From the NCBI GenBank assembly GCA_017521025.1, contig JAFXEB010000003.1:55506-119505 (forward strand): a DNA stretch of 64,000 nt, read 5' to 3'. Shown here piece after piece: positions 1 to 64,000 of the stretch. The stretch is from Clostridia bacterium. GTDB lineage: Bacteria > Bacillota > Clostridia > Oscillospirales > CAG-382. Positions within the stretch are counted from its first letter, which is position 1. Each line of letters starts with the position of its first letter. The notes beneath the pieces are model-generated. The model was not told the DNA's origin. It saw only the letters and a list, made by a program, of their open reading frames with translations, and did no database searches. Position numbers and translations under genes: made by a program.

Positions 1-272
1 CAGTTATCGCAACGGGTAGAAGTGACTTCCCCAACCAGATCAACAACGTTCTCGCATTCCCCGGTATCTTCCGTGGTGCTTTCGATGTGAGAGCCTCCGA
101 TATAAACGAGGAGATGAAGCTTGCTGCTGCTGAGGCTATCGCAAGCCTTGTCAGCGATGAGGAGCTTAACCCCGAGTACATTATGCCCGCCGCTTTCGAT
201 GAGAGAGTAGGTAAGTCCGTTGCAGAGGCTGTTGCAAATGCAGCACGTGCTACCGGCGTTGCAAGAATCTAA
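1..272 (+). CDS. NAD(P)-dependent malic enzyme, C-terminal fragment (5' end outside window)
   Basis: Frame 3 reads [31 protein letters not shown]... continuous with the 61-aa ORF. This is the conserved C-terminal part of bacterial malic enzymes. Confidence 0.8.
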
Positions 273-275
273 GCT

Positions 276-1550
276 ATGGCAAGCTTTAGTTTACCTTATT
301 TTAAAGAGCATTTAGAGCTTAATGTCCCCGATGAGAGGCTGGCAGGCGTGCTTGTCAGCCGCTCCGAGGACTATGCTCCCGCAGCAGGACAGACTGCGTT
401 GGTAGAGCAGGCGTTGGCTAACCCTATTGCCTCCTCCCGCCTTTCCGAGCTTGCTGTTGGGAAAAAGCATATAGTTATCATCTCCAGTGACCACACCCGT
501 CCCGTGCCCAGCGCAGTGACTATGCCCGTCCTGCTTAAGGAGATTCGCAGTACCAATGCAGACTGCCGTATCACTATTCTTGTAGCAACGGGTATGCACC
601 GTCCCACCACCCATGACGAGCTGGTGGCAAAGTACGGCGCAGACATCGTGGCAAACGAGGAGATAGTTGTGCACGACGCATATAAGGACGAGGATATGGC
701 GTTTAAGGGCATCCTACCTTCAGGCGGTGAGCTTTGGATAAACAAGCTCGCTGACGAGGCTGACCTGCTTATATCCGAGGGCTTTATAGAGCCACATTTC
801 TTTGCAGGCTTCTCGGGCGGTAGAAAGTCAGTTCTCCCCGGCATCGCCTCTAAGAAAACGGTGCTTTGGAACCATAATGCGCTGTTCCTTGCAAATAAGC
901 ATGCCCGTGCAGGCAGTCTTGACGAGAACCCTGTGCACAAGGATATGCTCTTTGCCGCACAGAGCGCAGGACTTAAGTTCATTCTCAATGTTGTCATCAA
1001 TAGCGAGAAAGAGGTTATTGCCGCTTTTGCAGGCGACCTGTGCGAGGCCCACGCCAAGGGCTGTGATTTCGTCAAGTCCTTAGCGCAGGTGGATGCGGTA
1101 CCTGCTGATATTGTTGTTACCACCAACGGTGGTTACCCTCTTGATCAGAACATATATCAGACCGTAAAGGGTATGACCGCAGGTGAGGCTTGTGTAAAAG
1201 AGGGCGGCGTTGTTATTATCGCATCCTCTTGTATGGACGGTCACGGCGGCGAGTTCTTCTATAAGCTGTTGGCTGATAAGCCATCTGCTAAGGCGGCTTA
1301 TGACAGTATCAACGGCGTGCATCCCTCTGAGACCGAGTTTGACCAGTGGGAGGCGCAGATACTTGCCCGTATCCTTTGCAAGTGTACCGTTATCATCGTC
1401 AGCAAGCATTGCGACCCTGATATGATAAAGGCAATGCACATCGGTCACGCCTTCACGTTGGAGGAGGCTATGACTAAGGCTGAGGCGATAGTTGGCGCAG
1501 ACAGTAAGATAACCGTTATCCCCGACGGTATCGCAGTTATTGTAAAGTAA
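276..1550 (+). CDS. LarA-like nickel-dependent lactate racemase family protein (DUF2088 N-terminal domain)
   Basis: 424 aa. The IISSDHTRPVP motif and overall length and architecture are typical of the LarA family. Confidence 0.7.
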   Translation: MASFSLPYFKEHLELNVPDERLAGVLVSRSEDYAPAAGQTALVEQALANPIASSRLSELAVGKKHIVIISSDHTRPVPSAVTMPVLLKEIRSTNADCRITILVATGMHRPTTHDELVAKYGADIVANEEIVVHDAYKDEDMAFKGILPSGGELWINKLADEADLLISEGFIEPHFFAGFSGGRKSVLPGIASKKTVLWNHNALFLANKHARAGSLDENPVHKDMLFAAQSAGLKFILNVVINSEKEVIAAFAGDLCEAHAKGCDFVKSLAQVDAVPADIVVTTNGGYPLDQNIYQTVKGMTAGEACVKEGGVVIIASSCMDGHGGEFFYKLLADKPSAKAAYDSINGVHPSETEFDQWEAQILARILCKCTVIIVSKHCDPDMIKAMHIGHAFTLEEAMTKAEAIVGADSKITVIPDGIAVIVK

Positions 1551-1556
1551 TATGCC

Positions 1557-1593
1557 AATGCCCACGGGTACGTTAGCACCCGTGGGCATTTTC
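1557..1593 (+). terminator. Rho-independent terminator after the larA-like gene
   Basis: AATGCCCACGGGT (1557-1569) pairs with ACCCGTGGGCATT (1578-1590), followed by a T-run. Confidence 0.6.
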
Positions 1594-1615
1594 ATCCAAG
1601 TGAAAGGGAAAAGAT

Positions 1616-2281
1616 ATGATAAAAAAGCTGATTATAATTTTTCTGTGCCTGATGCTTGTAGGCGTGGCTGCTGTATTCGGCATCAACGCCCGTGTAAAAA
1701 GCGTGGGCAGGTCAAGGCTTATCAGTCCCGAAAAAGCCGCAAGCCTTGACAGCGTTGACTGTATTCTTGTTCTCGGTTGTAAGGTGAATGGCGACACTCC
1801 CAGCGATATGCTCCATGACAGACTGCTGTGCGGCGTGTCCCTCTACCAAAACGGTGCCGCCCCCAAACTGCTTATGAGCGGCGACCACGGTACCGTCAGC
1901 TATGATGAGGTAAACGCTATGAAACAGTTTGCCATAGACCGTGGCGTGCCCTCGGAGGACGTGTTCATGGATCACGCAGGCTTTTCTACCTATGAAAGCG
2001 TGTACAGAGCAAAGGAGATATTCGGTGCAAAAAGAATAATCATAGTAACTCAGGAGTATCATCTGTACCGTGCCCTTTACGTAGCCAAGCAGTTAGGACT
2101 TGATGCATATGGTGTTCATTCGGATTACAACGCTTACACCAAGCAAAGCTACCGTGAGGTAAGGGAAATACTTGCACGCAATAAGGATTTTTTTACCTCT
2201 CTGTTCAAGGTAAAGCCTACCTATCTCGGTGATGCCATCCCCGTAAGCGGCAACGGTGACGTAACCAACGATAAAACCTGA
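1616..2281 (+). CDS. SanA/YdcF family (DUF218) membrane-anchored protein
   Basis: N-terminal TM helix, then ILVLGCKVNGDTPSDML...LLMSGDHG...IIIVTQEYHLYRALYVA, characteristic of SanA/DUF218. Confidence 0.75.
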   Translation: MIKKLIIIFLCLMLVGVAAVFGINARVKSVGRSRLISPEKAASLDSVDCILVLGCKVNGDTPSDMLHDRLLCGVSLYQNGAAPKLLMSGDHGTVSYDEVNAMKQFAIDRGVPSEDVFMDHAGFSTYESVYRAKEIFGAKRIIIVTQEYHLYRALYVAKQLGLDAYGVHSDYNAYTKQSYREVREILARNKDFFTSLFKVKPTYLGDAIPVSGNGDVTNDKT

Positions 2282-2389
2282 AAATACAATCACGTCTTTG
2301 GGTAGCCTTTATCAAGAAAAATGTGCCGATAATTTGTCGTTTAAACAACAAATTACGATGCTCTTGAGCAAAAAGCACAAAAAATTATC

Positions 2390-2418
2390 TTGACAAGCTG
2401 AATGATTAGGGATATAAT
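2390..2418 (+). promoter_or_regulatory. Consensus sigma-70/SigA promoter for the dockerin gene
   Basis: TTGACA (2390-2395), 17-nt spacer, TATAAT (2413-2418). Confidence 0.55.
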
Positions 2419-2474
2419 TACAGTGATATGGTGCTTTTTTAAAAAGCTTGCTGTAGATTATTATCTATAAGGAG

Positions 2475-4406
2475 ATGTTTGGGTTGAAGAGAAGATTGTC
2501 GTTGCTTTTGTGCCTTTTGATGGTGCTCTCCCTTGTTTCCGGTGCTTACAGTACCTCTCTGTTTATGGTAGATGCCGCAAAGAAAGGGGACGTGGATGCT
2601 AACGGTGATATTACCGCTACGGACTACCTTTTGATGAAAGCCGATATTAAAAGGCAAAGAACATACACTGCCGACGAGCTTAAGGCTTGCGATATAAATA
2701 ATGACGGCGTTGTGACCACCGCAGACCTGATTTTGATAGGTAGCTGTGTAGCAGGCGGCGTTATCCTTGAGTGCGAGCACAGCTTTGGTGCTTGGGTAGC
2801 CACAGGGGATTACAACTGTGAGGGCTTTATGATAACCGAGCGTGCTTGCGACCTTTGCGGTGTTACCGAGACGTCTACGGATACCTCTGATTCCAAGCTC
2901 CGCTCTATAGATGGCAAAAACGTTATGTTTATCGGTAACTCCTTCGTTTACTACGGCTACTGCGTAAACAAGGGCAGCCAGACCAAAACCGATAAGGGCT
3001 ATTTCAAGCAGCTCTGTACCGCAAACGGCGACAGTGTTAACGTGTATGACTACGTTTGGGGCGGCAGAAACCTTGATTATATCTACTCGAACTATCTCGT
3101 TGACTGCACCTCCGACTTCCTCAGCACTATAGACTATGTATTCATCTCTGAGGCGGGCGAGAATAACTCGGGTCTCGTTTCCGACGTACAGAAGATAATC
3201 AATCTTTATCCCTCCTCAAAGACTAAGTTCTTCTACCTTTGCCATTCCTACACCTATCAGGCAGGGCACAGCAATATTAAGAACGCCTTTTCAACCCTCC
3301 AGAGCAAGGGGATAGAGGTAGTTAACTGGGGTCAGCTCGTATATAACGTATGGAAGGGCACCGAAACTGTTCCCGGCGGCGTTATGACCTATAATAAGGA
3401 CTCCTTTATAGTTAACAAAAATGATACCTATCACCAGAATATGCTTTCAGGTTATATCACTGCTCAGATGTGCTACTCCGCACTCACAGGCAAGAGTGCT
3501 GTAGGTCAGCCCTACGCATTCGTAACCGACTCTTCCATCAATTCCAACTATGATACGGCTGCGTATATTTCCAGCTACTATAATTCAGGCACCACCAATT
3601 TTGACGATATACTTGCCTCCGTTCCCGATATGCTCGGCTTCCAGGTGCTTATCGACAAATATCTCAAAAAGTATAACCACACTGTCTTCTCGGGCGGCAA
3701 GCATATCTGCACCGCTGATGAGAGCACGGCCTATGACTACTCTCTTGCTTCTGCAGGGCTTAGCGCAGGCATCTGTAGCTTCTGCGGCGAAACTATACTG
3801 TCCGAGGGCGGCGATAAGGGCACTAACCTTATGTATATAAGTCCCGAGACTATAGCTGCAGCAGGCTGTGCCACCGTTAAGGACTATATGCTTGCAGGTC
3901 ACGGCAATGTATTCTATCAGACCACCGTAGGCTGGGGCAGGTCGGGCTACTCCTCCATCAACGGTATGGCGGCGTCGTGCGACGGCGTCCGTTCAAGTAA
4001 TGGCCTTACCGACGGTACCGAGACCCATTGGAGGGTAAAGAGCCTTACGGGTGCGTTTAACGCCAACGGCGGCACTCCTGCCACTGGCGAGACCTCCTAT
4101 ATATCACTGATAGGCTATGATATGACAAACGCTGTTACAGCCAAGGGTGTCGGCATCTTCTTCAACAGAGTTAACCCGCCCAAGTCCTTCGACCTGCTCG
4201 GCGGCGTTACCGGTGCAGACGGTACCATCACGTGGACAGTTCTTGCATCCTTCGACTCAGCTTCTCAAAGCTATATGAAGTATGACGATACTACCGTAGC
4301 CTTCTTTGCAGATTTCGATGCCGCAACCTTCGATTGCGTTCAGCTTGGCCTCAAGTCTATTGATAAAGTAAACTTCTTTACGTCCGAGCTTGAGCTTTAC
4401 AAGTAA
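2475..4406 (+). CDS. Secreted protein with N-terminal type-I dockerin module; remainder unknown
   Basis: Signal peptide MFGLKRRLSLLLCLLMVLSLVSGAYS. Duplicated Ca-binding segments DVDANGDITATDYLLM and DINNDGVVTTADLILI (about 2586-2759). Confidence 0.7.
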   Translation: MFGLKRRLSLLLCLLMVLSLVSGAYSTSLFMVDAAKKGDVDANGDITATDYLLMKADIKRQRTYTADELKACDINNDGVVTTADLILIGSCVAGGVILECEHSFGAWVATGDYNCEGFMITERACDLCGVTETSTDTSDSKLRSIDGKNVMFIGNSFVYYGYCVNKGSQTKTDKGYFKQLCTANGDSVNVYDYVWGGRNLDYIYSNYLVDCTSDFLSTIDYVFISEAGENNSGLVSDVQKIINLYPSSKTKFFYLCHSYTYQAGHSNIKNAFSTLQSKGIEVVNWGQLVYNVWKGTETVPGGVMTYNKDSFIVNKNDTYHQNMLSGYITAQMCYSALTGKSAVGQPYAFVTDSSINSNYDTAAYISSYYNSGTTNFDDILASVPDMLGFQVLIDKYLKKYNHTVFSGGKHICTADESTAYDYSLASAGLSAGICSFCGETILSEGGDKGTNLMYISPETIAAAGCATVKDYMLAGHGNVFYQTTVGWGRSGYSSINGMAASCDGVRSSNGLTDGTETHWRVKSLTGAFNANGGTPATGETSYISLIGYDMTNAVTAKGVGIFFNRVNPPKSFDLLGGVTGADGTITWTVLASFDSASQSYMKYDDTTVAFFADFDAATFDCVQLGLKSIDKVNFFTSELELYK

Positions 4407-4424
4407 AGTAACAGAACAAATAAC

Positions 4425-4465
4425 ACAAAAAAGAATGCAGGCGTGATTGCCTGCATTCTTTTGTC
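4425..4465. terminator. Bidirectional terminator between convergent genes
   Basis: AAGAATGCAGGC / GCCTGCATTCTT hairpin flanked by an A-run and a T-run. Confidence 0.7.
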
Positions 4466-4496
4466 TAAGCTGTTAAAAACGTCTATTGCCTGCGCT

Positions 4497-6224
4497 TTAG
4501 AAAAGTGTCTTTGTAAAATCGCTAAGAGACTTGAGCTTTGCGTCCACGTCTGCCTCAGTCTCGCCCTTGGCAAGGATATAAACCTTGATCTTAGGCTCGG
4601 TGCCCGAAGGACGGATGATGTAGCTCGAACCGTCGGAAAGCTCATAGAACAGCATATCGGAGGAGGGGAGTCCTGTATCGCTAACGCTGCCGTCAGCAAG
4701 TGTGACCACCTTACCGCTCTTATAGTCACGGGCACGAACAACCTTGAAGCCGCCAATCTCAGAAAGGCCAACCTCACGTAGAGAAGCCATCTTCTCCTTC
4801 ATAGTCTTCATAGGGTCAATGCCTGAAACCACGTTGCTTATGCCGGCTTCCTTATAATAGCCGTACTTTTCATAAACCTCTGCCATTGCAGAGTACAGGG
4901 TCTGCCCCTGCTTTTTATAGTAAGCCGCCATCTCGGCAATAAGCAAAGAAGCCGCAACAGCATCCTTGTCTCTTGCATAGGTGCCGGGCAGGTAGCCGTA
5001 GCTCTCCTCATAACCAAAGAGGAACCCGTAGCTGCCGTCCTTTTCAAACTGCTTTATCTTTTCGCCTATATACTTAAAGCCCGTAAGCACATTCATCATC
5101 GTAACGCCGTTAGCGGTACAAACAGCCTCACCCAGCTCGCTGGAAACAACGCTCTTGATAATGCAGGGGTTGTCAGGCATAGTACCCTTTTCACGTCTGC
5201 CACGGATGATGTATTCAATAAGCAAAGCGCCGACCTGATTGCCGCTAAAGGGGACAAAGTTGCCTTCGGGGTCCTTTACTACTATACCCACACGGTCGCT
5301 GTCAGGGTCGGTTGCAAGAATAAGGTCACAATCAATGCCCTCCGCCTTAGCCATCTCCATGCCGTCAACAAAGCAAGCCTTGCTCTCGGGGTTGGGAGAC
5401 TTGACGGTGGGGAAGCGACCGTCAGGCACAGCCTGAGATGCAACCATCCTCAGATTAGTCACGCCTGAGCGCTTCAGCACCTCGGGAACCAATCTGTAAC
5501 CAGCGCCGTGAAGCGGCGTGTAGATAATGTTAAGGCTGTCGCCGTATTCCTCAAGTGCGTCAGGGCAGACACGGCAAGCCAATACAGACGCCATATAGGC
5601 CTCGTCCACTTCTTCACCAATAACGGTGATAAGCCCTTTTGCAACGCCCTCGTCAAAGGGCAGTCTCTTTACGTCCTCGAATATATCCAGCGCCGCTACA
5701 GTCTCAGATACTACAGCCGCATGGTCGGGGGGGAGCTGTGCGCCATCCTCCCAATATGCCTTGTAGCCGTTGTATTCCATAGCGTTGTGTGATGCGGTTA
5801 TATTGATACCTGCTATGCAGTTAAGATGCAGTATGGCAAAAGAAAGCTCAGGTGTAGGACGCAGACTCTCGAAATAGTAAACCTTGATACCGCTAGCCGC
5901 AAGCACCTCGGCAGAAACCTTGGCAAATTCTATAGAGTTAATGCGTGAATCGTAAGCAATGGCAACACCACGCTCAGCGCCGCCGTTGTCAAGAACGAGC
6001 TTTGCCAGACCTGCGGTATTGTGAGCAACGGTGTAAATATTCATTCTGCCCGTACCTGCGGTCATAATGCTCCTCAGACCCGCAGTGCCAAATTCAAGGG
6101 GCACACCGAACCTTGCCGTTATCTCCTCTGTGTTTCCGGCGATAGATCGAAGCTCTTCCTTAGTAGCCTCGTCAACAACAGGGGAGTTCAGCCATTTATT
6201 ATACATATCCATCATAAGAAACAA
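4497..6224 (-). CDS. pgcA: Alpha-phosphoglucomutase / phosphomannomutase family
   Basis: 575 aa. Phosphoserine loop TASHNAMEYNGYK and Mg loop ATDPDSDR. Length and layout match Firmicutes PgcA. Confidence 0.8.
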   Translation of the reverse strand: MFLMMDMYNKWLNSPVVDEATKEELRSIAGNTEEITARFGVPLEFGTAGLRSIMTAGTGRMNIYTVAHNTAGLAKLVLDNGGAERGVAIAYDSRINSIEFAKVSAEVLAASGIKVYYFESLRPTPELSFAILHLNCIAGINITASHNAMEYNGYKAYWEDGAQLPPDHAAVVSETVAALDIFEDVKRLPFDEGVAKGLITVIGEEVDEAYMASVLACRVCPDALEEYGDSLNIIYTPLHGAGYRLVPEVLKRSGVTNLRMVASQAVPDGRFPTVKSPNPESKACFVDGMEMAKAEGIDCDLILATDPDSDRVGIVVKDPEGNFVPFSGNQVGALLIEYIIRGRREKGTMPDNPCIIKSVVSSELGEAVCTANGVTMMNVLTGFKYIGEKIKQFEKDGSYGFLFGYEESYGYLPGTYARDKDAVAASLLIAEMAAYYKKQGQTLYSAMAEVYEKYGYYKEAGISNVVSGIDPMKTMKEKMASLREVGLSEIGGFKVVRARDYKSGKVVTLADGSVSDTGLPSSDMLFYELSDGSSYIIRPSGTEPKIKVYILAKGETEADVDAKLKSLSDFTKTLF

Positions 6225-6445
6225 ACCGATCCTTCCTTATTATATTACATACATTATACCACAAAGGCACGTAAAAGCAATACGAAAGCCAATATTTCTG
6301 CTAAAATTCACAAAAGATAATGAAAACAATGCCCAAAATTCGAGAAAACCACGTGATTTGTAGAAATAAATGCGAAAAAGGCCTATGTTCACAGAATGTT
6401 TACAATTAAAATCTACGTTTTATACAATTTTTTGGTCCAAACCTA

Positions 6446-6474
6446 TTGCAATTTGCCCAAAGATAGTGTAGAAT
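6446..6474 (+). promoter_or_regulatory. Candidate promoter of the S10 operon
   Basis: TTGCAA (6446-6451), 17-nt spacer, TAGAAT (6469-6474). It leaves a leader of about 185 nt before rpsJ. Confidence 0.45.
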
Positions 6475-6660
6475 AGTGAGGCTTGAGTGCGATGAAGCGG
6501 GAAGTTGCTGCCGCCATGCAGGTAATTTCCGTGGAGTATGTCCGTCAATCGGGCGATAGGGAAAGCGCTTTTTTAAGGGTGTTGTTTGAAACGCCCGAGA
6601 ACGTGTCAAGACCCTGCCACCAAGAAACAATTTACAATATTATTTTAGGAGGCACAAAAC

Positions 6661-6972
6661 ATGGCAAACAAGGAAAAGATCAGAATCCGTCTTAAGTCTT
6701 ATGACCACACCCTCATCGACAAGTGTGCAGAGAAGATAGTTGAGACCGCTAAGAGAAACGGCGCTTCCGTTTCCGGCCCCATTCCTCTCCCCACCGATAA
6801 GGAGATCGTGACTATCCTTCGTGCTGTTCACAAGTATAAGGACAGCCGTGAGCAGTTTGAGAGAAGAACTCACAAGCGTCTTATCGACATCATCAAGCCC
6901 TCTCAGAAGGCTGTTGAGGCTCTCATGAATATCGAGATGCCCGCAGGTGTTGACATAGAGATCAAGCTCTAA
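6661..6972 (+). CDS. rpsJ: 30S ribosomal protein S10
   Basis: [16 protein letters not shown]...; canonical S10 and first gene of the S10 operon. Confidence 0.97.
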
Positions 6973-7092
6973 GACTTAAGCAAGGCGCCTCAGGGCGCAC
7001 CAAATTTATGACAATTACGCCAATCGGCGTAAAATAACGGTCATGTTGCCGCCCACGGGGCGGTAACCAATAACCGTAAGGAGGAAAATTTA

Positions 7093-7722
7093 ATGAAAAA
7101 AGGCATCATCGGCAAAAAGATAGGCATGACGCAGATCTTTGATGAAAAGGGCAACGTAATACCCGTAACGGTAGTCGCTGCCGGACCGTGTGTGGTTGTA
7201 CAGAAGAAAACTGTAGCCAAGGACGGTTATGAAGCAGTTCAGCTTGGTTTCTCTGAAATAGAGGACAGAAAGCTGAGCAAACCCGCAAAGGGCCACTTTA
7301 AGAAGGCTGGCGTTCCTTTCAAGAGATATCTGAAGGAATTCAGACTTGAGGATTGCAGCGCACTCAATGTTGGTGACGTAGTTAAGGCTGACACCTTCGA
7401 GGTTGGCGAGAGAGTTGACGTTACCGGCATGACCAAGGGTCGTGGTTTTTCCGGCGTCATCAAGAGATGGGGCTGCCACAGACTCAGAATGTCCCACGGT
7501 ACAGGTCCTGTACACCGTCAGGTAGGTTCCATGGGCGCAAACAGTGATCCTTCCAGGGTTATGAAGAACAAGAAGATGGCAGGTCAGTACGGTAACGAAA
7601 AGGTTACCACCCTTAATCTTGACGTTGTTAAGATCGATAAGGAAAACAACCTGTTGGCAATCAAGGGTGCCGTTCCCGGTTCCCGTGGCGGTATAGTTTA
7701 TATCCGCAATACAGTAAAATAA
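7093..7722 (+). CDS. rplC: 50S ribosomal protein L3
   Basis: [28 protein letters not shown]...; operon position. Confidence 0.97.
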
Positions 7723-7734
7723 GGAGGAAAAGAC

Positions 7735-8358
7735 ATGCCTAACATTAACGTTCTTAATATGCAAGGCGGCAACTGCGGTACTATGGAGCTTTCCGAGACC
7801 GTATTTGGTGCAGAGGTCAATGTCCCCGTGCTCCACTCTGTAGTAAGAGCATACCTCCTCAATCAGAGACAGGGCACACAGTCCACATTGACAAGAAGTG
7901 AAGTTTCCGGCGGCGGTAGAAAGCCTTGGAGACAGAAGGGCACCGGCAGAGCAAGACAGGGTAGCACCCGTTCTCCTCAGTGGACCCACGGCGGTATCGC
8001 ACTTGGTCCTAAGCCCAGACTTTACAAGATAAGCATAAACAAAAAGGTTAAGAAGATCGCTATCAGAAGCGCACTTTCCGCAAAGGTTTCCGCAGGTGAA
8101 CTGATTGTCATCGACAATATCGCACTTGACGAGTACAAGACCAAGAAGGTTTGTGAGTTCCTTAAAGCGGTTGACGCAGAGGGTAAGGCTCTTATCGTTA
8201 CCCCCACCGCAGATGCAAAGGTTTACCGTTCTGCGGGTAATATCCCCGGCGTAAAGGCAAGCCCCGTAAACGCAATCAACGTTTACGATATACTTAACTG
8301 TGACAAGCTCGTCATAGCTAAGGACGCCGTTGCCAGGTTAGAGGAGGTTTATGCCTAA
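7735..8358 (+). CDS. rplD: 50S ribosomal protein L4
   Basis: ...GGGRKPWRQKGTGRARQGS... motif; operon position. Confidence 0.96.
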   Translation: MPNINVLNMQGGNCGTMELSETVFGAEVNVPVLHSVVRAYLLNQRQGTQSTLTRSEVSGGGRKPWRQKGTGRARQGSTRSPQWTHGGIALGPKPRLYKISINKKVKKIAIRSALSAKVSAGELIVIDNIALDEYKTKKVCEFLKAVDAEGKALIVTPTADAKVYRSAGNIPGVKASPVNAINVYDILNCDKLVIAKDAVARLEEVYA

Positions 8359-8651
8359 TGAAAACTTGCTACGACATCATAATAAAGCCCGTTATTACTG
8401 AGGCTTCCACGGCTGATATGCAGGACAAGAAGTACACCTTCAAGGTTGCTGTTGACGCCAACAAGAAAGAGATAAAGGCTGCTGTTGAAGAGATCTTCGG
8501 CGTTACCGTTGAAAAGGTTACCACCATCAACGTTAAGGCTAAGGCTAAGAGACTTGGCTACCACTACGGTAAGACCGCAGCTTGGAAAAAGGCTTTTGTA
8601 AAGCTTACCGCTGATTCAAAGACCATAGAGTTCTTTGACAGCTTGATGTAA
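8358..8651 (+). CDS. rplW: 50S ribosomal protein L23
   Basis: YDIIIKPVITEAS...KYTFKV; operon position. Confidence 0.95.
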   Translation: MKTCYDIIIKPVITEASTADMQDKKYTFKVAVDANKKEIKAAVEEIFGVTVEKVTTINVKAKAKRLGYHYGKTAAWKKAFVKLTADSKTIEFFDSLM

Positions 8652-8670
8652 TCGAAAGGAGTTATAAAGA

Positions 8671-9501
8671 ATGGCTACAAAGACATATAAACCTACAACT
8701 CCCTCGAGAAGACACATGTCTACCCCTTCTTTTGAGGAGATCACCAAGAAGACTCCCGAGAAGAGCCTTGTTACCGTCCTTAAGAAGCATGCAGGCCGTA
8801 ACAACACCGGTAGAATCACCGTTCGTCATCAGGGCGGCGGCAATAAGAAGAAGTACAGAATTATCGACTTCAAGCGTCAGAGTGATCTGGCTAACACCGT
8901 TACCGCAATCGAGTACGATCCTAACCGCACGGCTTACATCGCACTCCTGTCTGACACCAACGGCAAGAAGAGCTACATCATAGCTCCTAACGGCGTTAAG
9001 GTTGGCGACGTTCTTTACAGCGGCGCCGGCGCAGACATCAAGCCCGGTAACACTCTTCCTATATCCTCCATCCCCGTTGGTACCTTCATCCATAACATCG
9101 AGCTTTATCCCGGCAGAGGCGCTCAGCTTGTAAGGAGTGCCGGTAGCGCAGCTCAGCTTATGGCTAAGGAAAACGGTATGGCACAGGTAAGACTTCCCTC
9201 CGGCGAGGTTAGATTCGTTCGCTTGAACTGTGTTGCAACTATCGGTCAGGTAGGCAACCTTGAGCACGAAAACGTTAAGCTCGGTAAGGCTGGTAAGACC
9301 CGTCATCTCGGCATCAGACCTACCGTAAGAGGCTCTGTTATGAACCCCTGCGATCACCCCCACGGCGGTGGTGAAGGCCGTTCTCCCATTGGTAGACCTT
9401 CTCCCGTTACTCCTTGGGGTAAGCCCACTCTTGGTTATAAGACCAGGAAGAAGAAGGCTCGCACCAATAAGTTCATAGTCAAGCGCAGAAATGACAGATA
9501 A
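8671..9501 (+). CDS. rplB: 50S ribosomal protein L2
   Basis: [14 protein letters not shown]...[14 protein letters not shown]. Confidence 0.97.
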
Positions 9502-9513
9502 GGAGGAACGATT

Positions 9514-9795
9514 ATGAGCAGAAGTCTTAAAAAGGGCCCGTTTGTAGAAGCTAAGCTCTACAGCCGTGTTTGTGACATGAATCAGAAGGGCGAAAAGCGT
9601 GTTTTAAAGACATGGTCCCGTTCTTCTACAATATTCCCCGAGTTTGTCGGCCACACTATCGCAGTGTATAACGGCAAGACCCATGTTCCTGTATACGTAG
9701 TAGAGGACATGGTAGGCCACAAGCTGGGTGAGTTTGCACCCACCCGTACCTTCAGAGGTCACGCTGGTTCTAAGACCTCTAATAACGGCAAATAA
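9514..9795 (+). CDS. rpsS: 30S ribosomal protein S19
   Basis: [11 protein letters not shown]...[16 protein letters not shown]. Confidence 0.97.
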
Positions 9796-9812
9796 GGGAA
9801 GGAGATACGAAA

Positions 9813-10163
9813 ATGGAACAAAGAGTAGCAAAAGCATATCTCAGACAGTTGCGTATGTCTCCCCGTAAGGTGCAGATAGTACTTGACCTGATAAGAAATA
9901 AAGACGCAGCCAAGGCAATGGCAATTCTCAAGACTACCAATAAGATCGCTTGCGAGCCTATCGGCAAACTTCTTAAGTCTGCTATAGCAAACGCAGAGAA
10001 CAACCACGGTATGGACGTTGAGAAACTTTACGTAGCACAGTGTTTTGTAACCCCCGGTATGCTCAAGGGTATGAAGAGAGTAATGCCCAGAGCAAGGGGC
10101 GGTGCAGCAAGAATAATCAAGCGCACCTCTCACATCACTATCGTGCTTAAGGAAAAAGAGTAG
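9813..10163 (+). CDS. rplV: 50S ribosomal protein L22
   Basis: [23 protein letters not shown]...; operon position. Confidence 0.95.
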
Positions 10164-10176
10164 GAGGCAGCAGAGT

Positions 10177-10842
10177 ATGGGACAGAAAGTAAATCCTCAC
10201 GGTCTTCGTGTAGGTGTTATTAAAGACTGGGACTCCCGTTGGTTCGTAAAGGACGAGGAGCTTGGCGATACTATCGTTGCCGATTATAAGCTCAGAACCT
10301 GGCTTAAGGAAAAGATTAAGCAGGCAGGCGTTCCCAAGATCGAGATCGAGCGTTCCGGCAGCAGACTTCGTGTTATCATCTACTGTGCAAAGCCCGGTAT
10401 CATCATCGGTAAGGGCGGCGCAGAGCTTGAGAAGCTCAAGGCTGAGATAAAGAACTTCACCGGCAACACTCAGGTTGCTATCAGCGTTATTGAGGTTAAG
10501 ATGGTTGACACCAACGCACAGCTCGTTGCAGAAAACATCGCAACCCAGCTTGAGAAGAGAATATCCTTCCGCCGTGCTATGAAGCAGAGCATAGGCAAAG
10601 CTATGAAGGCAGGCGCTAAGGGTATCAAGATAATGGTTAGCGGCCGTCTTGGCGGTGCTGAGATCGCAAGAAGCGAGCAGTACCATGAGGGCACCATCCC
10701 TCTTCAGACTTTGAGAGCGGACATCGACTATGGCTTCTATGAAGCAAACACCACCTTCGGTAAGATCGGCGTTAAGACTTGGATCTACAAGGGTGAGGTT
10801 CTTCCTGAAGTTAAGCGTGCACCCTCGGAAGGAGGCAAATAA
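10177..10842 (+). CDS. rpsC: 30S ribosomal protein S3
   Basis: [23 protein letters not shown]... Confidence 0.97.
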
Positions 10843-10843
10843 T

Positions 10844-11263
10844 ATGTTAATGCCTAAGAGAGTTAAATTCAGAAGAGTTCAGAGGGGCAGACTTACCGGT
10901 AAGGCTATGAGAGGTAATAAGATCTCCAATGGCGAATACGGTCTTATTGCAACTGAACCCGCTTGGATCACCAGCAACCAGATAGAGGCTGCCCGTGTAG
11001 CTATGACTCGTTACATCAAAAGAGGCGGTCGTGTTTGGATAAAGATATTCCCTGACAAGCCCATCACCGAGAAGCCTGCTGAAACCCGAATGGGTTCCGG
11101 TAAGGGCTCTCCCGAGTACTGGGTAGCAGTAGTTAAGCCCGGTAGAGTGCTGTTCGAGATGGACGGTGTTTCTCCCGAGATCGCACGTGAAGCTATGCGT
11201 CTTGCATCCCACAAACTTCCTATTAAGTGTAAGTTTGCTTGCAAGAAAGACCTTGAAGCGTAA
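10844..11263 (+). CDS. rplP: 50S ribosomal protein L16
   Basis: True start is the ATG at 10844 ([16 protein letters not shown]...), right after the rpsC stop and a GGAGG site. The ORF-track start at 10730 lies inside rpsC. Confidence 0.95.
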
Positions 11264-11278
11264 GGAGGATAAACAAAC

Positions 11279-11479
11279 ATGAAAGCAAATGAACTCAGAG
11301 AAATGTCTGCCTCCGAGCTTGAGAAGGAGCTGCGCGAGCAGAAGGAAGCTTATTTCAAGCTTCGTTTCCAGCATTCCATTAACCAGCTCGAAAACCCCAT
11401 GAAGATAGTAGAGACCAAAAAGACTATTGCTCGTATCATGACCATCCTTCGTGAGAAGGAACTGGCTGACAGAGCTTAA
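11279..11479 (+). CDS. rpmC: 50S ribosomal protein L29
   Basis: MKANELREMSASELEKELREQKEAYFKLRFQ... Confidence 0.95.
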   Translation: MKANELREMSASELEKELREQKEAYFKLRFQHSINQLENPMKIVETKKTIARIMTILREKELADRA

Positions 11480-11496
11480 TCGGGAGGTTATGAGTT

Positions 11497-11751
11497 ATGG
11501 AAAGAACACTTAGAAAAACCAGAGTAGGCAAAGTAGTATCCGATAAGATGGATAAGACTGTTGTTATATCTATAGTTGACAACGTAAAGCATCCGCTTTA
11601 CAACAAGATCGTTAAGCGTACCGTTAGATTCAAGGCACACGATGAAAACAATGAATGTGGCATCGGCGACACCGTAGAGATTATGGAGACTCGCCCTCTG
11701 TCCAAGGACAAGTATTTCAGAGTTGTCAGAATCATCGAGAAGGCCAAGTAA
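11497..11751 (+). CDS. rpsQ: 30S ribosomal protein S17
   Basis: [19 protein letters not shown]...[13 protein letters not shown]. Confidence 0.95.
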
Positions 11752-11778
11752 GCCGCACATTGAAAGGAGGACACATAT

Positions 11779-12147
11779 ATGGTACAGCAACAATCATATC
11801 TGAAGGTTGCCGATAATACCGGCGCCAAGGAAATAATGTGCATCCGAGTTCTGGGCGGCACAGGCAGACGCTATGCCGGTGTTGGCGACGTTATCGTAGC
11901 TTCCGTTAAGAAGGCAGCTCCCGGTGGCGTAGTTAAGAAGGGCGAAGTTGTCAGAGCCGTAGTGGTCAGAACAGTTAAGGGTGTACGCCGTGCAGACGGT
12001 TCCTACGTAAAATTCGACGACAATGCTGCCGTTATAATTAAAGAAGACAAGAACCCCAAGGGTACTCGTATTTTTGGGCCCGTTGCAAGAGAGCTTCGTG
12101 AAAAGGATTATATGAAGATACTCTCCTTGGCACCGGAAGTTGTTTAA
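11779..12147 (+). CDS. rplN: 50S ribosomal protein L14
   Basis: [27 protein letters not shown]... Confidence 0.97.
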
Positions 12148-12162
12148 GGAGGTAGCGTTAAA

Positions 12163-12492
12163 ATGAGTAAGATGCATATCAAGAAGGACGATAGAGTTAT
12201 CGTAATCTCCGGTAAGTATGCTAATATGAAAGAGCCCTCTATAGGTAAGGTAATTGCCGTTTCCCCTAAGGAAGGCAAGGTTATCGTTGAAGGCGTTCAT
12301 ATGGTATCCAAGCATGTTAAGCCCAGAAGACAGGGTGAGGCAGGCGGTATCATCAAGACCGAAGGCGCAATCTACGCTTGTAAGGTTATGCTTTACTGTG
12401 ACAAGTGCAAGGCTGGTCGCAGAGTACGTCACCAGATTAACGAAAACGGCGAGCGTGTTCGTGTTTGCGTTAAGTGCGGCGAGAACTTATAA
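12163..12492 (+). CDS. rplX: 50S ribosomal protein L24 (with C-terminal CxxC...CxxC pair)
   Basis: KOW motif KKDDRVIVISGKY; operon position. The C-terminal part reads YCDKC-x19-CVKCGENL. Confidence 0.93.
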   Translation: MSKMHIKKDDRVIVISGKYANMKEPSIGKVIAVSPKEGKVIVEGVHMVSKHVKPRRQGEAGGIIKTEGAIYACKVMLYCDKCKAGRRVRHQINENGERVRVCVKCGENL

Positions 12493-12512
12493 TTAAGAAG
12501 GAGGAAACTTAA

Positions 12513-13052
12513 ATGTCAAGACTTTGTGATTTTTATAAAAGCGACGTCGCTCCTGCTTTAATGAATAAGTTCAACTACTCCTCTCCCATGCAGATTCCCA
12601 AGCTTGCTAAGGTAGTAGTAAACGTTGGCGACGGCGAATGCAAGGATAACCCCAAGATTCTTGAAGCTATCCTTTCCGATCTTCAGACAATTACCGGTCA
12701 GAAGGCAGTTGCCACTACCGCTAAGAAGTCTGTTGCAAACTTCAAGCTTCGTGCTGGTGTTAAGATCGGCGCAAAGGTTACTCTTCGTGGCGAAATGATG
12801 TACGAGTTTGTTGATAAGTTCTTCAACCTCGCACTTCCCCGTGTAAGAGACTTTAAGGGTATCAACCCCAACAGCTTTGACGGCAGAGGTAACTACTCCT
12901 GCGGCGTTAAAGAACAGCTTATATTCCCTGAGATCGAGTACGACAAGATCGACAAGATCAGAGGTATGGATATAATCATCGTAACTACGGCTAACACCGA
13001 CGAAGAGGCCAGAGAGCTCCTGACTCTCCTCGGCGCTCCGTTTGCAAAGTAA
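12513..13052 (+). CDS. rplE: 50S ribosomal protein L5
   Basis: ...[14 protein letters not shown]...[15 protein letters not shown]... Confidence 0.96.
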
Positions 13053-13067
13053 GGAGGGTAAAAAGTA

Positions 13068-13253
13068 ATGGCAAAGACAGCAATGAAATTAAAGCAGCAG
13101 AGAGAGCCTAAGTTTTCTACCCGCTCTTACAACAGATGTAAGATCTGTGGCCGTCCCCACGCATATCTCCGTAAGTACGGTATCTGCCGTATTTGCTTCC
13201 GCAATCTGGCTTACAGCGGTCAGATCCCCGGCGTTAAGAAAGCAAGCTGGTAA
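13068..13253 (+). CDS. rpsN: 30S ribosomal protein S14, type Z (zinc-binding)
   Basis: 61 aa; [22 protein letters not shown] Cys4 motif. Confidence 0.95.
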
Positions 13254-13276
13254 AATAAGGTAGGAGGTAATATTAA

Positions 13277-13675
13277 ATGCAAATCACAGACGTTGTGGCA
13301 GATATGCTCACAAGAATCAGAAACGCTAACAGCGAAAGACACGAAACCGTTGATATTCCTGCCTCTAACCTGAAGAAGGCTATAGCTCAGATACTTCTTG
13401 ACGAGGGCTTTATTAAGGATTACAAGGTGACCGACGATAACAAGCAGGGCACCATCACGGTTACTCTTAAGTACGGCGAAGGCAAGACTCGCATCATTGA
13501 GGGTCTTCGCAGGGTTTCTAAGCCCGGTCTTAAGATCTACGCAGCTTGCAAGGATATCCCCAAGGTCAGAAACGGTCTCGGCATTGCCATCCTTTCTACC
13601 AGCAAGGGTATTATGACTGACAAGCAGGCAAGAAAAGAAAACATCGGCGGCGAAGTTCTCGCCTTCGTATGGTAA
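13277..13675 (+). CDS. rpsH: 30S ribosomal protein S8
   Basis: [13 protein letters not shown]...GGEVLAFVW. Confidence 0.96.
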
Positions 13676-13688
13676 GGAGGATAATGAT

Positions 13689-14228
13689 ATGTCTAGAATA
13701 GGTAAGAAGCCCATTATCGTTCCTGCTGATGTTACCGTTAGCTTCGAGGAAGGTAACGTAATGAATGTTAAGGGCCCCAAGGGTGAGCTTTCTCAGAAGT
13801 TCCCCGCAGCTATGGCCCTCAAGCTTGACGCAGGCGTTCTCACCGTAGAGCGTCCTTCCGACAGCAAAGAGCACAAGGCACTTCACGGTCTCAGCCGTTC
13901 TCTCGCTTCCAATATGGTAGTTGGTTGTCACGAGGGCTTCAAGAAGGTTCTTGAGATCAACGGCGTAGGCTATAAGGCAGCTATGGAGGGCGGCAAGCTC
14001 GTCCTCAATGTTGGCTATTCACATCCCGTGGACTTCGAGGTACCCGCCGGTATTACTATCGAGGTTCCCAACCCCAACCAGATTATCGTATCCGGCGCTG
14101 ACAAGCAGGTTGTTGGTCAGCTCGCATCCGAAATCAGGGGCAAGCGCCCGCCTGAACCCTATCTCGGCAAGGGTATTAAGTACTCTGATGAGAAGATTAG
14201 GCGTAAGGCCGGTAAAGCCGGTAAGTAA
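13689..14228 (+). CDS. rplF: 50S ribosomal protein L6
   Basis: MSRIGKKPIIVPADVTV... Confidence 0.96.
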   Translation: MSRIGKKPIIVPADVTVSFEEGNVMNVKGPKGELSQKFPAAMALKLDAGVLTVERPSDSKEHKALHGLSRSLASNMVVGCHEGFKKVLEINGVGYKAAMEGGKLVLNVGYSHPVDFEVPAGITIEVPNPNQIIVSGADKQVVGQLASEIRGKRPPEPYLGKGIKYSDEKIRRKAGKAGK

Positions 14229-14246
14229 GAAAGGAGTGAATAGATA

Positions 14247-14606
14247 ATGATATCCCATCCCGACAAGAATAAAAAGCGTCTCCGCAGACATAAGAGAGTC
14301 AGAGGGAAGATATCCGGTACCGCATCCGTTCCTCGTTTGTGTGTATACCGCTCCCTCAGCAACATCAGTGCTCAGATCATCGACGATGACGCAGGCAGGA
14401 CCCTTGTAGCAGCCGCTTCCAACGAGAAGGGCTTTACCGCTAACGGCGGTAACAAGGAAGGTGCTAAGGAAGTCGGACTCCTTATAGGCAAAAGAGCTCT
14501 TGAAAAGGGCATCGAGAACGTAGTTTTCGACAGAGGCGGCTATCTGTATCACGGACGTATACAGGAGCTTGCTGATGGCGCTCGTGAAGCCGGCTTGAAG
14601 TTTTAA
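14247..14606 (+). CDS. rplR: 50S ribosomal protein L18
   Basis: ...[27 protein letters not shown]...[26 protein letters not shown]. Confidence 0.96.
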
Positions 14607-14621
14607 GGGAGGACAGTACGA

Positions 14622-15128
14622 ATGGCACAGAAAGTTGATTACACCCAGCTGGGTGAACTTAAGGAAACTCTTATTAACACCAAGAGCGTTTCCAAAACCG
14701 TAAAAGGCGGCCGTATCAGAAGATTCTCTGCACTCGTAGTTGTAGGCGACGGCAACGGTCACGTTGGCGTAGGCAGTGGCAAGAGCGCAGAAGTTCCGGA
14801 CGCTATCAGAAAGGCTATCGAGGCTGCAAAGCGTAATATGGTTAAGGTTTCCCTCCGTGGCACTTCAATACCTCACGAGATCATCGGCGAGTATTGTGCA
14901 GGCAGAGTACTTCTCAAGCCCGCAGCCCCCGGTACCGGTATCATAGCAGGCGGCACAATGCGTGCTGTTCTTGACGCAGCAGGTATCAGAGATATCCGTG
15001 CTAAATCGCTCCGTTCCAACAATCCTTGCAACGTTTCTAAGGCTACCTTCGAAGCGCTCAAGGCTTTGACCACCGTTGACGAGGTTGCTCTCAAGCGTGG
15101 TAAGAGCGCCAGCGAAATAATGGGTTAA
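14622..15128 (+). CDS. rpsE: 30S ribosomal protein S5
   Basis: ...[27 protein letters not shown]... Confidence 0.96.
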
Positions 15129-15141
15129 GGGGGATAAAGCA

Positions 15142-15324
15142 ATGGCAAAGGTTAGAATTACTTTGAAAAAGAGTCTGATTGGCCGTAAGGAAAACCAGAT
15201 ACTCACTTGCAAGTCTCTCCAGTTGACGAAGATCGGCGACAGCAAGGTTGTTGAAAACAACGCAGCTATCGAAGGCAAGATCAACGTTATATCCCATCTC
15301 GTAAGCGTTGAAAACGCTGACTAA
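15142..15324 (+). CDS. rpmD: 50S ribosomal protein L30
   Basis: [19 protein letters not shown]...; operon position. Confidence 0.93.
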
Positions 15325-15344
15325 TTGTAAAAGGAGGAAAAGTT

Positions 15345-15785
15345 ATGAAGCTTCACGAGCTTTCTCCGGCACAGGGTTCCGCAAAGGCACGCTACAGAAA
15401 GGGCAGAGGTCCCGGTAGCGGCAACGGTAAAACTGCGGGCCGTGGCCATAAGGGTCAAAACGCTCGTTCCGGCGGCGGTGTACGTCCCGGTTTCGAGGGC
15501 GGTCAGCTTCCTATCTATAGAAGACTTCCTAAGAGAGGTTTTAACAACCATTTCGCTAAGGAATACGCTATAATCAACGTAGGCAGACTGAACGAGTTTG
15601 ACGAAGGCAGCGTTATTAACGTACAGACCCTGCTTGAGTGCGGTATGATTAACAAGGCTCTCGACGGTCTTAAGGTTCTCGGCAACGGCGAACTTACCAA
15701 GAAGCTCACCGTAGAGGCATCCGTCTTCTCCGCTACCGCAAAAGAAAAAATCGAAGCAGCAGGCGGGAAGGCGCAGGTGATATAA
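15345..15785 (+). CDS. rplO: 50S ribosomal protein L15
   Basis: [38 protein letters not shown]... Confidence 0.96.
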
Positions 15786-17057
15786 ATGTTTCAAACACTG
15801 AAAAATGCTTGGCACATTTCTGACACCAGACGTAAGATAATATTCACGATATTTATAGTTCTGCTGTACCGCATAGGCTGTGCGATTCCCGTACCCTATG
15901 TAGACAGCGCAAAATGGGCTGAGACCTTCAGCGGTGCAGGCGACACCATTTTCGGTTACCTGAACATTCTGTCCGGCTCCAGCTTTTCTCAGGGTACTAT
16001 GTTTGCTCTGTCCATCACCCCTTACATTACTGCTTCTATAGTAATGCAGCTGCTCACTATAGCGATCCCTCCTCTCGAGAGACTTGCAAAGCAGCCGGAT
16101 GGTCAGAAGAAGATCACCGAGATCACCAGATACGTAACTGTAATTCTTGCGATAATCACCGCATTCGGTTATTACCTCACAATGAAGAACAGTAATGCTC
16201 TTGAAAACAACTCTGTTTTCGCAGGCTTCGTTGTCGTTTCAGCATACGTTGCAGGTGCTTCCATCATTATGTGGCTCGGCGAGAAGATCAATGACGGCGG
16301 TATCGGCAACGGTATCTCTATCATCCTGTTCTTCAACATCATATCCCGTGGCGGTGCTCTCCTGAACACTGCTATCACCATTTTCGGCACCAACCTCGGT
16401 TGGCTTTGGGTTCTTATCGGTGCAGTTATAATGCTCGCTATAATCACTTTCGTTGTTTGGATGACCAACGCTGAAAGAAGACTTCCTGTTCAGTATGCAA
16501 AGCGTACTGTTGGCAGAAAGATGTATGGCGGTATGAACACTCATCTCCCCATTAAGCTGAACATGAGCGGCGTTATGCCCATCATTTTTGCACAGTCCAT
16601 CGTATCTCTGCCTGCAACACTGGCACTGATCTTTGGTTGGGACACCTCCAAGGGCGTTCTTAGCTGGTTCTCTATGACCGGCCCTGTTGGTATCGCTCTT
16701 AACTTCCTTCTTATAATCGGTTTTGCATACTTCTATCTCACCATAAGCTTTAACTCTGTAGAAGTTGCTAACAACCTCAAGAAGAACGGTGGTACCATCC
16801 TCGGTTACCGTCCCGGTGCTCCTACGGCAGCATACATCCAGAAGGTTCTTAACAGAATTACCCTTATCGGTGCTCTGTTCCTCGGCGTTCTGGCAGTATT
16901 TCCTCAGCTCATCGCCCTTCTGTTCCCCTCTACGAACCTGGGCTATCTGGTATTCGGCGGCTCCTCCCTTATCATTATCGTAGGCGTTGTTCTCGAAACC
17001 ATCAAAGAGCTTGAGAGCGAAGTGACTATGCGTCACTATAAGGGTTTCCTTGAATAA
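15786..17057 (+). CDS. secY: Preprotein translocase subunit SecY
   Basis: 423-aa polytopic protein with FALSITPYITASIVMQLL and LPIKLNMSGVMPIIFAQS motifs; follows rplO. Confidence 0.96.
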   Translation: MFQTLKNAWHISDTRRKIIFTIFIVLLYRIGCAIPVPYVDSAKWAETFSGAGDTIFGYLNILSGSSFSQGTMFALSITPYITASIVMQLLTIAIPPLERLAKQPDGQKKITEITRYVTVILAIITAFGYYLTMKNSNALENNSVFAGFVVVSAYVAGASIIMWLGEKINDGGIGNGISIILFFNIISRGGALLNTAITIFGTNLGWLWVLIGAVIMLAIITFVVWMTNAERRLPVQYAKRTVGRKMYGGMNTHLPIKLNMSGVMPIIFAQSIVSLPATLALIFGWDTSKGVLSWFSMTGPVGIALNFLLIIGFAYFYLTISFNSVEVANNLKKNGGTILGYRPGAPTAAYIQKVLNRITLIGALFLGVLAVFPQLIALLFPSTNLGYLVFGGSSLIIIVGVVLETIKELESEVTMRHYKGFLE

Positions 17058-17069
17058 GAGGCAATAGAT

Positions 17070-17702
17070 ATGAATATAATTCTGTTTGGCCCTCCCGGTG
17101 CGGGTAAAGGCACCCAGGCTGATATTATCAGCAGAGATTTAAGCATCCCCACCATATCCACAGGTGCTATCATCCGTGGTGCGGTTAAGGAAGGTACCCC
17201 TATGGGTCTTTCCGCTAAGAAATATATGGACGCAGGCGCGCTTGTTCCTGATGAAGTTGTAATCGGCATCATCAAGGAGCGCCTCGCTAAGGACGACTGC
17301 AAGGGCGGCTTCATACTTGACGGTTTCCCTCGCACCGTTCCTCAGGCAGAGGCTCTTGACGCTATGGGCGTTAAGATAGACGTTGTCCTCTCCCTCGAAG
17401 TTTCTGACGAAGCAATCGTTGACAGAATGGGCGGCAGACGTGTATGTAAAGTATGCGGCGCAACCTTCCATACCATCTACAATCCTTCCGCCAAGGGCGA
17501 GAAGTGCGATGTATGTGATGCAGACCTCCTCATTCGTGACGACGATAAGCCCGAGGTTGTATTGAACCGTTTGGCTACTTATCATAAAGAGACCGAACCC
17601 TTGAAGGACTACTACGGCAATAAGGGCATCCTTAAAGCAGTAGACGGTTGCGGCAAGGTAGAAGAGATAACGGCTCTTATGAAAGCAGCACTCGGCATAT
17701 AA
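17070..17702 (+). CDS. adk: Adenylate kinase (Cys4 zinc lid)
   Basis: P-loop GPPGAGKGTQ; lid CKVCGATFH...CDVCDADL. Confidence 0.96.
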   Translation: MNIILFGPPGAGKGTQADIISRDLSIPTISTGAIIRGAVKEGTPMGLSAKKYMDAGALVPDEVVIGIIKERLAKDDCKGGFILDGFPRTVPQAEALDAMGVKIDVVLSLEVSDEAIVDRMGGRRVCKVCGATFHTIYNPSAKGEKCDVCDADLLIRDDDKPEVVLNRLATYHKETEPLKDYYGNKGILKAVDGCGKVEEITALMKAALGI

Positions 17703-18448
17703 TGATTATACTTAAGAACAAAGCCGAACTCATGCTTATGCGTGATTCAGGTAAGATCGCAGCGTTAGCCAGAGCGACGGGCGGTGAGATGGCAAAGGCA
17801 GGTGTTACCACCGCCGCCATCGACGCTAAGATAAGACAGGTAATACGGTCTCACGGCGCTACCCCCTCGTTCCTTGGCTACGGCGGTTTTCCCGGCTCGG
17901 CTTGTATAAGCGTTAATGATGAAGTTATCCACGGCATCCCGTCTGACAGAGTGTTGAAGGACGGCGACATCGTAAAAATTGACGTTGGCGCATTCTATAA
18001 AGGCTTTCACAGTGACTGTGCCGCTACCTTTGCGGTAGGTCAGGTAAGTGAGGAGGCGCTGAAGCTCATCGCCGTAACGGAGGAGAGCTTCAGGCAGGGG
18101 ATGGCAAAGGCTGTTCCCGATGCCAGACTGGGCGATATTTCCGCCGCAGTACAGGCTTATGTAGAAGCTAACGGCTTTTCCGTAGTAAGGGAATATGTGG
18201 GGCACGGTGTTGGCAGAGAGCTGCACGAGGATCCCAGCCTTCCTAACTTCGGTACTCCCGGCAGGGGCGTGCGGCTGCGCTCGGGTATGACCTTGGCTAT
18301 AGAGCCGATGGTGAACGTGGGCGTTTACGATGTAAGGGTGCTGTCCGATGATTGGACAGTGGTGACCGCAGACGGTAAGCTGTCTGCTCACTACGAAAAC
18401 ACCGTTGCGATAACAGATAACGGCCCCGTGATTCTGACTGCGCTTTAA
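17702..18448 (+). CDS. map: Type I methionine aminopeptidase
   Basis: The start MIILKNKAELMLMR at 17702 overlaps the adk stop by 1 nt. Metal ligands sit in DIVKIDVGA...HGVGRELHE... Confidence 0.93.
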   Translation: MIILKNKAELMLMRDSGKIAALARATGGEMAKAGVTTAAIDAKIRQVIRSHGATPSFLGYGGFPGSACISVNDEVIHGIPSDRVLKDGDIVKIDVGAFYKGFHSDCAATFAVGQVSEEALKLIAVTEESFRQGMAKAVPDARLGDISAAVQAYVEANGFSVVREYVGHGVGRELHEDPSLPNFGTPGRGVRLRSGMTLAIEPMVNVGVYDVRVLSDDWTVVTADGKLSAHYENTVAITDNGPVILTAL

Positions 18449-18464
18449 GCAAAGGCGGTAGGTT

Positions 18465-18719
18465 ATGGATTACGTGGGATGCCCCGTAGTGTCATTGGCG
18501 GGGCGAGATAAGGGGTTCTACTTTTGTGTGATTGGTGCTGACGGTGAGCATTTGCTCCTTGCTGACGGCAGACACAGGAGGATAGATAACCCTAAACGCA
18601 AAAAGCTTAAGCATTTATTGTTTATTGATGCAGCCGCATATAGCGGCCCGTTGACCAATAAGGCTGTTTGGGCGTATCTTAGAGATATCCGAAACAGCAA
18701 CGGTCAGGTTTCGACTTAA
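18465..18719 (+). CDS. Small KOW-domain protein commonly found between map and infA in Clostridia
   Basis: 84 aa, VVSLAGRDKGFYFCVIG (KOW-like); conserved synteny position. Confidence 0.6.
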   Translation: MDYVGCPVVSLAGRDKGFYFCVIGADGEHLLLADGRHRRIDNPKRKKLKHLLFIDAAAYSGPLTNKAVWAYLRDIRNSNGQVST

Positions 18720-18737
18720 CTAACGGAGGGATTCATT

Positions 18738-18956
18738 CTGGCTAAAGACGATGTTATTGAATTCGAAGGCGTAGTGACGGAGGTTCTCCCCAACACTATG
18801 TTCAAAGTAAAGCTTTCCAACGGTCACATCATTACCGCTCATATATCCGGTAAAATGCGTATGCATTATATCAAGATACTTCAGGGCGACGCAGTAACCG
18901 TAGAGGTTTCTGTCTATGACTTGACCCAAGGAAGGATAACATTCAGGCATAAATAA
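18738..18956 (+). CDS. infA: Translation initiation factor IF-1 (non-AUG start)
   Basis: The frame reads (L)[47 protein letters not shown]... The full IF-1 N-terminus requires a start at CTG 18738 (or ATT 18735), 7 nt after GGAGGG. The track ORF at 18774 is truncated. Confidence 0.85.
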
Positions 18957-18974
18957 GCCTATGGAGGTAATGTA

Positions 18975-19088
18975 ATGAAAGTAAGGCCTTCTGTAAAAAA
19001 GATTTGCGAGAAGTGCAAAATCATCAAGAGAAAAGGCAAAATAATGGTTATTTGCGAAAACCCCAAGCATAAGCAAAAACAAGGTTAA
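18975..19088 (+). CDS. rpmJ: 50S ribosomal protein L36 (zinc form)
   Basis: Not in the ORF track because it is under 60 aa. [37 protein letters not shown], preceded by GGAGG. Confidence 0.95.
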
Positions 19089-19102
19089 AGAGAGGTGTAA
19101 TA

Positions 19103-19471
19103 ATGGCTCGTATATCCGGTGTTGATCTTCCCAACGCAAAACGTGTAGAAATCGGCCTCACCTATATTTACGGTATCGGCAGAGCACGTTCTAACGAGAT
19201 TCTGAATATAACCGGTATAAATCCTGACACCCGCGTTAAGGATTTGACTGAGGACGATGTTGCCAAGCTCCGTGAAGTTATCGAAAGAGACTACATGGTA
19301 GAAGGTGACCTTAGAAGAGAAGTTGCTCTTAACATTAAGAGAATGGTTGAAATCGACTGTTACCGTGGCAGACGTCATAAGAGAAGTCTCCCTGTTAGAG
19401 GTCAGAGAACCAAGACCAATGCAAGAACTCGCAAGGGTCCCGCAAAGACCATTGCAAACAAGAAGAAGTAA
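19103..19471 (+). CDS. rpsM: 30S ribosomal protein S13
   Basis: [26 protein letters not shown]... Confidence 0.97.
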
Positions 19472-19489
19472 TAGGAGGGAAATGAGAAT

Positions 19490-19885
19490 ATGGCAAAGGC
19501 TAAAAAAGTTGTCACTAAGAAGCGTCGTGAGCGCAAGAATATAGAACGCGGTGCAGCTCACATTCATTGCAGCTTTAACAACACTATAGTAACCATTTCC
19601 GATACCAACGGTAATGCTATAAGCTGGGCATCCGCAGGCGAGCTCGGTTACAGAGGTTCCCGTAAGTCCACTCCTTTTGCAGCGCAGATGGCATCTGAGA
19701 CAGCAGCTAAGGCAGCTATGGAGCATGGTCTTAAGACTGTTGAGGTTTACGTTAAGGGTCCCGGTCAGGGCAGAGAAGCAGCAATCCGTGCTCTCCAGGT
19801 AGCCGGTTTGGACGTTGTATCCATCAAGGATGTAACCCCCATTCCTCACAACGGTTGCCGTCCGCCCAAGAGAAGACGCGTATAG
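19490..19885 (+). CDS. rpsK: 30S ribosomal protein S11
   Basis: ...[30 protein letters not shown]... Confidence 0.97.
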
Positions 19886-19911
19886 TCTTATATTATAGGA
19901 GGATTTATTAA

Positions 19912-20544
19912 ATGGCAAGATATACAGGTCCTGCATGCAGACTTTGCCGTAGAGAGAACACCAAGCTGTTCCTCAAGGGCGACAAGTGCACATCCGACAA
20001 GTGCCCTCTGGTTAGAAGAGCAAAGGCTCCCGGTCAGCACGGTGCAAATGCCGGCAGAAAGAGAGTAAAAGAATACGGTCTCCAGCTTCGTGAGAAGCAG
20101 AAGGCAAGAAGGTACTACGGTATTTTAGAGAAGCAGTTTAACAATTATTTTGTGAAGGCTGATAAGAAGCCCGGTCAGACCGGCGAAAACCTTCTCACTA
20201 TGATTGAGAGCAGACTTGACAACGTTGTATACCGTATGGGTATGGCAGACAGCCGTCGTCAGGCTCGTCAGCTCGTTCGCCACGGCCACTTCCAGATCAA
20301 CGGCAAGAAGGCTAACATTCCTTCCATCCTCGTAAAGAAGGGTGACGTTGTATCCGTAAAGGAAAGCAGCCGCAAGAGCGCACTCATTAAAATGCTTATC
20401 GAAAATATCTCCGGAAGGTCAGTACCCGCATGGATAGAGCTTGATGCTGAGAACGCAGTAGCTACTATCGTTGCACTGCCCACCAGAGAAGACATTGATT
20501 TCCCGTTCGAGGAGCATCTGATAGTAGAGTTGTACTCCAAGTAA
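19912..20544 (+). CDS. rpsD: 30S ribosomal protein S4
   Basis: [26 protein letters not shown]... Confidence 0.97.
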
Positions 20545-20604
20545 TAGCTAGCACAGCGTTAAACGCAATTTTAACGGCTGTCCATTTCAACAGGAGGTAA
20601 ACAG

Positions 20605-21555
20605 ATGATTGAGATAGAGAGACCGAACATAGTTACAGCTGACCTTAGTGAGGACGGCAAACACGGCACTTTTGTCATTGAACCCCTTGAACGCGGTTAC
20701 GGTACAACCCTTGGCAATTCACTTAGACGCGTACTTTTAAGCTCCTTGCCCGGCGTTGCAGCAACCAGCATCAAAATTGACGGTGCGCTGCATGAGATCT
20801 CTACGATCCCCGGCGTAAAAGAAGATATAACCGAGATCGTTATGAACGTAAAGGGTATAGTTGCAAAGCTTCACTGCGACGGTCCTAAGACCGTTGTGGT
20901 TGAGGGTAGCGGCTACGCTCAGATTACCGCAGGCGATATTCAGGTTGACAGTGATATAGAGATTCTTAATAAGGAACATCCTATCGCAACCGTTGAAGAA
21001 GGCAATGAGTTCTATATGGAGATCACCTTCGAAAAGGGCAGAGGCTATGTTTCCGCAGATAAGAACAAGCAGAACGGTCAGCCCGTTCTTGGCGTGATAT
21101 ATACTGACTCTATCTATACGCCCGTTTATAGTGCAAACTATACGGTAGAGAATACCCGTGTTGCAAGCGTTACTGACCTTGACAAGCTTACGCTCACCGT
21201 AAGCACCAACGGCATAATCAGCGCTAAAGAGGCTGTTTCCTTCGCAGCAAAGTTCCTTTGCGAGCATCTTAATCTGTTCGTAGAGCTTTCTGACGAGGCA
21301 AAGAACGCTCCCGTTATGGTCGACAGAGAAGAGACCAAGATGGATAAGGTTCTTGAGATGACTATTGAAGAGCTTGATATGTCTGTAAGAAGCTTCAACT
21401 GCCTTAAGAGAGCAGGCATCGACACCGTTGCCGACCTCACCAACAAGACAGAAGAGGATATGATAAAGGTTCGTAACCTTGGTAAAAAGTCGCTTGAAGA
21501 AGTGATTCAAAAACTTCAGTCCCTTGGGCTTTCTCTTAAGAAGACCGAAGACTGA
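20605..21555 (+). CDS. rpoA: DNA-directed RNA polymerase subunit alpha
   Basis: ...[28 protein letters not shown]...; C-terminal [16 protein letters not shown] helix-hairpin-helix. Confidence 0.97.
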
Positions 21556-21588
21556 TCCCACACATTCTGATAAAGGAGGCAAAAAACA

Positions 21589-21981
21589 ATGCCCGGAACA
21601 AGAAAACTCGGCAGAAAAACCGATCACAGAATGGCTATGCTCAAGGGTATGGTGACATTTCTGCTTGAAAACGGTAAGATAGAAACTACTCTCACAAGGG
21701 CAAAGGAAGTTAGCGCACTTGCTGAGAAAATGATAACCCTCGGTAAGGTTAACAACCTTGCTAATAAGAGACGTGCACTGGCCTTCATCAAGAAGGAAGC
21801 AGTTGTATACAAGCTCTTCAACGAGATCTCTCCCGCATATGCTGACCGTAACGGCGGCTATACCAGAGTTCTCAAGCTCGGTCCCCGTCGTGGTGACGGC
21901 GCTGAAATGGCTATAATCGCACTTGTAGACGTAGCTAAGATCTACAATAAGGAAGAAGCCAAGGCAGAAGAGAAGAAGTAA
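21589..21981 (+). CDS. rplQ: 50S ribosomal protein L17
   Basis: [18 protein letters not shown]...[15 protein letters not shown]. Confidence 0.96.
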
Positions 21982-22002
21982 TATATAGCTAATATTACAC
22001 AA

Positions 22003-22037
22003 GCCGCAGGGGAATCTCCCCTGCGGCATCTTTGTTT
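22003..22037 (+). terminator. Rho-independent terminator of the alpha operon
   Basis: GCCGCAGGGGA / TCCCCTGCGGC hairpin followed by CATCTTTGTTT. Confidence 0.8.
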
Positions 22038-22197
22038 AACAGCTTTTGTTATTAAAAAAGTAAAAATAACAATATCGGTAAAACATAAAAGTTTTCGGTA
22101 ATATTTCAGTATTCTTTAATAATAATGCAGTAGTATTGTGTATACTAAAACGGTAAAACAATGCAGGGCTGAATCAGCTTTGCGATAGGAGTATATT

Positions 22198-24075
22198 ATG
22201 CTGAAGAAACTATTAAAGCCTCTTGTATCCTTTGCGGTTACGGCACTCCTTGTGATGAACATAGCCTCCTGCGGTAAGCCGCTGCCTCCCTCGCAAAGCA
22301 CAGAGGACGGCAGTCGGACTGACTATAGCTCCACCCCCGAGTCACTAACGGGAGTTGAGGGAGATAGTGAAGTCACCTCGGAACCTGTTGAATCAGGCGC
22401 CGACGCTGATGTAAGCGTAGACTTTACAGCTACCGACACCGATATGTTTACTGACCGTGATTACAGAACGGAGTATGACAGCACCCCTGCTGTAGACATA
22501 ACACTGGGCGGCACCTCCATTACCGCAAACTCTGCTAATGTCAGCGTTGAAGGCGCCGTAGCTACGATAAAAGACGATGGCACCTACGTTTTAAGGGGTA
22601 CGCTAACGAATGGTATGATAATAGTTGATGCAGGCGAAAGTGCAAAGCCCCAGCTTGTCCTCGACGGTGCAAGTATCACCAGCAGTACGGGTGCGCCTAT
22701 CTATATAAAAAGCGCAAATAAGGTGTTTATCACTCTTGCGGAGGGTAGTAACAATACTCTTTCCAATGGCGGTAGCTTTACCCAAACAGACGAAAATAAT
22801 GTTGACGGCGTCATATATTCAAAAACCGACCTTACAATCAACGGACAAGGTGCGCTTACCCTTTCTTCTCCTGCGGGCCACGGCGTTGCATGCAAGGACG
22901 ATTTGGCTATCACGGGGGGCACCTATAACATTACCACCGCTTCACATGGCATAGATGCTAATGACAGCGTGCGTATCTGCGGCGGCGTGTTTGAAGCCGA
23001 TTGCGGTAAGGACGGCATCCACGTAGAAAACAGCGAGGATGCTACCGAGGGTTACGTATACATCTCCGGTGGCGGCTTTAAGATCAAGGCTCAGGGTGAC
23101 GGAATCAGCGGCGCAGTTTACGTGCAGATAAAGGACGGCACCTTCGATATTAATGCAGGTGGCGGCAGTGGCAACGCAAGTGCAGGCGGCTATGGCGGCT
23201 ATATGGGCAGCTATGGTGGCAATACAGATAGTGACAGCACAAGCACAAAGGGAATCAAAGCGACAGGTGCGATGCTCATAAGCGGAGGCAGCTTTAAGAT
23301 AAACTCTGCCGACGATGCGCTTCACGTTAACGGCAACCTCACAGTAGAGAACGGCGAATTTGAAATATCCACAGGTGATGACGGCGCACACGCTGACGAG
23401 ACCCTTATTGTAAGTGGCGGCAAGATATCCATCACCAAAAGCTACGAGGGTCTTGAGGCGCTCCACGTTCAGGTGGCAGGCGGCGAGATTAGCCTTATTG
23501 CAAGTGATGACGGCATCAACGCCGCAGGCGGTGTAGACAACAGCGGCACCGGCGGCGCTTTTGGTAATGATTATTTCGGCGGTGGTAGACCCGGCGGCAG
23601 ACCCGGTGGCGGCGGCAAGCCCGGCGGCGGTGGTATGTCCTCCGGTAACGGCAGTATAGTCATAAGCGGCGGCAGTCTGTACGTTCAGGCATCGGGTGAC
23701 GGCATAGACGCAAACGGTACATTGGAGATAAAGGGTGGCTATACGGTTGTCTGCGGTCCCACAAGGGGCGATACCGCAACCCTCGACTATGACAGAAGCG
23801 CAACCATAAGCGGCGGCACCTTTATCGGCACGGGCGCATCGGGTGGCATGGCGCAAAGCTTCAGCGCCTCCCCTCAGGGTGTCATAAGTGTAAGCCTCGG
23901 CAACCAAAGTGCAGGGACAAAGCTTTCTGTCTCCGATCCGAGCGGTAAAGAGCTCATAAACCATTGTCCCGAGCTCGATTATGCGTTGCTCATTTTCAGC
24001 TCACCTGAGGTAGTGAGTGGCACCTCCTATACAATAAACGTAGGCTCCTCAAACGGAACAGCTCAAGCGAGATAA
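22198..24075 (+). CDS. Lipoprotein with parallel beta-helix carbohydrate-binding domain (Cthe_2159-like)
   Basis: Lipobox VMNIASC. About 10 repeats of the pattern (I/V)xGGxFxIxxxxDGIxxN, for example ITGGTYNITTASHGIDAN and ISGGSLYVQASGDGIDAN. Also a Gly/Pro linker. Confidence 0.6.
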   Translation: MLKKLLKPLVSFAVTALLVMNIASCGKPLPPSQSTEDGSRTDYSSTPESLTGVEGDSEVTSEPVESGADADVSVDFTATDTDMFTDRDYRTEYDSTPAVDITLGGTSITANSANVSVEGAVATIKDDGTYVLRGTLTNGMIIVDAGESAKPQLVLDGASITSSTGAPIYIKSANKVFITLAEGSNNTLSNGGSFTQTDENNVDGVIYSKTDLTINGQGALTLSSPAGHGVACKDDLAITGGTYNITTASHGIDANDSVRICGGVFEADCGKDGIHVENSEDATEGYVYISGGGFKIKAQGDGISGAVYVQIKDGTFDINAGGGSGNASAGGYGGYMGSYGGNTDSDSTSTKGIKATGAMLISGGSFKINSADDALHVNGNLTVENGEFEISTGDDGAHADETLIVSGGKISITKSYEGLEALHVQVAGGEISLIASDDGINAAGGVDNSGTGGAFGNDYFGGGRPGGRPGGGGKPGGGGMSSGNGSIVISGGSLYVQASGDGIDANGTLEIKGGYTVVCGPTRGDTATLDYDRSATISGGTFIGTGASGGMAQSFSASPQGVISVSLGNQSAGTKLSVSDPSGKELINHCPELDYALLIFSSPEVVSGTSYTINVGSSNGTAQAR

Positions 24076-24076
24076 C

Positions 24077-24116
24077 AAAAAAGCCTTTCACACAAAACCG
24101 TGTGAAAGGCTTTTTA
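24077..24116. terminator. Bidirectional terminator between convergent genes
   Basis: AGCCTTTCACAC / GTGTGAAAGGCT hairpin flanked by A5 and T5. Confidence 0.8.
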
Positions 24117-24126
24117 TATAACAGCT

Positions 24127-24834
24127 CTACAATATGTCGCAAATATCTGTAAGATTCTTCACCGTGTAGTCCGGGCAAAGCCCCTTGGTGTCGCCTTTGC
24201 CGCTTCTGTCATAAAAAATGCATGGAATCCCATAACCGCAAGCACCCTTGATATCAGAGCTAAGAGAGTCGCCAACCATCATAACCTCGTCCTTTTCGAG
24301 AGGGTCTGCCCCCTCTGTAGCACGTGCGGCGTTGATCTCTCTCATGCAGTGATCAAAGAAACCGGCAGAAGGCTTCTGCGTGCCAATCCCTTCAGATATG
24401 AAAAGGTGCTTGAAATAACCCAGCATACCGCTTATCTTAAGTCTGTTTATCTGCTGTCCCACAGGGCCGTTGCTGGCGACACAAAGAGTATATCGCCCCT
24501 TCAGATGCTCAAGGAGCTCAAAAGCACCATCAACAGGTATTGCACAGTCATACAGCCTGTCCTTGAAATACTTTTCAAACACCTCACCGTCAAAATCCAC
24601 TCCCATAAGGGCAAAAATGCGATTGAAACGTGTTTTTAGCAATTCTCCATACGTGAGCTCGCCCAGCTCAAGCTCGTGCCATATCCTGCGATTTTCGGTC
24701 TTGAATATCTCCATCCTGCCTTCGTCAAAATAGCCCAAGCCAAAACGCTCAAAGCCCTCTTTGAGCGAGGTGCTTATATATGCATCAAAATCAAGCAGTG
24801 TGTTGTCAATATCCAGCAAAACTACTTTTATCAT
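24127..24834 (-). CDS. HAD-superfamily hydrolase (subfamily IA-like)
   Basis: Motif I LLDIDNTLL, motif II VASNG, motif IV MVGDSLSSDI. Confidence 0.8.
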   Translation of the reverse strand: MIKVVLLDIDNTLLDFDAYISTSLKEGFERFGLGYFDEGRMEIFKTENRRIWHELELGELTYGELLKTRFNRIFALMGVDFDGEVFEKYFKDRLYDCAIPVDGAFELLEHLKGRYTLCVASNGPVGQQINRLKISGMLGYFKHLFISEGIGTQKPSAGFFDHCMREINAARATEGADPLEKDEVMMVGDSLSSDIKGACGYGIPCIFYDRSGKGDTKGLCPDYTVKNLTDICDIL

Positions 24835-24849
24835 ACGTTCCTCTGCTCC

Positions 24850-25503
24850 TCAGTCTTTCCATACAAATCGGTAGTTTATAGCCTCACCGCCGTCCACAAG
24901 TATGCTTTGACCTGTGCAGAAGCCGTTTATCACAGTCAAAAAATACGCCCATTCGGCAATCTCCTCTGTGCTTGCCCATCGTTTAAGAGGCGTCTCCTCC
25001 ATTATCTGTGCCCAAAGCTCGGGGTCATTGATGACGCAGGCGTTCAGAGGAGTAATCACTCCCCCGGGGTCAAGGCTGTTGCAGGTGGCACCGTAGGCGG
25101 CTACCCGTAGGGCAACGTTCTTGGTATAGGCAAGCACACCGCCCTTGCTTGCACAGTATTCTGGGAACTCAGCCCCCGTATGCGCACTTGCCGAGCCGAT
25201 GTGCAGTATGCTCTTGATGTTCTCCTGCACCCCGTACTTCTCCGTAATATGTATCAGTGCCTTAAGGTTTATATCTATATCGTCCTCATTCTGGGTGCCT
25301 GCGTTGTTAATAAGCACCTCCACGCCTTCAAGCGAGGGTAGGGAAGCATAGTCCCTTATATCCTGAGTATAGTGAGTGTACTCAGGGTGACAAATGGCCG
25401 CCGCCTGCCTGTCTATGCCGATAACGTTGTGCCCCTTTTTTAAAAACAGCTCTGCTATGGCCTTGCCTATGCCCTGTGAAGTACCCGTGATAAGTATCCT
25501 CAT
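24850..25503 (-). CDS. Short-chain dehydrogenase/reductase (SDR) family oxidoreductase
   Basis: ITGTSQGIGKAIA cofactor loop; NNAG; catalytic YCASK. Confidence 0.85.
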   Translation of the reverse strand: MRILITGTSQGIGKAIAELFLKKGHNVIGIDRQAAAICHPEYTHYTQDIRDYASLPSLEGVEVLINNAGTQNEDDIDINLKALIHITEKYGVQENIKSILHIGSASAHTGAEFPEYCASKGGVLAYTKNVALRVAAYGATCNSLDPGGVITPLNACVINDPELWAQIMEETPLKRWASTEEIAEWAYFLTVINGFCTGQSILVDGGEAINYRFVWKD

Positions 25504-26249
25504 CTGTCGCCCTCTCCTTTAACAAACTCAAGATATTCCTTGCCTACCGAATTTGCTTTCCATCTCGTAACTATGCGGTAGCCTATGGGTGAGAAAAGTA
25601 CCTCCATAATAAGCTCAGCTACGGCACCCGTCAGCGCACACATTGCGCACTGTAGCACCGTCCAATGGAACCCGTCCCAGAATATAGGCGCAAAGAACAC
25701 AAAAACGATAACAGAGAAAATAAAATTGTCCAAAAACTGACCTATAAAGGTAGAAACATAGGTGCGCATGGCGTATGCAAGCTTACCATCGGGGTTCTTC
25801 TTAAAGCCACGTCCTATGATAAAGTTCAGCATATTGTTGATGACTGCGGATGCCAGAAAGGCTACGGTACTGCCAAGCAGTATAAACCACGTACCGCCGA
25901 AAATACCGTTAAAAGCGCCATAGTCACCGGCATTTGAGGGGATAATGCTTGCAACAAAGAAAATAAGACAGGTAAGCACATTTATAGACGCCGCAAGTAT
26001 GGATATCCTGTTGGACGCCCCGGGGCCAAAATGCTTGGTGATAATGTCCATACACATAAAGGAAAGCCACGAAATAAGTATGCCGCCGTCAAGCGCTATC
26101 CAGTCAAGCTGAAGCAGTGTCTTGTTAGCAAGCAGGTTCATACACACAACGCTCACCACAAACAGCGATACAACTGCTGCAGGAATGCTCCTCAGCAGTA
26201 TACTGCTCTGCCTGTATTCATTTATAAACCACTTTTTAAGCCTAACCAT
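25500..26249 (-). CDS. VUT/YhhQ family (DUF165) transporter, queuosine-precursor transporter-like
   Basis: Polytopic protein with a ...YVSTFIGQFLDNFIFSVIVF... signature. The start chosen is ATG 26249 (MVRLKK...), 6 nt after GGAG. The ORF-track start at 26324 would overlap the promoter and terminator. Confidence 0.65.
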   Translation of the reverse strand: MVRLKKWFINEYRQSSILLRSIPAAVVSLFVVSVVCMNLLANKTLLQLDWIALDGGILISWLSFMCMDIITKHFGPGASNRISILAASINVLTCLIFFVASIIPSNAGDYGAFNGIFGGTWFILLGSTVAFLASAVINNMLNFIIGRGFKKNPDGKLAYAMRTYVSTFIGQFLDNFIFSVIVFVFFAPIFWDGFHWTVLQCAMCALTGAVAELIMEVLFSPIGYRIVTRWKANSVGKEYLEFVKGEGDR

Positions 26250-26277
26250 AACGTGCTCCGAAAAATATAGATAAGCA

Positions 26278-26306
26278 ATTATACCACAAACATTTCCCTT
26301 TGGCAA
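26278..26306 (-). promoter_or_regulatory. Promoter of the VUT transporter gene
   Basis: Minus strand: TTGCCA, 17-nt spacer, TGGTATAAT (extended -10). Confidence 0.55.
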
Positions 26307-26312
26307 GCGGGA

Positions 26313-26347
26313 CAAAAAAATCACCTATGCTATTTTAACATAGGTGA
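26313..26347 (-). terminator. Strong rho-independent terminator directly downstream of the orphan lysS tail (ancestral lysS terminator)
   Basis: Minus strand: TCACCTATG-loop-CATAGGTGA followed by T7. Confidence 0.8.
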
Positions 26348-26359
26348 TTTCGTTTTGCT

Positions 26360-26389
26360 TTTACTTATCCAGCGTCTTCATCGTGGGGA
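26360..26389. repeat. Left 30-bp direct repeat (attL-like); orphan copy of the lysS 3' end
   Basis: TTTACTTATCCAGCGTCTTCATCGTGGGGA is 29/30 identical to 50908-50937. Its reverse complement encodes ...PTMKTLDK*. Confidence 0.85.
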
Positions 26390-26727
26390 TTATCTTATGA
26401 AATGCACTAAAACTTGACATAGACATTGCATTTTGCATATATCCCTCTCAAAGGCACAAGATATTGTATTGTTCTATTTCTCGGTTTGCATTTGGCAACC
26501 CCGGTGTGTTGTGGCACAACACAATGAAAATTGGTAAAATTTTTGGTACGGTTGTTCATCAGGTTAGTTTGATTTTTCCTTGCAGACAACCAAACGCCTG
26601 TTGCTTCTTTTGGGTTGTCAAATCGGTATATACATCCAAAGTTGTAGAAATGTCAGCGTGTCCCATAATACTTCTTCACAACCATAAAGAAAAAAGCCTA
26701 GTTATACTAGACTTTTTCGACAGACTG

Positions 26728-26753
26728 AGCTGGGACTCCGAAGAGTCCCAGCT
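26728..26753 (-). terminator. Hairpin after the last island gene (possible terminator or RNA stabiliser; no U-tract)
   Basis: AGCTGGGACTC-(UUCG loop on minus strand)-GAGTCCCAGCT, 8 nt after the kinase stop codon. Confidence 0.35.
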
Positions 26754-26761
26754 TTCTGAAC

Positions 26762-29700
26762 TTATTTCTCGCGATATCTTACATAGTGTTGAACATTAGA
26801 AATCTCACCGCCATTAGTAACCTGCGTAGTCGATTCATTTCCTGCTGTCACCTTTTGGTATTGGTAGATCCTTTGGTAATCGGTGTATGTGCTTGTGTAG
26901 TAATCGAACCTGTACCACCTATACGAACCTTGCGATGATGCGTATGATGTTCTGTCGGTCACCTTGTACACACCCATACCTGACGTCGCAGATCCTACAC
27001 CGGAAGTGCCTTGATATACATAGTTTGTGGTAGAGGTAAATGCACCAAAGTACTTATAATTGTATCCTGTATGCTTGTTCTCAAGGCCTTTATAAGCGCA
27101 AATTATGCGATTACCAGCATTAGCACCACCACAATCATACATCCAGTGCCAATATACGTATCCCGCCCAAGAATTTGAAACCTCTCGTTTTGTAGTTCCG
27201 TTATCATAAGCTGTATATGGAGATTTACTAAAAGACTGATAAATGCTATTGGATGTATCAAACCCGTTGTGAAATGTTGCATAATTGGTCGATCCGCTTC
27301 CTGTCTGATTCCAATAACTACCAATTGGTGTCCATCCACTCAAAGAGGAGCTTGTTGATTCTGTTGTTTGGGTTCTGGTATATGTCCATTTGTTTTCTTC
27401 AACTTTGGCACTTGAAGGCACATTAGAGGCCAAAACCCAATCTGATAACGGATTCAAAGTCCATTGTGCATAAATTGTAGTGTTTCCTGCTCCCATGGTT
27501 GTCGAGGAAGTAACCTTACTACCACCACTTGCCGCAGTATACCATCCACTAAAGGTGTAGTAATCTCTTGTAGGTGTCGGCAATGACCCATATGTGCTTC
27601 CATAATTAACATTATTAGAAGAAGTCGCTACACTGCCGCCATTCGCATTATAAGAAAGTGTATAGGAATTTATGGTCCACTGTGCAAATAATGTTTGTGC
27701 AGATGTAATTGACACAGAGGTAGATGAAGTAATCTTTGTTCCTCCATTTGTTGACGTATACCATCCATTGAATGTGTATCCAGTTCTTGTGGGAGTGGGT
27801 AGAGTTCCATAGGTAGAGCCAAATGTTACAGTTGTACTTGATGTTGACACGCTACCTCCGTTAGCGTTGAAGGAGACCGTACTCTTAATAATGCTCCACT
27901 GCGCATACAATGTCTGGGCAGATGTGATTGACACCTTCGTCGACGAAGTCACTTTAGTTCCGCCACTCGCTGCAGTGTACCAACCGTTAAAGGTGTATCC
28001 GCTTCTTGTAGGAGTTGGCATAGAACCATAGGTAGCATCGTATGTTACATTTGCACTTGAGGTAGATACACTACCTCCGTTAGCATTGAAAGCAACAGCA
28101 TAACTGTTTGCCTTCCACTGTGCATAAAGTGTTTGGTTGGCGGCAGTGGAGTATGTGGAATCCCCAGAAATCTTTGTTCCACCACTTGCCGCAGTATACC
28201 ATCCATTGAAGGTATATCCTGTTCTACTTACGGTACCGAGAGCACCATATTTAGAACCAAACTGCACATTCTTACTTGAGGGTGCTGACCTGCCACCATT
28301 CGAGTTAAACGATACGGAGTATGTATTTGCTTTCCATATAGCGTAAATAGTATGATTAGATGGCGTTGTAATAGAAGTATTTGCTGTTACCTCCACACCT
28401 TCAGATTTTGCAGAATACCAACCCACAAAGGTATATCCTGTTCTCGTGGGAGTAGGCAGAGTTCCATATGCATCCGACAAATAAGTGGATTTACTGCTAG
28501 GATTTACTGTGCCACCGTTCGCATCGTATGTTACAGTAATTGGTTGCTTGCCCTTACTTACGTAAATAACAATGATGGAATCAGGCAGTTGAGCTGTACC
28601 TGCGCCAGGGGATTGGCTAATAACACTACCTGCAGGAACAGTAGAATCATAATTCTCAAGAACCGTGACCTTAAAGCCCTGCTCCTTTAATATTTCCTCT
28701 GCCTCGGCTTGGGACTTTCCAATCACATCAGCTACATCAATAGTTTCACGTCCACTGGATACAACAATTGTGATTTGATCACCACGTTTTACGCTGTCGC
28801 CAGCAGCAACACTTTGACTAAGAACATGACCTTCTGCTACGGCATCAGTCTTCTTGTATTCTACCACCACAACAAGCCCTTTGGTGTTTAGAGTGTTTTC
28901 GGCATTTTCCTTGCTCTGTCCAACAACATTAGGCATATCAAACGCAGCAGGGCCAATCGAGATTGTCAACGTGATCTTGGTACCTTCATCTAGCTTAGTT
29001 CCAGCTTCTACACTCTGCGCAATAACTGAACCATACGCAACATTATCATCATGTTTTTCAATAATGTCCGGTTCTGCTAATCCAGCTTGCAGAAGTTTTG
29101 AAATAGCATCATCTTTCGTATCCCAAATCAAATAGGGAACAACAGAAATACCATTTTCGGGAGACGCCACACCCTTACCGCTACTAATCATAAGCAAAAC
29201 AGTTCCGTTAATATCCATGTAAGAACCACCGACTGGAGTTTGCAAAATGATTTTACCCGCAGGAATATATTCGGATTCAATAGACCCGTCTGTAGAAGCG
29301 AGCAATTTTCCTTCCGAAATTAGTTGCAAGGCTTCATCTTTATACAATCCCTCAACATCCGGAACTGTTACGATATTTTCAGGTATTACAATTTCTTCCG
29401 TAAAATTTGAAAATTTAATAACGCCTGTCAACAGCAATGTGCTAAAAATCAAAATTACAGATAGGAAGGAAGGCGCAAGAATTTTTAACCACAATGGCCA
29501 AGAATATATATCTATCTTTTTAATCTTTCCATATATTCTCTTTACAGGAGGATCTGCATTAAGATCTTTAATAAATGTAGCGATGTCAGGTGTTCTATCC
29601 TCAATCCGAACATTCATTGCGTTAAGAATTGCATTTTCACGATTGGGGGAAATTTTCTTGTTTATCTTATGAGGCTCCTCCAGAATATCTTTGTTTTGGT

Positions 29701-30526
29701 TCTCACACTTTGTGCGACGTTCCATCGCATCTGGAGGTGTCTTACCGGTTATCATCTTGTATAAAGTAGATGCAATGGCATACACATCCGTATGCGGTCC
29801 CTGATCTCCTCTGCTTCGATACTGTTCCTCTGGAGAGTAACCCGGCTTGATAATAACAGTCAAGCTTCTACTATGAGATGTTGTAGCATATCTTGACGCG
29901 CCAAAGTCAATAAGCTTTACTTCGCCAGATTTTGTAAGGAATATGTTGTCCGGTGCAATATCTCTATGAAGCAATCCCTCGTCGTGAACAGCTTGAAGCG
30001 ATTCCATCACGGGCATCAGCATTGCTACAGCTACATCTTCAGGGATTGTCTTTTCTCTTCTCAGATACTCTGTCAGTGTTTCGCCATCGAGAAATTCCAT
30101 TATGATGTATGCAGTATCATTTTCTTCAAAGCTATCAAAGATCTTTACGATACCCTGCTCATTTTGAAACTTTGCCAGATGCTTCGCTTCCTCAACGAAC
30201 TTCCTAAGCCCGTCATGAAACTGTTCATTCTTCTCGCCGTTAAAAACGGTTACCTGAGATTGTCCGGGCATTCTTGTGGAGAATTCACCAGGCAAATACT
30301 CTTTAATAGCCACCTTTTGCTCAAGCTTGCCGTCCCAACCTAGATAGGTAACACCAAAGCCTCCGTAACCAAGAACCTTGCCAACGATATATCTATCATA
30401 CAGCAATGTACCCGGTTCAATATGGATTGCTTCCTCAGCATGAGTTCCTACGACATATCCACAATGCGGACATATCTCAAATTCATCGCCGAAGAGTTCC
30501 ATACATCCCAAACATCTTTTACTCAC
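26762..30526 (-). CDS. Ser/Thr protein kinase: N-terminal zinc ribbon, Hanks kinase, TM, 4 PASTA, 5 Listeria-Bacteroides (Flg_new) repeats, unknown C-terminal domain
   Basis: CLGCMELFGDEFEICPHCG; GYGGFGVTY...VAIK...HRDIAPDN...DFGAS...PGYSPEE. TM at aa 342-370. PASTA-like units at aa ~386-660. Five ~72-aa repeats at aa 663-1025. Y/W/T-rich tail at aa 1026-1254. Confidence 0.9.
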   Translation of the reverse strand: MSKRCLGCMELFGDEFEICPHCGYVVGTHAEEAIHIEPGTLLYDRYIVGKVLGYGGFGVTYLGWDGKLEQKVAIKEYLPGEFSTRMPGQSQVTVFNGEKNEQFHDGLRKFVEEAKHLAKFQNEQGIVKIFDSFEENDTAYIIMEFLDGETLTEYLRREKTIPEDVAVAMLMPVMESLQAVHDEGLLHRDIAPDNIFLTKSGEVKLIDFGASRYATTSHSRSLTVIIKPGYSPEEQYRSRGDQGPHTDVYAIASTLYKMITGKTPPDAMERRTKCENQNKDILEEPHKINKKISPNRENAILNAMNVRIEDRTPDIATFIKDLNADPPVKRIYGKIKKIDIYSWPLWLKILAPSFLSVILIFSTLLLTGVIKFSNFTEEIVIPENIVTVPDVEGLYKDEALQLISEGKLLASTDGSIESEYIPAGKIILQTPVGGSYMDINGTVLLMISSGKGVASPENGISVVPYLIWDTKDDAISKLLQAGLAEPDIIEKHDDNVAYGSVIAQSVEAGTKLDEGTKITLTISIGPAAFDMPNVVGQSKENAENTLNTKGLVVVVEYKKTDAVAEGHVLSQSVAAGDSVKRGDQITIVVSSGRETIDVADVIGKSQAEAEEILKEQGFKVTVLENYDSTVPAGSVISQSPGAGTAQLPDSIIVIYVSKGKQPITVTYDANGGTVNPSSKSTYLSDAYGTLPTPTRTGYTFVGWYSAKSEGVEVTANTSITTPSNHTIYAIWKANTYSVSFNSNGGRSAPSSKNVQFGSKYGALGTVSRTGYTFNGWYTAASGGTKISGDSTYSTAANQTLYAQWKANSYAVAFNANGGSVSTSSANVTYDATYGSMPTPTRSGYTFNGWYTAASGGTKVTSSTKVSITSAQTLYAQWSIIKSTVSFNANGGSVSTSSTTVTFGSTYGTLPTPTRTGYTFNGWYTSTNGGTKITSSTSVSITSAQTLFAQWTINSYTLSYNANGGSVATSSNNVNYGSTYGSLPTPTRDYYTFSGWYTAASGGSKVTSSTTMGAGNTTIYAQWTLNPLSDWVLASNVPSSAKVEENKWTYTRTQTTESTSSSLSGWTPIGSYWNQTGSGSTNYATFHNGFDTSNSIYQSFSKSPYTAYDNGTTKREVSNSWAGYVYWHWMYDCGGANAGNRIICAYKGLENKHTGYNYKYFGAFTSTTNYVYQGTSGVGSATSGMGVYKVTDRTSYASSQGSYRWYRFDYYTSTYTDYQRIYQYQKVTAGNESTTQVTNGGEISNVQHYVRYREK
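27452..28540 (-). repeat. Five tandem ~216-222-nt coding repeats (Flg_new / Listeria-Bacteroides repeat domains)
   Basis: The consensus xYxVxFNANGGSVSTSSxxVTYGSTYGxLPTPTRTGYTFNGWYTAASGGTKVTSSTxVxxxxxQTLYAQW recurs five times. Confidence 0.85.
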
Positions 30527-32502
30527 TTTTTCTCGACCTTCCCTTCAAACACGAACTTCTGGTGAATATCAGATATTGCAGCAAGATACTTTGACTGTAT
30601 TTTAGATTCAAAGCAAATTGCATTTACAGGAATCTGTCCATCATTACATTCGCCGATCATCAGATAGCTTTGGTACACATTACCAAGCATCCAAGAAAGC
30701 AACCTTTCTGCCGCTTCGATTTCGGCCTGGTTGCCATCGCCTATGCTCCACTCATATATGTATCTGCAATAAATTTCATCACTGTCGTAATACACATATG
30801 TCTTTTCATAATTTGTTAGAGTTGTCCTGATTTCGTTCAAAACCATCGTGGACGACAACATCACAGGACTTGTATTTTCGCTATTATTAAGGAACTCTTC
30901 CTTTTCGCAGAATCCTTCCAAGATAAAGTTTGCCTGTAGCAAACCAAGGTATCTGTCGTCATATGCAATATTTGTAGCGTCGAAATCATCAATGTTTCCA
31001 AAGTATTTATCCGAGTAGTCAATACAGCTGGCACCACTGGTTACAACATAAGCAATTGGCACTTCAATAGCAAGAGGCATTTGCTTTTTGTTGCTGTAAA
31101 AGTCGTTGTACTGACTTAGGAACATTGCGTTATTGAATTGATCAGAAGACAGCACATTATCAAGATCTGTTGCCTGCTCAATAATATCCGCAGGCAATCC
31201 AGAACTCTCAAATAATGTCGGCAGCTTCCCTTGCTTTTCCGCTTCTCTAATGCGGTTTTCATATTCCGATTCAGGTATTGCAATTACTTCTACCGTTACT
31301 CCTTCATATTTTTGCTCGAAGTCGGCCTTGATGGCAAGCATGGCATCTTCTTCGGAAGAACCGTCAGCTACAGAAAACCATACAACGATATCTGCCGGGT
31401 CAAGGAATTGCTCCTCCTGTTTATTGAGGTATGTATCGTATGCAAAGAAGGAGCCAATCAGCAGCACCAAGCAAGCAACTGCAATTCCAACAAACCTCTT
31501 TAGACTTCTCCGCTTCTTTTCTTTGGCAAGTGGAATAATCTTTCGCTCACCATTAATAGCACTCAAGAATTCCTGCACAGTTTTAAAGCGCATATGCTTC
31601 TCGATTGCCATAGCCTTCATAATCGCATTGCTAAGATTCTCCGAGACTAGCGGATTGAGTAGATGCGGAGGAACAACTTCGTCATTAATTTTACGATTAG
31701 TGGACTCATCGGGTTTCACACCGGTTAGCATCACATACAATGAAGCACCCAGAGCATAAATATCAGTCCACGGCCCGATATTCTTACTATTGTCATACTG
31801 CTCGGTGGGAGAATATCCAGGCTTAAGAATGATATCGATCACATCGTCGGTGCTGTCTGCTAATTTAGCAGCACCAAGATCCATCAGCTTAATCTTAATT
31901 TCTTTTCCGGAGCAAATATAAATATTATCCGGTGCGACATCTCTATGGACAATATTTTGTTCGTGCAAAGACTTAAGTGCATTTCCGACCTCGTTAGCAA
32001 TCATCAATGCAAAGTCAATATCAATTCTGTCTCCCGATTGATTAAGGTAATCGTTCAACGCAACACCACGAAGCAATTCCATAACGATATATGCTGTGTT
32101 GTTCTCTTCAAAGAATTCAAAAACATTGGGAATGCTTCTATGGGAACCGAATTTTGCCATATTTCTTGCCTCTGCAAGAAATCTTTCCTTCCGGTATTCG
32201 AATTCCTCCATTGACTTCTTTGTAATAATGAGGTTCTTCAATCCCTCTGCTCTTGTGACAAGGCGACTTACAAAGAATTCCTTCACAGCAACAATTGTCT
32301 CGAGTTTCAAATCCCACGCACTATAAACAATACCAAAGCCACCAGATCCAACAGCTTGTCCCAAAATATATCTGTTAGCCAGTATCGTGCCGGGCACAAG
32401 GTGGATTGGTTCCTTTGGCTTAGTTATCTCAACACTGCCGCAATGTGGGCAAACCTGAAATGCATCCTCATATTCCTTAAAGCAGGCATAACATCTCTTC
32501 AT
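30523..32502 (-). CDS. Ser/Thr protein kinase: N-terminal zinc ribbon, Hanks kinase (DLG variant), TM, SBP-like ectodomain
   Basis: CYACFKEYEDAFQVCPHCG; GSGGFGIVY...VAVK...HRDVAPDN...MDLGAAK...PGYSPTEQ. TM FVGIAVACLVLLIGSFFAY. The ectodomain VVWFSVADGS...FEQKYEGVTVEVIAIPESEYENRI...KLPTLFES resembles family-1 solute-binding proteins. It overlaps the downstream kinase gene by 4 nt. Confidence 0.85.
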   Translation of the reverse strand: MKRCYACFKEYEDAFQVCPHCGSVEITKPKEPIHLVPGTILANRYILGQAVGSGGFGIVYSAWDLKLETIVAVKEFFVSRLVTRAEGLKNLIITKKSMEEFEYRKERFLAEARNMAKFGSHRSIPNVFEFFEENNTAYIVMELLRGVALNDYLNQSGDRIDIDFALMIANEVGNALKSLHEQNIVHRDVAPDNIYICSGKEIKIKLMDLGAAKLADSTDDVIDIILKPGYSPTEQYDNSKNIGPWTDIYALGASLYVMLTGVKPDESTNRKINDEVVPPHLLNPLVSENLSNAIMKAMAIEKHMRFKTVQEFLSAINGERKIIPLAKEKKRRSLKRFVGIAVACLVLLIGSFFAYDTYLNKQEEQFLDPADIVVWFSVADGSSEEDAMLAIKADFEQKYEGVTVEVIAIPESEYENRIREAEKQGKLPTLFESSGLPADIIEQATDLDNVLSSDQFNNAMFLSQYNDFYSNKKQMPLAIEVPIAYVVTSGASCIDYSDKYFGNIDDFDATNIAYDDRYLGLLQANFILEGFCEKEEFLNNSENTSPVMLSSTMVLNEIRTTLTNYEKTYVYYDSDEIYCRYIYEWSIGDGNQAEIEAAERLLSWMLGNVYQSYLMIGECNDGQIPVNAICFESKIQSKYLAAISDIHQKFVFEGKVEKK

Positions 32503-32508
32503 GAGCCT

Positions 32509-33471
32509 TTACTCTCCTTTTGGCATAAACTCTTCCCAAGAGAATCCTTCTCCGCATAGAGGCATAAACATAAACTTACTATCACCCAACTCAATAACAT
32601 CTCTTGTAGCAAGTTGCTTCGACTCCGTGATGTAATCCTCGTTCAAGTATGTAAGACCGCTACTATCACCAGGTTGCAAGAAGAAGTTCCTCTTCTTGGG
32701 CTCGTACACAATCAATGCATGCTTAATTCTTGAAATGCTATTATCGTCCGTAATCACAATTCTATTTTCTTCGCTTCTGCCTATAGAATTTTTTCCTGCG
32801 AAAATGCTGAAGCACTCACCAAAATGACAGCCACCAATGCAGACAAGCCAACCTACAACGGGTTCTGCAAAACGCTTAGGTTGATTTTGAGCAGGCGTAG
32901 AACCTGTAGCAGAACTAAAATAGCTCATTGTCTTTCCTTCGTTGCTTGCAGAAGCATTCTTTACCGCCTCCTTCAGCGAGGACGGCGCTTCATTCTGCTT
33001 GGGTTCTTCCTTCGGAGTCTCATTTGCCTTTACCGGTTCTTCAACAACTATCGGCGCATCACTTGCAGGCACAACATTTTCAGATTGCTTTGTTTGAGCC
33101 GCCACATTTTCCACAACATTACTTGCTTTCGATTCGCCGTTATTGTCAGAGTGAGAAGATGTCTGCCAAAAATCCAATGTAGGATTCTTCTTAAGAGGAG
33201 GAGTAGATTGGTTCTCCGGAACCTTCCGTTCCATTACATCAGTAGGCGTACTTCCATTGCCAAATTCAGATTGCGGAACTCTTGATGGAGTTTTGATTAT
33301 AGGCTGAACATCAGCATCTTTCTCCTTGCGGCCTCTTCCCCAAAAGCCCTTCTTTTCTTCTTTGACCGGTGCCGCATTTTCAGCAACCATAGCGGTCTCG
33401 CCACAATGCGGACAGGTGCTATAGGAATCTCCATCAAAGAAATGGCCGTTTTTACATCTAATTACATTCAT
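32509..33471 (-). CDS. Zinc-ribbon / disordered linker / C-terminal FHA-domain protein
   Basis: RCKNGHFFDGDSYSTCPHCG; low-complexity P/E/K/N-rich middle. The FHA-like C-terminus reads ...NSIGRSEENRIVITDDNSISRIKHALIVYEPKKRNFFLQPGDSSGLTYLN... Confidence 0.75.
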   Translation of the reverse strand: MNVIRCKNGHFFDGDSYSTCPHCGETAMVAENAAPVKEEKKGFWGRGRKEKDADVQPIIKTPSRVPQSEFGNGSTPTDVMERKVPENQSTPPLKKNPTLDFWQTSSHSDNNGESKASNVVENVAAQTKQSENVVPASDAPIVVEEPVKANETPKEEPKQNEAPSSLKEAVKNASASNEGKTMSYFSSATGSTPAQNQPKRFAEPVVGWLVCIGGCHFGECFSIFAGKNSIGRSEENRIVITDDNSISRIKHALIVYEPKKRNFFLQPGDSSGLTYLNEDYITESKQLATRDVIELGDSKFMFMPLCGEGFSWEEFMPKGE

Positions 33472-33485
33472 TATTTACCCCTCCG

Positions 33486-34283
33486 TCACTTAATCTTTAT
33501 AAGAGCAACAGTCATATTGTCTCTCGACTCATTACTGTTTTTCGCATTCTTTTTCGCCTTCATTTCAAGGGCTTGAATTGCTTCGCCGATATTGCTGAAA
33601 TTATCGACAATACGAGCAATTTCAGAATCGGAAACCACCTTGTATAAGCCATCCGACATTATGATTATTTTATCATCCTTCATAAGCTCAAAAGGATTTT
33701 CCGAATAATCAATCAACGCAAGATTTCCTATCCCAAGGAAACTGATCAGTGCCTCTCCACGAATATCTTCTTGCTTAAAATCTGACTCACCTATAAGTCC
33801 GGCATTCAATTTCTCAACAAGAACGGTGTGATAATTATGATCTTGAGTAAGCTGAACCATTTCTCCATCTCTTATCAAGTAGGCTCTGCTATCACCAACC
33901 GAACACCACATCAGTTTTTTCCGATTTATCAGAATAGCCACTAATGTGCTTCCCGCTTTTAACAGACCACCCTGCTGATTCTTTAGTTGAGCGATTGATG
34001 AGTCAGTCTTCTTTGCAACATCCACCATAAAATCCGTCTGATTGGAAATCACAAAGTTTTCTGCATATCGCGACAGGAAAGTCTGCACCGCCAACTCACT
34101 GGCGAGCTTTCCGCCTTCGTGACCACCCATTCCATCACAGACAACCACCAGGCCCTCGTCCTGCTTCAGAATATAGCCAAAGCTATCCTGTTGATCCTCG
34201 CGATCACCAATAACTGACAGCGCAGCCATCTGGAAGGCAGAGTTTTCATCTTTCACCAATTGTTGGTCGCTATGATATAGCAT
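33486..34283 (-). CDS. PP2C (PPM) family Ser/Thr phosphatase
   Basis: GDREDQQDSFG...VVCDGMGGHEGGKLAS...IIMSDGLY...DNMTVALI. Confidence 0.88.
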   Translation of the reverse strand: MLYHSDQQLVKDENSAFQMAALSVIGDREDQQDSFGYILKQDEGLVVVCDGMGGHEGGKLASELAVQTFLSRYAENFVISNQTDFMVDVAKKTDSSIAQLKNQQGGLLKAGSTLVAILINRKKLMWCSVGDSRAYLIRDGEMVQLTQDHNYHTVLVEKLNAGLIGESDFKQEDIRGEALISFLGIGNLALIDYSENPFELMKDDKIIIMSDGLYKVVSDSEIARIVDNFSNIGEAIQALEMKAKKNAKNSNESRDNMTVALIKIK

Positions 34284-34294
34284 TTAGATCCCTC

Positions 34295-35029
34295 CTATTC
34301 ATTCCAAACAGCTATCGCTGAATAATTGTCCATATTTTTTCCTTCGCCGTTTGTTTGGACAATCCTGATCATATTAGTCAGCCATTCTTCAACAGAACTC
34401 GCTTTCTTCAATTGTGCACACATTTCCTTCTCATCAATCAGTTCCCAAAATCCATCGGAGCACAAGAGGAACGCTTGACACTTCTTTAGAGGAATTGGAG
34501 CCATAAGTTCATACCTTGGCTCATCCCATTCAACCCCCATTACGCGCAACAGCGTGTTGCGATCAGGGTGGTACCTAATTTGCGCTTCCTTGATTTCTCT
34601 TGAGAGAACTAACATCTGCGGAATACTGTGATCCAACGTTCTTGTTTTAACCTTGTTTTTATAAAACACATAGCCCCTTGAATCACCGATATGCCCGATA
34701 TATGCGTTTCGGTCATCTGTAACCACAGCTACACCGGTGGTTTTCATTTTTCTTTTTGCATTACGAACTTTCTGCTCAGCCATTAGGATATCCTGAGACG
34801 CAGTAAATGCCTGGCCAATAAAATTAACAGCATCATCTGTTTTGTTGAATTGATCCTCAAACACCGCAACAACCAATGATGAGGCAACATCACCCATGCC
34901 GTGACCTCCCAATCCATCACAGAGAATATAACAGGTGTTTTCGCCGTTTTTGAAAACACCCACGGAGTCCTCGTTGATTTGACGACCACCTACATTTGTA
35001 AAAATTGCATGTTTGAAATTACCACTCAT
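34295..35029 (-). CDS. PP2C (PPM) family Ser/Thr phosphatase (second paralogue)
   Basis: GGRQINEDSVG...ILCDGLGGHGMGDVAS...LLCSDGFWE...DNYSAIAV. Confidence 0.88.
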   Translation of the reverse strand: MSGNFKHAIFTNVGGRQINEDSVGVFKNGENTCYILCDGLGGHGMGDVASSLVVAVFEDQFNKTDDAVNFIGQAFTASQDILMAEQKVRNAKRKMKTTGVAVVTDDRNAYIGHIGDSRGYVFYKNKVKTRTLDHSIPQMLVLSREIKEAQIRYHPDRNTLLRVMGVEWDEPRYELMAPIPLKKCQAFLLCSDGFWELIDEKEMCAQLKKASSVEEWLTNMIRIVQTNGEGKNMDNYSAIAVWNE

Positions 35030-35059
35030 ATTTTATCTCCTACAAACCTAACGCGGTCT

Positions 35060-35368
35060 TTATTTACACAATGTATTCGCTCTATTGATTGCTCTGGCTT
35101 GCGCCTCTTTGTAGAGCTTAGATGCCTCACGAATCGAACCCGAATAACTTTTAAGTGTTGTCTTCATCTTGTCAGTAGTAGATCCGGAAGAATTAATCTC
35201 ATCCCATTCCTTCTTGACCTGTTGATAGTCGTCGCCTTTCCATGTGCTTCCCACAGATAGCATAGCCGAATCAATGGAAGTCATACCTTTGTCAAGCTGT
35301 GCAACATAGTTATCAACCTGATCAGCTGCCGCCAGCATCTTTTGATGATTCACTTTGATATACGCCAT
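35060..35368 (-). CDS. WXG100-like small helical protein (candidate toxin partner)
   Basis: Start at ATG 35368 after AGAGGTG: MAYIKVNHQKMLAAADQVDNYV...SVGSTWKGDDYQQV... It has a central W-K-G motif and is about 102 aa. Confidence 0.7.
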   Translation of the reverse strand: MAYIKVNHQKMLAAADQVDNYVAQLDKGMTSIDSAMLSVGSTWKGDDYQQVKKEWDEINSSGSTTDKMKTTLKSYSGSIREASKLYKEAQARAINRANTLCK

Positions 35369-35381
35369 ATAGACACCTCTT

Positions 35382-35687
35382 TCACTTAAAGGCAGCAGCC
35401 GCCGAGGAAACATTTTTTTCCGTAACCTCGTACCCTTCATCAACTTGTTTGCGTATGAATGTAACCAAATCATTTACAACTGAGAACCGTGCATCCGCGA
35501 AACTACGCTTTATGTATTCATACTTATTGGCACAAGAGTTTGATGCCTCGCCTACCCAATTCTGCTGTAATGTGCGAATAGCGGAGTCAATATCAGACAA
35601 GTCATCCCTGATCTTCTTATTTGCAGTATCAATCTGATCGGCAGTATTGGAAACAACTGCTGTATTAATTAAGATAGCCAATCCCAA
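35382..35687 (-). CDS. WXG100-like small helical protein (start uncertain, probably TTG)
   Basis: ...IDTANKKIRDDLSDIDSAIRTLQQNWVGEASNSCANKY... contains W-V-G. The upstream part of the 181-aa track ORF is an alternative frame of the neighbouring gene. A GGGAGG site precedes TTG 35687. Confidence 0.6.
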   Translation of the reverse strand: MGLAILINTAVVSNTADQIDTANKKIRDDLSDIDSAIRTLQQNWVGEASNSCANKYEYIKRSFADARFSVVNDLVTFIRKQVDEGYEVTEKNVSSAAAAFK

Positions 35688-36141
35688 AACGCCTCCCACG
35701 CATTCTTTGATTTTTCTTGTTTGAATCACTCGATTTCTTATTTGAACTACTATTTTTGCTTTGTGACTGAGCTTTAGCCTTTGCTTCCGCCTCCGCCTTG
35801 GCCTTTGCCTCTGCCTCCGTTTTAGCTCTGGCTTCCGCTTCTGCTCGAGCCTTTGCTTCTGCTTGGGCTCTTGCTTGAGCCTCAGCTCTTGCCTGTGCCT
35901 CGTCCTCTGCGCGTTTTCTCGCAGCAAACTCCTCTGTAACTGCAGACAAATCCATGTTGTTGAGTTTCTGCTTTACAGATTCATACTGTTTCGCCGCAGC
36001 AATTACGCTATTTGCACACTTCTCATTGCCAATACCCTCAAAATCACTGCTTATACCACCGGCAATACTATAGAGCTCATCGATAATGCCCTGCAGCTCA
36101 TTTTTAATTAAGTACAGTTCGTACTGTGCATTTGCATCCAT
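35665..36141 (-). CDS. Helical protein with Ala/Glu/Lys/Arg coiled-coil repeat and basic tail
   Basis: 158 aa. Helical N-terminus MDANAQYELYLIKNELQGIIDELY..., then RAEAQARAQAEAKARAEAEARAKTEAEAKAKAEAEAKAKAQ. Confidence 0.6.
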   Translation of the reverse strand: MDANAQYELYLIKNELQGIIDELYSIAGGISSDFEGIGNEKCANSVIAAAKQYESVKQKLNNMDLSAVTEEFAARKRAEDEAQARAEAQARAQAEAKARAEAEARAKTEAEAKAKAEAEAKAKAQSQSKNSSSNKKSSDSNKKNQRMRGRRFGIGYLN

Positions 36142-36152
36142 ACGATTTCCTC

Positions 36153-37790
36153 CTAAAATTGTTCGACCACGTTGCGCTCCGTGTGATCAAAGTCATTAGC
36201 TGTTTCCTCTAAATATTTAGCGCAGTTTGAAATACGCCCACTTGATCCTGTAAGCAAATCTGCTTGTAATAAATTAAACAAATCACGCAAACCTACTTTT
36301 AGGTATAGTGAATCCATTTTGCGATCAAGGGCGCAGAGTCTTCGATTTACTTTAACAAGCCGATCCGCATATCCTCTCAATGCCGCCGTGTTGGCACGAA
36401 TGTATGGATGCATTGTTACATATGCATTGGCGATGAACCCATCAAATGCACCTATAACTTTAGCATCTCCGCATCCTTTAGATGCATCAATGTTTTTTAC
36501 ATTACTATCAATTTTTCTCCAAAAGGAGTCAATATCCAATCCATCAATTTCTATTTTGGATAATATGAAAGTAATAATCTTGTCATCGTCATTATCTGTT
36601 AATTGTCCCTTTGTAAAGTCAATTAAGCCCGATAGTCCAACGATGCTAAAATCACCAACTTTTAATGTAAACAAATCATCAAGATTGCTCAATCCAATTG
36701 TAGTAAGAAGTTTATCTACATCTTCCGCAGATAGATTTTGCACATCCATATATTTAACTAGGTACGCTATTATCAAAGCAAGAGTATCAGTGTCCGCAAG
36801 ACAATCATTGATCATTTCTTGGACCTCCAATTTCTCTCCAGAAAATACCTTTGCGATCAACGGGCACAGATATCCTGTGATTTTCTTTTTTTCTTCGTCA
36901 CTTGCATTGTTGACAACAAATGTCGTAAACTCGTGTAACATTTTTATAGATTCGTCCTCGTCAGTTTCAATGATAGTGGGATTCCCTTTATCATCAACAA
37001 CAATATTACCATTTTCATCGGTCATAAAGAACGAATTTGGACTATGGTGTTCACCGGTATTCGCAATTCCAAATCCTTGACAATACACTTGTTTCGAGCC
37101 AGGTATAGGAAAAAGCAATGCGTGAACATAGTCGGTTGACACGGAATAGGCAGTAATTGTATCTGCTTTATTTATGATTTTCGGTCCATACTTATCTATA
37201 AACTCTTGTGAAACACCTTGTCCATCATATGCAACGCATCTCGTCACTTTGTCAGAGGTAACGGCCACATACATGGCTTTATTCGCCCCTTTTGAATGTC
37301 CTGTAACGGTTATGTTGTCATACGGGAGACTTTTGATATACTCTCGCGCTTCTAATTGACAAGGGGTGTCTGCAACATTTAGACCTTCAATATTGTCACC
37401 CCATTCACCTTTTGTAGTACCACGAAAAGCGACAATTGCTTCGTTTGAATTATTATCCTCGGAAAAGCAAAGAGCAAGCGTTGTTCCCTCGGAATCTTTC
37501 ATAGTGTCGGTCAATACAAGATCTTTCATTTCACTTGACTTCAAATAGCGAATGATCCCAGCCCACTCTTTTGCACTAACATATTCAATAGAAGTATCTC
37601 CTTTTGATTCAAGGGTGGCAAGGGCCTTTTCATCAAAACAATTGAGGATTTTGGAAATTGTCATATTTTTTTGTCCTGCATTAATACTGGTAAAACCACT
37701 TATACCAGCTTCAGATGCAACGCTTGAGTTGAGATAGGTTAATTGCTCAATCATTCCCAAATGATTATCTGTTAGAACCACGAATGTCAC
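36153..37790 (-). CDS. Mbeg1-like/DUF2974 alpha/beta-hydrolase (lipase) with long C-terminal helical domain; candidate T7SS toxin
   Basis: There is no signal peptide. VAFRGTTKGEWGDNIEG... and the nucleophile elbow ITVTGHSKGANKAMYVA lie in the N-terminal half. The C-terminal ~250 aa look helical. It is flanked by WXG-like genes and a lipoprotein gene. Confidence 0.7.
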   Translation of the reverse strand: MTFVVLTDNHLGMIEQLTYLNSSVASEAGISGFTSINAGQKNMTISKILNCFDEKALATLESKGDTSIEYVSAKEWAGIIRYLKSSEMKDLVLTDTMKDSEGTTLALCFSEDNNSNEAIVAFRGTTKGEWGDNIEGLNVADTPCQLEAREYIKSLPYDNITVTGHSKGANKAMYVAVTSDKVTRCVAYDGQGVSQEFIDKYGPKIINKADTITAYSVSTDYVHALLFPIPGSKQVYCQGFGIANTGEHHSPNSFFMTDENGNIVVDDKGNPTIIETDEDESIKMLHEFTTFVVNNASDEEKKKITGYLCPLIAKVFSGEKLEVQEMINDCLADTDTLALIIAYLVKYMDVQNLSAEDVDKLLTTIGLSNLDDLFTLKVGDFSIVGLSGLIDFTKGQLTDNDDDKIITFILSKIEIDGLDIDSFWRKIDSNVKNIDASKGCGDAKVIGAFDGFIANAYVTMHPYIRANTAALRGYADRLVKVNRRLCALDRKMDSLYLKVGLRDLFNLLQADLLTGSSGRISNCAKYLEETANDFDHTERNVVEQF

Positions 37791-37811
37791 CTCCGATCAA
37801 ACACAAGCTGT

Positions 37812-38573
37812 TTATTTATTAATATAAACAAGCTCCCTTGCATAGTAAAATTTATCTGACAAAAAATCTTCAAATGTGCTTTTTTCAACTTGGTCGACCA
37901 GGCAGTCTTTTAGGCGTATAAATTGAACGGATGAATAGAGCGAATGATCCGAAAGGAATCTCTTGCTCATATTGATAAAATTTTGGAATTCGGCATCCGA
38001 ACATGCTATTCCATCTACTAATATCCAGATTGCCGCCTCTGTTGCTCCATCAAACGCATTTTCCAATTTGGGAATTGCAGCGAGGGTGGTTTTCGTTATC
38101 GTCGCGAATACTTTTATTTCTGCTGTGGGCAGGAACTGCTTCATTGCGTTACACACATAATTTTCATAATCTTTTACCACTGCAACCGCAATATAATCAT
38201 CGATGTATCCATCTTGTGTTTTGGTAACAGAAAAAGTATGGTTGTTGTCATCAATAGTACACATTGTCACATGCTCTGCATCAGACCAACTCTTTGCTGT
38301 ATAACTAATATACTTCACAGTAATACCATACTTGTTTTCCGCGTGTACCAGCATTTCTTCGATGGTTATTATAACTCTTTTCTGGGTAGAAGTTAACTCA
38401 GCGTATCCCGTTGGCAATCCACGTGCAATGAGTATTTCTTTTTGTCTCTCGTTGAGCAGGACATCACTCTGATTTACGTTTTGATTATTTATATTGTTCA
38501 TCGTACAACCACACACCCCAATCATAAGTAATCCCAGAATTATAAAAATGAATACCAATCTTCTTGTATTCAT
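37812..38573 (-). CDS. Lipoprotein of unknown function (candidate immunity to the adjacent lipase)
   Basis: MNTRRLVFIFIILGLLMIGVCGC signal/lipobox. It lies immediately upstream of the lipase gene in the same operon. Confidence 0.55.
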   Translation of the reverse strand: MNTRRLVFIFIILGLLMIGVCGCTMNNINNQNVNQSDVLLNERQKEILIARGLPTGYAELTSTQKRVIITIEEMLVHAENKYGITVKYISYTAKSWSDAEHVTMCTIDDNNHTFSVTKTQDGYIDDYIAVAVVKDYENYVCNAMKQFLPTAEIKVFATITKTTLAAIPKLENAFDGATEAAIWILVDGIACSDAEFQNFINMSKRFLSDHSLYSSVQFIRLKDCLVDQVEKSTFEDFLSDKFYYARELVYINK

Positions 38574-38620
38574 TCACAGCTCTCCTTGACACAAGTCAAA
38601 AGCCGTTTTATCGTTCTTCG

Positions 38621-38914
38621 CTACTGAAACAAATCGTAGAGATTACATCTTAAATCTTCTTCTGGCTCATTGCAATTGTTTCTTATAGTCACCAATTCAT
38701 GCCTAATTTCCTCTATCCTATCACAAAATAATGTCAATTCATCTACAGGCGCTGAAGAAATTCTATCTTTTATAGAGAAGCCAGATAAGACCTGATCCAT
38801 TTCCAATTCCAAGCAATGAATTTTCTCCATTAAAATTTCGGCATCTCTTTTAACGGACTCCACATGAGTGATAAGGTTATCATAGTCCCTTAATGTGGGT
38901 ACAATTTTCGCCAT
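38621..38914 (-). CDS. Small helical hypothetical protein
   Basis: Start ATG 38914 after AGGAAGGGA (MAKIVPTLRDYDNLITHVESVKRDAEIL...). About 97 aa, with no recognisable motif. Confidence 0.45.
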   Translation of the reverse strand: MAKIVPTLRDYDNLITHVESVKRDAEILMEKIHCLELEMDQVLSGFSIKDRISSAPVDELTLFCDRIEEIRHELVTIRNNCNEPEEDLRCNLYDLFQ

Positions 38915-38927
38915 GATTCGTCCCTTC

Positions 38928-39818
38928 CTATTCCCAAAATCTTCTTTTATTTCTTTCTGTACTAAATACATATTCTGCAGACGGTGGAAAACAGCTAAAT
39001 GCTATCTCAAATGCCTCTATATTAGGACAATACGAACCAGTTCTCTTCACTGCAAACACAACTTCTTTAAATGCATTTAGGTAGCGTTTTTCTGACAACA
39101 CATCAGAAAAGACCTCGGCCACAGTAATCGGTGGATTGTGAAAAGCTCCACAGCCAAATGCTCCTAAAACAATTGCCTCTACATCGTTCTCGATAGCGAC
39201 TTCAAAAATATTTCTTACTCTGCCGCCAAGAATTTCGCGTAATTGTTTTTCAGGATAAGTTGAATGCACTGCCAAAATCGGAGCGGCACAAGTCAACACA
39301 TCTATTGAATACCGGTCTTCTATATACTCCTGTGAGCTTTTCGAAGGGAAAACATTAGGATCATATTTACGATCCTCTCTAATAACTGTAACTCCCTTAG
39401 TATAGATTGTCCTGTCTGATGCAGGAAAGCACTCACCATATCGCCGATTCAACATTGATTTATGTGCATCATAGTAAGCACTCGCTTGTTTAGATATTAA
39501 ACATGGATATAAATTGCTCGCTCTACATAAATACTCCTCTTGCGCATTGGCTCCGCGCAGCACGCCTCCACCAGGTTCAACAGGATTTGCAAAATTAAGT
39601 ACGCAAGTTTTATGTCCTTCTTTAACTAATCGCCGTGCAGCGATCAATGTCAAGTTCTCTTCGAAGTGAATGTTTGATGCATATTCAGGTTTCTTACAGG
39701 ACATAAACCCTTCACCATAGACCGCTGTTGAATTAATCGCTTCTGACGTTTTACTATTAAGCGTGTAATTGTGCTCAATTACATACAAAGTGTCCTTGAT
39801 GATATCTATATTTGTCAT
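38928..39818 (-). CDS. TIGR02452/bacterial-type PARG-like macrodomain protein (ADP-ribose glycohydrolase family)
   Basis: VLNFANPVEPGGGVLRGANAQEEYLCRASNLY carries the PARG signature GGG-x7-QEE. VLGAFGCGAFHNPP is also present. The start is ATG 39818, 6 nt after GGAGGTG. Confidence 0.75.
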   Translation of the reverse strand: MTNIDIIKDTLYVIEHNYTLNSKTSEAINSTAVYGEGFMSCKKPEYASNIHFEENLTLIAARRLVKEGHKTCVLNFANPVEPGGGVLRGANAQEEYLCRASNLYPCLISKQASAYYDAHKSMLNRRYGECFPASDRTIYTKGVTVIREDRKYDPNVFPSKSSQEYIEDRYSIDVLTCAAPILAVHSTYPEKQLREILGGRVRNIFEVAIENDVEAIVLGAFGCGAFHNPPITVAEVFSDVLSEKRYLNAFKEVVFAVKRTGSYCPNIEAFEIAFSCFPPSAEYVFSTERNKRRFWE

Positions 39819-39848
39819 AACATTCACCTCCCACACCCTACCTCAATC

Positions 39849-40106
39849 TTACCGGGGCGTTCCACACTTTGGGCAAACAACATGGGCAGCATCGAACTGT
39901 GTAGCACAATTTCTGCAAATAGCTGTTCCGCGGTTTGCTCCAGCGTATGCATTGCCCTTAGAGTATGAACCGTAGGATACATCATTAGAATGAGAACCCC
40001 CGCGAGACATCTTCTTTAGGATGATACACTGTAAAACGATGACAACAGCAAGAAGAACTGCTAAAATTCCAATCAACACATAACTTATAACAAATTCAAT
40101 ATACAT
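39849..40106 (-). CDS. Small membrane-anchored zinc-ribbon protein
   Basis: N-terminal TM helix FVISYVLIGILAVLLAVVIVLQCIIL; C-terminal CRNCATQFDAAHVVCPKCG. Confidence 0.55.
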   Translation of the reverse strand: MYIEFVISYVLIGILAVLLAVVIVLQCIILKKMSRGGSHSNDVSYGSYSKGNAYAGANRGTAICRNCATQFDAAHVVCPKCGTPR

Positions 40107-40121
40107 ATTTCTATTACCCCT

Positions 40122-41261
40122 TTAGTCTATGTGAAACTTAAATTCTTCGTTAGCAAACCTAATTATAGATCCATCATTCAACAGTTCTTTTACTCCTGGC
40201 TGAGTTCTTCTTCCGTTAAGGTATGTACCATTCGTAGAGCCCAAGTCTACCACATAGAATTTTCCTTGATCCTTGATAATATCAGCATGTTTCCTGCTCA
40301 CATTATTGTTGAAGATGCGATAATCCGTGACCCCTTCCATCTTTCCAACTCGAAAAGGAAATTTATTTATGATAATCTTACCTTCTCTTGAACAGTCTTC
40401 AAGCCAAACACTTTGAGCCATTCGCTGCGAGCCTCTAAAAACTGTCACTACACCATTCTCATCTTTATTTACGGATATATCGCTGCGCTTCTGCCTTTCT
40501 GCATCAGTCTCTGACTTCTTTACTGTTTCCGGCCAAAACTCCGAATCGATTGTCGGTGTGTTTTTGGGGGCAGTATTTGTTGATCGAGATAATAATCGCT
40601 TGCCACAGAACGGGCAGATTTCCTCTGACGTGTTTACTTTAGAACCACAGGCAGGGCACAACCCGCTGCGATTGGTGTCACCTTTCTGTTGAAGAAGGGC
40701 TTCTGCCACTTTATCGCAATATGATTCTAACATTCCTACCGTATAGGCTGTAACGCTATTTAAATCCTGCACTAACATTTGAACATATCCAATGTCTTCC
40801 CCTGCTTCGAAGTTGCATTGTGCGACCGCCTCGAGAAGAAAAGACTTCAGATTCCCTGTGCTTTCAAAAGGTTGTAAGGGAACATACATCATATACACAC
40901 GCCAAGTAGAAGGATCTATGTATACAGCTTGTGCTGTCCACATTAAAAGATCTTTGCTGAAACGGTTTTTTTCTATCCCTTTGAGAATCAGAGCGATGTG
41001 TCTCAAAAGGACTACAAACAGGCGGCGATTCATTCCTTGAAGGTGCAAGAACTCAGATAACGGAATCAGTCCCTCTGTATTGTATGTTAAGTTGGTCTTA
41101 AATCCAGACGTATCAACATCAAAAAGAAGCAATCCTTCAACGGTGCCCTCAGAGATGGCATTAACCTCACGCTGATTTAGTTGTTGCCCTTTTTTTCCTT
41201 TGACCTCTCTTATCAATTTCCTCTTTCGCACATCTATCACCTCTAATCCATAATTGGACAT
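40122..41261 (-). CDS. Three-part protein: unknown N-terminal domain, zinc ribbon, C-terminal FHA domain
   Basis: CPACGSKVNTSEEICPFCG in the middle. FHA: FRVGKMEGVTDYRIFNNNVSRKHADIIKDQGKFYVVDLGSTNGTYLNG. Confidence 0.8.
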   Translation of the reverse strand: MSNYGLEVIDVRKRKLIREVKGKKGQQLNQREVNAISEGTVEGLLLFDVDTSGFKTNLTYNTEGLIPLSEFLHLQGMNRRLFVVLLRHIALILKGIEKNRFSKDLLMWTAQAVYIDPSTWRVYMMYVPLQPFESTGNLKSFLLEAVAQCNFEAGEDIGYVQMLVQDLNSVTAYTVGMLESYCDKVAEALLQQKGDTNRSGLCPACGSKVNTSEEICPFCGKRLLSRSTNTAPKNTPTIDSEFWPETVKKSETDAERQKRSDISVNKDENGVVTVFRGSQRMAQSVWLEDCSREGKIIINKFPFRVGKMEGVTDYRIFNNNVSRKHADIIKDQGKFYVVDLGSTNGTYLNGRRTQPGVKELLNDGSIIRFANEEFKFHID

Positions 41262-41320
41262 CAGCCTTTTTCCCTGTTAATTCTTATTCCGTTGCCTTGA
41301 CCTTTTCGATGAACTTATCA

Positions 41321-41919
41321 TCATATTTTTTTTAAAAGTTCCTTTTGGATTGTATTAACTTTCTTTCGCTTTACAGAGGTCAAAGAAACTTCCATCATAT
41401 CACTATGTGCCGTAATATCATAATGCAGTATTAAAGGAACGATCACAGCGATGTTCTCAGAAGATGTTGTATATACCTCATAACTGTCTTGATAATCCTT
41501 AACTAACATCGCTTTCTCTGCGATCGCAATCAGTTTGTCTCCTCTGTATATACATAGGTATAATCCCTTGTTGCCAAAGCCAACCTCGTATAAATAGTAT
41601 TCATTCGAACCAATTTTGAGAAAACGATATGTATAGGATTGCAGGAAACCTTTTTCGTTTTATTGCTTCCTGCTATACTTCCTAATAGTTCATCTTGTGA
41701 ATACAGTCTAAACTTCATTCTATCGATTAACGACGCACCATTGGTAGTGTCTGTCGGATTGTAATAAAGGCGATGTTTGTCTCCATTGAAATAATCCATT
41801 GTTATGTGCAGACACCCTTTTTCAAAGGGGGCAATTGCAGTACACAGCGTATTTTCACCCTTTGTAGCCATCCAAACCATATTAAAGCCTGTGCGTAGCT
41901 GTTCGATTTTAAAAATCAT
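41321..41919 (-). pseudogene. Single gene split by a -1 frame change at a GAAAAAG run (pseudogene, sequencing error or slippery site)
   Basis: The 129-aa ORF and the 62-aa ORF belong together. The frame of the latter is open upstream to ...NEKGFLQSYTYRFLKIGSNEYYLYEVGFGNKGLYLCIYRGDKLIAIAEKAMLVKDY..., and it opens exactly at the A5 run (T5 at 41651-41655 on the plus strand). Confidence 0.6.
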
Positions 41920-41933
41920 CTCAACATTTCTTT

Positions 41934-44372
41934 CTACTCACCAACATACACGGCACAATTCGCATAATATTTCCCGTCTTTTGAGACCACTTTAATGCTT
42001 GCTGATCCGGGACCATTAGCCACAACCTTGCCGTCACTAACGGATATAATACTTCCGTCGGAACTCGACCAGGTAAAATCATCTGCATCATAACCTTCAG
42101 GATACTCTATGCTTACCACAGCATTCTCACCGATAGATAGGTAGATGTAGTAGGAAGATATCACCATGTTTGTAGTACCGTTACTTTCATTGCCAGCGTT
42201 GTTTTCTTCCTGTTGTTCTTCTTCATTTATAGGAATTTCCAGACGCTCCTGCCACAACACAACCTCTTTTTCGGGAAGTATTTCAAACTCCACTGCTGCA
42301 CCAGGTGCATTACTACCTTCGGGTCCAACAATCGTCCATGTATATTTAAGGTTCAACTTGTTAGCCAGCGTATTCTTATCTGTCCCAATTTTAAGTTTTA
42401 CTATCGGAACATATCCATTAATTCCATACGAATGGGATGTTTTTCGTTCGATAATAAATGCATCATCCGTTTCCACCCATTCTGTATAGTATTCAAGCCC
42501 ATGTCTAGCCTTAACATTAACTGCTGCAGAAATATCTACGTTTATAAAAGGAATTGTACAAAATGAAAGTTGAGCACTTAGGTTCGGTCCTGCCTCAAAT
42601 TCAAGCTCTGCCTCCGCACCAGCCGAAGAATCTCGAGTGCAAGTTTTCTTTGTTTTTCCTGATTTATATTCTGCCTTTGTGTTGTTTGTAATAGAGGCTT
42701 TCACGGAAATCTCACCATTCAATTCCGCATAAAGACTCACTTCCAATGTTAGTGTGCCTACTCCTCCCAAGGAAATCGGAATAGAACATATCGTAAGTTC
42801 TTCCTCCAGTTTGCCCTTTACAGAAAGTGACACCGACGCACCATAATTCGTCTCAACTGTGAAACTCTCGATGCCCGTAGGAATTCCAGTATCGGCACCT
42901 AAAATCTTCGCTGTTTTGATCTTATATGTTGGTATAACGTACAGGTCTGTTATAGAAACAGAACCAACTATCTCATAACCTCCGCTAAACTTGTTTGTAA
43001 TATTTGGAATATTTTCCTCTCCCGACTGGCTTGTTACATATGGCTTGTTCTTGTCCGGAACAAAATTTTCATCACTCTTCTGCACCCCATACAAAGCGTC
43101 GCGTAACTCATCAGCTGTAATAACGCCCTTTTTATATGCCTCTATCGCCTCATCATTGCTGTAAGGATCAGACCCAAAAAGACTTTTATCTGGAAATACA
43201 CTTTTCTTTGAAAACCATTCGCCAAGTTCTGGACTAGCACCAGTCTCTGTCAGCAACTGTTCGATAGCCAAGGATTGGCTGCCCCATTGTGGGCTAAGGC
43301 TTACGGTTCCTTTGGTAAAATTAAATGAGGCAGTAAAAGACAATGCCTGATCCTTACTTGTTCCGATACCCAAAGGGATCACTGCATAGTCGGATTTATA
43401 ATTACCTGCTAAATTCTGCAAAGAATAGTTATTGTTCGAACTGGGCGAGTAAGAAAGACTAACTACACTAGGACCACTATTTGAGTTGTAGGAGACAGGA
43501 GACACGCCTCCACCTGTATGGGTAATTGTTACACCACTCGCAGGAACAATATCCTCAAACTCAGGAATTGCAACACCGGAATACTCTATTTCATCAAAAA
43601 CCTCATGGAATTCAGGTGTGCAGGTTTCGATGGTATATGTTCCATCGCCGTTAACCAATACACTTACCACTTTAATTGCAACACCATCTGGGTTTTCCGT
43701 GGTCCCCGGTGCAATTAAAACATCATCAATATTTGGTGTTAGATTGGATACAACATATTTGTTTTCACCATTGCTAACAATGTTGGATGTTTGTCGTTGA
43801 TCAGAAACTTCCTCATTAACCACTACCTTGTCTATGGGAGTTACTTCTTGTGTTAAATATAGGAACTTCGCTGATGATAATATGGATTGGCATTCTTCCT
43901 CGGTTACATATCGATCATAATCTAGGCCAGCAGGCACTATGTTGTTGGCAATTGCATAGGCCAAAGCCTTGTCTTCCTTTGTTTCGCCCTCATAGGTTGC
44001 AACATTAGAGCCAACAGCATAAACAGCGGTAATGGCGACATATTTCAGAGATACCAACTCATCTGGGTTGAATGTCTCTTCAGTAACAGGAAATACTTCC
44101 CACTCCACACACGATTGAACATATGTAAAGGCTTGATTAGATGCCTGAATATCTGTGAAATATGGTTCGGAACTGAGGCATTCATCCATGCCAAAACAAA
44201 TGGCCAACTTCTCCGCCCATTCTATTTTGGTGATATAATTTCCGTTGTCGACATTGTCAGTCCCATTGCCGTTAGACTCTCCATTATCAAATGAAAAATG
44301 TGGTAATGAGCAAGAAGATAATGTAGAAACCAACAATATAACAGCAAGAATTAAAGAAAGTAGCCGCTTCAT
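41934..44372 (-). CDS. Large lipoprotein with C-terminal Big_2 (Ig-like) domain, unknown function
   Basis: MKRLLSLILAVILLVSTLSSC lipobox. C-terminus: VVSIEYPEGYDADDFTWSSSDGSIISVSDGKVVANGPGSASIKVVSKDGKYYANCAVYV. Confidence 0.65.
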   Translation of the reverse strand: MKRLLSLILAVILLVSTLSSCSLPHFSFDNGESNGNGTDNVDNGNYITKIEWAEKLAICFGMDECLSSEPYFTDIQASNQAFTYVQSCVEWEVFPVTEETFNPDELVSLKYVAITAVYAVGSNVATYEGETKEDKALAYAIANNIVPAGLDYDRYVTEEECQSILSSAKFLYLTQEVTPIDKVVVNEEVSDQRQTSNIVSNGENKYVVSNLTPNIDDVLIAPGTTENPDGVAIKVVSVLVNGDGTYTIETCTPEFHEVFDEIEYSGVAIPEFEDIVPASGVTITHTGGGVSPVSYNSNSGPSVVSLSYSPSSNNNYSLQNLAGNYKSDYAVIPLGIGTSKDQALSFTASFNFTKGTVSLSPQWGSQSLAIEQLLTETGASPELGEWFSKKSVFPDKSLFGSDPYSNDEAIEAYKKGVITADELRDALYGVQKSDENFVPDKNKPYVTSQSGEENIPNITNKFSGGYEIVGSVSITDLYVIPTYKIKTAKILGADTGIPTGIESFTVETNYGASVSLSVKGKLEEELTICSIPISLGGVGTLTLEVSLYAELNGEISVKASITNNTKAEYKSGKTKKTCTRDSSAGAEAELEFEAGPNLSAQLSFCTIPFINVDISAAVNVKARHGLEYYTEWVETDDAFIIERKTSHSYGINGYVPIVKLKIGTDKNTLANKLNLKYTWTIVGPEGSNAPGAAVEFEILPEKEVVLWQERLEIPINEEEQQEENNAGNESNGTTNMVISSYYIYLSIGENAVVSIEYPEGYDADDFTWSSSDGSIISVSDGKVVANGPGSASIKVVSKDGKYYANCAVYVGE

Positions 44373-44439
44373 AGCATATCCTCCTCGATAAGCAGGTTAT
44401 ATATCAGGGATGAATCCATCCCATTAATTTCAAATTTAG

Positions 44440-44469
44440 GCAGGTGGGTGTGGGATCACACCCACCCGC
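44440..44469 (-). terminator. GC-rich hairpin after the WXG100 pair (attenuator or partial terminator)
   Basis: Minus strand: GCGGGTGGGTGTG-loop-CACACCCACCTGC. It pairs perfectly only on the minus-strand RNA, through a G-U pair. The following U-tract is weak (CTAAATTTG). Confidence 0.5.
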
Positions 44470-44482
44470 AGTGTATTTTGCA

Positions 44483-44782
44483 TTACTTAAATGCCTGTGC
44501 GTTGGTCTGAATTGCGCCTTCAGTGGATTCGTAGCTCTGTGCGGTGTTCACGAGGAACTTTGCGTAGGATTCAACAACATTCTTGTATTCCTCAAAGCGA
44601 GGCTTCATTGCATTCATAGCAGCTCTGATATCGGATGCTGCGTCACTCTTCCAAGTGGCTCCCAGGTCATTCATGCTCTTATTGATGTCAGCAAGCTTGC
44701 TGTCCAAAGTGGAGTTGATGTTGCGAACCTTCTCTGCGGTGTCAAGCAACACTTGGGTTGAAATCTGAATAGTATCTGCCAT
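44483..44782 (-). CDS. WXG100 family protein (motif variant W-K-S)
   Basis: 99 aa, MADTIQISTQVLLDTAEKV...LGATWKSDAASD...; size and helical-hairpin layout match EsxA-like proteins. Confidence 0.75.
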   Translation of the reverse strand: MADTIQISTQVLLDTAEKVRNINSTLDSKLADINKSMNDLGATWKSDAASDIRAAMNAMKPRFEEYKNVVESYAKFLVNTAQSYESTEGAIQTNAQAFK

Positions 44783-44796
44783 TATCTTCTTCCTCC

Positions 44797-45099
44797 TTAG
44801 TTGACCAGTTTGCGAGCCTCGGACACAACTGTATCCTGAGTGTCGCGATACGCTTTTGCGCTCTTTCTGAGAAAATCAGCATAGTTGAGCATCAAGGTAT
44901 GCATCTTTGCAAAGTCATCCTTGAAGCCATCAATCTGATTCACAAACGCCACATTGTCTTTTCCGCTCCATGTAGAGGCCATCGCATTTGTCTCAGAATA
45001 GAGCTGATCATACTGCGTCTTGTAATCGGCTGCCAAACTCTCAATTCTGCCTGCGGTGGACTCCAACTGTTCCGGGTTAACCTGAATTGTTCTTGTCAT
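44797..45099 (-). CDS. WXG100 family protein (EsxA/EsxB-like)
   Basis: 100 aa, MTRTIQVNPEQLESTAGRIES...MASTWSGKDNVAF (W-S-G). Confidence 0.85.
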   Translation of the reverse strand: MTRTIQVNPEQLESTAGRIESLAADYKTQYDQLYSETNAMASTWSGKDNVAFVNQIDGFKDDFAKMHTLMLNYADFLRKSAKAYRDTQDTVVSEARKLVN

Positions 45100-45183
45100 T
45101 TTTTAATGACCTCCTTATAATTTTATCAACATTAGCTCACGGAAGACGAGCTAATATATGAACATATAACAATCTGCCTATTC

Positions 45184-45435
45184 TTAGATAAGCATAAGTT
45201 TTGTACCGTTTCCAATCTCCAGTTCAAAAACGGTACCGTTAATATCGAGTATCTCTCCGGTTGTCTTGCGTGCGAGCACCGTATCTCGGGACGGTATGAA
45301 CTGTCCTTCTGATAGTTCAGATATCGCACGCTTTATCAGTTCCGTAACCTCAAATATTTGTGACTGGGTCGGGATGAAAATATCGTAGGACCTGTTGAGA
45401 ATTGGAATGTAAACATTTACAAGCACCTTGTTCAT
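45184..45435 (-). CDS. YukD/EsaB-like ubiquitin-fold T7SS protein
   Basis: 83 aa, VNVYIPILNRSYDIFIPTQSQIFEVTELI...GTKLMLI. It overlaps the essC stop by 4 nt. Confidence 0.7.
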   Translation of the reverse strand: MNKVLVNVYIPILNRSYDIFIPTQSQIFEVTELIKRAISELSEGQFIPSRDTVLARKTTGEILDINGTVFELEIGNGTKLMLI

Positions 45436-48400
45436 TCTAAATCAGCCCCTTTCTTTTCAGCCGAAAGCAGTTTTGCAAGAATCGGACGATTCCGGTAGAT
45501 GTAATAGCCAAAGTGTTTGCCAACATCTTCATACATTTCGCTTGTGATCTTGTTAATCTTAAATGCGAACTGATCTGCGACACCTTCACCTACCCAAATG
45601 CCATCTGCACCAATGATGTGCTGTTTATACCACTGATCGTATTCATACTTCTTTATCTGAGAAGCCGAATCGCAAAGCACAAAATGGATCTTATATATCG
45701 GATCTGCCTTGACCAGTAATGTCGCCAACTTATCCTTTGCATCATCGCTCAGTTGTTCGAAGAGTCGCTTTACGCCAAAAATGACATAGCAACGCTCATC
45801 GAACTGTTCCAGTACAGAAGCATCTAAATTTGCATCCTTGTACAGATTGTTTCGAAGTACCATTTCATTGAACATCTCCAAAACAATATCAGCAAAGTTT
45901 AACTTAGTCACAAATTTCTCACACTTGTCAAGTTCTTTCTCTGTATCCACTACCGTAACATGGCATCCTCTTGCAATAATAGGAACCAGTTCCTCCACAA
46001 AGTCGACCATTTCATGTGCGTCTTGAGAAAGCACAGGAAGAACGACTTTCTTTTCAAGGTTAAAGGTGATGATTTCAAGAGAATTCTTTGCCACGCCCAC
46101 CGGAATCGATGCCAAACCATTAATTTTTTGCTCAACGAACTCCGAGTCAACGATCTGCGGAAGAATCGGAATGGGCTTAGCCGTTACAGTTGTTTTAGCC
46201 TTGATACCTTCACAGAACTGACGAATGAAATTCTGTACATCCTGTTCCTCAGTACAATAGGCTGTCTGGAATTCATAAACTCGATCCAGTGCAACAAGGC
46301 CACGCCCTTTATGCTTCGAAGGAATTACGCCATCGTTCTTACCAACTATCGTTACATAGTCCGTTGCATCATTTAACTGCATAGTAAGCAACATTTTAAA
46401 ATTCTGCTGAACTCTGTAACGAACAGCATTTGAGTGCGTAGCTGTAACAACAAAGTAAATACCATATTTAACTCCGTCTCGTGTTAGAAGCGCAAACTCC
46501 TCCTGATAATCTTCCATTTGCTCCGCAAATCCGGAGAAGTTGTTCAAAACCACGACAATATTCGGCACAGTTTTTCCGCTGTTCTTGCAGTAGTTGGTAT
46601 AATCACCGCCATAAGAAGAAAACAAACTGCGTCTCGCTTCCATCTCCTTCAGCAACATTTTCAGCAAGTTGACGCATTTCTCATCATCAGATGCGGTTAC
46701 AACCCCACCAACATGTGGTGCAGAAGAAAACGCCTTTAGCGTCTCGGAGCCATAATCCATTAAATATAGATTTACTTCGACCGGTGTGTGATTTTTAATT
46801 AACGAATAACAGAGTGTGGTCGCAAATGTTGTCTTGCCGTTTCCTGTTGCACCAAAGACAAGGCAGTTACCCTCTGCGGAAAGTGGTATTGTAAGAACGT
46901 CTTGTTTTTGATTGAACGGGTCGTCATACTCACCCACAACTGGATTAAGCACCGTACCGTACGATCTCTTCGCATATTTTTCTTCCAACTGATCCACATA
47001 AACGTGGGAGGGAATCGGTTCCAACCACAACGTTCTCGCAGTAACACCTTCGTCAACTGCCAAATCCGAGAGGTACTTTACAACAGAAACAATTTGTTTA
47101 ATCTTGCTTCCGCTTGTTGCTTTTGGGTTTGGTTTAACACTAATGATCGGTCGCCCAAGCGAATCAACAACTTGTATGCTTGCATCAATAGGCTTCTCGA
47201 CAACATCACTCGGTTGATATTCCGCTCCACACCACGCAGACTGTCCCATCGCAAAAAGCTCGTTAAATCCAACTTGCAAGTAGAATCTACCCGTTTGAGA
47301 AAGTTCTGCGGCATCTGGACACTTTATCATATCCTGCGAATCGGACTTTTCCTGAACCTTCAAGCAGACTCTGAAACGGCTGTTACTCCAAATTTGGTCA
47401 TCAACAACGCCACTCGGTTTCTGCGTAGCAAGAATCAAATGAACACCTAGGCTACGACCAATTCTTGCCGCACTGATCAACTGTTCCATGAACTCAGGCT
47501 GTTGTGTCTTCAATTCTGCAAACTCATCCGAGATGATGAATAGATGTGGCATCGGATCGCTTACAATTTTTTCTCGATAAAGTTGTTGATACTTATAGAT
47601 ATCCATTGTTCCTTCATTAGATATCCTCCGTGCCTCGTTAAACACTGCCTGTCTTCTTCTAAGTTCACTTTGAATGGACACCAATGAACGAGTAATTGCT
47701 GCACCATCAAGATTCGTAATCGTTCCCGCTAGGTGCGGCAACTTAATTCCCTTGTCTGAATTTTCAAAAGCACCCGTCAAGCCGCCACCTTTATAGTCAA
47801 TCAGAATAAAGGATACTTCGTCAGGATGATAATTTACCGCCAAGGATAAAATATATGTAATAATGAATTCCGATTTGCCGGAACCGGTCATGCCAGCAAC
47901 CAATCCATGAGGGCCGTGATACTTTTCGTGCAGATCAAGCATAAAACTATCGCCATCCGCTCCGATGCCTATAGGGGTCTGCAGTGTCTTGGTTGGATTA
48001 TTCTCTTTCCATCTGGCGAGAGAGTTGAGATGCTCAACCTTACCAACATTGAACATTTCCAAGAATGTCATCATGTTGGGCAAAACAAAACTTTTCTCTG
48101 CAACATCAAGTTCAATGTTTGCGAGTTTTGTTGACATATTTTCAAAGACCATCTTGTTTGCAACATCTGCAGCAAAGGAAACTTGTTTTCCAGACGTATC
48201 ATCCTTGTCAAAGAGCTTAGAATTCGTTCCGTTAGCGTGTATGATAGTTCTTGTTTCTTTTGGGAAATCACTAAATTTGTCACCGGTGATGATTGCGGTA
48301 AAGCCGAGGTTATCTTCACTCAAAATTTGTTTTAAAGCCGTGCATTTTTTTCTTAATGTGTCACTAGTAATGATACAAACATAATACGGCGAAAACTCTT

Positions 48401-50006
48401 CATCGCGGTGTTGAGACAGGTTTTTCCTTGTTCCCACCTCTTTTTCAAGAATATTCGAAATTTCTTTTACATCATCGAGAGTGTGTGCATGATATCTTAT
48501 TGTTCTGCTGTTATTCCACGCATGAGGCAAATATTTAGTAAATCCCCAAGTCGCATCGTCTTCATCTCCTGTGATCATAACGAGTTTGACTTCGTCATAT
48601 CCATGCAAAGCAACCATTTGCAAAATGAGCGACATGATCATATTGTCACGGCATTCCTTGTCTCCATAAACGCCGATTGCCACATTCTCTGTAAGAGAAA
48701 TACTAATAGGCACATTCTTAAGTTGCTTCGGCTCTTCCGCAAGTGCCAACATCGCATTTTGTAAGGAGTCATCGTCCATTGTGAACTTCTTGTCTTGGTA
48801 CTTTACATCGAGATTCATATTGACCGTGCCCGTACCTAGGCGTAGTCTTAAGAAATCGCTCTGCCCAATTGAACGTTCCCATAAGTTTGGCTTTGTCCGA
48901 ATAACTCTTTCCAGGCACTCCTCTTGAGATATGAATGTCTCTTTGAGAATTCCCGCCTGTTGTTTTGCAATATCCTTAATTTGATCGCCTATTTCGTTCA
49001 GATAGGCAAAGTATTTCTTCTGTCGTTTCTTTTCGTGCTTAATTTTCTCTTTTTTCTCATGCTTCTTAGTGAGAATCGGCCAGAGCACAGTTCCTAAAAG
49101 CATACTGACGGACATAACCAATGTAGGCAGGGCCTGTGTAATTTTTCCGCCGTTAGCAATCACGTTGGACACAGAAAGAATACCCGTACTAACTGAGGTC
49201 ATTGCCATAGTCAGTGAAGGCCCTAGCATCAAGGCCAGCGGCACAGTATCAATTTTCTGTGTCTGTGGGGGAGGATCGATATGTATCTCCTCTCGCTTTA
49301 CCTCTCGATGAAAACGGGGAGATCTAAAGAAAAACTTTTTTTCCGGAAGCTCAGCCACCTCTTCCGATGGCTGAACTGCCTGCTGTTCATATCTTGAAAG
49401 CCCCTCGGCTCTGATTTTTAGTTGCATATCAGGATTATTAATTGCGAAATAGGAATCACCTATCACAATTTTTAATCCCATAATGTAGATGAAATCGCCA
49501 GGATTCAGCTTTTGAGTTTGAATGCGGAATCCGTTTACATATGTACCGTTTCTACTTCCTAGATCAGTAATCGACCAATTTTCACCATCGTATATCAATT
49601 TTGCATGATAGGTTGAAGCAAATCCATTCGAATAGCAAAAGTTATTATCTTCAGCTCGTCCAATCGTGAAAACAGCGCCCTCATGAACCACAATCTTTGA
49701 CAATGTCTGTCTCGTTTCATCAATCGGTTCAGTAAAAAGGATAACCCTCTCATCGCTATTTTCAATTCTGATATTCAAGAAACTATTTATTGATAGTTCC
49801 GCCTTCTCTATGTGGGTGTTCTTTTCACCTAAAATAGCAACCTTCTTGTTAGACTTTGCGCACCACTTGCCATCATCCGCTTCAATGCTAACCAGTTGAC
49901 GTAGTGTTCCCTTTGCATCGAAGTCGTTCAGCCAATATTGTCCTTTCACTTTATCCGGCAATGTTAAGCTAAACATCTGCTCTGCCTTTATAAGATTAAC
50001 TATCAT
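45432..50006 (-). CDS. essC: EssC/YukB-type T7SS FtsK/SpoIIIE ATPase (N-terminal FHA domains, 2 TM, three P-loop domains)
   Basis: 1524 aa. FHA: FTIGRAEDNNFCYSNGFASTYHAKLIYDGENWSITDLGSRNGTYVNG. TM helices near aa 255-310. Walker A sites GMTGSGKSEF and GATGNGKTTF, plus a third degenerate domain. Confidence 0.9.
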   Translation of the reverse strand: MIVNLIKAEQMFSLTLPDKVKGQYWLNDFDAKGTLRQLVSIEADDGKWCAKSNKKVAILGEKNTHIEKAELSINSFLNIRIENSDERVILFTEPIDETRQTLSKIVVHEGAVFTIGRAEDNNFCYSNGFASTYHAKLIYDGENWSITDLGSRNGTYVNGFRIQTQKLNPGDFIYIMGLKIVIGDSYFAINNPDMQLKIRAEGLSRYEQQAVQPSEEVAELPEKKFFFRSPRFHREVKREEIHIDPPPQTQKIDTVPLALMLGPSLTMAMTSVSTGILSVSNVIANGGKITQALPTLVMSVSMLLGTVLWPILTKKHEKKEKIKHEKKRQKKYFAYLNEIGDQIKDIAKQQAGILKETFISQEECLERVIRTKPNLWERSIGQSDFLRLRLGTGTVNMNLDVKYQDKKFTMDDDSLQNAMLALAEEPKQLKNVPISISLTENVAIGVYGDKECRDNMIMSLILQMVALHGYDEVKLVMITGDEDDATWGFTKYLPHAWNNSRTIRYHAHTLDDVKEISNILEKEVGTRKNLSQHRDEEFSPYYVCIITSDTLRKKCTALKQILSEDNLGFTAIITGDKFSDFPKETRTIIHANGTNSKLFDKDDTSGKQVSFAADVANKMVFENMSTKLANIELDVAEKSFVLPNMMTFLEMFNVGKVEHLNSLARWKENNPTKTLQTPIGIGADGDSFMLDLHEKYHGPHGLVAGMTGSGKSEFIITYILSLAVNYHPDEVSFILIDYKGGGLTGAFENSDKGIKLPHLAGTITNLDGAAITRSLVSIQSELRRRQAVFNEARRISNEGTMDIYKYQQLYREKIVSDPMPHLFIISDEFAELKTQQPEFMEQLISAARIGRSLGVHLILATQKPSGVVDDQIWSNSRFRVCLKVQEKSDSQDMIKCPDAAELSQTGRFYLQVGFNELFAMGQSAWCGAEYQPSDVVEKPIDASIQVVDSLGRPIISVKPNPKATSGSKIKQIVSVVKYLSDLAVDEGVTARTLWLEPIPSHVYVDQLEEKYAKRSYGTVLNPVVGEYDDPFNQKQDVLTIPLSAEGNCLVFGATGNGKTTFATTLCYSLIKNHTPVEVNLYLMDYGSETLKAFSSAPHVGGVVTASDDEKCVNLLKMLLKEMEARRSLFSSYGGDYTNYCKNSGKTVPNIVVVLNNFSGFAEQMEDYQEEFALLTRDGVKYGIYFVVTATHSNAVRYRVQQNFKMLLTMQLNDATDYVTIVGKNDGVIPSKHKGRGLVALDRVYEFQTAYCTEEQDVQNFIRQFCEGIKAKTTVTAKPIPILPQIVDSEFVEQKINGLASIPVGVAKNSLEIITFNLEKKVVLPVLSQDAHEMVDFVEELVPIIARGCHVTVVDTEKELDKCEKFVTKLNFADIVLEMFNEMVLRNNLYKDANLDASVLEQFDERCYVIFGVKRLFEQLSDDAKDKLATLLVKADPIYKIHFVLCDSASQIKKYEYDQWYKQHIIGADGIWVGEGVADQFAFKINKITSEMYEDVGKHFGYYIYRNRPILAKLLSAEKKGADLE

Positions 50007-50322
50007 CTCTATCCTCCCCAGTATTCATTTGGCGTTCCAGCAAAAGAATTTGCTCCACAACGTTCGGATACTTCTTGACGAATTTCTTATTTCCTTTATC
50101 AAAATCATTATTACATTTAAAAAAGAACACTACAGCCAGAAACAAAGTCCATGTCATCGGCTGTAATTGCCGTTCAATCAACGATATCATTTGCCTACTA
50201 ACACCAACCTTGTTTGCAAGCTCCGTCTGTGAAACCCCCATCTCTTTTCTAAGATGCGGTAATGCCTGGGAAAGTATTGAAATCATTCGCTGCTGTTCCT
50301 CGCTGATTTTATATTCTGCCAT
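49996..50322 (-). CDS. XRE-family HTH regulator with C-terminal TM segment
   Basis: LRKEMGVSQTELANKVGVSRQMISLIERQ (HTH_3), followed by the hydrophobic segment WTLFLAVVFFF. It is the first gene of the island operon. Confidence 0.75.
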   Translation of the reverse strand: MAEYKISEEQQRMISILSQALPHLRKEMGVSQTELANKVGVSRQMISLIERQLQPMTWTLFLAVVFFFKCNNDFDKGNKKFVKKYPNVVEQILLLERQMNTGEDRDDS

Positions 50323-50411
50323 AAAATCAATTCACACCCTTCACATGCATATCCTTTTTGATATATCCACCTACATAAAGAAGCATCTATATACTTCCTA
50401 TGTTATTTCCC

Positions 50412-50441
50412 ATTATAGACCTTTGACTAACTGTTTGTCAA
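50412..50441 (-). promoter_or_regulatory. Near-consensus promoter for the island operon
   Basis: Minus strand: TTGACA (50441-50436), 18-nt spacer, TATAAT (50417-50412), about 90 nt upstream of the XRE start. Confidence 0.55.
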
Positions 50442-50454
50442 TATATTTGTAAAA

Positions 50455-50477
50455 TTTTGCAAAACTATTTTGCAAAA
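50455..50477. promoter_or_regulatory. Two copies of the palindrome TTTTGCAAAA just upstream of the -35 (operator candidate)
   Basis: TTTTGCAAAA at 50455-50464 and 50468-50477, 13 bp centre to centre. Confidence 0.4.
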
Positions 50478-50825
50478 ACACTATTCTAGTCGAATAGCAG
50501 AATGCACTTAACGCCTATATATATTCGAAAATAACGGATTGCGTAATTAGGCGCCTCTTGTTATTACACAAATATAGAGTTCAGCAGTCCGTCGCTCTAC
50601 CGACTGAACTAAAAAGGAATGTATGAATATTGTAGAGATTTCAAACGCTTTCGCCCTCCCAACAATTTACACTATTTGTGCTGTGCGTCTCTATAGCCGA
50701 CTGTTAACAGTCAAATGCTTCAACAAATTTTTGCTATGTATGAAGAAAGCGCCGTGCGGATTGCACGGCGCTTAATCTTTTAATCTATCATAGTGACTTT
50801 TCTCTGCAAATCTCCCCGGAAAATT

Positions 50826-50853
50826 GGCGTAGTAGTTGGCGTAGTGGCGTAGT
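50826..50853. repeat. Three direct GGCGTAGT repeats next to the right island boundary
   Basis: GGCGTAGT at 50826, 50838 and 50846, followed by the partially complementary GGCTACTAAACTACC. Confidence 0.5.
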
Positions 50854-50907
50854 TTTTCAGGCTACTAAACTACCAAAAAACCGCATAACTACTGGGTTTT
50901 TCTGAAA

Positions 50908-50937
50908 TTTACTTGTCCAGCGTCTTCATCGTGGGGA
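50908..50937. repeat. Right 30-bp direct repeat (attR-like) = functional 3' end of lysS
   Basis: TTTACTTGTCCAGCGTCTTCATCGTGGGGA is 29/30 identical to 26360-26389. Confidence 0.85.
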
Positions 50938-52411
50938 AGAGGAGAACATCTCTTATAGCGGGGCTGTCGGTGAGGAGCATACACATTCTGTCTATGCCGA
51001 AGCCGATACCGCCCGTGGGGGGCATACCAAGCTCAAGTGCGTTAAGGAAGTCCTCGTCGGTGCGGTTAGCCTCCTCGTCGCCCTTGGCAAGCTGCTCCTC
51101 CTGTGCCGCAAAGCGCTCTCTCTGGTCGATGGGGTCATTCAATTCAGAATATGCGTTTGCCATCTCCCAGCCGTTCATAAAGAACTCAAACCTCTCAACG
51201 TAGTCGGGGTTGTCGGGCTTTTTCTTGGTAAGGGGAGAAATTTCAACGGGGTGATCCATTACAAAGGTGGGCTGCAGCAGATGCTCCTCAACGTATTCCT
51301 CAAAGAACAGGTTGAGGATATCGCCCTTGGAATGTCTCTCCTCAAACTCAACGTGGTGCTCCTTGGCAATAGCTCTTGCCTCGTCAAGCGTCTTTACGGT
51401 AGAGAAATCCACGCCTGCATACTTCTTTACGGCGTCAACCATGGTGATACGCTCAAAGGGCTTGCCAAGATCCATCTCGATGCCGTTATATGTGATGGTA
51501 GTAGTGCCCAGTACCTTCTGTGCAACGTAGCGATACAGGTTCTCGGTCAGGTCCATCATGCCGTGATAGTCAGTATATGCCTGATAAAGCTCCATAAGAG
51601 TAAACTCGGGGTTGTGTCTTGTATCAAGACCCTCGTTACGGAATACTCTGCCTATCTCATAAACCTTTTCAAAGCCGCCAACGATCAGTCTCTTCAAATA
51701 AAGCTCAAGAGAAATACGTAGCTTCAGATCCTCGTCAAGAGCATTAAAATGGGTTTCAAAGGGTCTCGCTGCAGCGCCGCCTGCGTTGGACACCAGCATA
51801 GGCGTCTCAACCTCCATAAAGCCCTGATCGTCAAGATATCTGCGTATAGCGCTGATGATGGCGGAACGCTTGGCAAAGGTGTCCTTAACCTCGGGGTTTA
51901 CGATGAGGTCAACGTAGCGCTGACGGTAACGGGTGTCAACGTTAGTCAGACCGTGCCACTTCTCGGGCAGGGGATTGAGCGACTTGGAAAGCAGTGTAAG
52001 CTCCTTAACGTGTACGCTTATCTCGCCACGTCTGGTGCGGAACACAAAGCCCTTAACACCTACGATGTCGCCTATATCCCAGGTCTTGAACTCGGCAAAC
52101 TTCTCCTCGCCGACATCGTCCATCTTAACGTAAAGCTGTATCCTGCCGCTGCCGTCAAGCAGGTCTATAAAGTTAGCCTTACCCATATCACGCCAGCTCA
52201 TGATTCTGCCGGCAATGGCAACGTCCTTATTCTCCAGCTCTTCAAACTTTTCTTTTATCTCGGCCGCACTGCTGTCACGGTCAAAGCGCACGATGGTAAA
52301 GGGATTCTTGCCCTCAGCCTTCATTGCGCTGAGCTTTTCACGGCGCAGACGCTTCTGCTCGTTAAGCCCCTCCTCGGGGTTTACATTCTCTAAAACCTGA
52401 TTCTCGTCCAT
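50909..52411 (-). CDS. lysS: Lysine--tRNA ligase (class II)
   Basis: 500 aa. ...FMEVETPML..., [20 protein letters not shown] and [14 protein letters not shown] motifs. Confidence 0.96.
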
Positions 52412-52436
52412 TGCTTAATTACTCCTCAAAAAACTC

Positions 52437-52904
52437 TTATCTGGAAATACCGATAACCTGTACGGTAATATTGCCACGGGGAGTTTCAATAACCTTCTCC
52501 TCGCCAAGCTTCATACCCAAAAGCCCCTTGCCGATAGGGGATTCATCAGAGATCTTGCCCTCGAAGGGGTCGCATTCGGTAGAGCCAACGATGGTATACT
52601 CGGCCTCGATGCCGTTGTTAAGCACCTTGACCTTACTGCCAAAGCTTACAATGTCGGTCTTTATGTTCTTGTCGTCGATAATAACAACGTTCTTTATGCT
52701 TTCCTCAAGCTCCACAATACGGCTCTCGACCTCGGCCTGCTCGTGCTTAGCCTCGTCATATTCGCTGTTCTCGGAAAGGTCGCCGTACTCTCTTGCCTTC
52801 TTGATAGCAGCCTTTACCTCTTCACGCTTTACTGTCTTGAGGTACTCAAGCTCAGCCTGCATCTTCTCAAAGCCTTCCTGGGATACAAATACCTGTTTTG
52901 CCAT
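52437..52904 (-). CDS. greA: Transcription elongation factor GreA
   Basis: ...KKAREYGDLSENSEYDEAKHEQA...; 155 aa. Confidence 0.95.
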   Translation of the reverse strand: MAKQVFVSQEGFEKMQAELEYLKTVKREEVKAAIKKAREYGDLSENSEYDEAKHEQAEVESRIVELEESIKNVVIIDDKNIKTDIVSFGSKVKVLNNGIEAEYTIVGSTECDPFEGKISDESPIGKGLLGMKLGEEKVIETPRGNITVQVIGISR

Positions 52905-52970
52905 AGTTTAAAAAACCTCGTTTTCGTATTTGCGGGACAAAGCTGTAAAACTGAACACCAAAGGTCTCGC

Positions 52971-54308
52971 TTAGTCTTGGGTGTCCATCGCCTTCAGTGC
53001 GTCTATTGCCGCCTGAAGCTGGGTGTCTTCTTCCTCAGATACCATATAATATATCTTATCCTCGGGCAGCGATACCTCAACGTCGGGCTTTACGCCAACG
53101 CCATTGTAGTTCTCGCTGAACGGGGGAGAATACATAGAAGTAGTAAGCTTTAAGGTGTCGCCGTTATCCAGCGGATAAAGGGTCTGCATAACACCCTTGC
53201 CATAGGTGGTCTCGCCCACAAGCGTGGCAAGCTTGTAGTCCTTCAAAGCAGCCGCAAACAGCTCTGCCGCAGATGCGGTGTTGCCGTTGATGATTACTGC
53301 CATAGGGGCCTCAACAATGGCGCCTGCCTTGGAGTTGTCAGACCTTTCCGTGCCGTCCGCCAATGTCCAGCGCACTATCGGACCCTCGGGCAAAAGCATA
53401 TCGAGGATCTTTACTATAGTGCTGAGATACCCGCCCGAGTCCTCACGCACGTCAAAAATATACTTTTCGGCACCCATAGATTGCAAAGCCTTAACCGCTT
53501 CCTCGAAAGCCTTTGCGGTGTCAGAGGCGAGGCTGTCTATGCGGATATAGCCAATGCTTTGTTCGCTCTCAAGCAGTCTGTACTCAATAGAGCTGACAAC
53601 AAAGCTGCCTCTTACAACATCTATATCCAAAGACTCACCGCCACGCTTTACGGTAAGCTTAACGGTGGTGCCCTCAGTGCCGCCTACTCTGTCAACGGAT
53701 TCCTTATAATTCTCGTAGGTGACCGCAACGCCGTCAACGGCGGTAATAATGTCGCCCTTCTGTATGCCCGCCTTGTCGGCAGGTGCGCCGTCAAAGATAT
53801 AATAAACTATCATACCCTCGCTCTCTGCGGTCATATAGATGCGAACACCAATGCCCACCTTCTTGCCGTAGTCGCCGTCAATAAAGCTGTCGGACTGCAC
53901 CTTGGTCATATATTGAGAGTAGGGGTCACCAAGAGAAGCAACGTACATCTCAAGGGCGTTCTGCATCATTTCCTCAGGCTCTATCTTGCCGATATAGTTC
54001 TCGGAAATAAGCTCATATATCTCTAAAAAACGCTCATAATCGGCGGCAAGGTCATAGGAGGCTTCATCCTCGCCGCTTACCTCGCTCTCCACGTCGCTGC
54101 TATCCGAGGTGTCCCCGTAAATATCATCCAGACTGTCATGCACGGGTCCGCAGGAGGTAAAGGAAAACAGCACCGTGCCTGCAACAAACACAAGCACCAG
54201 CAGTGCGGCAAGCAAGGGGCGCATACCGCCAATCAGCCTTTTAAGCTCCTTTTCCGTTTCCTGAGTTTCAAAATCGTTTTCGTGTGTCGCCATTAATAAA
54301 CCTCGCAA
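52971..54308 (-). CDS. S41 family C-terminal processing peptidase with PDZ domain
   Basis: N-terminal TM helix; PDZ GDIITAVDG; catalytic GNTASAAELFA and TYGKG. The start is uncertain, with an alternative ATG at 54293. Confidence 0.88.
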   Translation of the reverse strand: MRGLLMATHENDFETQETEKELKRLIGGMRPLLAALLVLVFVAGTVLFSFTSCGPVHDSLDDIYGDTSDSSDVESEVSGEDEASYDLAADYERFLEIYELISENYIGKIEPEEMMQNALEMYVASLGDPYSQYMTKVQSDSFIDGDYGKKVGIGVRIYMTAESEGMIVYYIFDGAPADKAGIQKGDIITAVDGVAVTYENYKESVDRVGGTEGTTVKLTVKRGGESLDIDVVRGSFVVSSIEYRLLESEQSIGYIRIDSLASDTAKAFEEAVKALQSMGAEKYIFDVREDSGGYLSTIVKILDMLLPEGPIVRWTLADGTERSDNSKAGAIVEAPMAVIINGNTASAAELFAAALKDYKLATLVGETTYGKGVMQTLYPLDNGDTLKLTTSMYSPPFSENYNGVGVKPDVEVSLPEDKIYYMVSEEEDTQLQAAIDALKAMDTQD

Positions 54309-54311
54309 AAA

Positions 54312-55544
54312 TTAACCCGTGTAGTAATAACCTTGTGTGTAGTAGGTAGGCAAATAGTCCTCGGGGTCAACGTAAACACCGTTCTTGGTCACTGCAAAAT
54401 GCAGATGATAACCGCTGGACTGACCCGTAGTGCCCACTCTTGCAATAACTTGGTCCTTCAACACCTTGTCACCTGCGTTAACAAGCAGAGAATCGCAGTG
54501 GGCGTATATGGTAACTATGCCGCCGCCGTGGCTGACAAATACCACGTTGCCGAAAGCACCTCTGTAGCCCGAATAGGTGACCGTGCCGGCATCGACCGCC
54601 CTGATAGCGGTGCCTCTGGCACAGGCGAAGTCCATGCCGTTGTGATGCTCGTACTGAACAAAGGGACCGTCAAGCCTTATGCCAAAGCGGGAGGTTATCT
54701 TGTAGCTTGAATAACCAACCAAGGGGAAGCTGAACTTGCCGTCATAGGTAGCCTCAAGCTTGTCCTTGATCTGCTGTTCAAGCTCTGCTATGAGCTTTCT
54801 CAGCTCTTCCTCCTCGGCCTCCATAGCTTCCTTCTCTTTTTCCGTGTACTCAAGCTGGTCACGGCTTTCGCCAAGCTTTTCGTCAAGCTCCTTGTCCTTG
54901 GCTAATAGATCAGCCTTGGTCTTTTCAAGCTCGGCCTGATAGTCTACAAGCGCCTTGTTGGCTTCCTCATAATCGCTCTGCTTCTTGGAGATAGCGTCAA
55001 TAGTGGCGTTTATCTCACCTATAAGCTTGTCACTGCTGCCGAGTATGCTCTCCATACACTCCACGTAGGACAGATACTCAGAATAGCTTTCTGACTTCAA
55101 GAACACCTCAAGCTTTGAATCGTTGCCGTGCTTGAACATATACACAAGTACCGTGCTGAAATCGTCAAGCTGCTTTTCAAGCTCTTCTATCTTGCGCAAT
55201 CTTTCTTCAGCAGTTGCGGTTATAATAGCTTCATACTGAGAAACTATACCGTTTATGGCATCCACCTCAGAGGAGAGCAGGGTATACTCCTTTTCCAGCA
55301 TAAGCTTTTGCTCATACATGGTCTGCATATCGAGATTGGTCTGCTCTTTCTGCTCCTCTAAGTTTTCTTTATTGTTTTTGATGCCGTTCAGCTTCTCCTT
55401 AAGGGCATTAAGCTTCTGTTGATCCTCGGTGATAGAGGTAGTGCTGCCTGCGGCGCCAATGGTCAAGGACGCCTCAAGCCACTTGCCGCCTACGCCAAGG
55501 CACAGCACCAAGCACAGCATTAATAAAGATAATCTTTTTAGCAT
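54312..55544 (-). CDS. M23 family metallopeptidase with N-terminal coiled coil (EnvC/PcsB-like, FtsEX-associated)
   Basis: Signal peptide and long coiled coil. HNGMDFA...GNVVFVSHGGGIVTIYAHC...GYHLHFAV. Confidence 0.88.
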   Translation of the reverse strand: MLKRLSLLMLCLVLCLGVGGKWLEASLTIGAAGSTTSITEDQQKLNALKEKLNGIKNNKENLEEQKEQTNLDMQTMYEQKLMLEKEYTLLSSEVDAINGIVSQYEAIITATAEERLRKIEELEKQLDDFSTVLVYMFKHGNDSKLEVFLKSESYSEYLSYVECMESILGSSDKLIGEINATIDAISKKQSDYEEANKALVDYQAELEKTKADLLAKDKELDEKLGESRDQLEYTEKEKEAMEAEEEELRKLIAELEQQIKDKLEATYDGKFSFPLVGYSSYKITSRFGIRLDGPFVQYEHHNGMDFACARGTAIRAVDAGTVTYSGYRGAFGNVVFVSHGGGIVTIYAHCDSLLVNAGDKVLKDQVIARVGTTGQSSGYHLHFAVTKNGVYVDPEDYLPTYYTQGYYYTG

Positions 55545-55574
55545 AGCAAAACTCCTGAATAGGGAAAAAGGGTC

Positions 55575-56492
55575 TTAAACGTTCAAATGCTTCTTAACGG
55601 ATACCGCACTGGCTACCACGCCCGCAAACAGCCCCACTGCAAGGAATGCAAGGGGGATAAGGGGCAGGTATTCCGTAACGGGCACCATATTGATAGCGTC
55701 ATAGCTTGACAGAATGTCAGCAACAACAAAGCTGTACAGATAATACTGTATGCCCAGAGAGATTATTGCAGATACAAGACCGATAATGATACCCTCAACT
55801 ATAAAGGGAGTCACTACAAAAGGACTCTTGGCGCCGATATAGCGCATTACCATAATATCCTTTCTGCGTGCAAACACAGTAAGCTTTACGGTGTTCATTA
55901 TTATGAGTATCGCAATAACAAGCAATATAGCCATAAGCCAAATGCCCACCATAGTAACGGTAGAGCTTATATCGTTTACCGACTCATACATATCAATGTT
56001 GGATTCTATCTCGTCCCCACCGAATATCACCTCAAGGTTGCGCATCAGCGGATGCACCTCGTCTATATCCCTGAACTTTATGCGGAAGGTCTCGGGCAGG
56101 GGATTATTGGTCTCGTCATACCCGCTAAGTACCTGAGCAAGCTCGTCGCTCTGCGCCGCCATCTCTGCCAGCGACTCTGCCTTGGTGATGTGAACAAAGC
56201 TGACTATATTGCTGTCCTCGCTCTCGGCAAGCTCTGTCAATGCCTGCTTTTTCTGCAAAAGCTGCTCGTCATCCGTAGCGGCGTGGACGTAACAGTTTAT
56301 GGTCTGTATATCCTCGGTCTGCTCCTCTATGAAATTGTCAAGGTTGTCAATAATGGCATAAAAAGAGCCAAGCACCAGCATACAGCAAATAAGCACAAGT
56401 ATCGCCGCAGTGGTCATGGCGCCGTTTCGCCAAAAGCTAACAAAGCCCTGACCTATAAGATAAGGCAGGTTTCTAAGCTTCATGCACGCCAC
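55575..56492 (-). CDS. ftsX: Cell-division ABC transporter permease FtsX
   Basis: (MAC)MKLRNLPYLIGQGFVSFWRNG...; four TM helices; downstream of and overlapping ftsE. Alternative start at 56483. Confidence 0.9.
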   Translation of the reverse strand: MACMKLRNLPYLIGQGFVSFWRNGAMTTAAILVLICCMLVLGSFYAIIDNLDNFIEEQTEDIQTINCYVHAATDDEQLLQKKQALTELAESEDSNIVSFVHITKAESLAEMAAQSDELAQVLSGYDETNNPLPETFRIKFRDIDEVHPLMRNLEVIFGGDEIESNIDMYESVNDISSTVTMVGIWLMAILLVIAILIIMNTVKLTVFARRKDIMVMRYIGAKSPFVVTPFIVEGIIIGLVSAIISLGIQYYLYSFVVADILSSYDAINMVPVTEYLPLIPLAFLAVGLFAGVVASAVSVKKHLNV

Positions 56493-57159
56493 CTCCGATC
56501 TTGTCGCTGACTATCGAGCCCTCTCGAAGGGTGATGGTGCGCTTCTTGTATTGGTTGACAAGCTCGTGGTCGTGGGTTACAACTATAACGGTCTTGCCAA
56601 GCTTGTTTATGCCCACAAGCAGTTCCATAAGCTCACGGCTCATTTTTGGGTCCACGTTGCCCGTAGGCTCGTCTGCAATAACTATCTTCGGGTTGTTGGC
56701 TATGGCACGGGCAAAAGCCACCCTCTGCTGCTCGCCACCGGATATCTCCCCGGGAAAACGGTCTGCCTTGTCGGTAAGCCCCATAAGCGTAAGAAAATAA
56801 GGCACACGCTTTTTGATGACCGAGTTCTTCTCGCCCACAACACGCATGGCAAACGCCACGTTTTCATATACGGTCATATTGGGAAACAGGCGAAAATCCT
56901 GAAAAACAACGCCCATTGTGCGCCTGAGGTAGGGCACCTTCCGCCTCGGCAGCTTGTCAAGCCTGAAATCGCCCACGGTAATCCTGCCGTCCGTCGCCTT
57001 CTCCTCACGCATCAAAAGCTTTGTCAGCGTGGTCTTGCCTGCACCCGAATCGCCAATAATAAATACAAACTCGCCGTCTTCTATCCTGAGATTGATGCCG
57101 TTCAGTGCAGGGGCGTCTGCGGCATCGTAAACCATCGTTACGTCTTTGAATTCTATCAT
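56473..57159 (-). CDS. ftsE: Cell-division ATP-binding protein FtsE
   Basis: MIEFKDVTMVY...GDSGAGKTTL...ISGGEQQRVAFARAI...IADEPTGNVD. Confidence 0.95.
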   Translation of the reverse strand: MIEFKDVTMVYDAADAPALNGINLRIEDGEFVFIIGDSGAGKTTLTKLLMREEKATDGRITVGDFRLDKLPRRKVPYLRRTMGVVFQDFRLFPNMTVYENVAFAMRVVGEKNSVIKKRVPYFLTLMGLTDKADRFPGEISGGEQQRVAFARAIANNPKIVIADEPTGNVDPKMSRELMELLVGINKLGKTVIVVTHDHELVNQYKKRTITLREGSIVSDKIGGGVHEA

Positions 57160-57208
57160 CTGTTGTTTTACCCCTCTGAAAAAAGCCCGACCGCCCTAAC
57201 AAAAGGCA

Positions 57209-58297
57209 TTAATAATTCTGAGGTCTGGACTGTACGTACTTCTGTACCATAAGCGCAACCTTAAAGGTGATTGCGTGCTCAAACTCACGCAGGTCAAGCC
57301 CCGTAAGCTTCTTTATCTTTTCAAGTCTGTAAACCAGAGTGTTTCTGTGTACAAACAGCCTCCTTGAGGTCTCAGACACGTTAAGGTTGTTCTCAAAGAA
57401 TGCCTGAATGGTAACCAGCGTCTCTCTGTCAAGAGCGTCGAGAGAGCCACGCTTGAACACCTCCTGCAAAAACATTTCGCAAAGAGTGGTGGGGAGCTGG
57501 TATACAAGTCTGCCTATACCGAGGTTTTCGTAATTTGCTATCTTTTTGTCGGGGTCGAATATACTGCCGACATTTATCGCTATCTGCGCATCCTTATATG
57601 AGCGAGCAAGGTCCTTGATGTTGGACACAACGGTACCTATGCCTACAACGGCACTCATCAAAAACTCGCTTTGTGCGGTGTCTACTATAGTCTTTGCAAT
57701 AGTATCCACCGACTCACTCTTTCTGTAAGAGGAAGGATTCTTAAGCTCCTTTACAAGCACTACGTTGCTTTCGCCGACGCTGATAACGTAGTCTCTGTTC
57801 TTGTCGGGGAACATGCTCTGGATAACGTCAAAGGGGATAGCCTCGCCCTTGTTGGTGAAATGGATAAGGAAAACAACACGGTTAACCTCGCCGTCAAAGC
57901 GAAGCTCCTTACTCTTTATGTAGATATCACCGGGCAGAATATTGTCAAGGATAATGTTTTTGATAAAGCTTGTTTTATCGTACTTTTCGTCATAAAGTAT
58001 CTTTATGTTGGACAAAGATACGGATAAAAGGGAAGCGGTGCTGAGTGCGGTAGGATCGGTGCCCTCGACAAAAGCAATATATTCTATGTGTGCGTGTGAG
58101 CCAATGGGCTTATAAGTGTATCCCTCATAGGTAACGCTGTCAAAGGAATACGATATCTCCTCAATTACAGAGCGTCTGGACTCACCTATCCTTGTAAGCT
58201 GACTGCAGGCGATAACAGTGCCACGGTCGTCGATAACGCCAATGGTCCTGTCAATAGAGTCCTTCATTTGGTGAATGATACTTTGAAATAGCTTCAT
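57209..58297 (-). CDS. CdaR/PucR-family transcriptional regulator
   Basis: The start MKLFQSIIHQMKDSIDRTIGVIDDRGTVIACS is a diacid-recognition-type N-terminus. The C-terminal HTH reads ETSRRLFVHRNTLVYRLEKIKKLTG. Confidence 0.75.
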   Translation of the reverse strand: MKLFQSIIHQMKDSIDRTIGVIDDRGTVIACSQLTRIGESRRSVIEEISYSFDSVTYEGYTYKPIGSHAHIEYIAFVEGTDPTALSTASLLSVSLSNIKILYDEKYDKTSFIKNIILDNILPGDIYIKSKELRFDGEVNRVVFLIHFTNKGEAIPFDVIQSMFPDKNRDYVISVGESNVVLVKELKNPSSYRKSESVDTIAKTIVDTAQSEFLMSAVVGIGTVVSNIKDLARSYKDAQIAINVGSIFDPDKKIANYENLGIGRLVYQLPTTLCEMFLQEVFKRGSLDALDRETLVTIQAFFENNLNVSETSRRLFVHRNTLVYRLEKIKKLTGLDLREFEHAITFKVALMVQKYVQSRPQNY

Positions 58298-58537
58298 AAA
58301 GCAAAGTCCCCCGTTAAACGTCATTATCATTTTGCACATTAAGCAAACAATATCCGATATTGATTATAATCGCTTTGTACAAAAAATGCAATAGTTTTTG
58401 AATAATTTTAACAAAAAGTTCGGCAACTTTTTGTGAACTTTTTATTAAAACGGGTCTCTCAGCCTATAAATGCCGAAAAAATGCACATTTTGCGAGCGAA
58501 AAAGGGGTGCAACAGAGCTTTTTGTTGAAAAAATCTA

Positions 58538-58566
58538 TTGACAATTATATGTGCATTTGCTACAAT
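58538..58566 (+). promoter_or_regulatory. Perfect-consensus promoter upstream of the DUF1292 gene
   Basis: TTGACA (58538-58543), 17-nt spacer, TACAAT (58561-58566). Confidence 0.6.
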
Positions 58567-58605
58567 GATTGCAAAGAAACAGCAATATACCGAAGGGAGG
58601 GTGCG

Positions 58606-58977
58606 GTGCATTTTTCATACCGCACGCAGACTGATATGGCAGATAAAAATGTAGAGAAAATGGCTGACGGCGTTGAGGAGACCATCGAAGAGCTTGAGGG
58701 CGAGACCTGTTTCCTTATTGATGAGGAGGGCAATGAAAAGCCTTTTGAAATAGCGGGCAGACTGGAGATAAACGGTGTTGAGTATCTGGCGTTTATGCCC
58801 CTTGACAGTGATGACTGCGAGTACATCATTCTCAAGAAAGAGCGTGACGAGGATGGGGAAGACGTTTATGCTACCATAGATGATGATGACGAGTTTGAGA
58901 CTGTTGCAGAGGCGTTTGAGGACGAGATATTTGCAGAGTTCAATCTTGATGACCTCGTAGGTGACGACGAGGAGTAG
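58606..58977 (+). CDS. DUF1292-family acidic small protein
   Basis: ...CFLIDEEGNEKPFEIAGRLEINGVEYLAFMPLDSDDCEYIILKKERDEDGEDVYATIDDDDEFETVAEAFEDE... The start is either GTG 58606 (5 nt after GGGAGG) or ATG 58636. The track start at 58507 lies upstream of the promoter. Confidence 0.7.
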   Translation: MHFSYRTQTDMADKNVEKMADGVEETIEELEGETCFLIDEEGNEKPFEIAGRLEINGVEYLAFMPLDSDDCEYIILKKERDEDGEDVYATIDDDDEFETVAEAFEDEIFAEFNLDDLVGDDEE

Positions 58978-58980
58978 TTT

Positions 58981-59240
58981 TGCGGTACAGAGGCTTTGCG
59001 GCCTCTGAAATGCCCTTGGGGCATCCTGCTTGGTGCGTGTTGTACCCGTGTAAAAACCCACATTTACGAAGCGGAGACCGGACTTCCCTTTATGGGAATG
59101 CAGACCTCCCGACAGTGCGCTGCTTTTGTCACCGTACCGGTCGGATGTTGGGAGCACAAAGTATTGGGAGAGGTCACCACCCTTGCCGGAGAGCAGGGTT
59201 TCGTTCATGGGCCACGGCCCGGCGGGAGTAAATAGAATAT
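58981..59240 (+). ncRNA. Unassigned GC-rich structured segment (candidate ncRNA or structured 3' UTR)
   Basis: About 260 nt with no credible ORF and several local helices: CAGAGGC/GCCTCTG at 58988-59007, ATGCC/GGCAT at 59010-59024, and GAGACCGGACTTCCC/GGGAATGCAGACCTC at 59074-59108. It ends at a strong terminator. Confidence 0.3.
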
Positions 59241-59270
59241 AAAAGGCAGGGGGCAACCCCTGCCTTTTAT
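59241..59270. terminator. Rho-independent terminator (A4-stem-T4, usable in both directions)
   Basis: AAAAGGCAGGGG-GCAA-CCCCTGCCTTTT. Confidence 0.8.
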
Positions 59271-59280
59271 GCTTAGCGCA

Positions 59281-59321
59281 CAAATCAAAACGAGCTGTAA
59301 AATCAGGGATTTTACAGCTCG
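59281..59321 (-). terminator. Terminator of pepF
   Basis: Minus strand: CGAGCTGTAAAATC-CCT-GATTTTACAGCTCG followed by TTTTGATTTG. Confidence 0.75.
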
Positions 59322-59329
59322 TCGTTATG

Positions 59330-61018
59330 TTATGCGTCTATGCTTTCAAGCACTGCCGTAACCTTCTCCGCAAGCAGAGACAGACCACCCTCCTTGAAGG
59401 GAGAGGGGATGCCTGCTTCCTCCAGCAGCTCGGGATAATAGGTCTCGCCGCCCTGACGTGAAAGTCTTATATAGCGTGCAAAAGCATCGTCATAGTCCTT
59501 CAGTGATTCAAGCAAAAAGCCCAGCGCCGCCGTCTGTGCGAGACAGTAGTCTATATAATAGAAGGGACTTTCAAAAATGTGCGCCTGATACTGCCAGCGC
59601 CTGCCTTCCTCGATAAAGGGGATACCGTCGGTAGTGATATAGGGTCTGAACTCGGACTCAAGCTTTTGCCATAGCTCATTTCTTTCTGCGGGGGTCATAT
59701 CGGGATTTTCGTATACGATATGCTGGAAATAGTCAACTATAGTGCCGTAGGGGATAAAGGAAAGAGCGTCAAGCAGGTGCATATACTTATATCTTTCCGC
59801 ATCCTTGCCGAAAAACTTGTCTATATATTTCCAGGCAAAGAATTCCATACTCATAGAATGGGTCTCGGCCGTTTCCATGCCGCCGCAGCCTATATCCAGC
59901 CCAAAGCGGTTGTCTGCCATAAGAAAAGCGTTAAGAGCATGACCTGCCTCGTGGGTCATAACGTCCACGTCACCTGCGGTTCCGTTGAAGTTCGCAAGTA
60001 TAAAGGGCTGCTTATAGTCAGGCAGATAGGTGCAGTAGCCGCCACCCCACTTGTTCTTTCTTGAGTCCACGTCGAAGGCGTCGTTTTCCAGCATCAGGTC
60101 GATAAATGCGCCCGTCTCCTCGCCCATTTCGTGATACATAGCCTTTGCCGCCGCAAAGATTTCCTCCTTACCACCCATGGGACAGGGGTCGCCGCCGGGC
60201 ATGATAACATCGTTATCGTAGAACATATATCTGTCGATACCAAGCTTCTTGGCGTTTTCCGTCCTGAGAGCGGAGACCACAGGTACAAGAGCCTCCTTTA
60301 CGTTTTTGCGGAACACCTCTATGTCACTGCGTCCATAGGATACACGGTTCATTCTGTAATAGCCAAGCTCCACAAAGTCCTTGTAGCCAAGCTTCCTTGC
60401 CATACGGGTGCGCACCTTCACAAGACGGTCATATATATCGTCTAACTGCTCTCTGTAGCCGTTCAGCGTGTTGCCCATCACCTCGTAAGCCTCTTTACGG
60501 GTAGCTCTGTCCTCAGCCTTGAAATAGCCTGCCAGTGCGGCACGGCTCATCTTTTCCCCACGGAACTCATATTCAATACCCGACATAAGCTTGGTATATT
60601 CGGTGCTTATCTTGTTTTCCTCTATCATATCCTCCAGTATCTCGGGACTTGCCGCCGCAGCACGCACCTCAAGGTAGCGGAACAGCACGGGCGACAAAGC
60701 AGTCTCAAGCTCTTTTCTGAAGGGGGACGCAAGCAGGGCGTTGCCAAATTCTACGTCAAGCAGATTAAGGGCGGGGGATATCTCGTCAATATAATCCTGC
60801 TCGGCTGTATAGTACTCGTCTGCGGTGTTGCAGGAGTAGCGGATATAAGCAAGACTCATCATGGTCTGTATCCTTGAGCTCTCCTTCAGATACTCCTCTC
60901 TCAGTGCAAGTATCTCCTTAGCGCTCCCTGCGTTCTTCGTGCCCTCAATGATTCTGCCGAGCCTTTCCTTGATAGGCTCAAGCTCCGGATGCTCATAGGG
61001 CATATCCTTGATTTTCAT
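59330..61018 (-). CDS. pepF: M3 family oligoendopeptidase F
   Basis: 562 aa; zinc site MTHEAGHALN; length and layout match PepF. Confidence 0.88.
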   Translation of the reverse strand: MKIKDMPYEHPELEPIKERLGRIIEGTKNAGSAKEILALREEYLKESSRIQTMMSLAYIRYSCNTADEYYTAEQDYIDEISPALNLLDVEFGNALLASPFRKELETALSPVLFRYLEVRAAAASPEILEDMIEENKISTEYTKLMSGIEYEFRGEKMSRAALAGYFKAEDRATRKEAYEVMGNTLNGYREQLDDIYDRLVKVRTRMARKLGYKDFVELGYYRMNRVSYGRSDIEVFRKNVKEALVPVVSALRTENAKKLGIDRYMFYDNDVIMPGGDPCPMGGKEEIFAAAKAMYHEMGEETGAFIDLMLENDAFDVDSRKNKWGGGYCTYLPDYKQPFILANFNGTAGDVDVMTHEAGHALNAFLMADNRFGLDIGCGGMETAETHSMSMEFFAWKYIDKFFGKDAERYKYMHLLDALSFIPYGTIVDYFQHIVYENPDMTPAERNELWQKLESEFRPYITTDGIPFIEEGRRWQYQAHIFESPFYYIDYCLAQTAALGFLLESLKDYDDAFARYIRLSRQGGETYYPELLEEAGIPSPFKEGGLSLLAEKVTAVLESIDA

Positions 61019-62400
61019 ATAGCCTGTCTCTCCTTTATTTCATATTTGAATCTTTTCATATTGTGTACGTAAACTATAGCCACAAATACTCCCGTAATAA
61101 GCCATATAGCAGGCTCTGCCACGCATATTCCCAAGAAGCCGAAATGGGGAACTAAAACCGCCGCCGCAAAGAACTTAAGAACAAGCTCTGCCGCCGCAGT
61201 AACTATAGGAACAAGCTTTTTGCCAAAGCCCTGAAGCACGCTCCTGAATATCAAAAGCACCATCAGTGCAAGGAAGAAGGGCGCGTTTATACGCATATAG
61301 TAAACAGCGTATTTTATTATCTCGGGGTTTTCCGTGTCGGTGATAAGCTGTACAAGAAAGCCGCCCATTGCGTATATTACCGCTATTCCCATAGCGCACC
61401 ATCCGCCGCCGATGAGCAGAGCGCTTCGAATCCCCTTGCTTATGCGCTCAAAGTTGCCGGCACCCCTGTTCTGGCTTACAAAGGTGGAAAGCGCCGTACC
61501 GAGAGTGGACATAGGCATCATAATAAGACCGTCGATCCTCCTTGCGGAGCTGTTTGCGGTAAGCACCTCGTTACCCCAGCCCGCCTCGCTAAGTGCGTTG
61601 TTTGCACGGCTCACCGCCGCACTGCCGAAGGAGACAAGGGAGGTGATAAGACCCATGGAAAAGCCCATGGCAAGAAGCTCTCTCAAAAGAGCACCGTCAA
61701 ACACAAAATCCTCAGAGCTGATATGAAGCTCAGGCACCTTGCGGTATATATAGACAAAGCACAAAGCCGCCGACAAAGCCTGAGCAATAATGGTTGCAGC
61801 GGCGGCACCGCCTACGCCCCAATCCAGCACCATAACGAACACGCAATCAAGTCCTATATTTACAATACTGCTGAAGATAAGAAAATACAGCGGCGTGCGG
61901 CTGTCACCCACCGAGCGAAGCACGGCGGCACACATATTGTAAGCGATGGTGGTGACCATACCGCAAAGTATAAAGGTCAGGTATACTCTCGCATCCCCGT
62001 AAAGGCTTGCGGGCACCTTCATGATCTCCATAAGCAGGTCGGTGAAAAACAGACCTATCGAAGTAAACAGACCTACCGCTGCAAAATTAACAACTATCAT
62101 ATGTGCAAGCGTGCGGCGAAGCATAGTGCCGTTCTTAGCTCCGTACATCCTTGCAACGGTAATGGCACAGCCATTGTTAAGGCCGTTTGCAATGCCGATA
62201 AGTATGCCATAGACAGAAGCGATGGAGTTCATTGCCGCAATAGCGTCATCCCCCAGCTCCATACCTATTATCTTGATGTCTGCAATATTGTAAAATTGCT
62301 GAAAAAGCTGTCCTATAAATATCGGCAAGGCAAAGGTAATAAGCACCTTTACGGGATTGCCAATAGTCATATCAAGCTTTTTTACTTCCGTTCTTGCCAT
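61015..62400 (-). CDS. MATE family efflux transporter
   Basis: 461 aa, 12 predicted TM helices. The N-terminus ...LITFALPIFIGQLFQQFYNIADIKIIG is typical of MATE. Confidence 0.88.
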   Translation of the reverse strand: MARTEVKKLDMTIGNPVKVLITFALPIFIGQLFQQFYNIADIKIIGMELGDDAIAAMNSIASVYGILIGIANGLNNGCAITVARMYGAKNGTMLRRTLAHMIVVNFAAVGLFTSIGLFFTDLLMEIMKVPASLYGDARVYLTFILCGMVTTIAYNMCAAVLRSVGDSRTPLYFLIFSSIVNIGLDCVFVMVLDWGVGGAAAATIIAQALSAALCFVYIYRKVPELHISSEDFVFDGALLRELLAMGFSMGLITSLVSFGSAAVSRANNALSEAGWGNEVLTANSSARRIDGLIMMPMSTLGTALSTFVSQNRGAGNFERISKGIRSALLIGGGWCAMGIAVIYAMGGFLVQLITDTENPEIIKYAVYYMRINAPFFLALMVLLIFRSVLQGFGKKLVPIVTAAAELVLKFFAAAVLVPHFGFLGICVAEPAIWLITGVFVAIVYVHNMKRFKYEIKERQAI

Positions 62401-62454
62401 AGTCTGCCTCTGAGAATCAAAATCTTACTCTCAAGTATAAACCTTTTCCTACCG

Positions 62455-63303
62455 TTAGTCAAGCAATAAAATTGCCGCCGCCCACATAAAAACCCCCTGA
62501 AAAAGCTTTGCCGCCACCAAGGGGGCAGGGTTTAGCTTACCTTTGGTCACCGCTAAAGCCTGACAAAGTATACTTAGTCCGGAAAAGCCTGTCAGTGCCG
62601 CCGCCTCGGAGATGCTACGGCAAAGCTCAAGTCCCGAGCACAGCTCAAGCACTCCACGCAAGGCATGGGGCAGCCCTGCTCCGATACTGCCGAAAAACAC
62701 AACGCAGGCACAGCACACCACCATCCCCGTGCCACAGCCGCCTATAATGGCAGAAAGCCCTTTTGTACTGCTTTTTCTATCCGAGAAAGCAAGTCCCACA
62801 GGCTTATCTCCTCCCTTCAGCATAAAGGGTCTGAACAACGCCGCAGTAGCCACAGCCGCCGCAAGGGCAATAGCCGCAAGTGCTACTCCCTCTCTGCCAT
62901 TGCCGATAATGCCGCCCACATAGCTTATGATAAACGATAGCGAGGGCACCGTAGAGAAGGTGCAAAGATATTCAGCCTGCCTTTTGCTGATACAGCCCTC
63001 CTCGTACAGTCCGTAGGTGGCCATAGGACCCATAGGCACCCCGCCCAAAAAGCCGAGAACAAATACGCCAAGCTCTATCCCGCAGAAGGGGATACGCCGG
63101 CAAAGGTCAAAAAAACTTCCGTCCGAGGTAATAAGTGCCCCAAGTACTGAAAAAACAAATAATGACGGCACCACCCTCTCCCCACACATTGAAAGATACC
63201 GTCTGCTTTCCTTTACCACCTCGCCGCCGTTAACAAGGCAGAGCACAAAAAGCACCGTTCCCAAAAGTGCGGTAAGCGACGGTGCGTATTTTCTTATCGT
63301 CAT
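62455..63303 (-). CDS. Polytopic membrane protein, YlbJ / nucleoside-recognition-domain-like (sporulation context)
   Basis: 282 aa and hydrophobic. ...VVPSLFVFSVLGALI... resembles the YlbJ family. It is divergent from yqfC-yqfD. Confidence 0.4.
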   Translation of the reverse strand: MTIRKYAPSLTALLGTVLFVLCLVNGGEVVKESRRYLSMCGERVVPSLFVFSVLGALITSDGSFFDLCRRIPFCGIELGVFVLGFLGGVPMGPMATYGLYEEGCISKRQAEYLCTFSTVPSLSFIISYVGGIIGNGREGVALAAIALAAAVATAALFRPFMLKGGDKPVGLAFSDRKSSTKGLSAIIGGCGTGMVVCCACVVFFGSIGAGLPHALRGVLELCSGLELCRSISEAAALTGFSGLSILCQALAVTKGKLNPAPLVAAKLFQGVFMWAAAILLLD

Positions 63304-63375
63304 AAAGCATCACCGTAAAATAATACGGCACAGAGCGCATTTTAAGAACAAGCGGCGCATACCCTTGAAAATGAG

Positions 63376-63621
63376 GTGGGCATATTGAAACGAAGTATAT
63401 TGAAAGACAACTTCCTAAGCTCCCCGACCTTCGAGCTACAGGGCAAAAGGCTTTTGCAGGCAGACGGGGTAATGACGCTGATCGAATACAGCCGTGACCG
63501 TGTGGTGCTTTTGTGTCGGGAGGGACGGATAAGCATAAGAGGCGAGGGGCTCAAGGTCTCTCTGCTGTCAAGGGAGAGGGCAGTGGTGTCGGGACTGATT
63601 ACAGGCTTTGATTTTATATGA
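63376..63621 (+). CDS. yqfC: YabP/YqfC family sporulation protein
   Basis: ...FELQGKRLLQADGVMTLIEYSRDRVVLLCREGRISIRGEGLKVSLLSRERAVVSGLITGFDF. The likely start is TTG 63385 after GAGGTGGG. Confidence 0.75.
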   Translation: MGILKRSILKDNFLSSPTFELQGKRLLQADGVMTLIEYSRDRVVLLCREGRISIRGEGLKVSLLSRERAVVSGLITGFDFI

Positions 63622-63633
63622 CGGGGGCGCATT

Positions 63634-64000
63634 ATGTACGGCATACTTAACTATATTGCAGGCTACGTCTCTATCGAGATAGAGGGCGAACACGCTCTCG
63701 CTACGGTAAACGCTCTCCACGCTGATGGATACCGTTTCCGAGCCCTGACGCCTACGGATAAGGGTTTTTCCCTCAGGCATTCCGTATTCGGCGCCGATAG
63801 CTTCATCGCCCGCCTTGATACTATGGGTATATCCTACAGTATCACGGGCAGGGGCGGCTTTTCCTTTTTTGTGGGCAGATACATAAAAAGAGCAGGGCTT
63901 TTTGTGGGTCTCCTCCTCGCCTTGGCTATAGTTTACGGCTCCACACGCCTTGTATGGGACGTAAGAGTGGAGTGCGGCGGCGAATTTGATGAAAAAGAGG
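63634..64000 (+). CDS. yqfD: Sporulation protein YqfD, N-terminal fragment (3' end outside window)
   Basis: MYGILNYIAGYVSIEIEGEHALATVNALHADGYRF... with a TM helix GLFVGLLLALAIVYG. It follows yqfC. Confidence 0.75.
   Translation, partial: MYGILNYIAGYVSIEIEGEHALATVNALHADGYRFRALTPTDKGFSLRHSVFGADSFIARLDTMGISYSITGRGGFSFFVGRYIKRAGLFVGLLLALAIVYGSTRLVWDVRVECGGEFDEKE

What the first reader, a model, noticed from the sequence alone, without database searches (positions are those of the whole stretch)
38928..39818. Bacterial-type PARG macrodomain (GGG-x7-QEE) embedded in the secretion/toxin island with no ADP-ribosyltransferase in sight
PGGGVLRGANAQEEYL matches the PARG catalytic signature GGG-X6-8-QEE of the TIGR02452/DUF2263 family.

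Enzymes that remove ADP-ribose are known immunity or antitoxin components against ADP-ribosylating toxins. Tri1 acts against the T6SS effector Tre1, and the DarG macrodomain acts against DarT.

No ART-like ORF is visible here. The gene could be an orphan immunity gene against ART effectors fired by competitors. It could also be paired with the unknown 97-aa (38621-38914) or 85-aa neighbours, or be part of a regulatory ADP-ribosylation cycle on the secretion machinery.
Basis: partly seen in the sequence, partly recalled or inferred. Interest (0 to 1): 0.6.

Follow-up and report, generated by a model that had tools for sequence, protein, structure and literature searches.

The report
PARG hydrolase inserted in T7SS toxin cassette
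An intact enzyme that removes ADP-ribose sits as a strain-specific add-on next to a toxin and its immunity gene in a gut bacterium's secretion-system island, most plausibly as a shield against rivals' ADP-ribosylating toxins, and a related form of the enzyme is repeatedly fused to the kinases that accompany such secretion systems.

Summary
Window 38928-39818 (-) encodes a 296-aa bacterial-type PARG (TIGR02452, 175 bits; PF10021). It has GGG-x7-QEE, the GAFGCG loop and a good ribosome-binding site. It lies in one operon of a low-GC T7SSe-type island (26762-50322). No Pfam ART family was found in the 22 island proteins.

Three orthologous islands (EssC 77-90% identical, same gene order) lack PARG and the 97-aa gene. 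DNA homology stops at the stop codon of the 85-aa gene and resumes inside the lipase toxin gene. PARG, p97, the immunity lipoprotein and the lipase toxin domain therefore form one swappable toxin/immunity cassette. The 85-aa gene is a conserved island component. The 97-aa gene is an ORFan, too small to be an ART.

The closest PARG relatives (50-59% identity) are solitary genes in housekeeping contexts (0 of 14 T7SS-linked). A different PARG clade is fused to SGNH esterase, FHA and Ser/Thr kinase domains and is T7SS-linked in 12 of 27 loci, against 1 of 59 for the rest.

Best reading (about 0.45): accessory, non-cognate enzymatic protection against ADP-ribosylating toxins, an idea already shown for this family in 2025. 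Rivals: T7SS signalling, hitchhiker, hidden cognate ART. The gene is a new member of a known kind. The T7SS linkage was not found in the papers searched.

The parts
38928..39818 (-). Bacterial-type PARG (TIGR02452/PF10021), 296 aa, single domain, no strongly hydrophobic segment (crude scan). GGG-x7-QEE at 39534-39572, GAFGCG loop at 39147-39164.
38621..38914 (-). p97: 97-aa ORFan with no family assignment. Starts 13 nt after the PARG stop codon and has its own Shine-Dalgarno sequence. Co-inserted with PARG.
   Evidence: No Pfam, NCBIfam or PADLOC hit. No homologue in the roughly 100 loci fetched up. Only 3 hits among 1.84 billion representatives. Absent together with PARG from L181-L183.
36377..39848 (-). 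Variable toxin/immunity cassette: PARG, p97, lipoprotein and the N-terminal lipase domain. It is bounded by DNA homology to the orthologous island L181.
   Evidence: In blastn, homology to L181 ends at 39848 (the stop codon of p85) and resumes at 36377. The protein comparison agrees.
39849..40106 (-). p85: small membrane protein (N-terminal TM helix plus C-terminal zinc ribbon). It is a conserved island component resembling TseH/TseK, not a PARG partner.
   Evidence: Weak zinc-ribbon hits. TM segment. 82/65/60% identical in the PARG-less islands L181/L182/L183. Description of T7SSe components in PMC11217815.
40122..41261 (-). TseJ-like DUF6382 - zinc ribbon - FHA protein (379 aa).
   Evidence: TseJ is defined in PMC11217815. 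Homologues sit directly beside PARG-SGNH genes in L099 and L051.
37812..38573 (-). 253-aa lipoprotein, the candidate cognate immunity protein of the lipase toxin.
   Evidence: Signal/lipobox-like N-terminus. A homologous lipoprotein sits directly upstream of the homologous lipase in L095. Til1 lipoprotein immunity precedent in PMC13560087.
36153..37790 (-). 545-aa reverse-arranged lipase toxin: N-terminal Mbeg1-like/phospholipase-like domain and a conserved C-terminal region.
   Evidence: Only the C-terminal 84 aa are conserved with L181. TslA/TslM precedent.
35060..36141 (-). Three small partner genes downstream of the toxin: p158 and two WXG100 genes (35382-35681 and 35060-35368).
41321..41919 (-). 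p129 and p62: the second lineage-specific insertion, next to a replaced Ig-like surface protein. They are two ORFs 20 nt apart, not an obvious frameshift. Function unknown.
26762..50322 (-). T7SSe-type island with low GC (about 0.40 against about 0.49 in the flanks). Gene order: HTH, EssC(FHA), YukD, 2x WXG100, Ig-like lipoprotein, TseJ, p85, [cassette], 2x PP2C, FHA protein, 2x Ser/Thr kinase.

Best explanation
The gene encodes a cytoplasmic, catalytically competent bacterial-type poly(ADP-ribose) glycohydrolase. It was captured, together with an ORFan (p97), into the hypervariable effector/immunity segment of a T7SSe secretion island and is co-transcribed with it.

It most likely acts as an enzymatic, non-cognate ('orphan') protection or repair factor. 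When a competitor injects an ADP-ribosylating toxin, the enzyme would cleave the ADP-ribose adducts this family is known to cleave (ribose 2'-OH-linked and 5'-phosphate-linked ADP-ribose on RNA/DNA, and poly-ADP-ribose) and restore the target.

Shown here: family membership, intact catalytic motifs, operon position, and lineage-specific insertion inside the toxin/immunity cassette.
Inferred: the substrate, the protective role, and any role for p97.
For: 1. Intact enzyme. HMM scores are far above the curated cutoffs. GGG-x7-QEE and GAFGCG are conserved. The protein is 100% identical in ten contigs from different samples.

2. Position.
- Three orthologous islands with the same gene order lack PARG and p97. 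In these islands EssC is 77-90% identical, WXG100 90-98% and the kinase 83-94%.
- DNA homology breaks exactly at the p85 stop codon and resumes in the lipase gene. PARG therefore lies in the swapped block that also carries the immunity lipoprotein and the toxin domain.
- In reverse-arranged T7SS lipase toxin loci the lipoprotein immunity genes are co-encoded with the toxin. Such loci are recombination hotspots that carry extra immunity genes thought to protect in trans (PMC13560087).

3. No promoter or terminator separates p85, PARG, p97 and the lipoprotein gene. The gaps are 30, 13 and 47 nt, each with a Shine-Dalgarno sequence.

4. Family precedent. SCO0909 and DRB0099, both bacterial-type PARGs, reverse RhsP2 2'-OH RNA ADP-ribosylation and protect E. 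coli as well as the cognate immunity protein does. The authors propose that solitary bacterial PARGs are defence enzymes (PMC11833690).

5. The usual solitary, housekeeping-context distribution of the closest clade fits a broad-spectrum rather than a cognate protector.

6. Two closest-clade loci carry a DUF3990 gene within 6 kb. DUF3990 belongs to the Pfam ART clan (PMC7955679).
Against: - No ART toxin is encoded next to it. In 86 PARG loci surveyed I saw no PARG adjacent to a recognisable secreted ART toxin, but those Pfam summaries list only the 25 commonest families, so a rare ART neighbour could be missed. The cognate-immunity pattern seen for Tri1/Tre1 was therefore not observed.
- The toxin in the cassette is a lipase, for which a PARG is irrelevant.
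- The closest PARG relatives show no conflict-locus enrichment (0 of 14 T7SS-linked; no recurrent conflict family).
- The window was singled out because of its context, so a chance insertion cannot be excluded.
- The protective activity rests on two distant family members (about 35% identity).
- p97 is unexplained.
Confidence: 0.45

Rival explanations
1. The PARG is part of the phospho-signalling layer of the T7SS (FHA proteins, PP2C phosphatases, Ser/Thr kinases). Removing or sensing an ADP-ribosyl mark, or an ADP-ribose-derived ligand, would tune assembly or firing of the secretion system.
For: - A large PARG clade (at least 1330 proteins) is fused to an SGNH esterase and often to zinc-ribbon, FHA and protein-kinase domains, with the catalytic motifs kept.
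- 12 of 27 such loci carry T7SS markers within 10 kb, against 1 of 59 other PARG loci (Fisher p = 1.2e-6).
- In L099 a PARG-SGNH gene starts 16 nt after a TseJ (DUF6382-FHA) gene. In L051 it lies next to TseJ, PP2C and a kinase. In L095 the fusion carries the only kinase domain seen within 10 kb of it in that locus.
- In the window, PARG lies 286 nt downstream of TseJ.
- Some eukaryotic FHA domains bind poly-ADP-ribose (PMC3759693; abstract only).
- T7SSe EssC FHA domains are thought to be phospho-regulated (PMC11217815).
Against: - Orthologous islands with the same signalling genes lack PARG, so it is dispensable for this system.
- The window protein is single-domain and falls in a different clade from the fused proteins in an NJ tree without bootstrap.
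- That clade is otherwise never T7SS-linked.
- No ADP-ribosyl 'writer' was found in any of the loci.
Confidence: 0.2
2. It is an ordinary solitary PARG with a general cellular role (repair of ADP-ribosylated nucleic-acid ends or turnover of ADP-ribose conjugates). It landed in a recombination hot spot and has no functional tie to the secretion island.
For: - The closest relatives (50-59% identity) sit beside teichoic-acid, transporter, cell-division, tRNA-methyltransferase and GTPase genes. No neighbour family occurs more than four times among 108 neighbour ORFs from 14 loci.
- Only 1 of 15 members of this clade (the window itself) is T7SS-linked.
- The island centre is a hypervariable recombination zone that has also picked up p129 and p62.
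Against: - The gene is tightly packed in the operon with its own Shine-Dalgarno sequence and no terminator, so it is expressed with the T7SS.
- It sits exactly in the immunity-gene position of a toxin cassette.
- A second, independent PARG lineage is strongly T7SS-linked, which makes a pure coincidence less likely.
Confidence: 0.25
3. It is the cognate antidote of an unrecognised ADP-ribosyltransferase. The ART would be encoded in the island (p129/p62 or another unassigned ORF) or elsewhere in the genome (for example an LXG-ART effector at a distant locus).
For: - p129 and p62 are, like PARG and p97, specific to this lineage and absent from the orthologous islands.
- p129, p62, p97 and p158 have no family assignment.
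- T7SS effectors are often encoded away from the core locus (general knowledge).
Against: - p97, p85 and p62 are too small for an ART catalytic domain (inference from size). I saw no H-Y-E or R-S-E motif in p129 by eye, and it has no Pfam hit.
- p129/p62 are separated from PARG by two conserved core genes and lie in a different variable block.
- Cognate immunity genes normally abut their toxin.
- p129 could not be modelled (pLDDT 33), so this is untested rather than excluded.
Confidence: 0.07

Closest known systems
Bacterial-type PARG (DUF2263/TIGR02452): T. curvata PARG, D. radiodurans DRB0099, S. coelicolor SCO0909
   Same: - Same family by HMM and by PDB sequence match.
- GGG-x6-8-QEE signature and diphosphate loop conserved.
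- Single-domain cytoplasmic protein of similar size.
- SCO0909 and DRB0099 act as non-cognate protectors against an ART toxin (PMC11833690).
   Different: - About 35% identity to DRB0099.
- DRB0099 sits in a ligase/PARG/polynucleotide-kinase repair operon. This gene sits in a T7SS toxin/immunity cassette.
- No activity data exist for this clostridial clade.
Tri1 (ARH/DraG-type immunity to the T6SS ART effector Tre1) and Imm-ADP-RGHD immunity proteins of polymorphic ART toxins
   Same: Both are enzymes that would neutralise an ADP-ribosylating effector by removing the modification, encoded in a secretion-system effector/immunity region. Enzymatic immunity paired with Tox-ART-RSE toxins, including T7SS-delivered ones, is catalogued in PMC3482391.
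   Different: - Different fold: macrodomain/PARG here, all-alpha ARH there.
- Tri1 is encoded next to its toxin and also binds it (knowledge, not tested here). No ART neighbour exists here.
DarG macrodomain antitoxin of DarT
   Same: A macrodomain-superfamily hydrolase that reverses a toxic ADP-ribosylation.
   Different: - DarG is a TARG1/ALC1-like macrodomain, fused to a toxin-binding domain and always paired with DarT (PMC8120803, and general knowledge).
- This gene is PARG-type and single-domain, and no ART-clan (DarT) family was found in the island.
Orphan/in-trans immunity genes at reverse lipase toxin loci of T7SS (Til1/Til2 arrays beside TslA/TslM)
   Same: An extra gene in the immunity position of a recombination-prone T7SS toxin cassette, next to the cognate lipoprotein immunity gene and a reverse-arranged lipase with WXG100/Lap-like partners.
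   Different: Til arrays are paralogues of the cognate immunity protein and act by binding the lipase. This gene is an unrelated enzyme that cannot neutralise a lipase.
PARG-SGNH-(FHA)-Ser/Thr kinase fusion proteins of clostridial T7SS loci
   Same: Same catalytic domain with the same motifs. Same kind of locus, beside TseJ-like, WXG100, lipase-toxin, PP2C and kinase genes.
   Different: - The window protein has no SGNH, FHA or kinase domain.
- It shares 38-46% identity with the fused proteins and groups with solitary PARGs in the tree.

Membership tests
Bacterial-type PARG (TIGR02452 / PF10021 / DUF2263) | Profile-HMM score above the curated family cutoff over the full domain | tested here: met
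   TIGR02452: 175 bits against a cutoff of 50, covering positions 7-265 of 266. PF10021: 120 bits against a cutoff of 23.5.
Bacterial-type PARG (TIGR02452 / PF10021 / DUF2263) | PARG signature GGG-x6-8-QEE with the two consecutive catalytic glutamates | tested here: met
   G83-G85, seven residues, Q93-E94-E95. It aligns with the motif of 5zdb and 3sig and is invariant in 48 homologues.
Bacterial-type PARG (TIGR02452 / PF10021 / DUF2263) | Macrodomain diphosphate-binding loop (GAxGCG) | tested here: met
   G219-AFGCG-224, aligned to GAWGCG of DrPARG and invariant in homologues.
Bacterial-type PARG (TIGR02452 / PF10021 / DUF2263) | Macrodomain fold with N-terminal helical extension and C-terminal 'ribose cap' (exo-glycohydrolase) | not tested
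   Only sequence homology to solved PARGs over residues 47-274. I did not model the protein or inspect the cap.
Bacterial-type PARG (TIGR02452 / PF10021 / DUF2263) | Hydrolysis of PAR or ADP-ribosylated nucleic acid | not testable with these tools
   Needs biochemistry. Activity is known only for distant members.
Cognate enzymatic immunity to an ART effector (Tri1/Tre1-type) | Encoded adjacent to an ART-domain effector | tested here: not met
   No ART-clan Pfam family in the island proteins (and the precomputed annotation). The adjacent toxin is a lipase.
Cognate enzymatic immunity to an ART effector (Tri1/Tre1-type) | Located in the variable effector/immunity part of a secretion locus | tested here: met
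   It lies inside the block 36377-39848, which is swapped relative to L181-L183.
Cognate enzymatic immunity to an ART effector (Tri1/Tre1-type) | Protects cells from the effector | not testable with these tools
   Only family-level precedent (PMC11833690).
Core component of T7SSe (Garrett & Palmer 2024) | Present at all loci of the subtype | tested here: not met
   Absent from the orthologous islands L181, L182, L183/L184. PARG is not mentioned in PMC11217815.
DarTG toxin-antitoxin | DarG-type macrodomain paired with a DarT ART | tested here: not met
   The protein matches only the PARG-type families PF10021 and TIGR02452. No ART-clan family was found in the island.
PARG-SGNH-FHA-kinase fusion clade | SGNH/GDSL esterase domain C-terminal to PARG | tested here: not met
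   296 aa, single Pfam domain. It falls in a separate clade in the NJ tree.
Known anti-phage defence systems (PADLOC) | Match to a PADLOC model | tested here: not met
   No hit for PARG, p97, p85, p129, p62, the lipoprotein or p158.

The most novel reading that the evidence does not exclude
ADP-ribose-erasing enzymes form a recurrent accessory layer of clostridial type VII secretion loci that I did not find described in the papers searched. The layer consists of bacterial-type PARG, usually fused to an SGNH esterase and often to FHA and Ser/Thr-kinase domains, sometimes with a MacroD-type gene nearby.

These enzymes would couple detection and reversal of ADP-ribosylation, for example from an incoming ART toxin, to threonine-phosphorylation control of secretion: a 'sense, repair and retaliate' circuit. 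The window's solitary PARG would be an independent capture of the same activity by a T7SSe island.
Probability: 0.25. Interest if true: 0.8.

Novelty: new member of a known kind. Interest (0 to 1): 0.55.

Why it matters
What bacterial PARGs do in bacteria without PARPs is still described as unexplored (PMC11833690). The only functional lead, from 2025, is protection against an RNA-targeting ART toxin.

A PARG sitting in the immunity position of a T7SS toxin cassette gives that idea a natural genomic setting in Gram-positive gut bacteria. So does a second PARG lineage, fused to the kinase and FHA modules of T7SS loci in more than a thousand proteins.

Both observations point to concrete constructs to test. 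If the fused family links ADP-ribose removal to phospho-control of secretion, it would add a new input to T7SS regulation. The variants paper (PMC11217815) lists kinases, phosphatases and FHA proteins but does not mention PARG.

Tried and rejected
1. Metagenome scan with the TseJ alignment, meant to find more orthologous islands. The degenerate patterns hit generic FHA domains in soil and other metagenomes, and none of the 80 loci was a TseJ orthologue. I used three contig look-ups instead.

2. AlphaFold model of p129 from a single sequence: mean pLDDT 32.7, unusable. No fold search was run, so an ART fold is neither shown nor excluded.

4. p97: no Pfam, NCBIfam or PADLOC hit, no homologue in the roughly 100 loci fetched up, and only 3 hits among 1.84 billion representatives. 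I rejected the idea that it is a conserved PARG partner.

5. p85 as a PARG partner: rejected, because it is conserved in PARG-less islands.

6. Flanking repeats or mobile-element scars around the PARG-p97 insertion: only short chance-level repeats, and the junctions do not align.

7. Plasmid and phage collections: only distant homologues at or below 40% identity (Deinococcus megaplasmid, Lactococcus plasmids, jumbo phages). They gave no help with context.

8. Literature searches: TIGR02452 and DUF2263 returned no T7SS-related paper, 'PARG' with 'type VII secretion' returned no paper holding both terms among those listed, and 'PARG', 'SGNH', 'kinase', 'FHA' returned nothing on the fusions.

9. 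'Frameshifted gene': p129 and p62 read as two ORFs 20 nt apart, called the same way in other samples. No evidence for a single disrupted gene.
Full report
**1. The observation**

- The minus-strand ORF 38928-39818 encodes 296 aa.
- A GGAGGTG Shine-Dalgarno sequence lies 7 nt upstream of the ATG at 39818. Gene callers on ten independent metagenome contigs used the same start.
- The protein matches Pfam PF10021 'microbial-type PARG catalytic domain' (E=1.1e-34). It matches NCBIfam TIGR02452 (E=2.2e-51, 175 bits against a cutoff of 50, nearly full model length).
- Its best solved relatives are D. radiodurans PARG (5zdb) and T. curvata PARG (3sig), at E about 1e-25 over about 220 residues.
- The signature is G83-G84-G85, VLRGANA, Q93-E94-E95. 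The diphosphate loop is G219-AFGCG-224.
- Both motifs are invariant across 48 homologues and present in nearly all of 98 PARG ORFs inspected.
- A crude hydropathy scan found no strongly hydrophobic segment.

**2. The surroundings**

- All genes from 50322 down to 26762 are on the minus strand, in a block with GC about 0.40 between flanks at about 0.49.
- In transcription order the genes are:
  - an HTH regulator;
  - EssC with N-terminal FHA domains;
  - a YukD-like protein;
  - two WXG100 proteins;
  - an 812-aa Ig-like lipoprotein;
  - p129 and p62;
  - a DUF6382 - zinc ribbon - FHA protein;
  - p85 (TM helix plus zinc ribbon);
  - PARG;
  - p97;
  - a 253-aa lipoprotein;
  - a 545-aa Mbeg1/phospholipase-like protein;
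  - p158;
  - two more WXG100 proteins;
  - two PP2C phosphatases;
  - an FHA protein;
  - two membrane Ser/Thr kinases.
- This parts list matches the T7SSe variant of Garrett & Palmer 2024: TseA/A2, B, C, D kinase, F phosphatase, I Ig-like protein, J = DUF6382-FHA, and small single-TM proteins (PMC11217815).
- That paper does not mention PARG.
- The 545-aa protein has an N-terminal lipase domain and a conserved C-terminal region, three small WXG100-like partner genes downstream and a lipoprotein gene upstream. This looks like the reverse-arranged T7SS lipase toxins TslA/TslM with their immunity and Lap partners (PMC10730906, PMC13560087).
- A homologous lipoprotein-lipase pair occurs in another T7SS locus, L095.
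- No Pfam ART-clan family was found in the island proteins. I scanned 18 of them. The other four (EssC, both PP2C proteins, STK659) rest on the precomputed annotation of the identical locus.

**3. The gene is a lineage-specific insertion in the toxin/immunity cassette**

- I used TseJ homologues to fetch three orthologous islands: L181, L182 and L183/L184.
- They have the same gene order and high identity:

| Protein | Identity to the window (L181 / L182 / L183) |
|---|---|
| EssC | 90 / 87 / 77% |
| WXG100 (next to YukD) | 90-98% |
| PP2C | 76-95% |
| STK659 kinase | 94 / 87 / 83% |
| p85 | 82 / 65 / 60% |

- PARG, p97, p129 and p62 are absent from all three.
- At the DNA level, homology to L181 ends at 39848, exactly the stop codon of p85. 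It resumes at 36377, inside the lipase gene.
- PARG, p97, the lipoprotein and the N-terminal toxin domain therefore form one swapped block.
- In the comparators only 62-97 nt separate p85 from the lipoprotein gene.
- No promoter or terminator separates p85, PARG, p97 and the lipoprotein gene. The gaps are 30, 13 and 47 nt.
- I found no flanking repeats or scars.
- Three conclusions follow:
  - p85 is a conserved island component, not a PARG partner.
  - PARG is dispensable for this secretion system.
  - PARG sits where T7SS loci keep immunity genes, in a recombination hot spot.

**4. The small neighbours**

- p97 has no family match and no homologue in the roughly 100 loci fetched up.
- It has only three hits in 1.84 billion representative proteins, one of which is itself.
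- p97, p85 and p62 are too small for an ART catalytic domain (inference from size).
- p129 could not be modelled (pLDDT 33).
- The TseJ model was confident, but the fold search returned only FHA matches, so the DUF6382 fold is unresolved.
- p129 and p62 read as two ORFs rather than one frameshifted gene.

**5. Relatives of the PARG**

- The identical protein occurs in ten contigs with the same locus and is named 'TIGR02452 family protein [Clostridia bacterium]' in NCBI.
- The next relatives are only 50-59% identical. They are solitary genes of about 298 aa in unrelated housekeeping contexts.
- Among 108 neighbour ORFs from 14 such loci, no family occurs more than four times and none is conflict-related.
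- Two of these loci have a DUF3990 gene within 6 kb. DUF3990 belongs to the Pfam ART clan (PMC7955679). This is suggestive but weak.

**6. An unexpected second lineage**

- In a survey of 80 species-representative genomes, about a third of PARG genes encode larger proteins.
- The architecture is PARG, then an SGNH/GDSL esterase, then optionally a zinc ribbon, FHA, SseB or protein-kinase domain.
- A database search with the PARG-SGNH part found at least 1330 such proteins.
- Their catalytic motifs are intact.
- A crude hydropathy scan found no strongly hydrophobic segment in nearly all of them (two exceptions, one of them the PARG-SGNH protein of L045). The scan also missed EssC's TM helices, so it is weak evidence.
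- T7SS markers (EssC, WXG100, YukD, DUF6382 or the lipase toxin) lie within 10 kb in 12 of 27 fused loci. For the window's clade the figure is 1 of 15, the window itself. For other solitary PARGs it is 0 of 44. Fisher p = 1.2e-6 for fused against the rest.
- Annotated examples:

| Locus | Arrangement |
|---|---|
| L095 | EssC ... lipoprotein - lipase - WXG100 - PARG-SGNH-kinase |
| L097 | YukD - EssC - WXG100 ... WXG100 - WXG100 - PARG-SGNH |
| L099 | TseJ - (16 nt) - PARG-SGNH - DUF805 - PP2C - kinase - Ig-like protein |

- Recurrent neighbour families in these loci are WXG100, FHA, Pkinase, zinc ribbons, LytTR, TPR and Macro (PF01661, three members). No ART family is among the recurrent ones.
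- An NJ tree without bootstrap puts the window protein with the solitary clade, apart from the fused clade.
- PARG activity has therefore become associated with these T7SS variants at least twice, or the window case is a coincidence.
- I found no description of this linkage or of the fusions in the searchable literature.

**7. What it most likely does**

- Lu et al. [quoted passage not shown]
- They also showed that these PARGs act on 5'-phosphate-linked ADP-ribose and protect E. coli from the toxin as well as the cognate immunity protein does.
- They proposed that the enigmatic solitary PARGs are defence enzymes (PMC11833690).
- Enzymatic immunity to ART toxins, including T7SS-delivered ones, is an established concept (PMC3482391).
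- The favoured reading combines this precedent with the gene's position in the immunity part of a swappable toxin cassette, its co-transcription with the T7SS and its lineage-specific presence. The reading is an accessory, non-cognate protective hydrolase (about 0.45).
- Arguments against:
  - there is no ART toxin nearby;
  - I saw no PARG next to a secreted ART toxin in 86 loci, although the neighbour summaries list only recurrent families;
  - the closest clade shows no conflict context;
  - the window was selected because of its context.

**8. Rivals**

- Signalling role in the FHA/kinase/phosphatase layer (about 0.2). The fusions and the adjacency to TseJ support it. The PARG-less orthologous islands and the lack of a writer contradict it.
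- Hitchhiking housekeeping PARG (about 0.25).
- Cognate antidote of a hidden ART such as p129/p62, or of a distant LXG-ART (about 0.07).

**9. Verdict**

- The gene is a new member of a known enzyme family, and the protective role has already been proposed for the family.
- What I did not find described, and think worth following, is the genomic tie between PARG domains and clostridial T7SS loci, especially the PARG-SGNH-FHA-kinase proteins.

Noticed in passing
L025, L030-L033, L035, L043, L051, L052, L058, L095 (e.g. L030:9962-13000, L095:10001-12676); P0121-P0240: A large family (at least 1330 proteins) of multidomain proteins: PARG - SGNH/GDSL esterase - [zinc ribbon] - [FHA] - [SseB] - [Ser/Thr kinase]. 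Catalytic PARG motifs are intact. T7SS markers lie within 10 kb in 12 of 27 genome loci. NCBI names them only 'TIGR02452 family protein'. I did not find them described in the papers searched.
   Followed up: partly
L011:4118-5077, L037:981-2018, L039:6778-7860, L043:8213-9244: Canonical Macro-domain (PF01661) genes of 320-360 aa lie within 1-3 kb of PARG genes in several loci. This suggests a combined toolkit for removing ADP-ribose.
   Followed up: partly
L011:9552-10232 and 8936-9577 (also in L016, the same contig, and in L012); L017:16308-16871: A DUF3990 gene (Pfam ART clan, with YHGS...GFYCT motifs) sits with a 213-aa partner gene convergently, 33 nt from a closest-clade PARG gene. A second closest-clade locus has a DUF3990 gene about 5.4 kb away.
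   Followed up: partly
window 41201-44423 (812-aa Ig-like lipoprotein, p129, p62): This is a second hypervariable block of the island. The Ig-like surface protein (TseI-like) is replaced relative to the orthologous islands (no similarity to L181/L182, 29% to L183). Two extra ORFan genes, p129 and p62, are present only in this lineage.
   Followed up: partly
window 36153-37790 versus L181:9564-11171: The reverse-arranged lipase toxin keeps only its C-terminal 84 aa (73% identity) between close relatives, while the N-terminal toxin domain and the upstream lipoprotein are swapped. This is polymorphic-toxin behaviour for a TslA/TslM-like toxin, here in a T7SSe rather than a T7SSb system.
   Followed up: partly
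P0036, P0074, P0103, P0087: Some PARG homologues of 430-480 aa carry an unassigned domain of about 160 aa, either N- or C-terminal to PARG. Several end in a CxC...CxxC zinc-ribbon-like tail. No Pfam match is on record.
   Followed up: no
L182:857-1696, L184:431-1405: A phage-type integrase gene lies just upstream of the HTH/EssC end of the orthologous islands. With the low GC of the window's island (0.40 against 0.49), this suggests that the whole T7SSe island is mobile. No integrase is seen at the corresponding end in the window (50322-50909).
   Followed up: no
Bacillus phage G 66193-67032 (gp114/115); Prevotella Lak phages: Jumbo phages encode distant bacterial-type PARG homologues (32-34% identity).
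   Followed up: no
window 33486-35029 and 26762-32502: The island carries tandem pairs of PP2C phosphatases and of membrane Ser/Thr kinases (one with PASTA and Flg_new repeats). It also has a zinc-ribbon-FHA protein, in addition to TseJ and the FHA domains of EssC. This is an unusually dense phospho-signalling set for one secretion locus.
   Followed up: no
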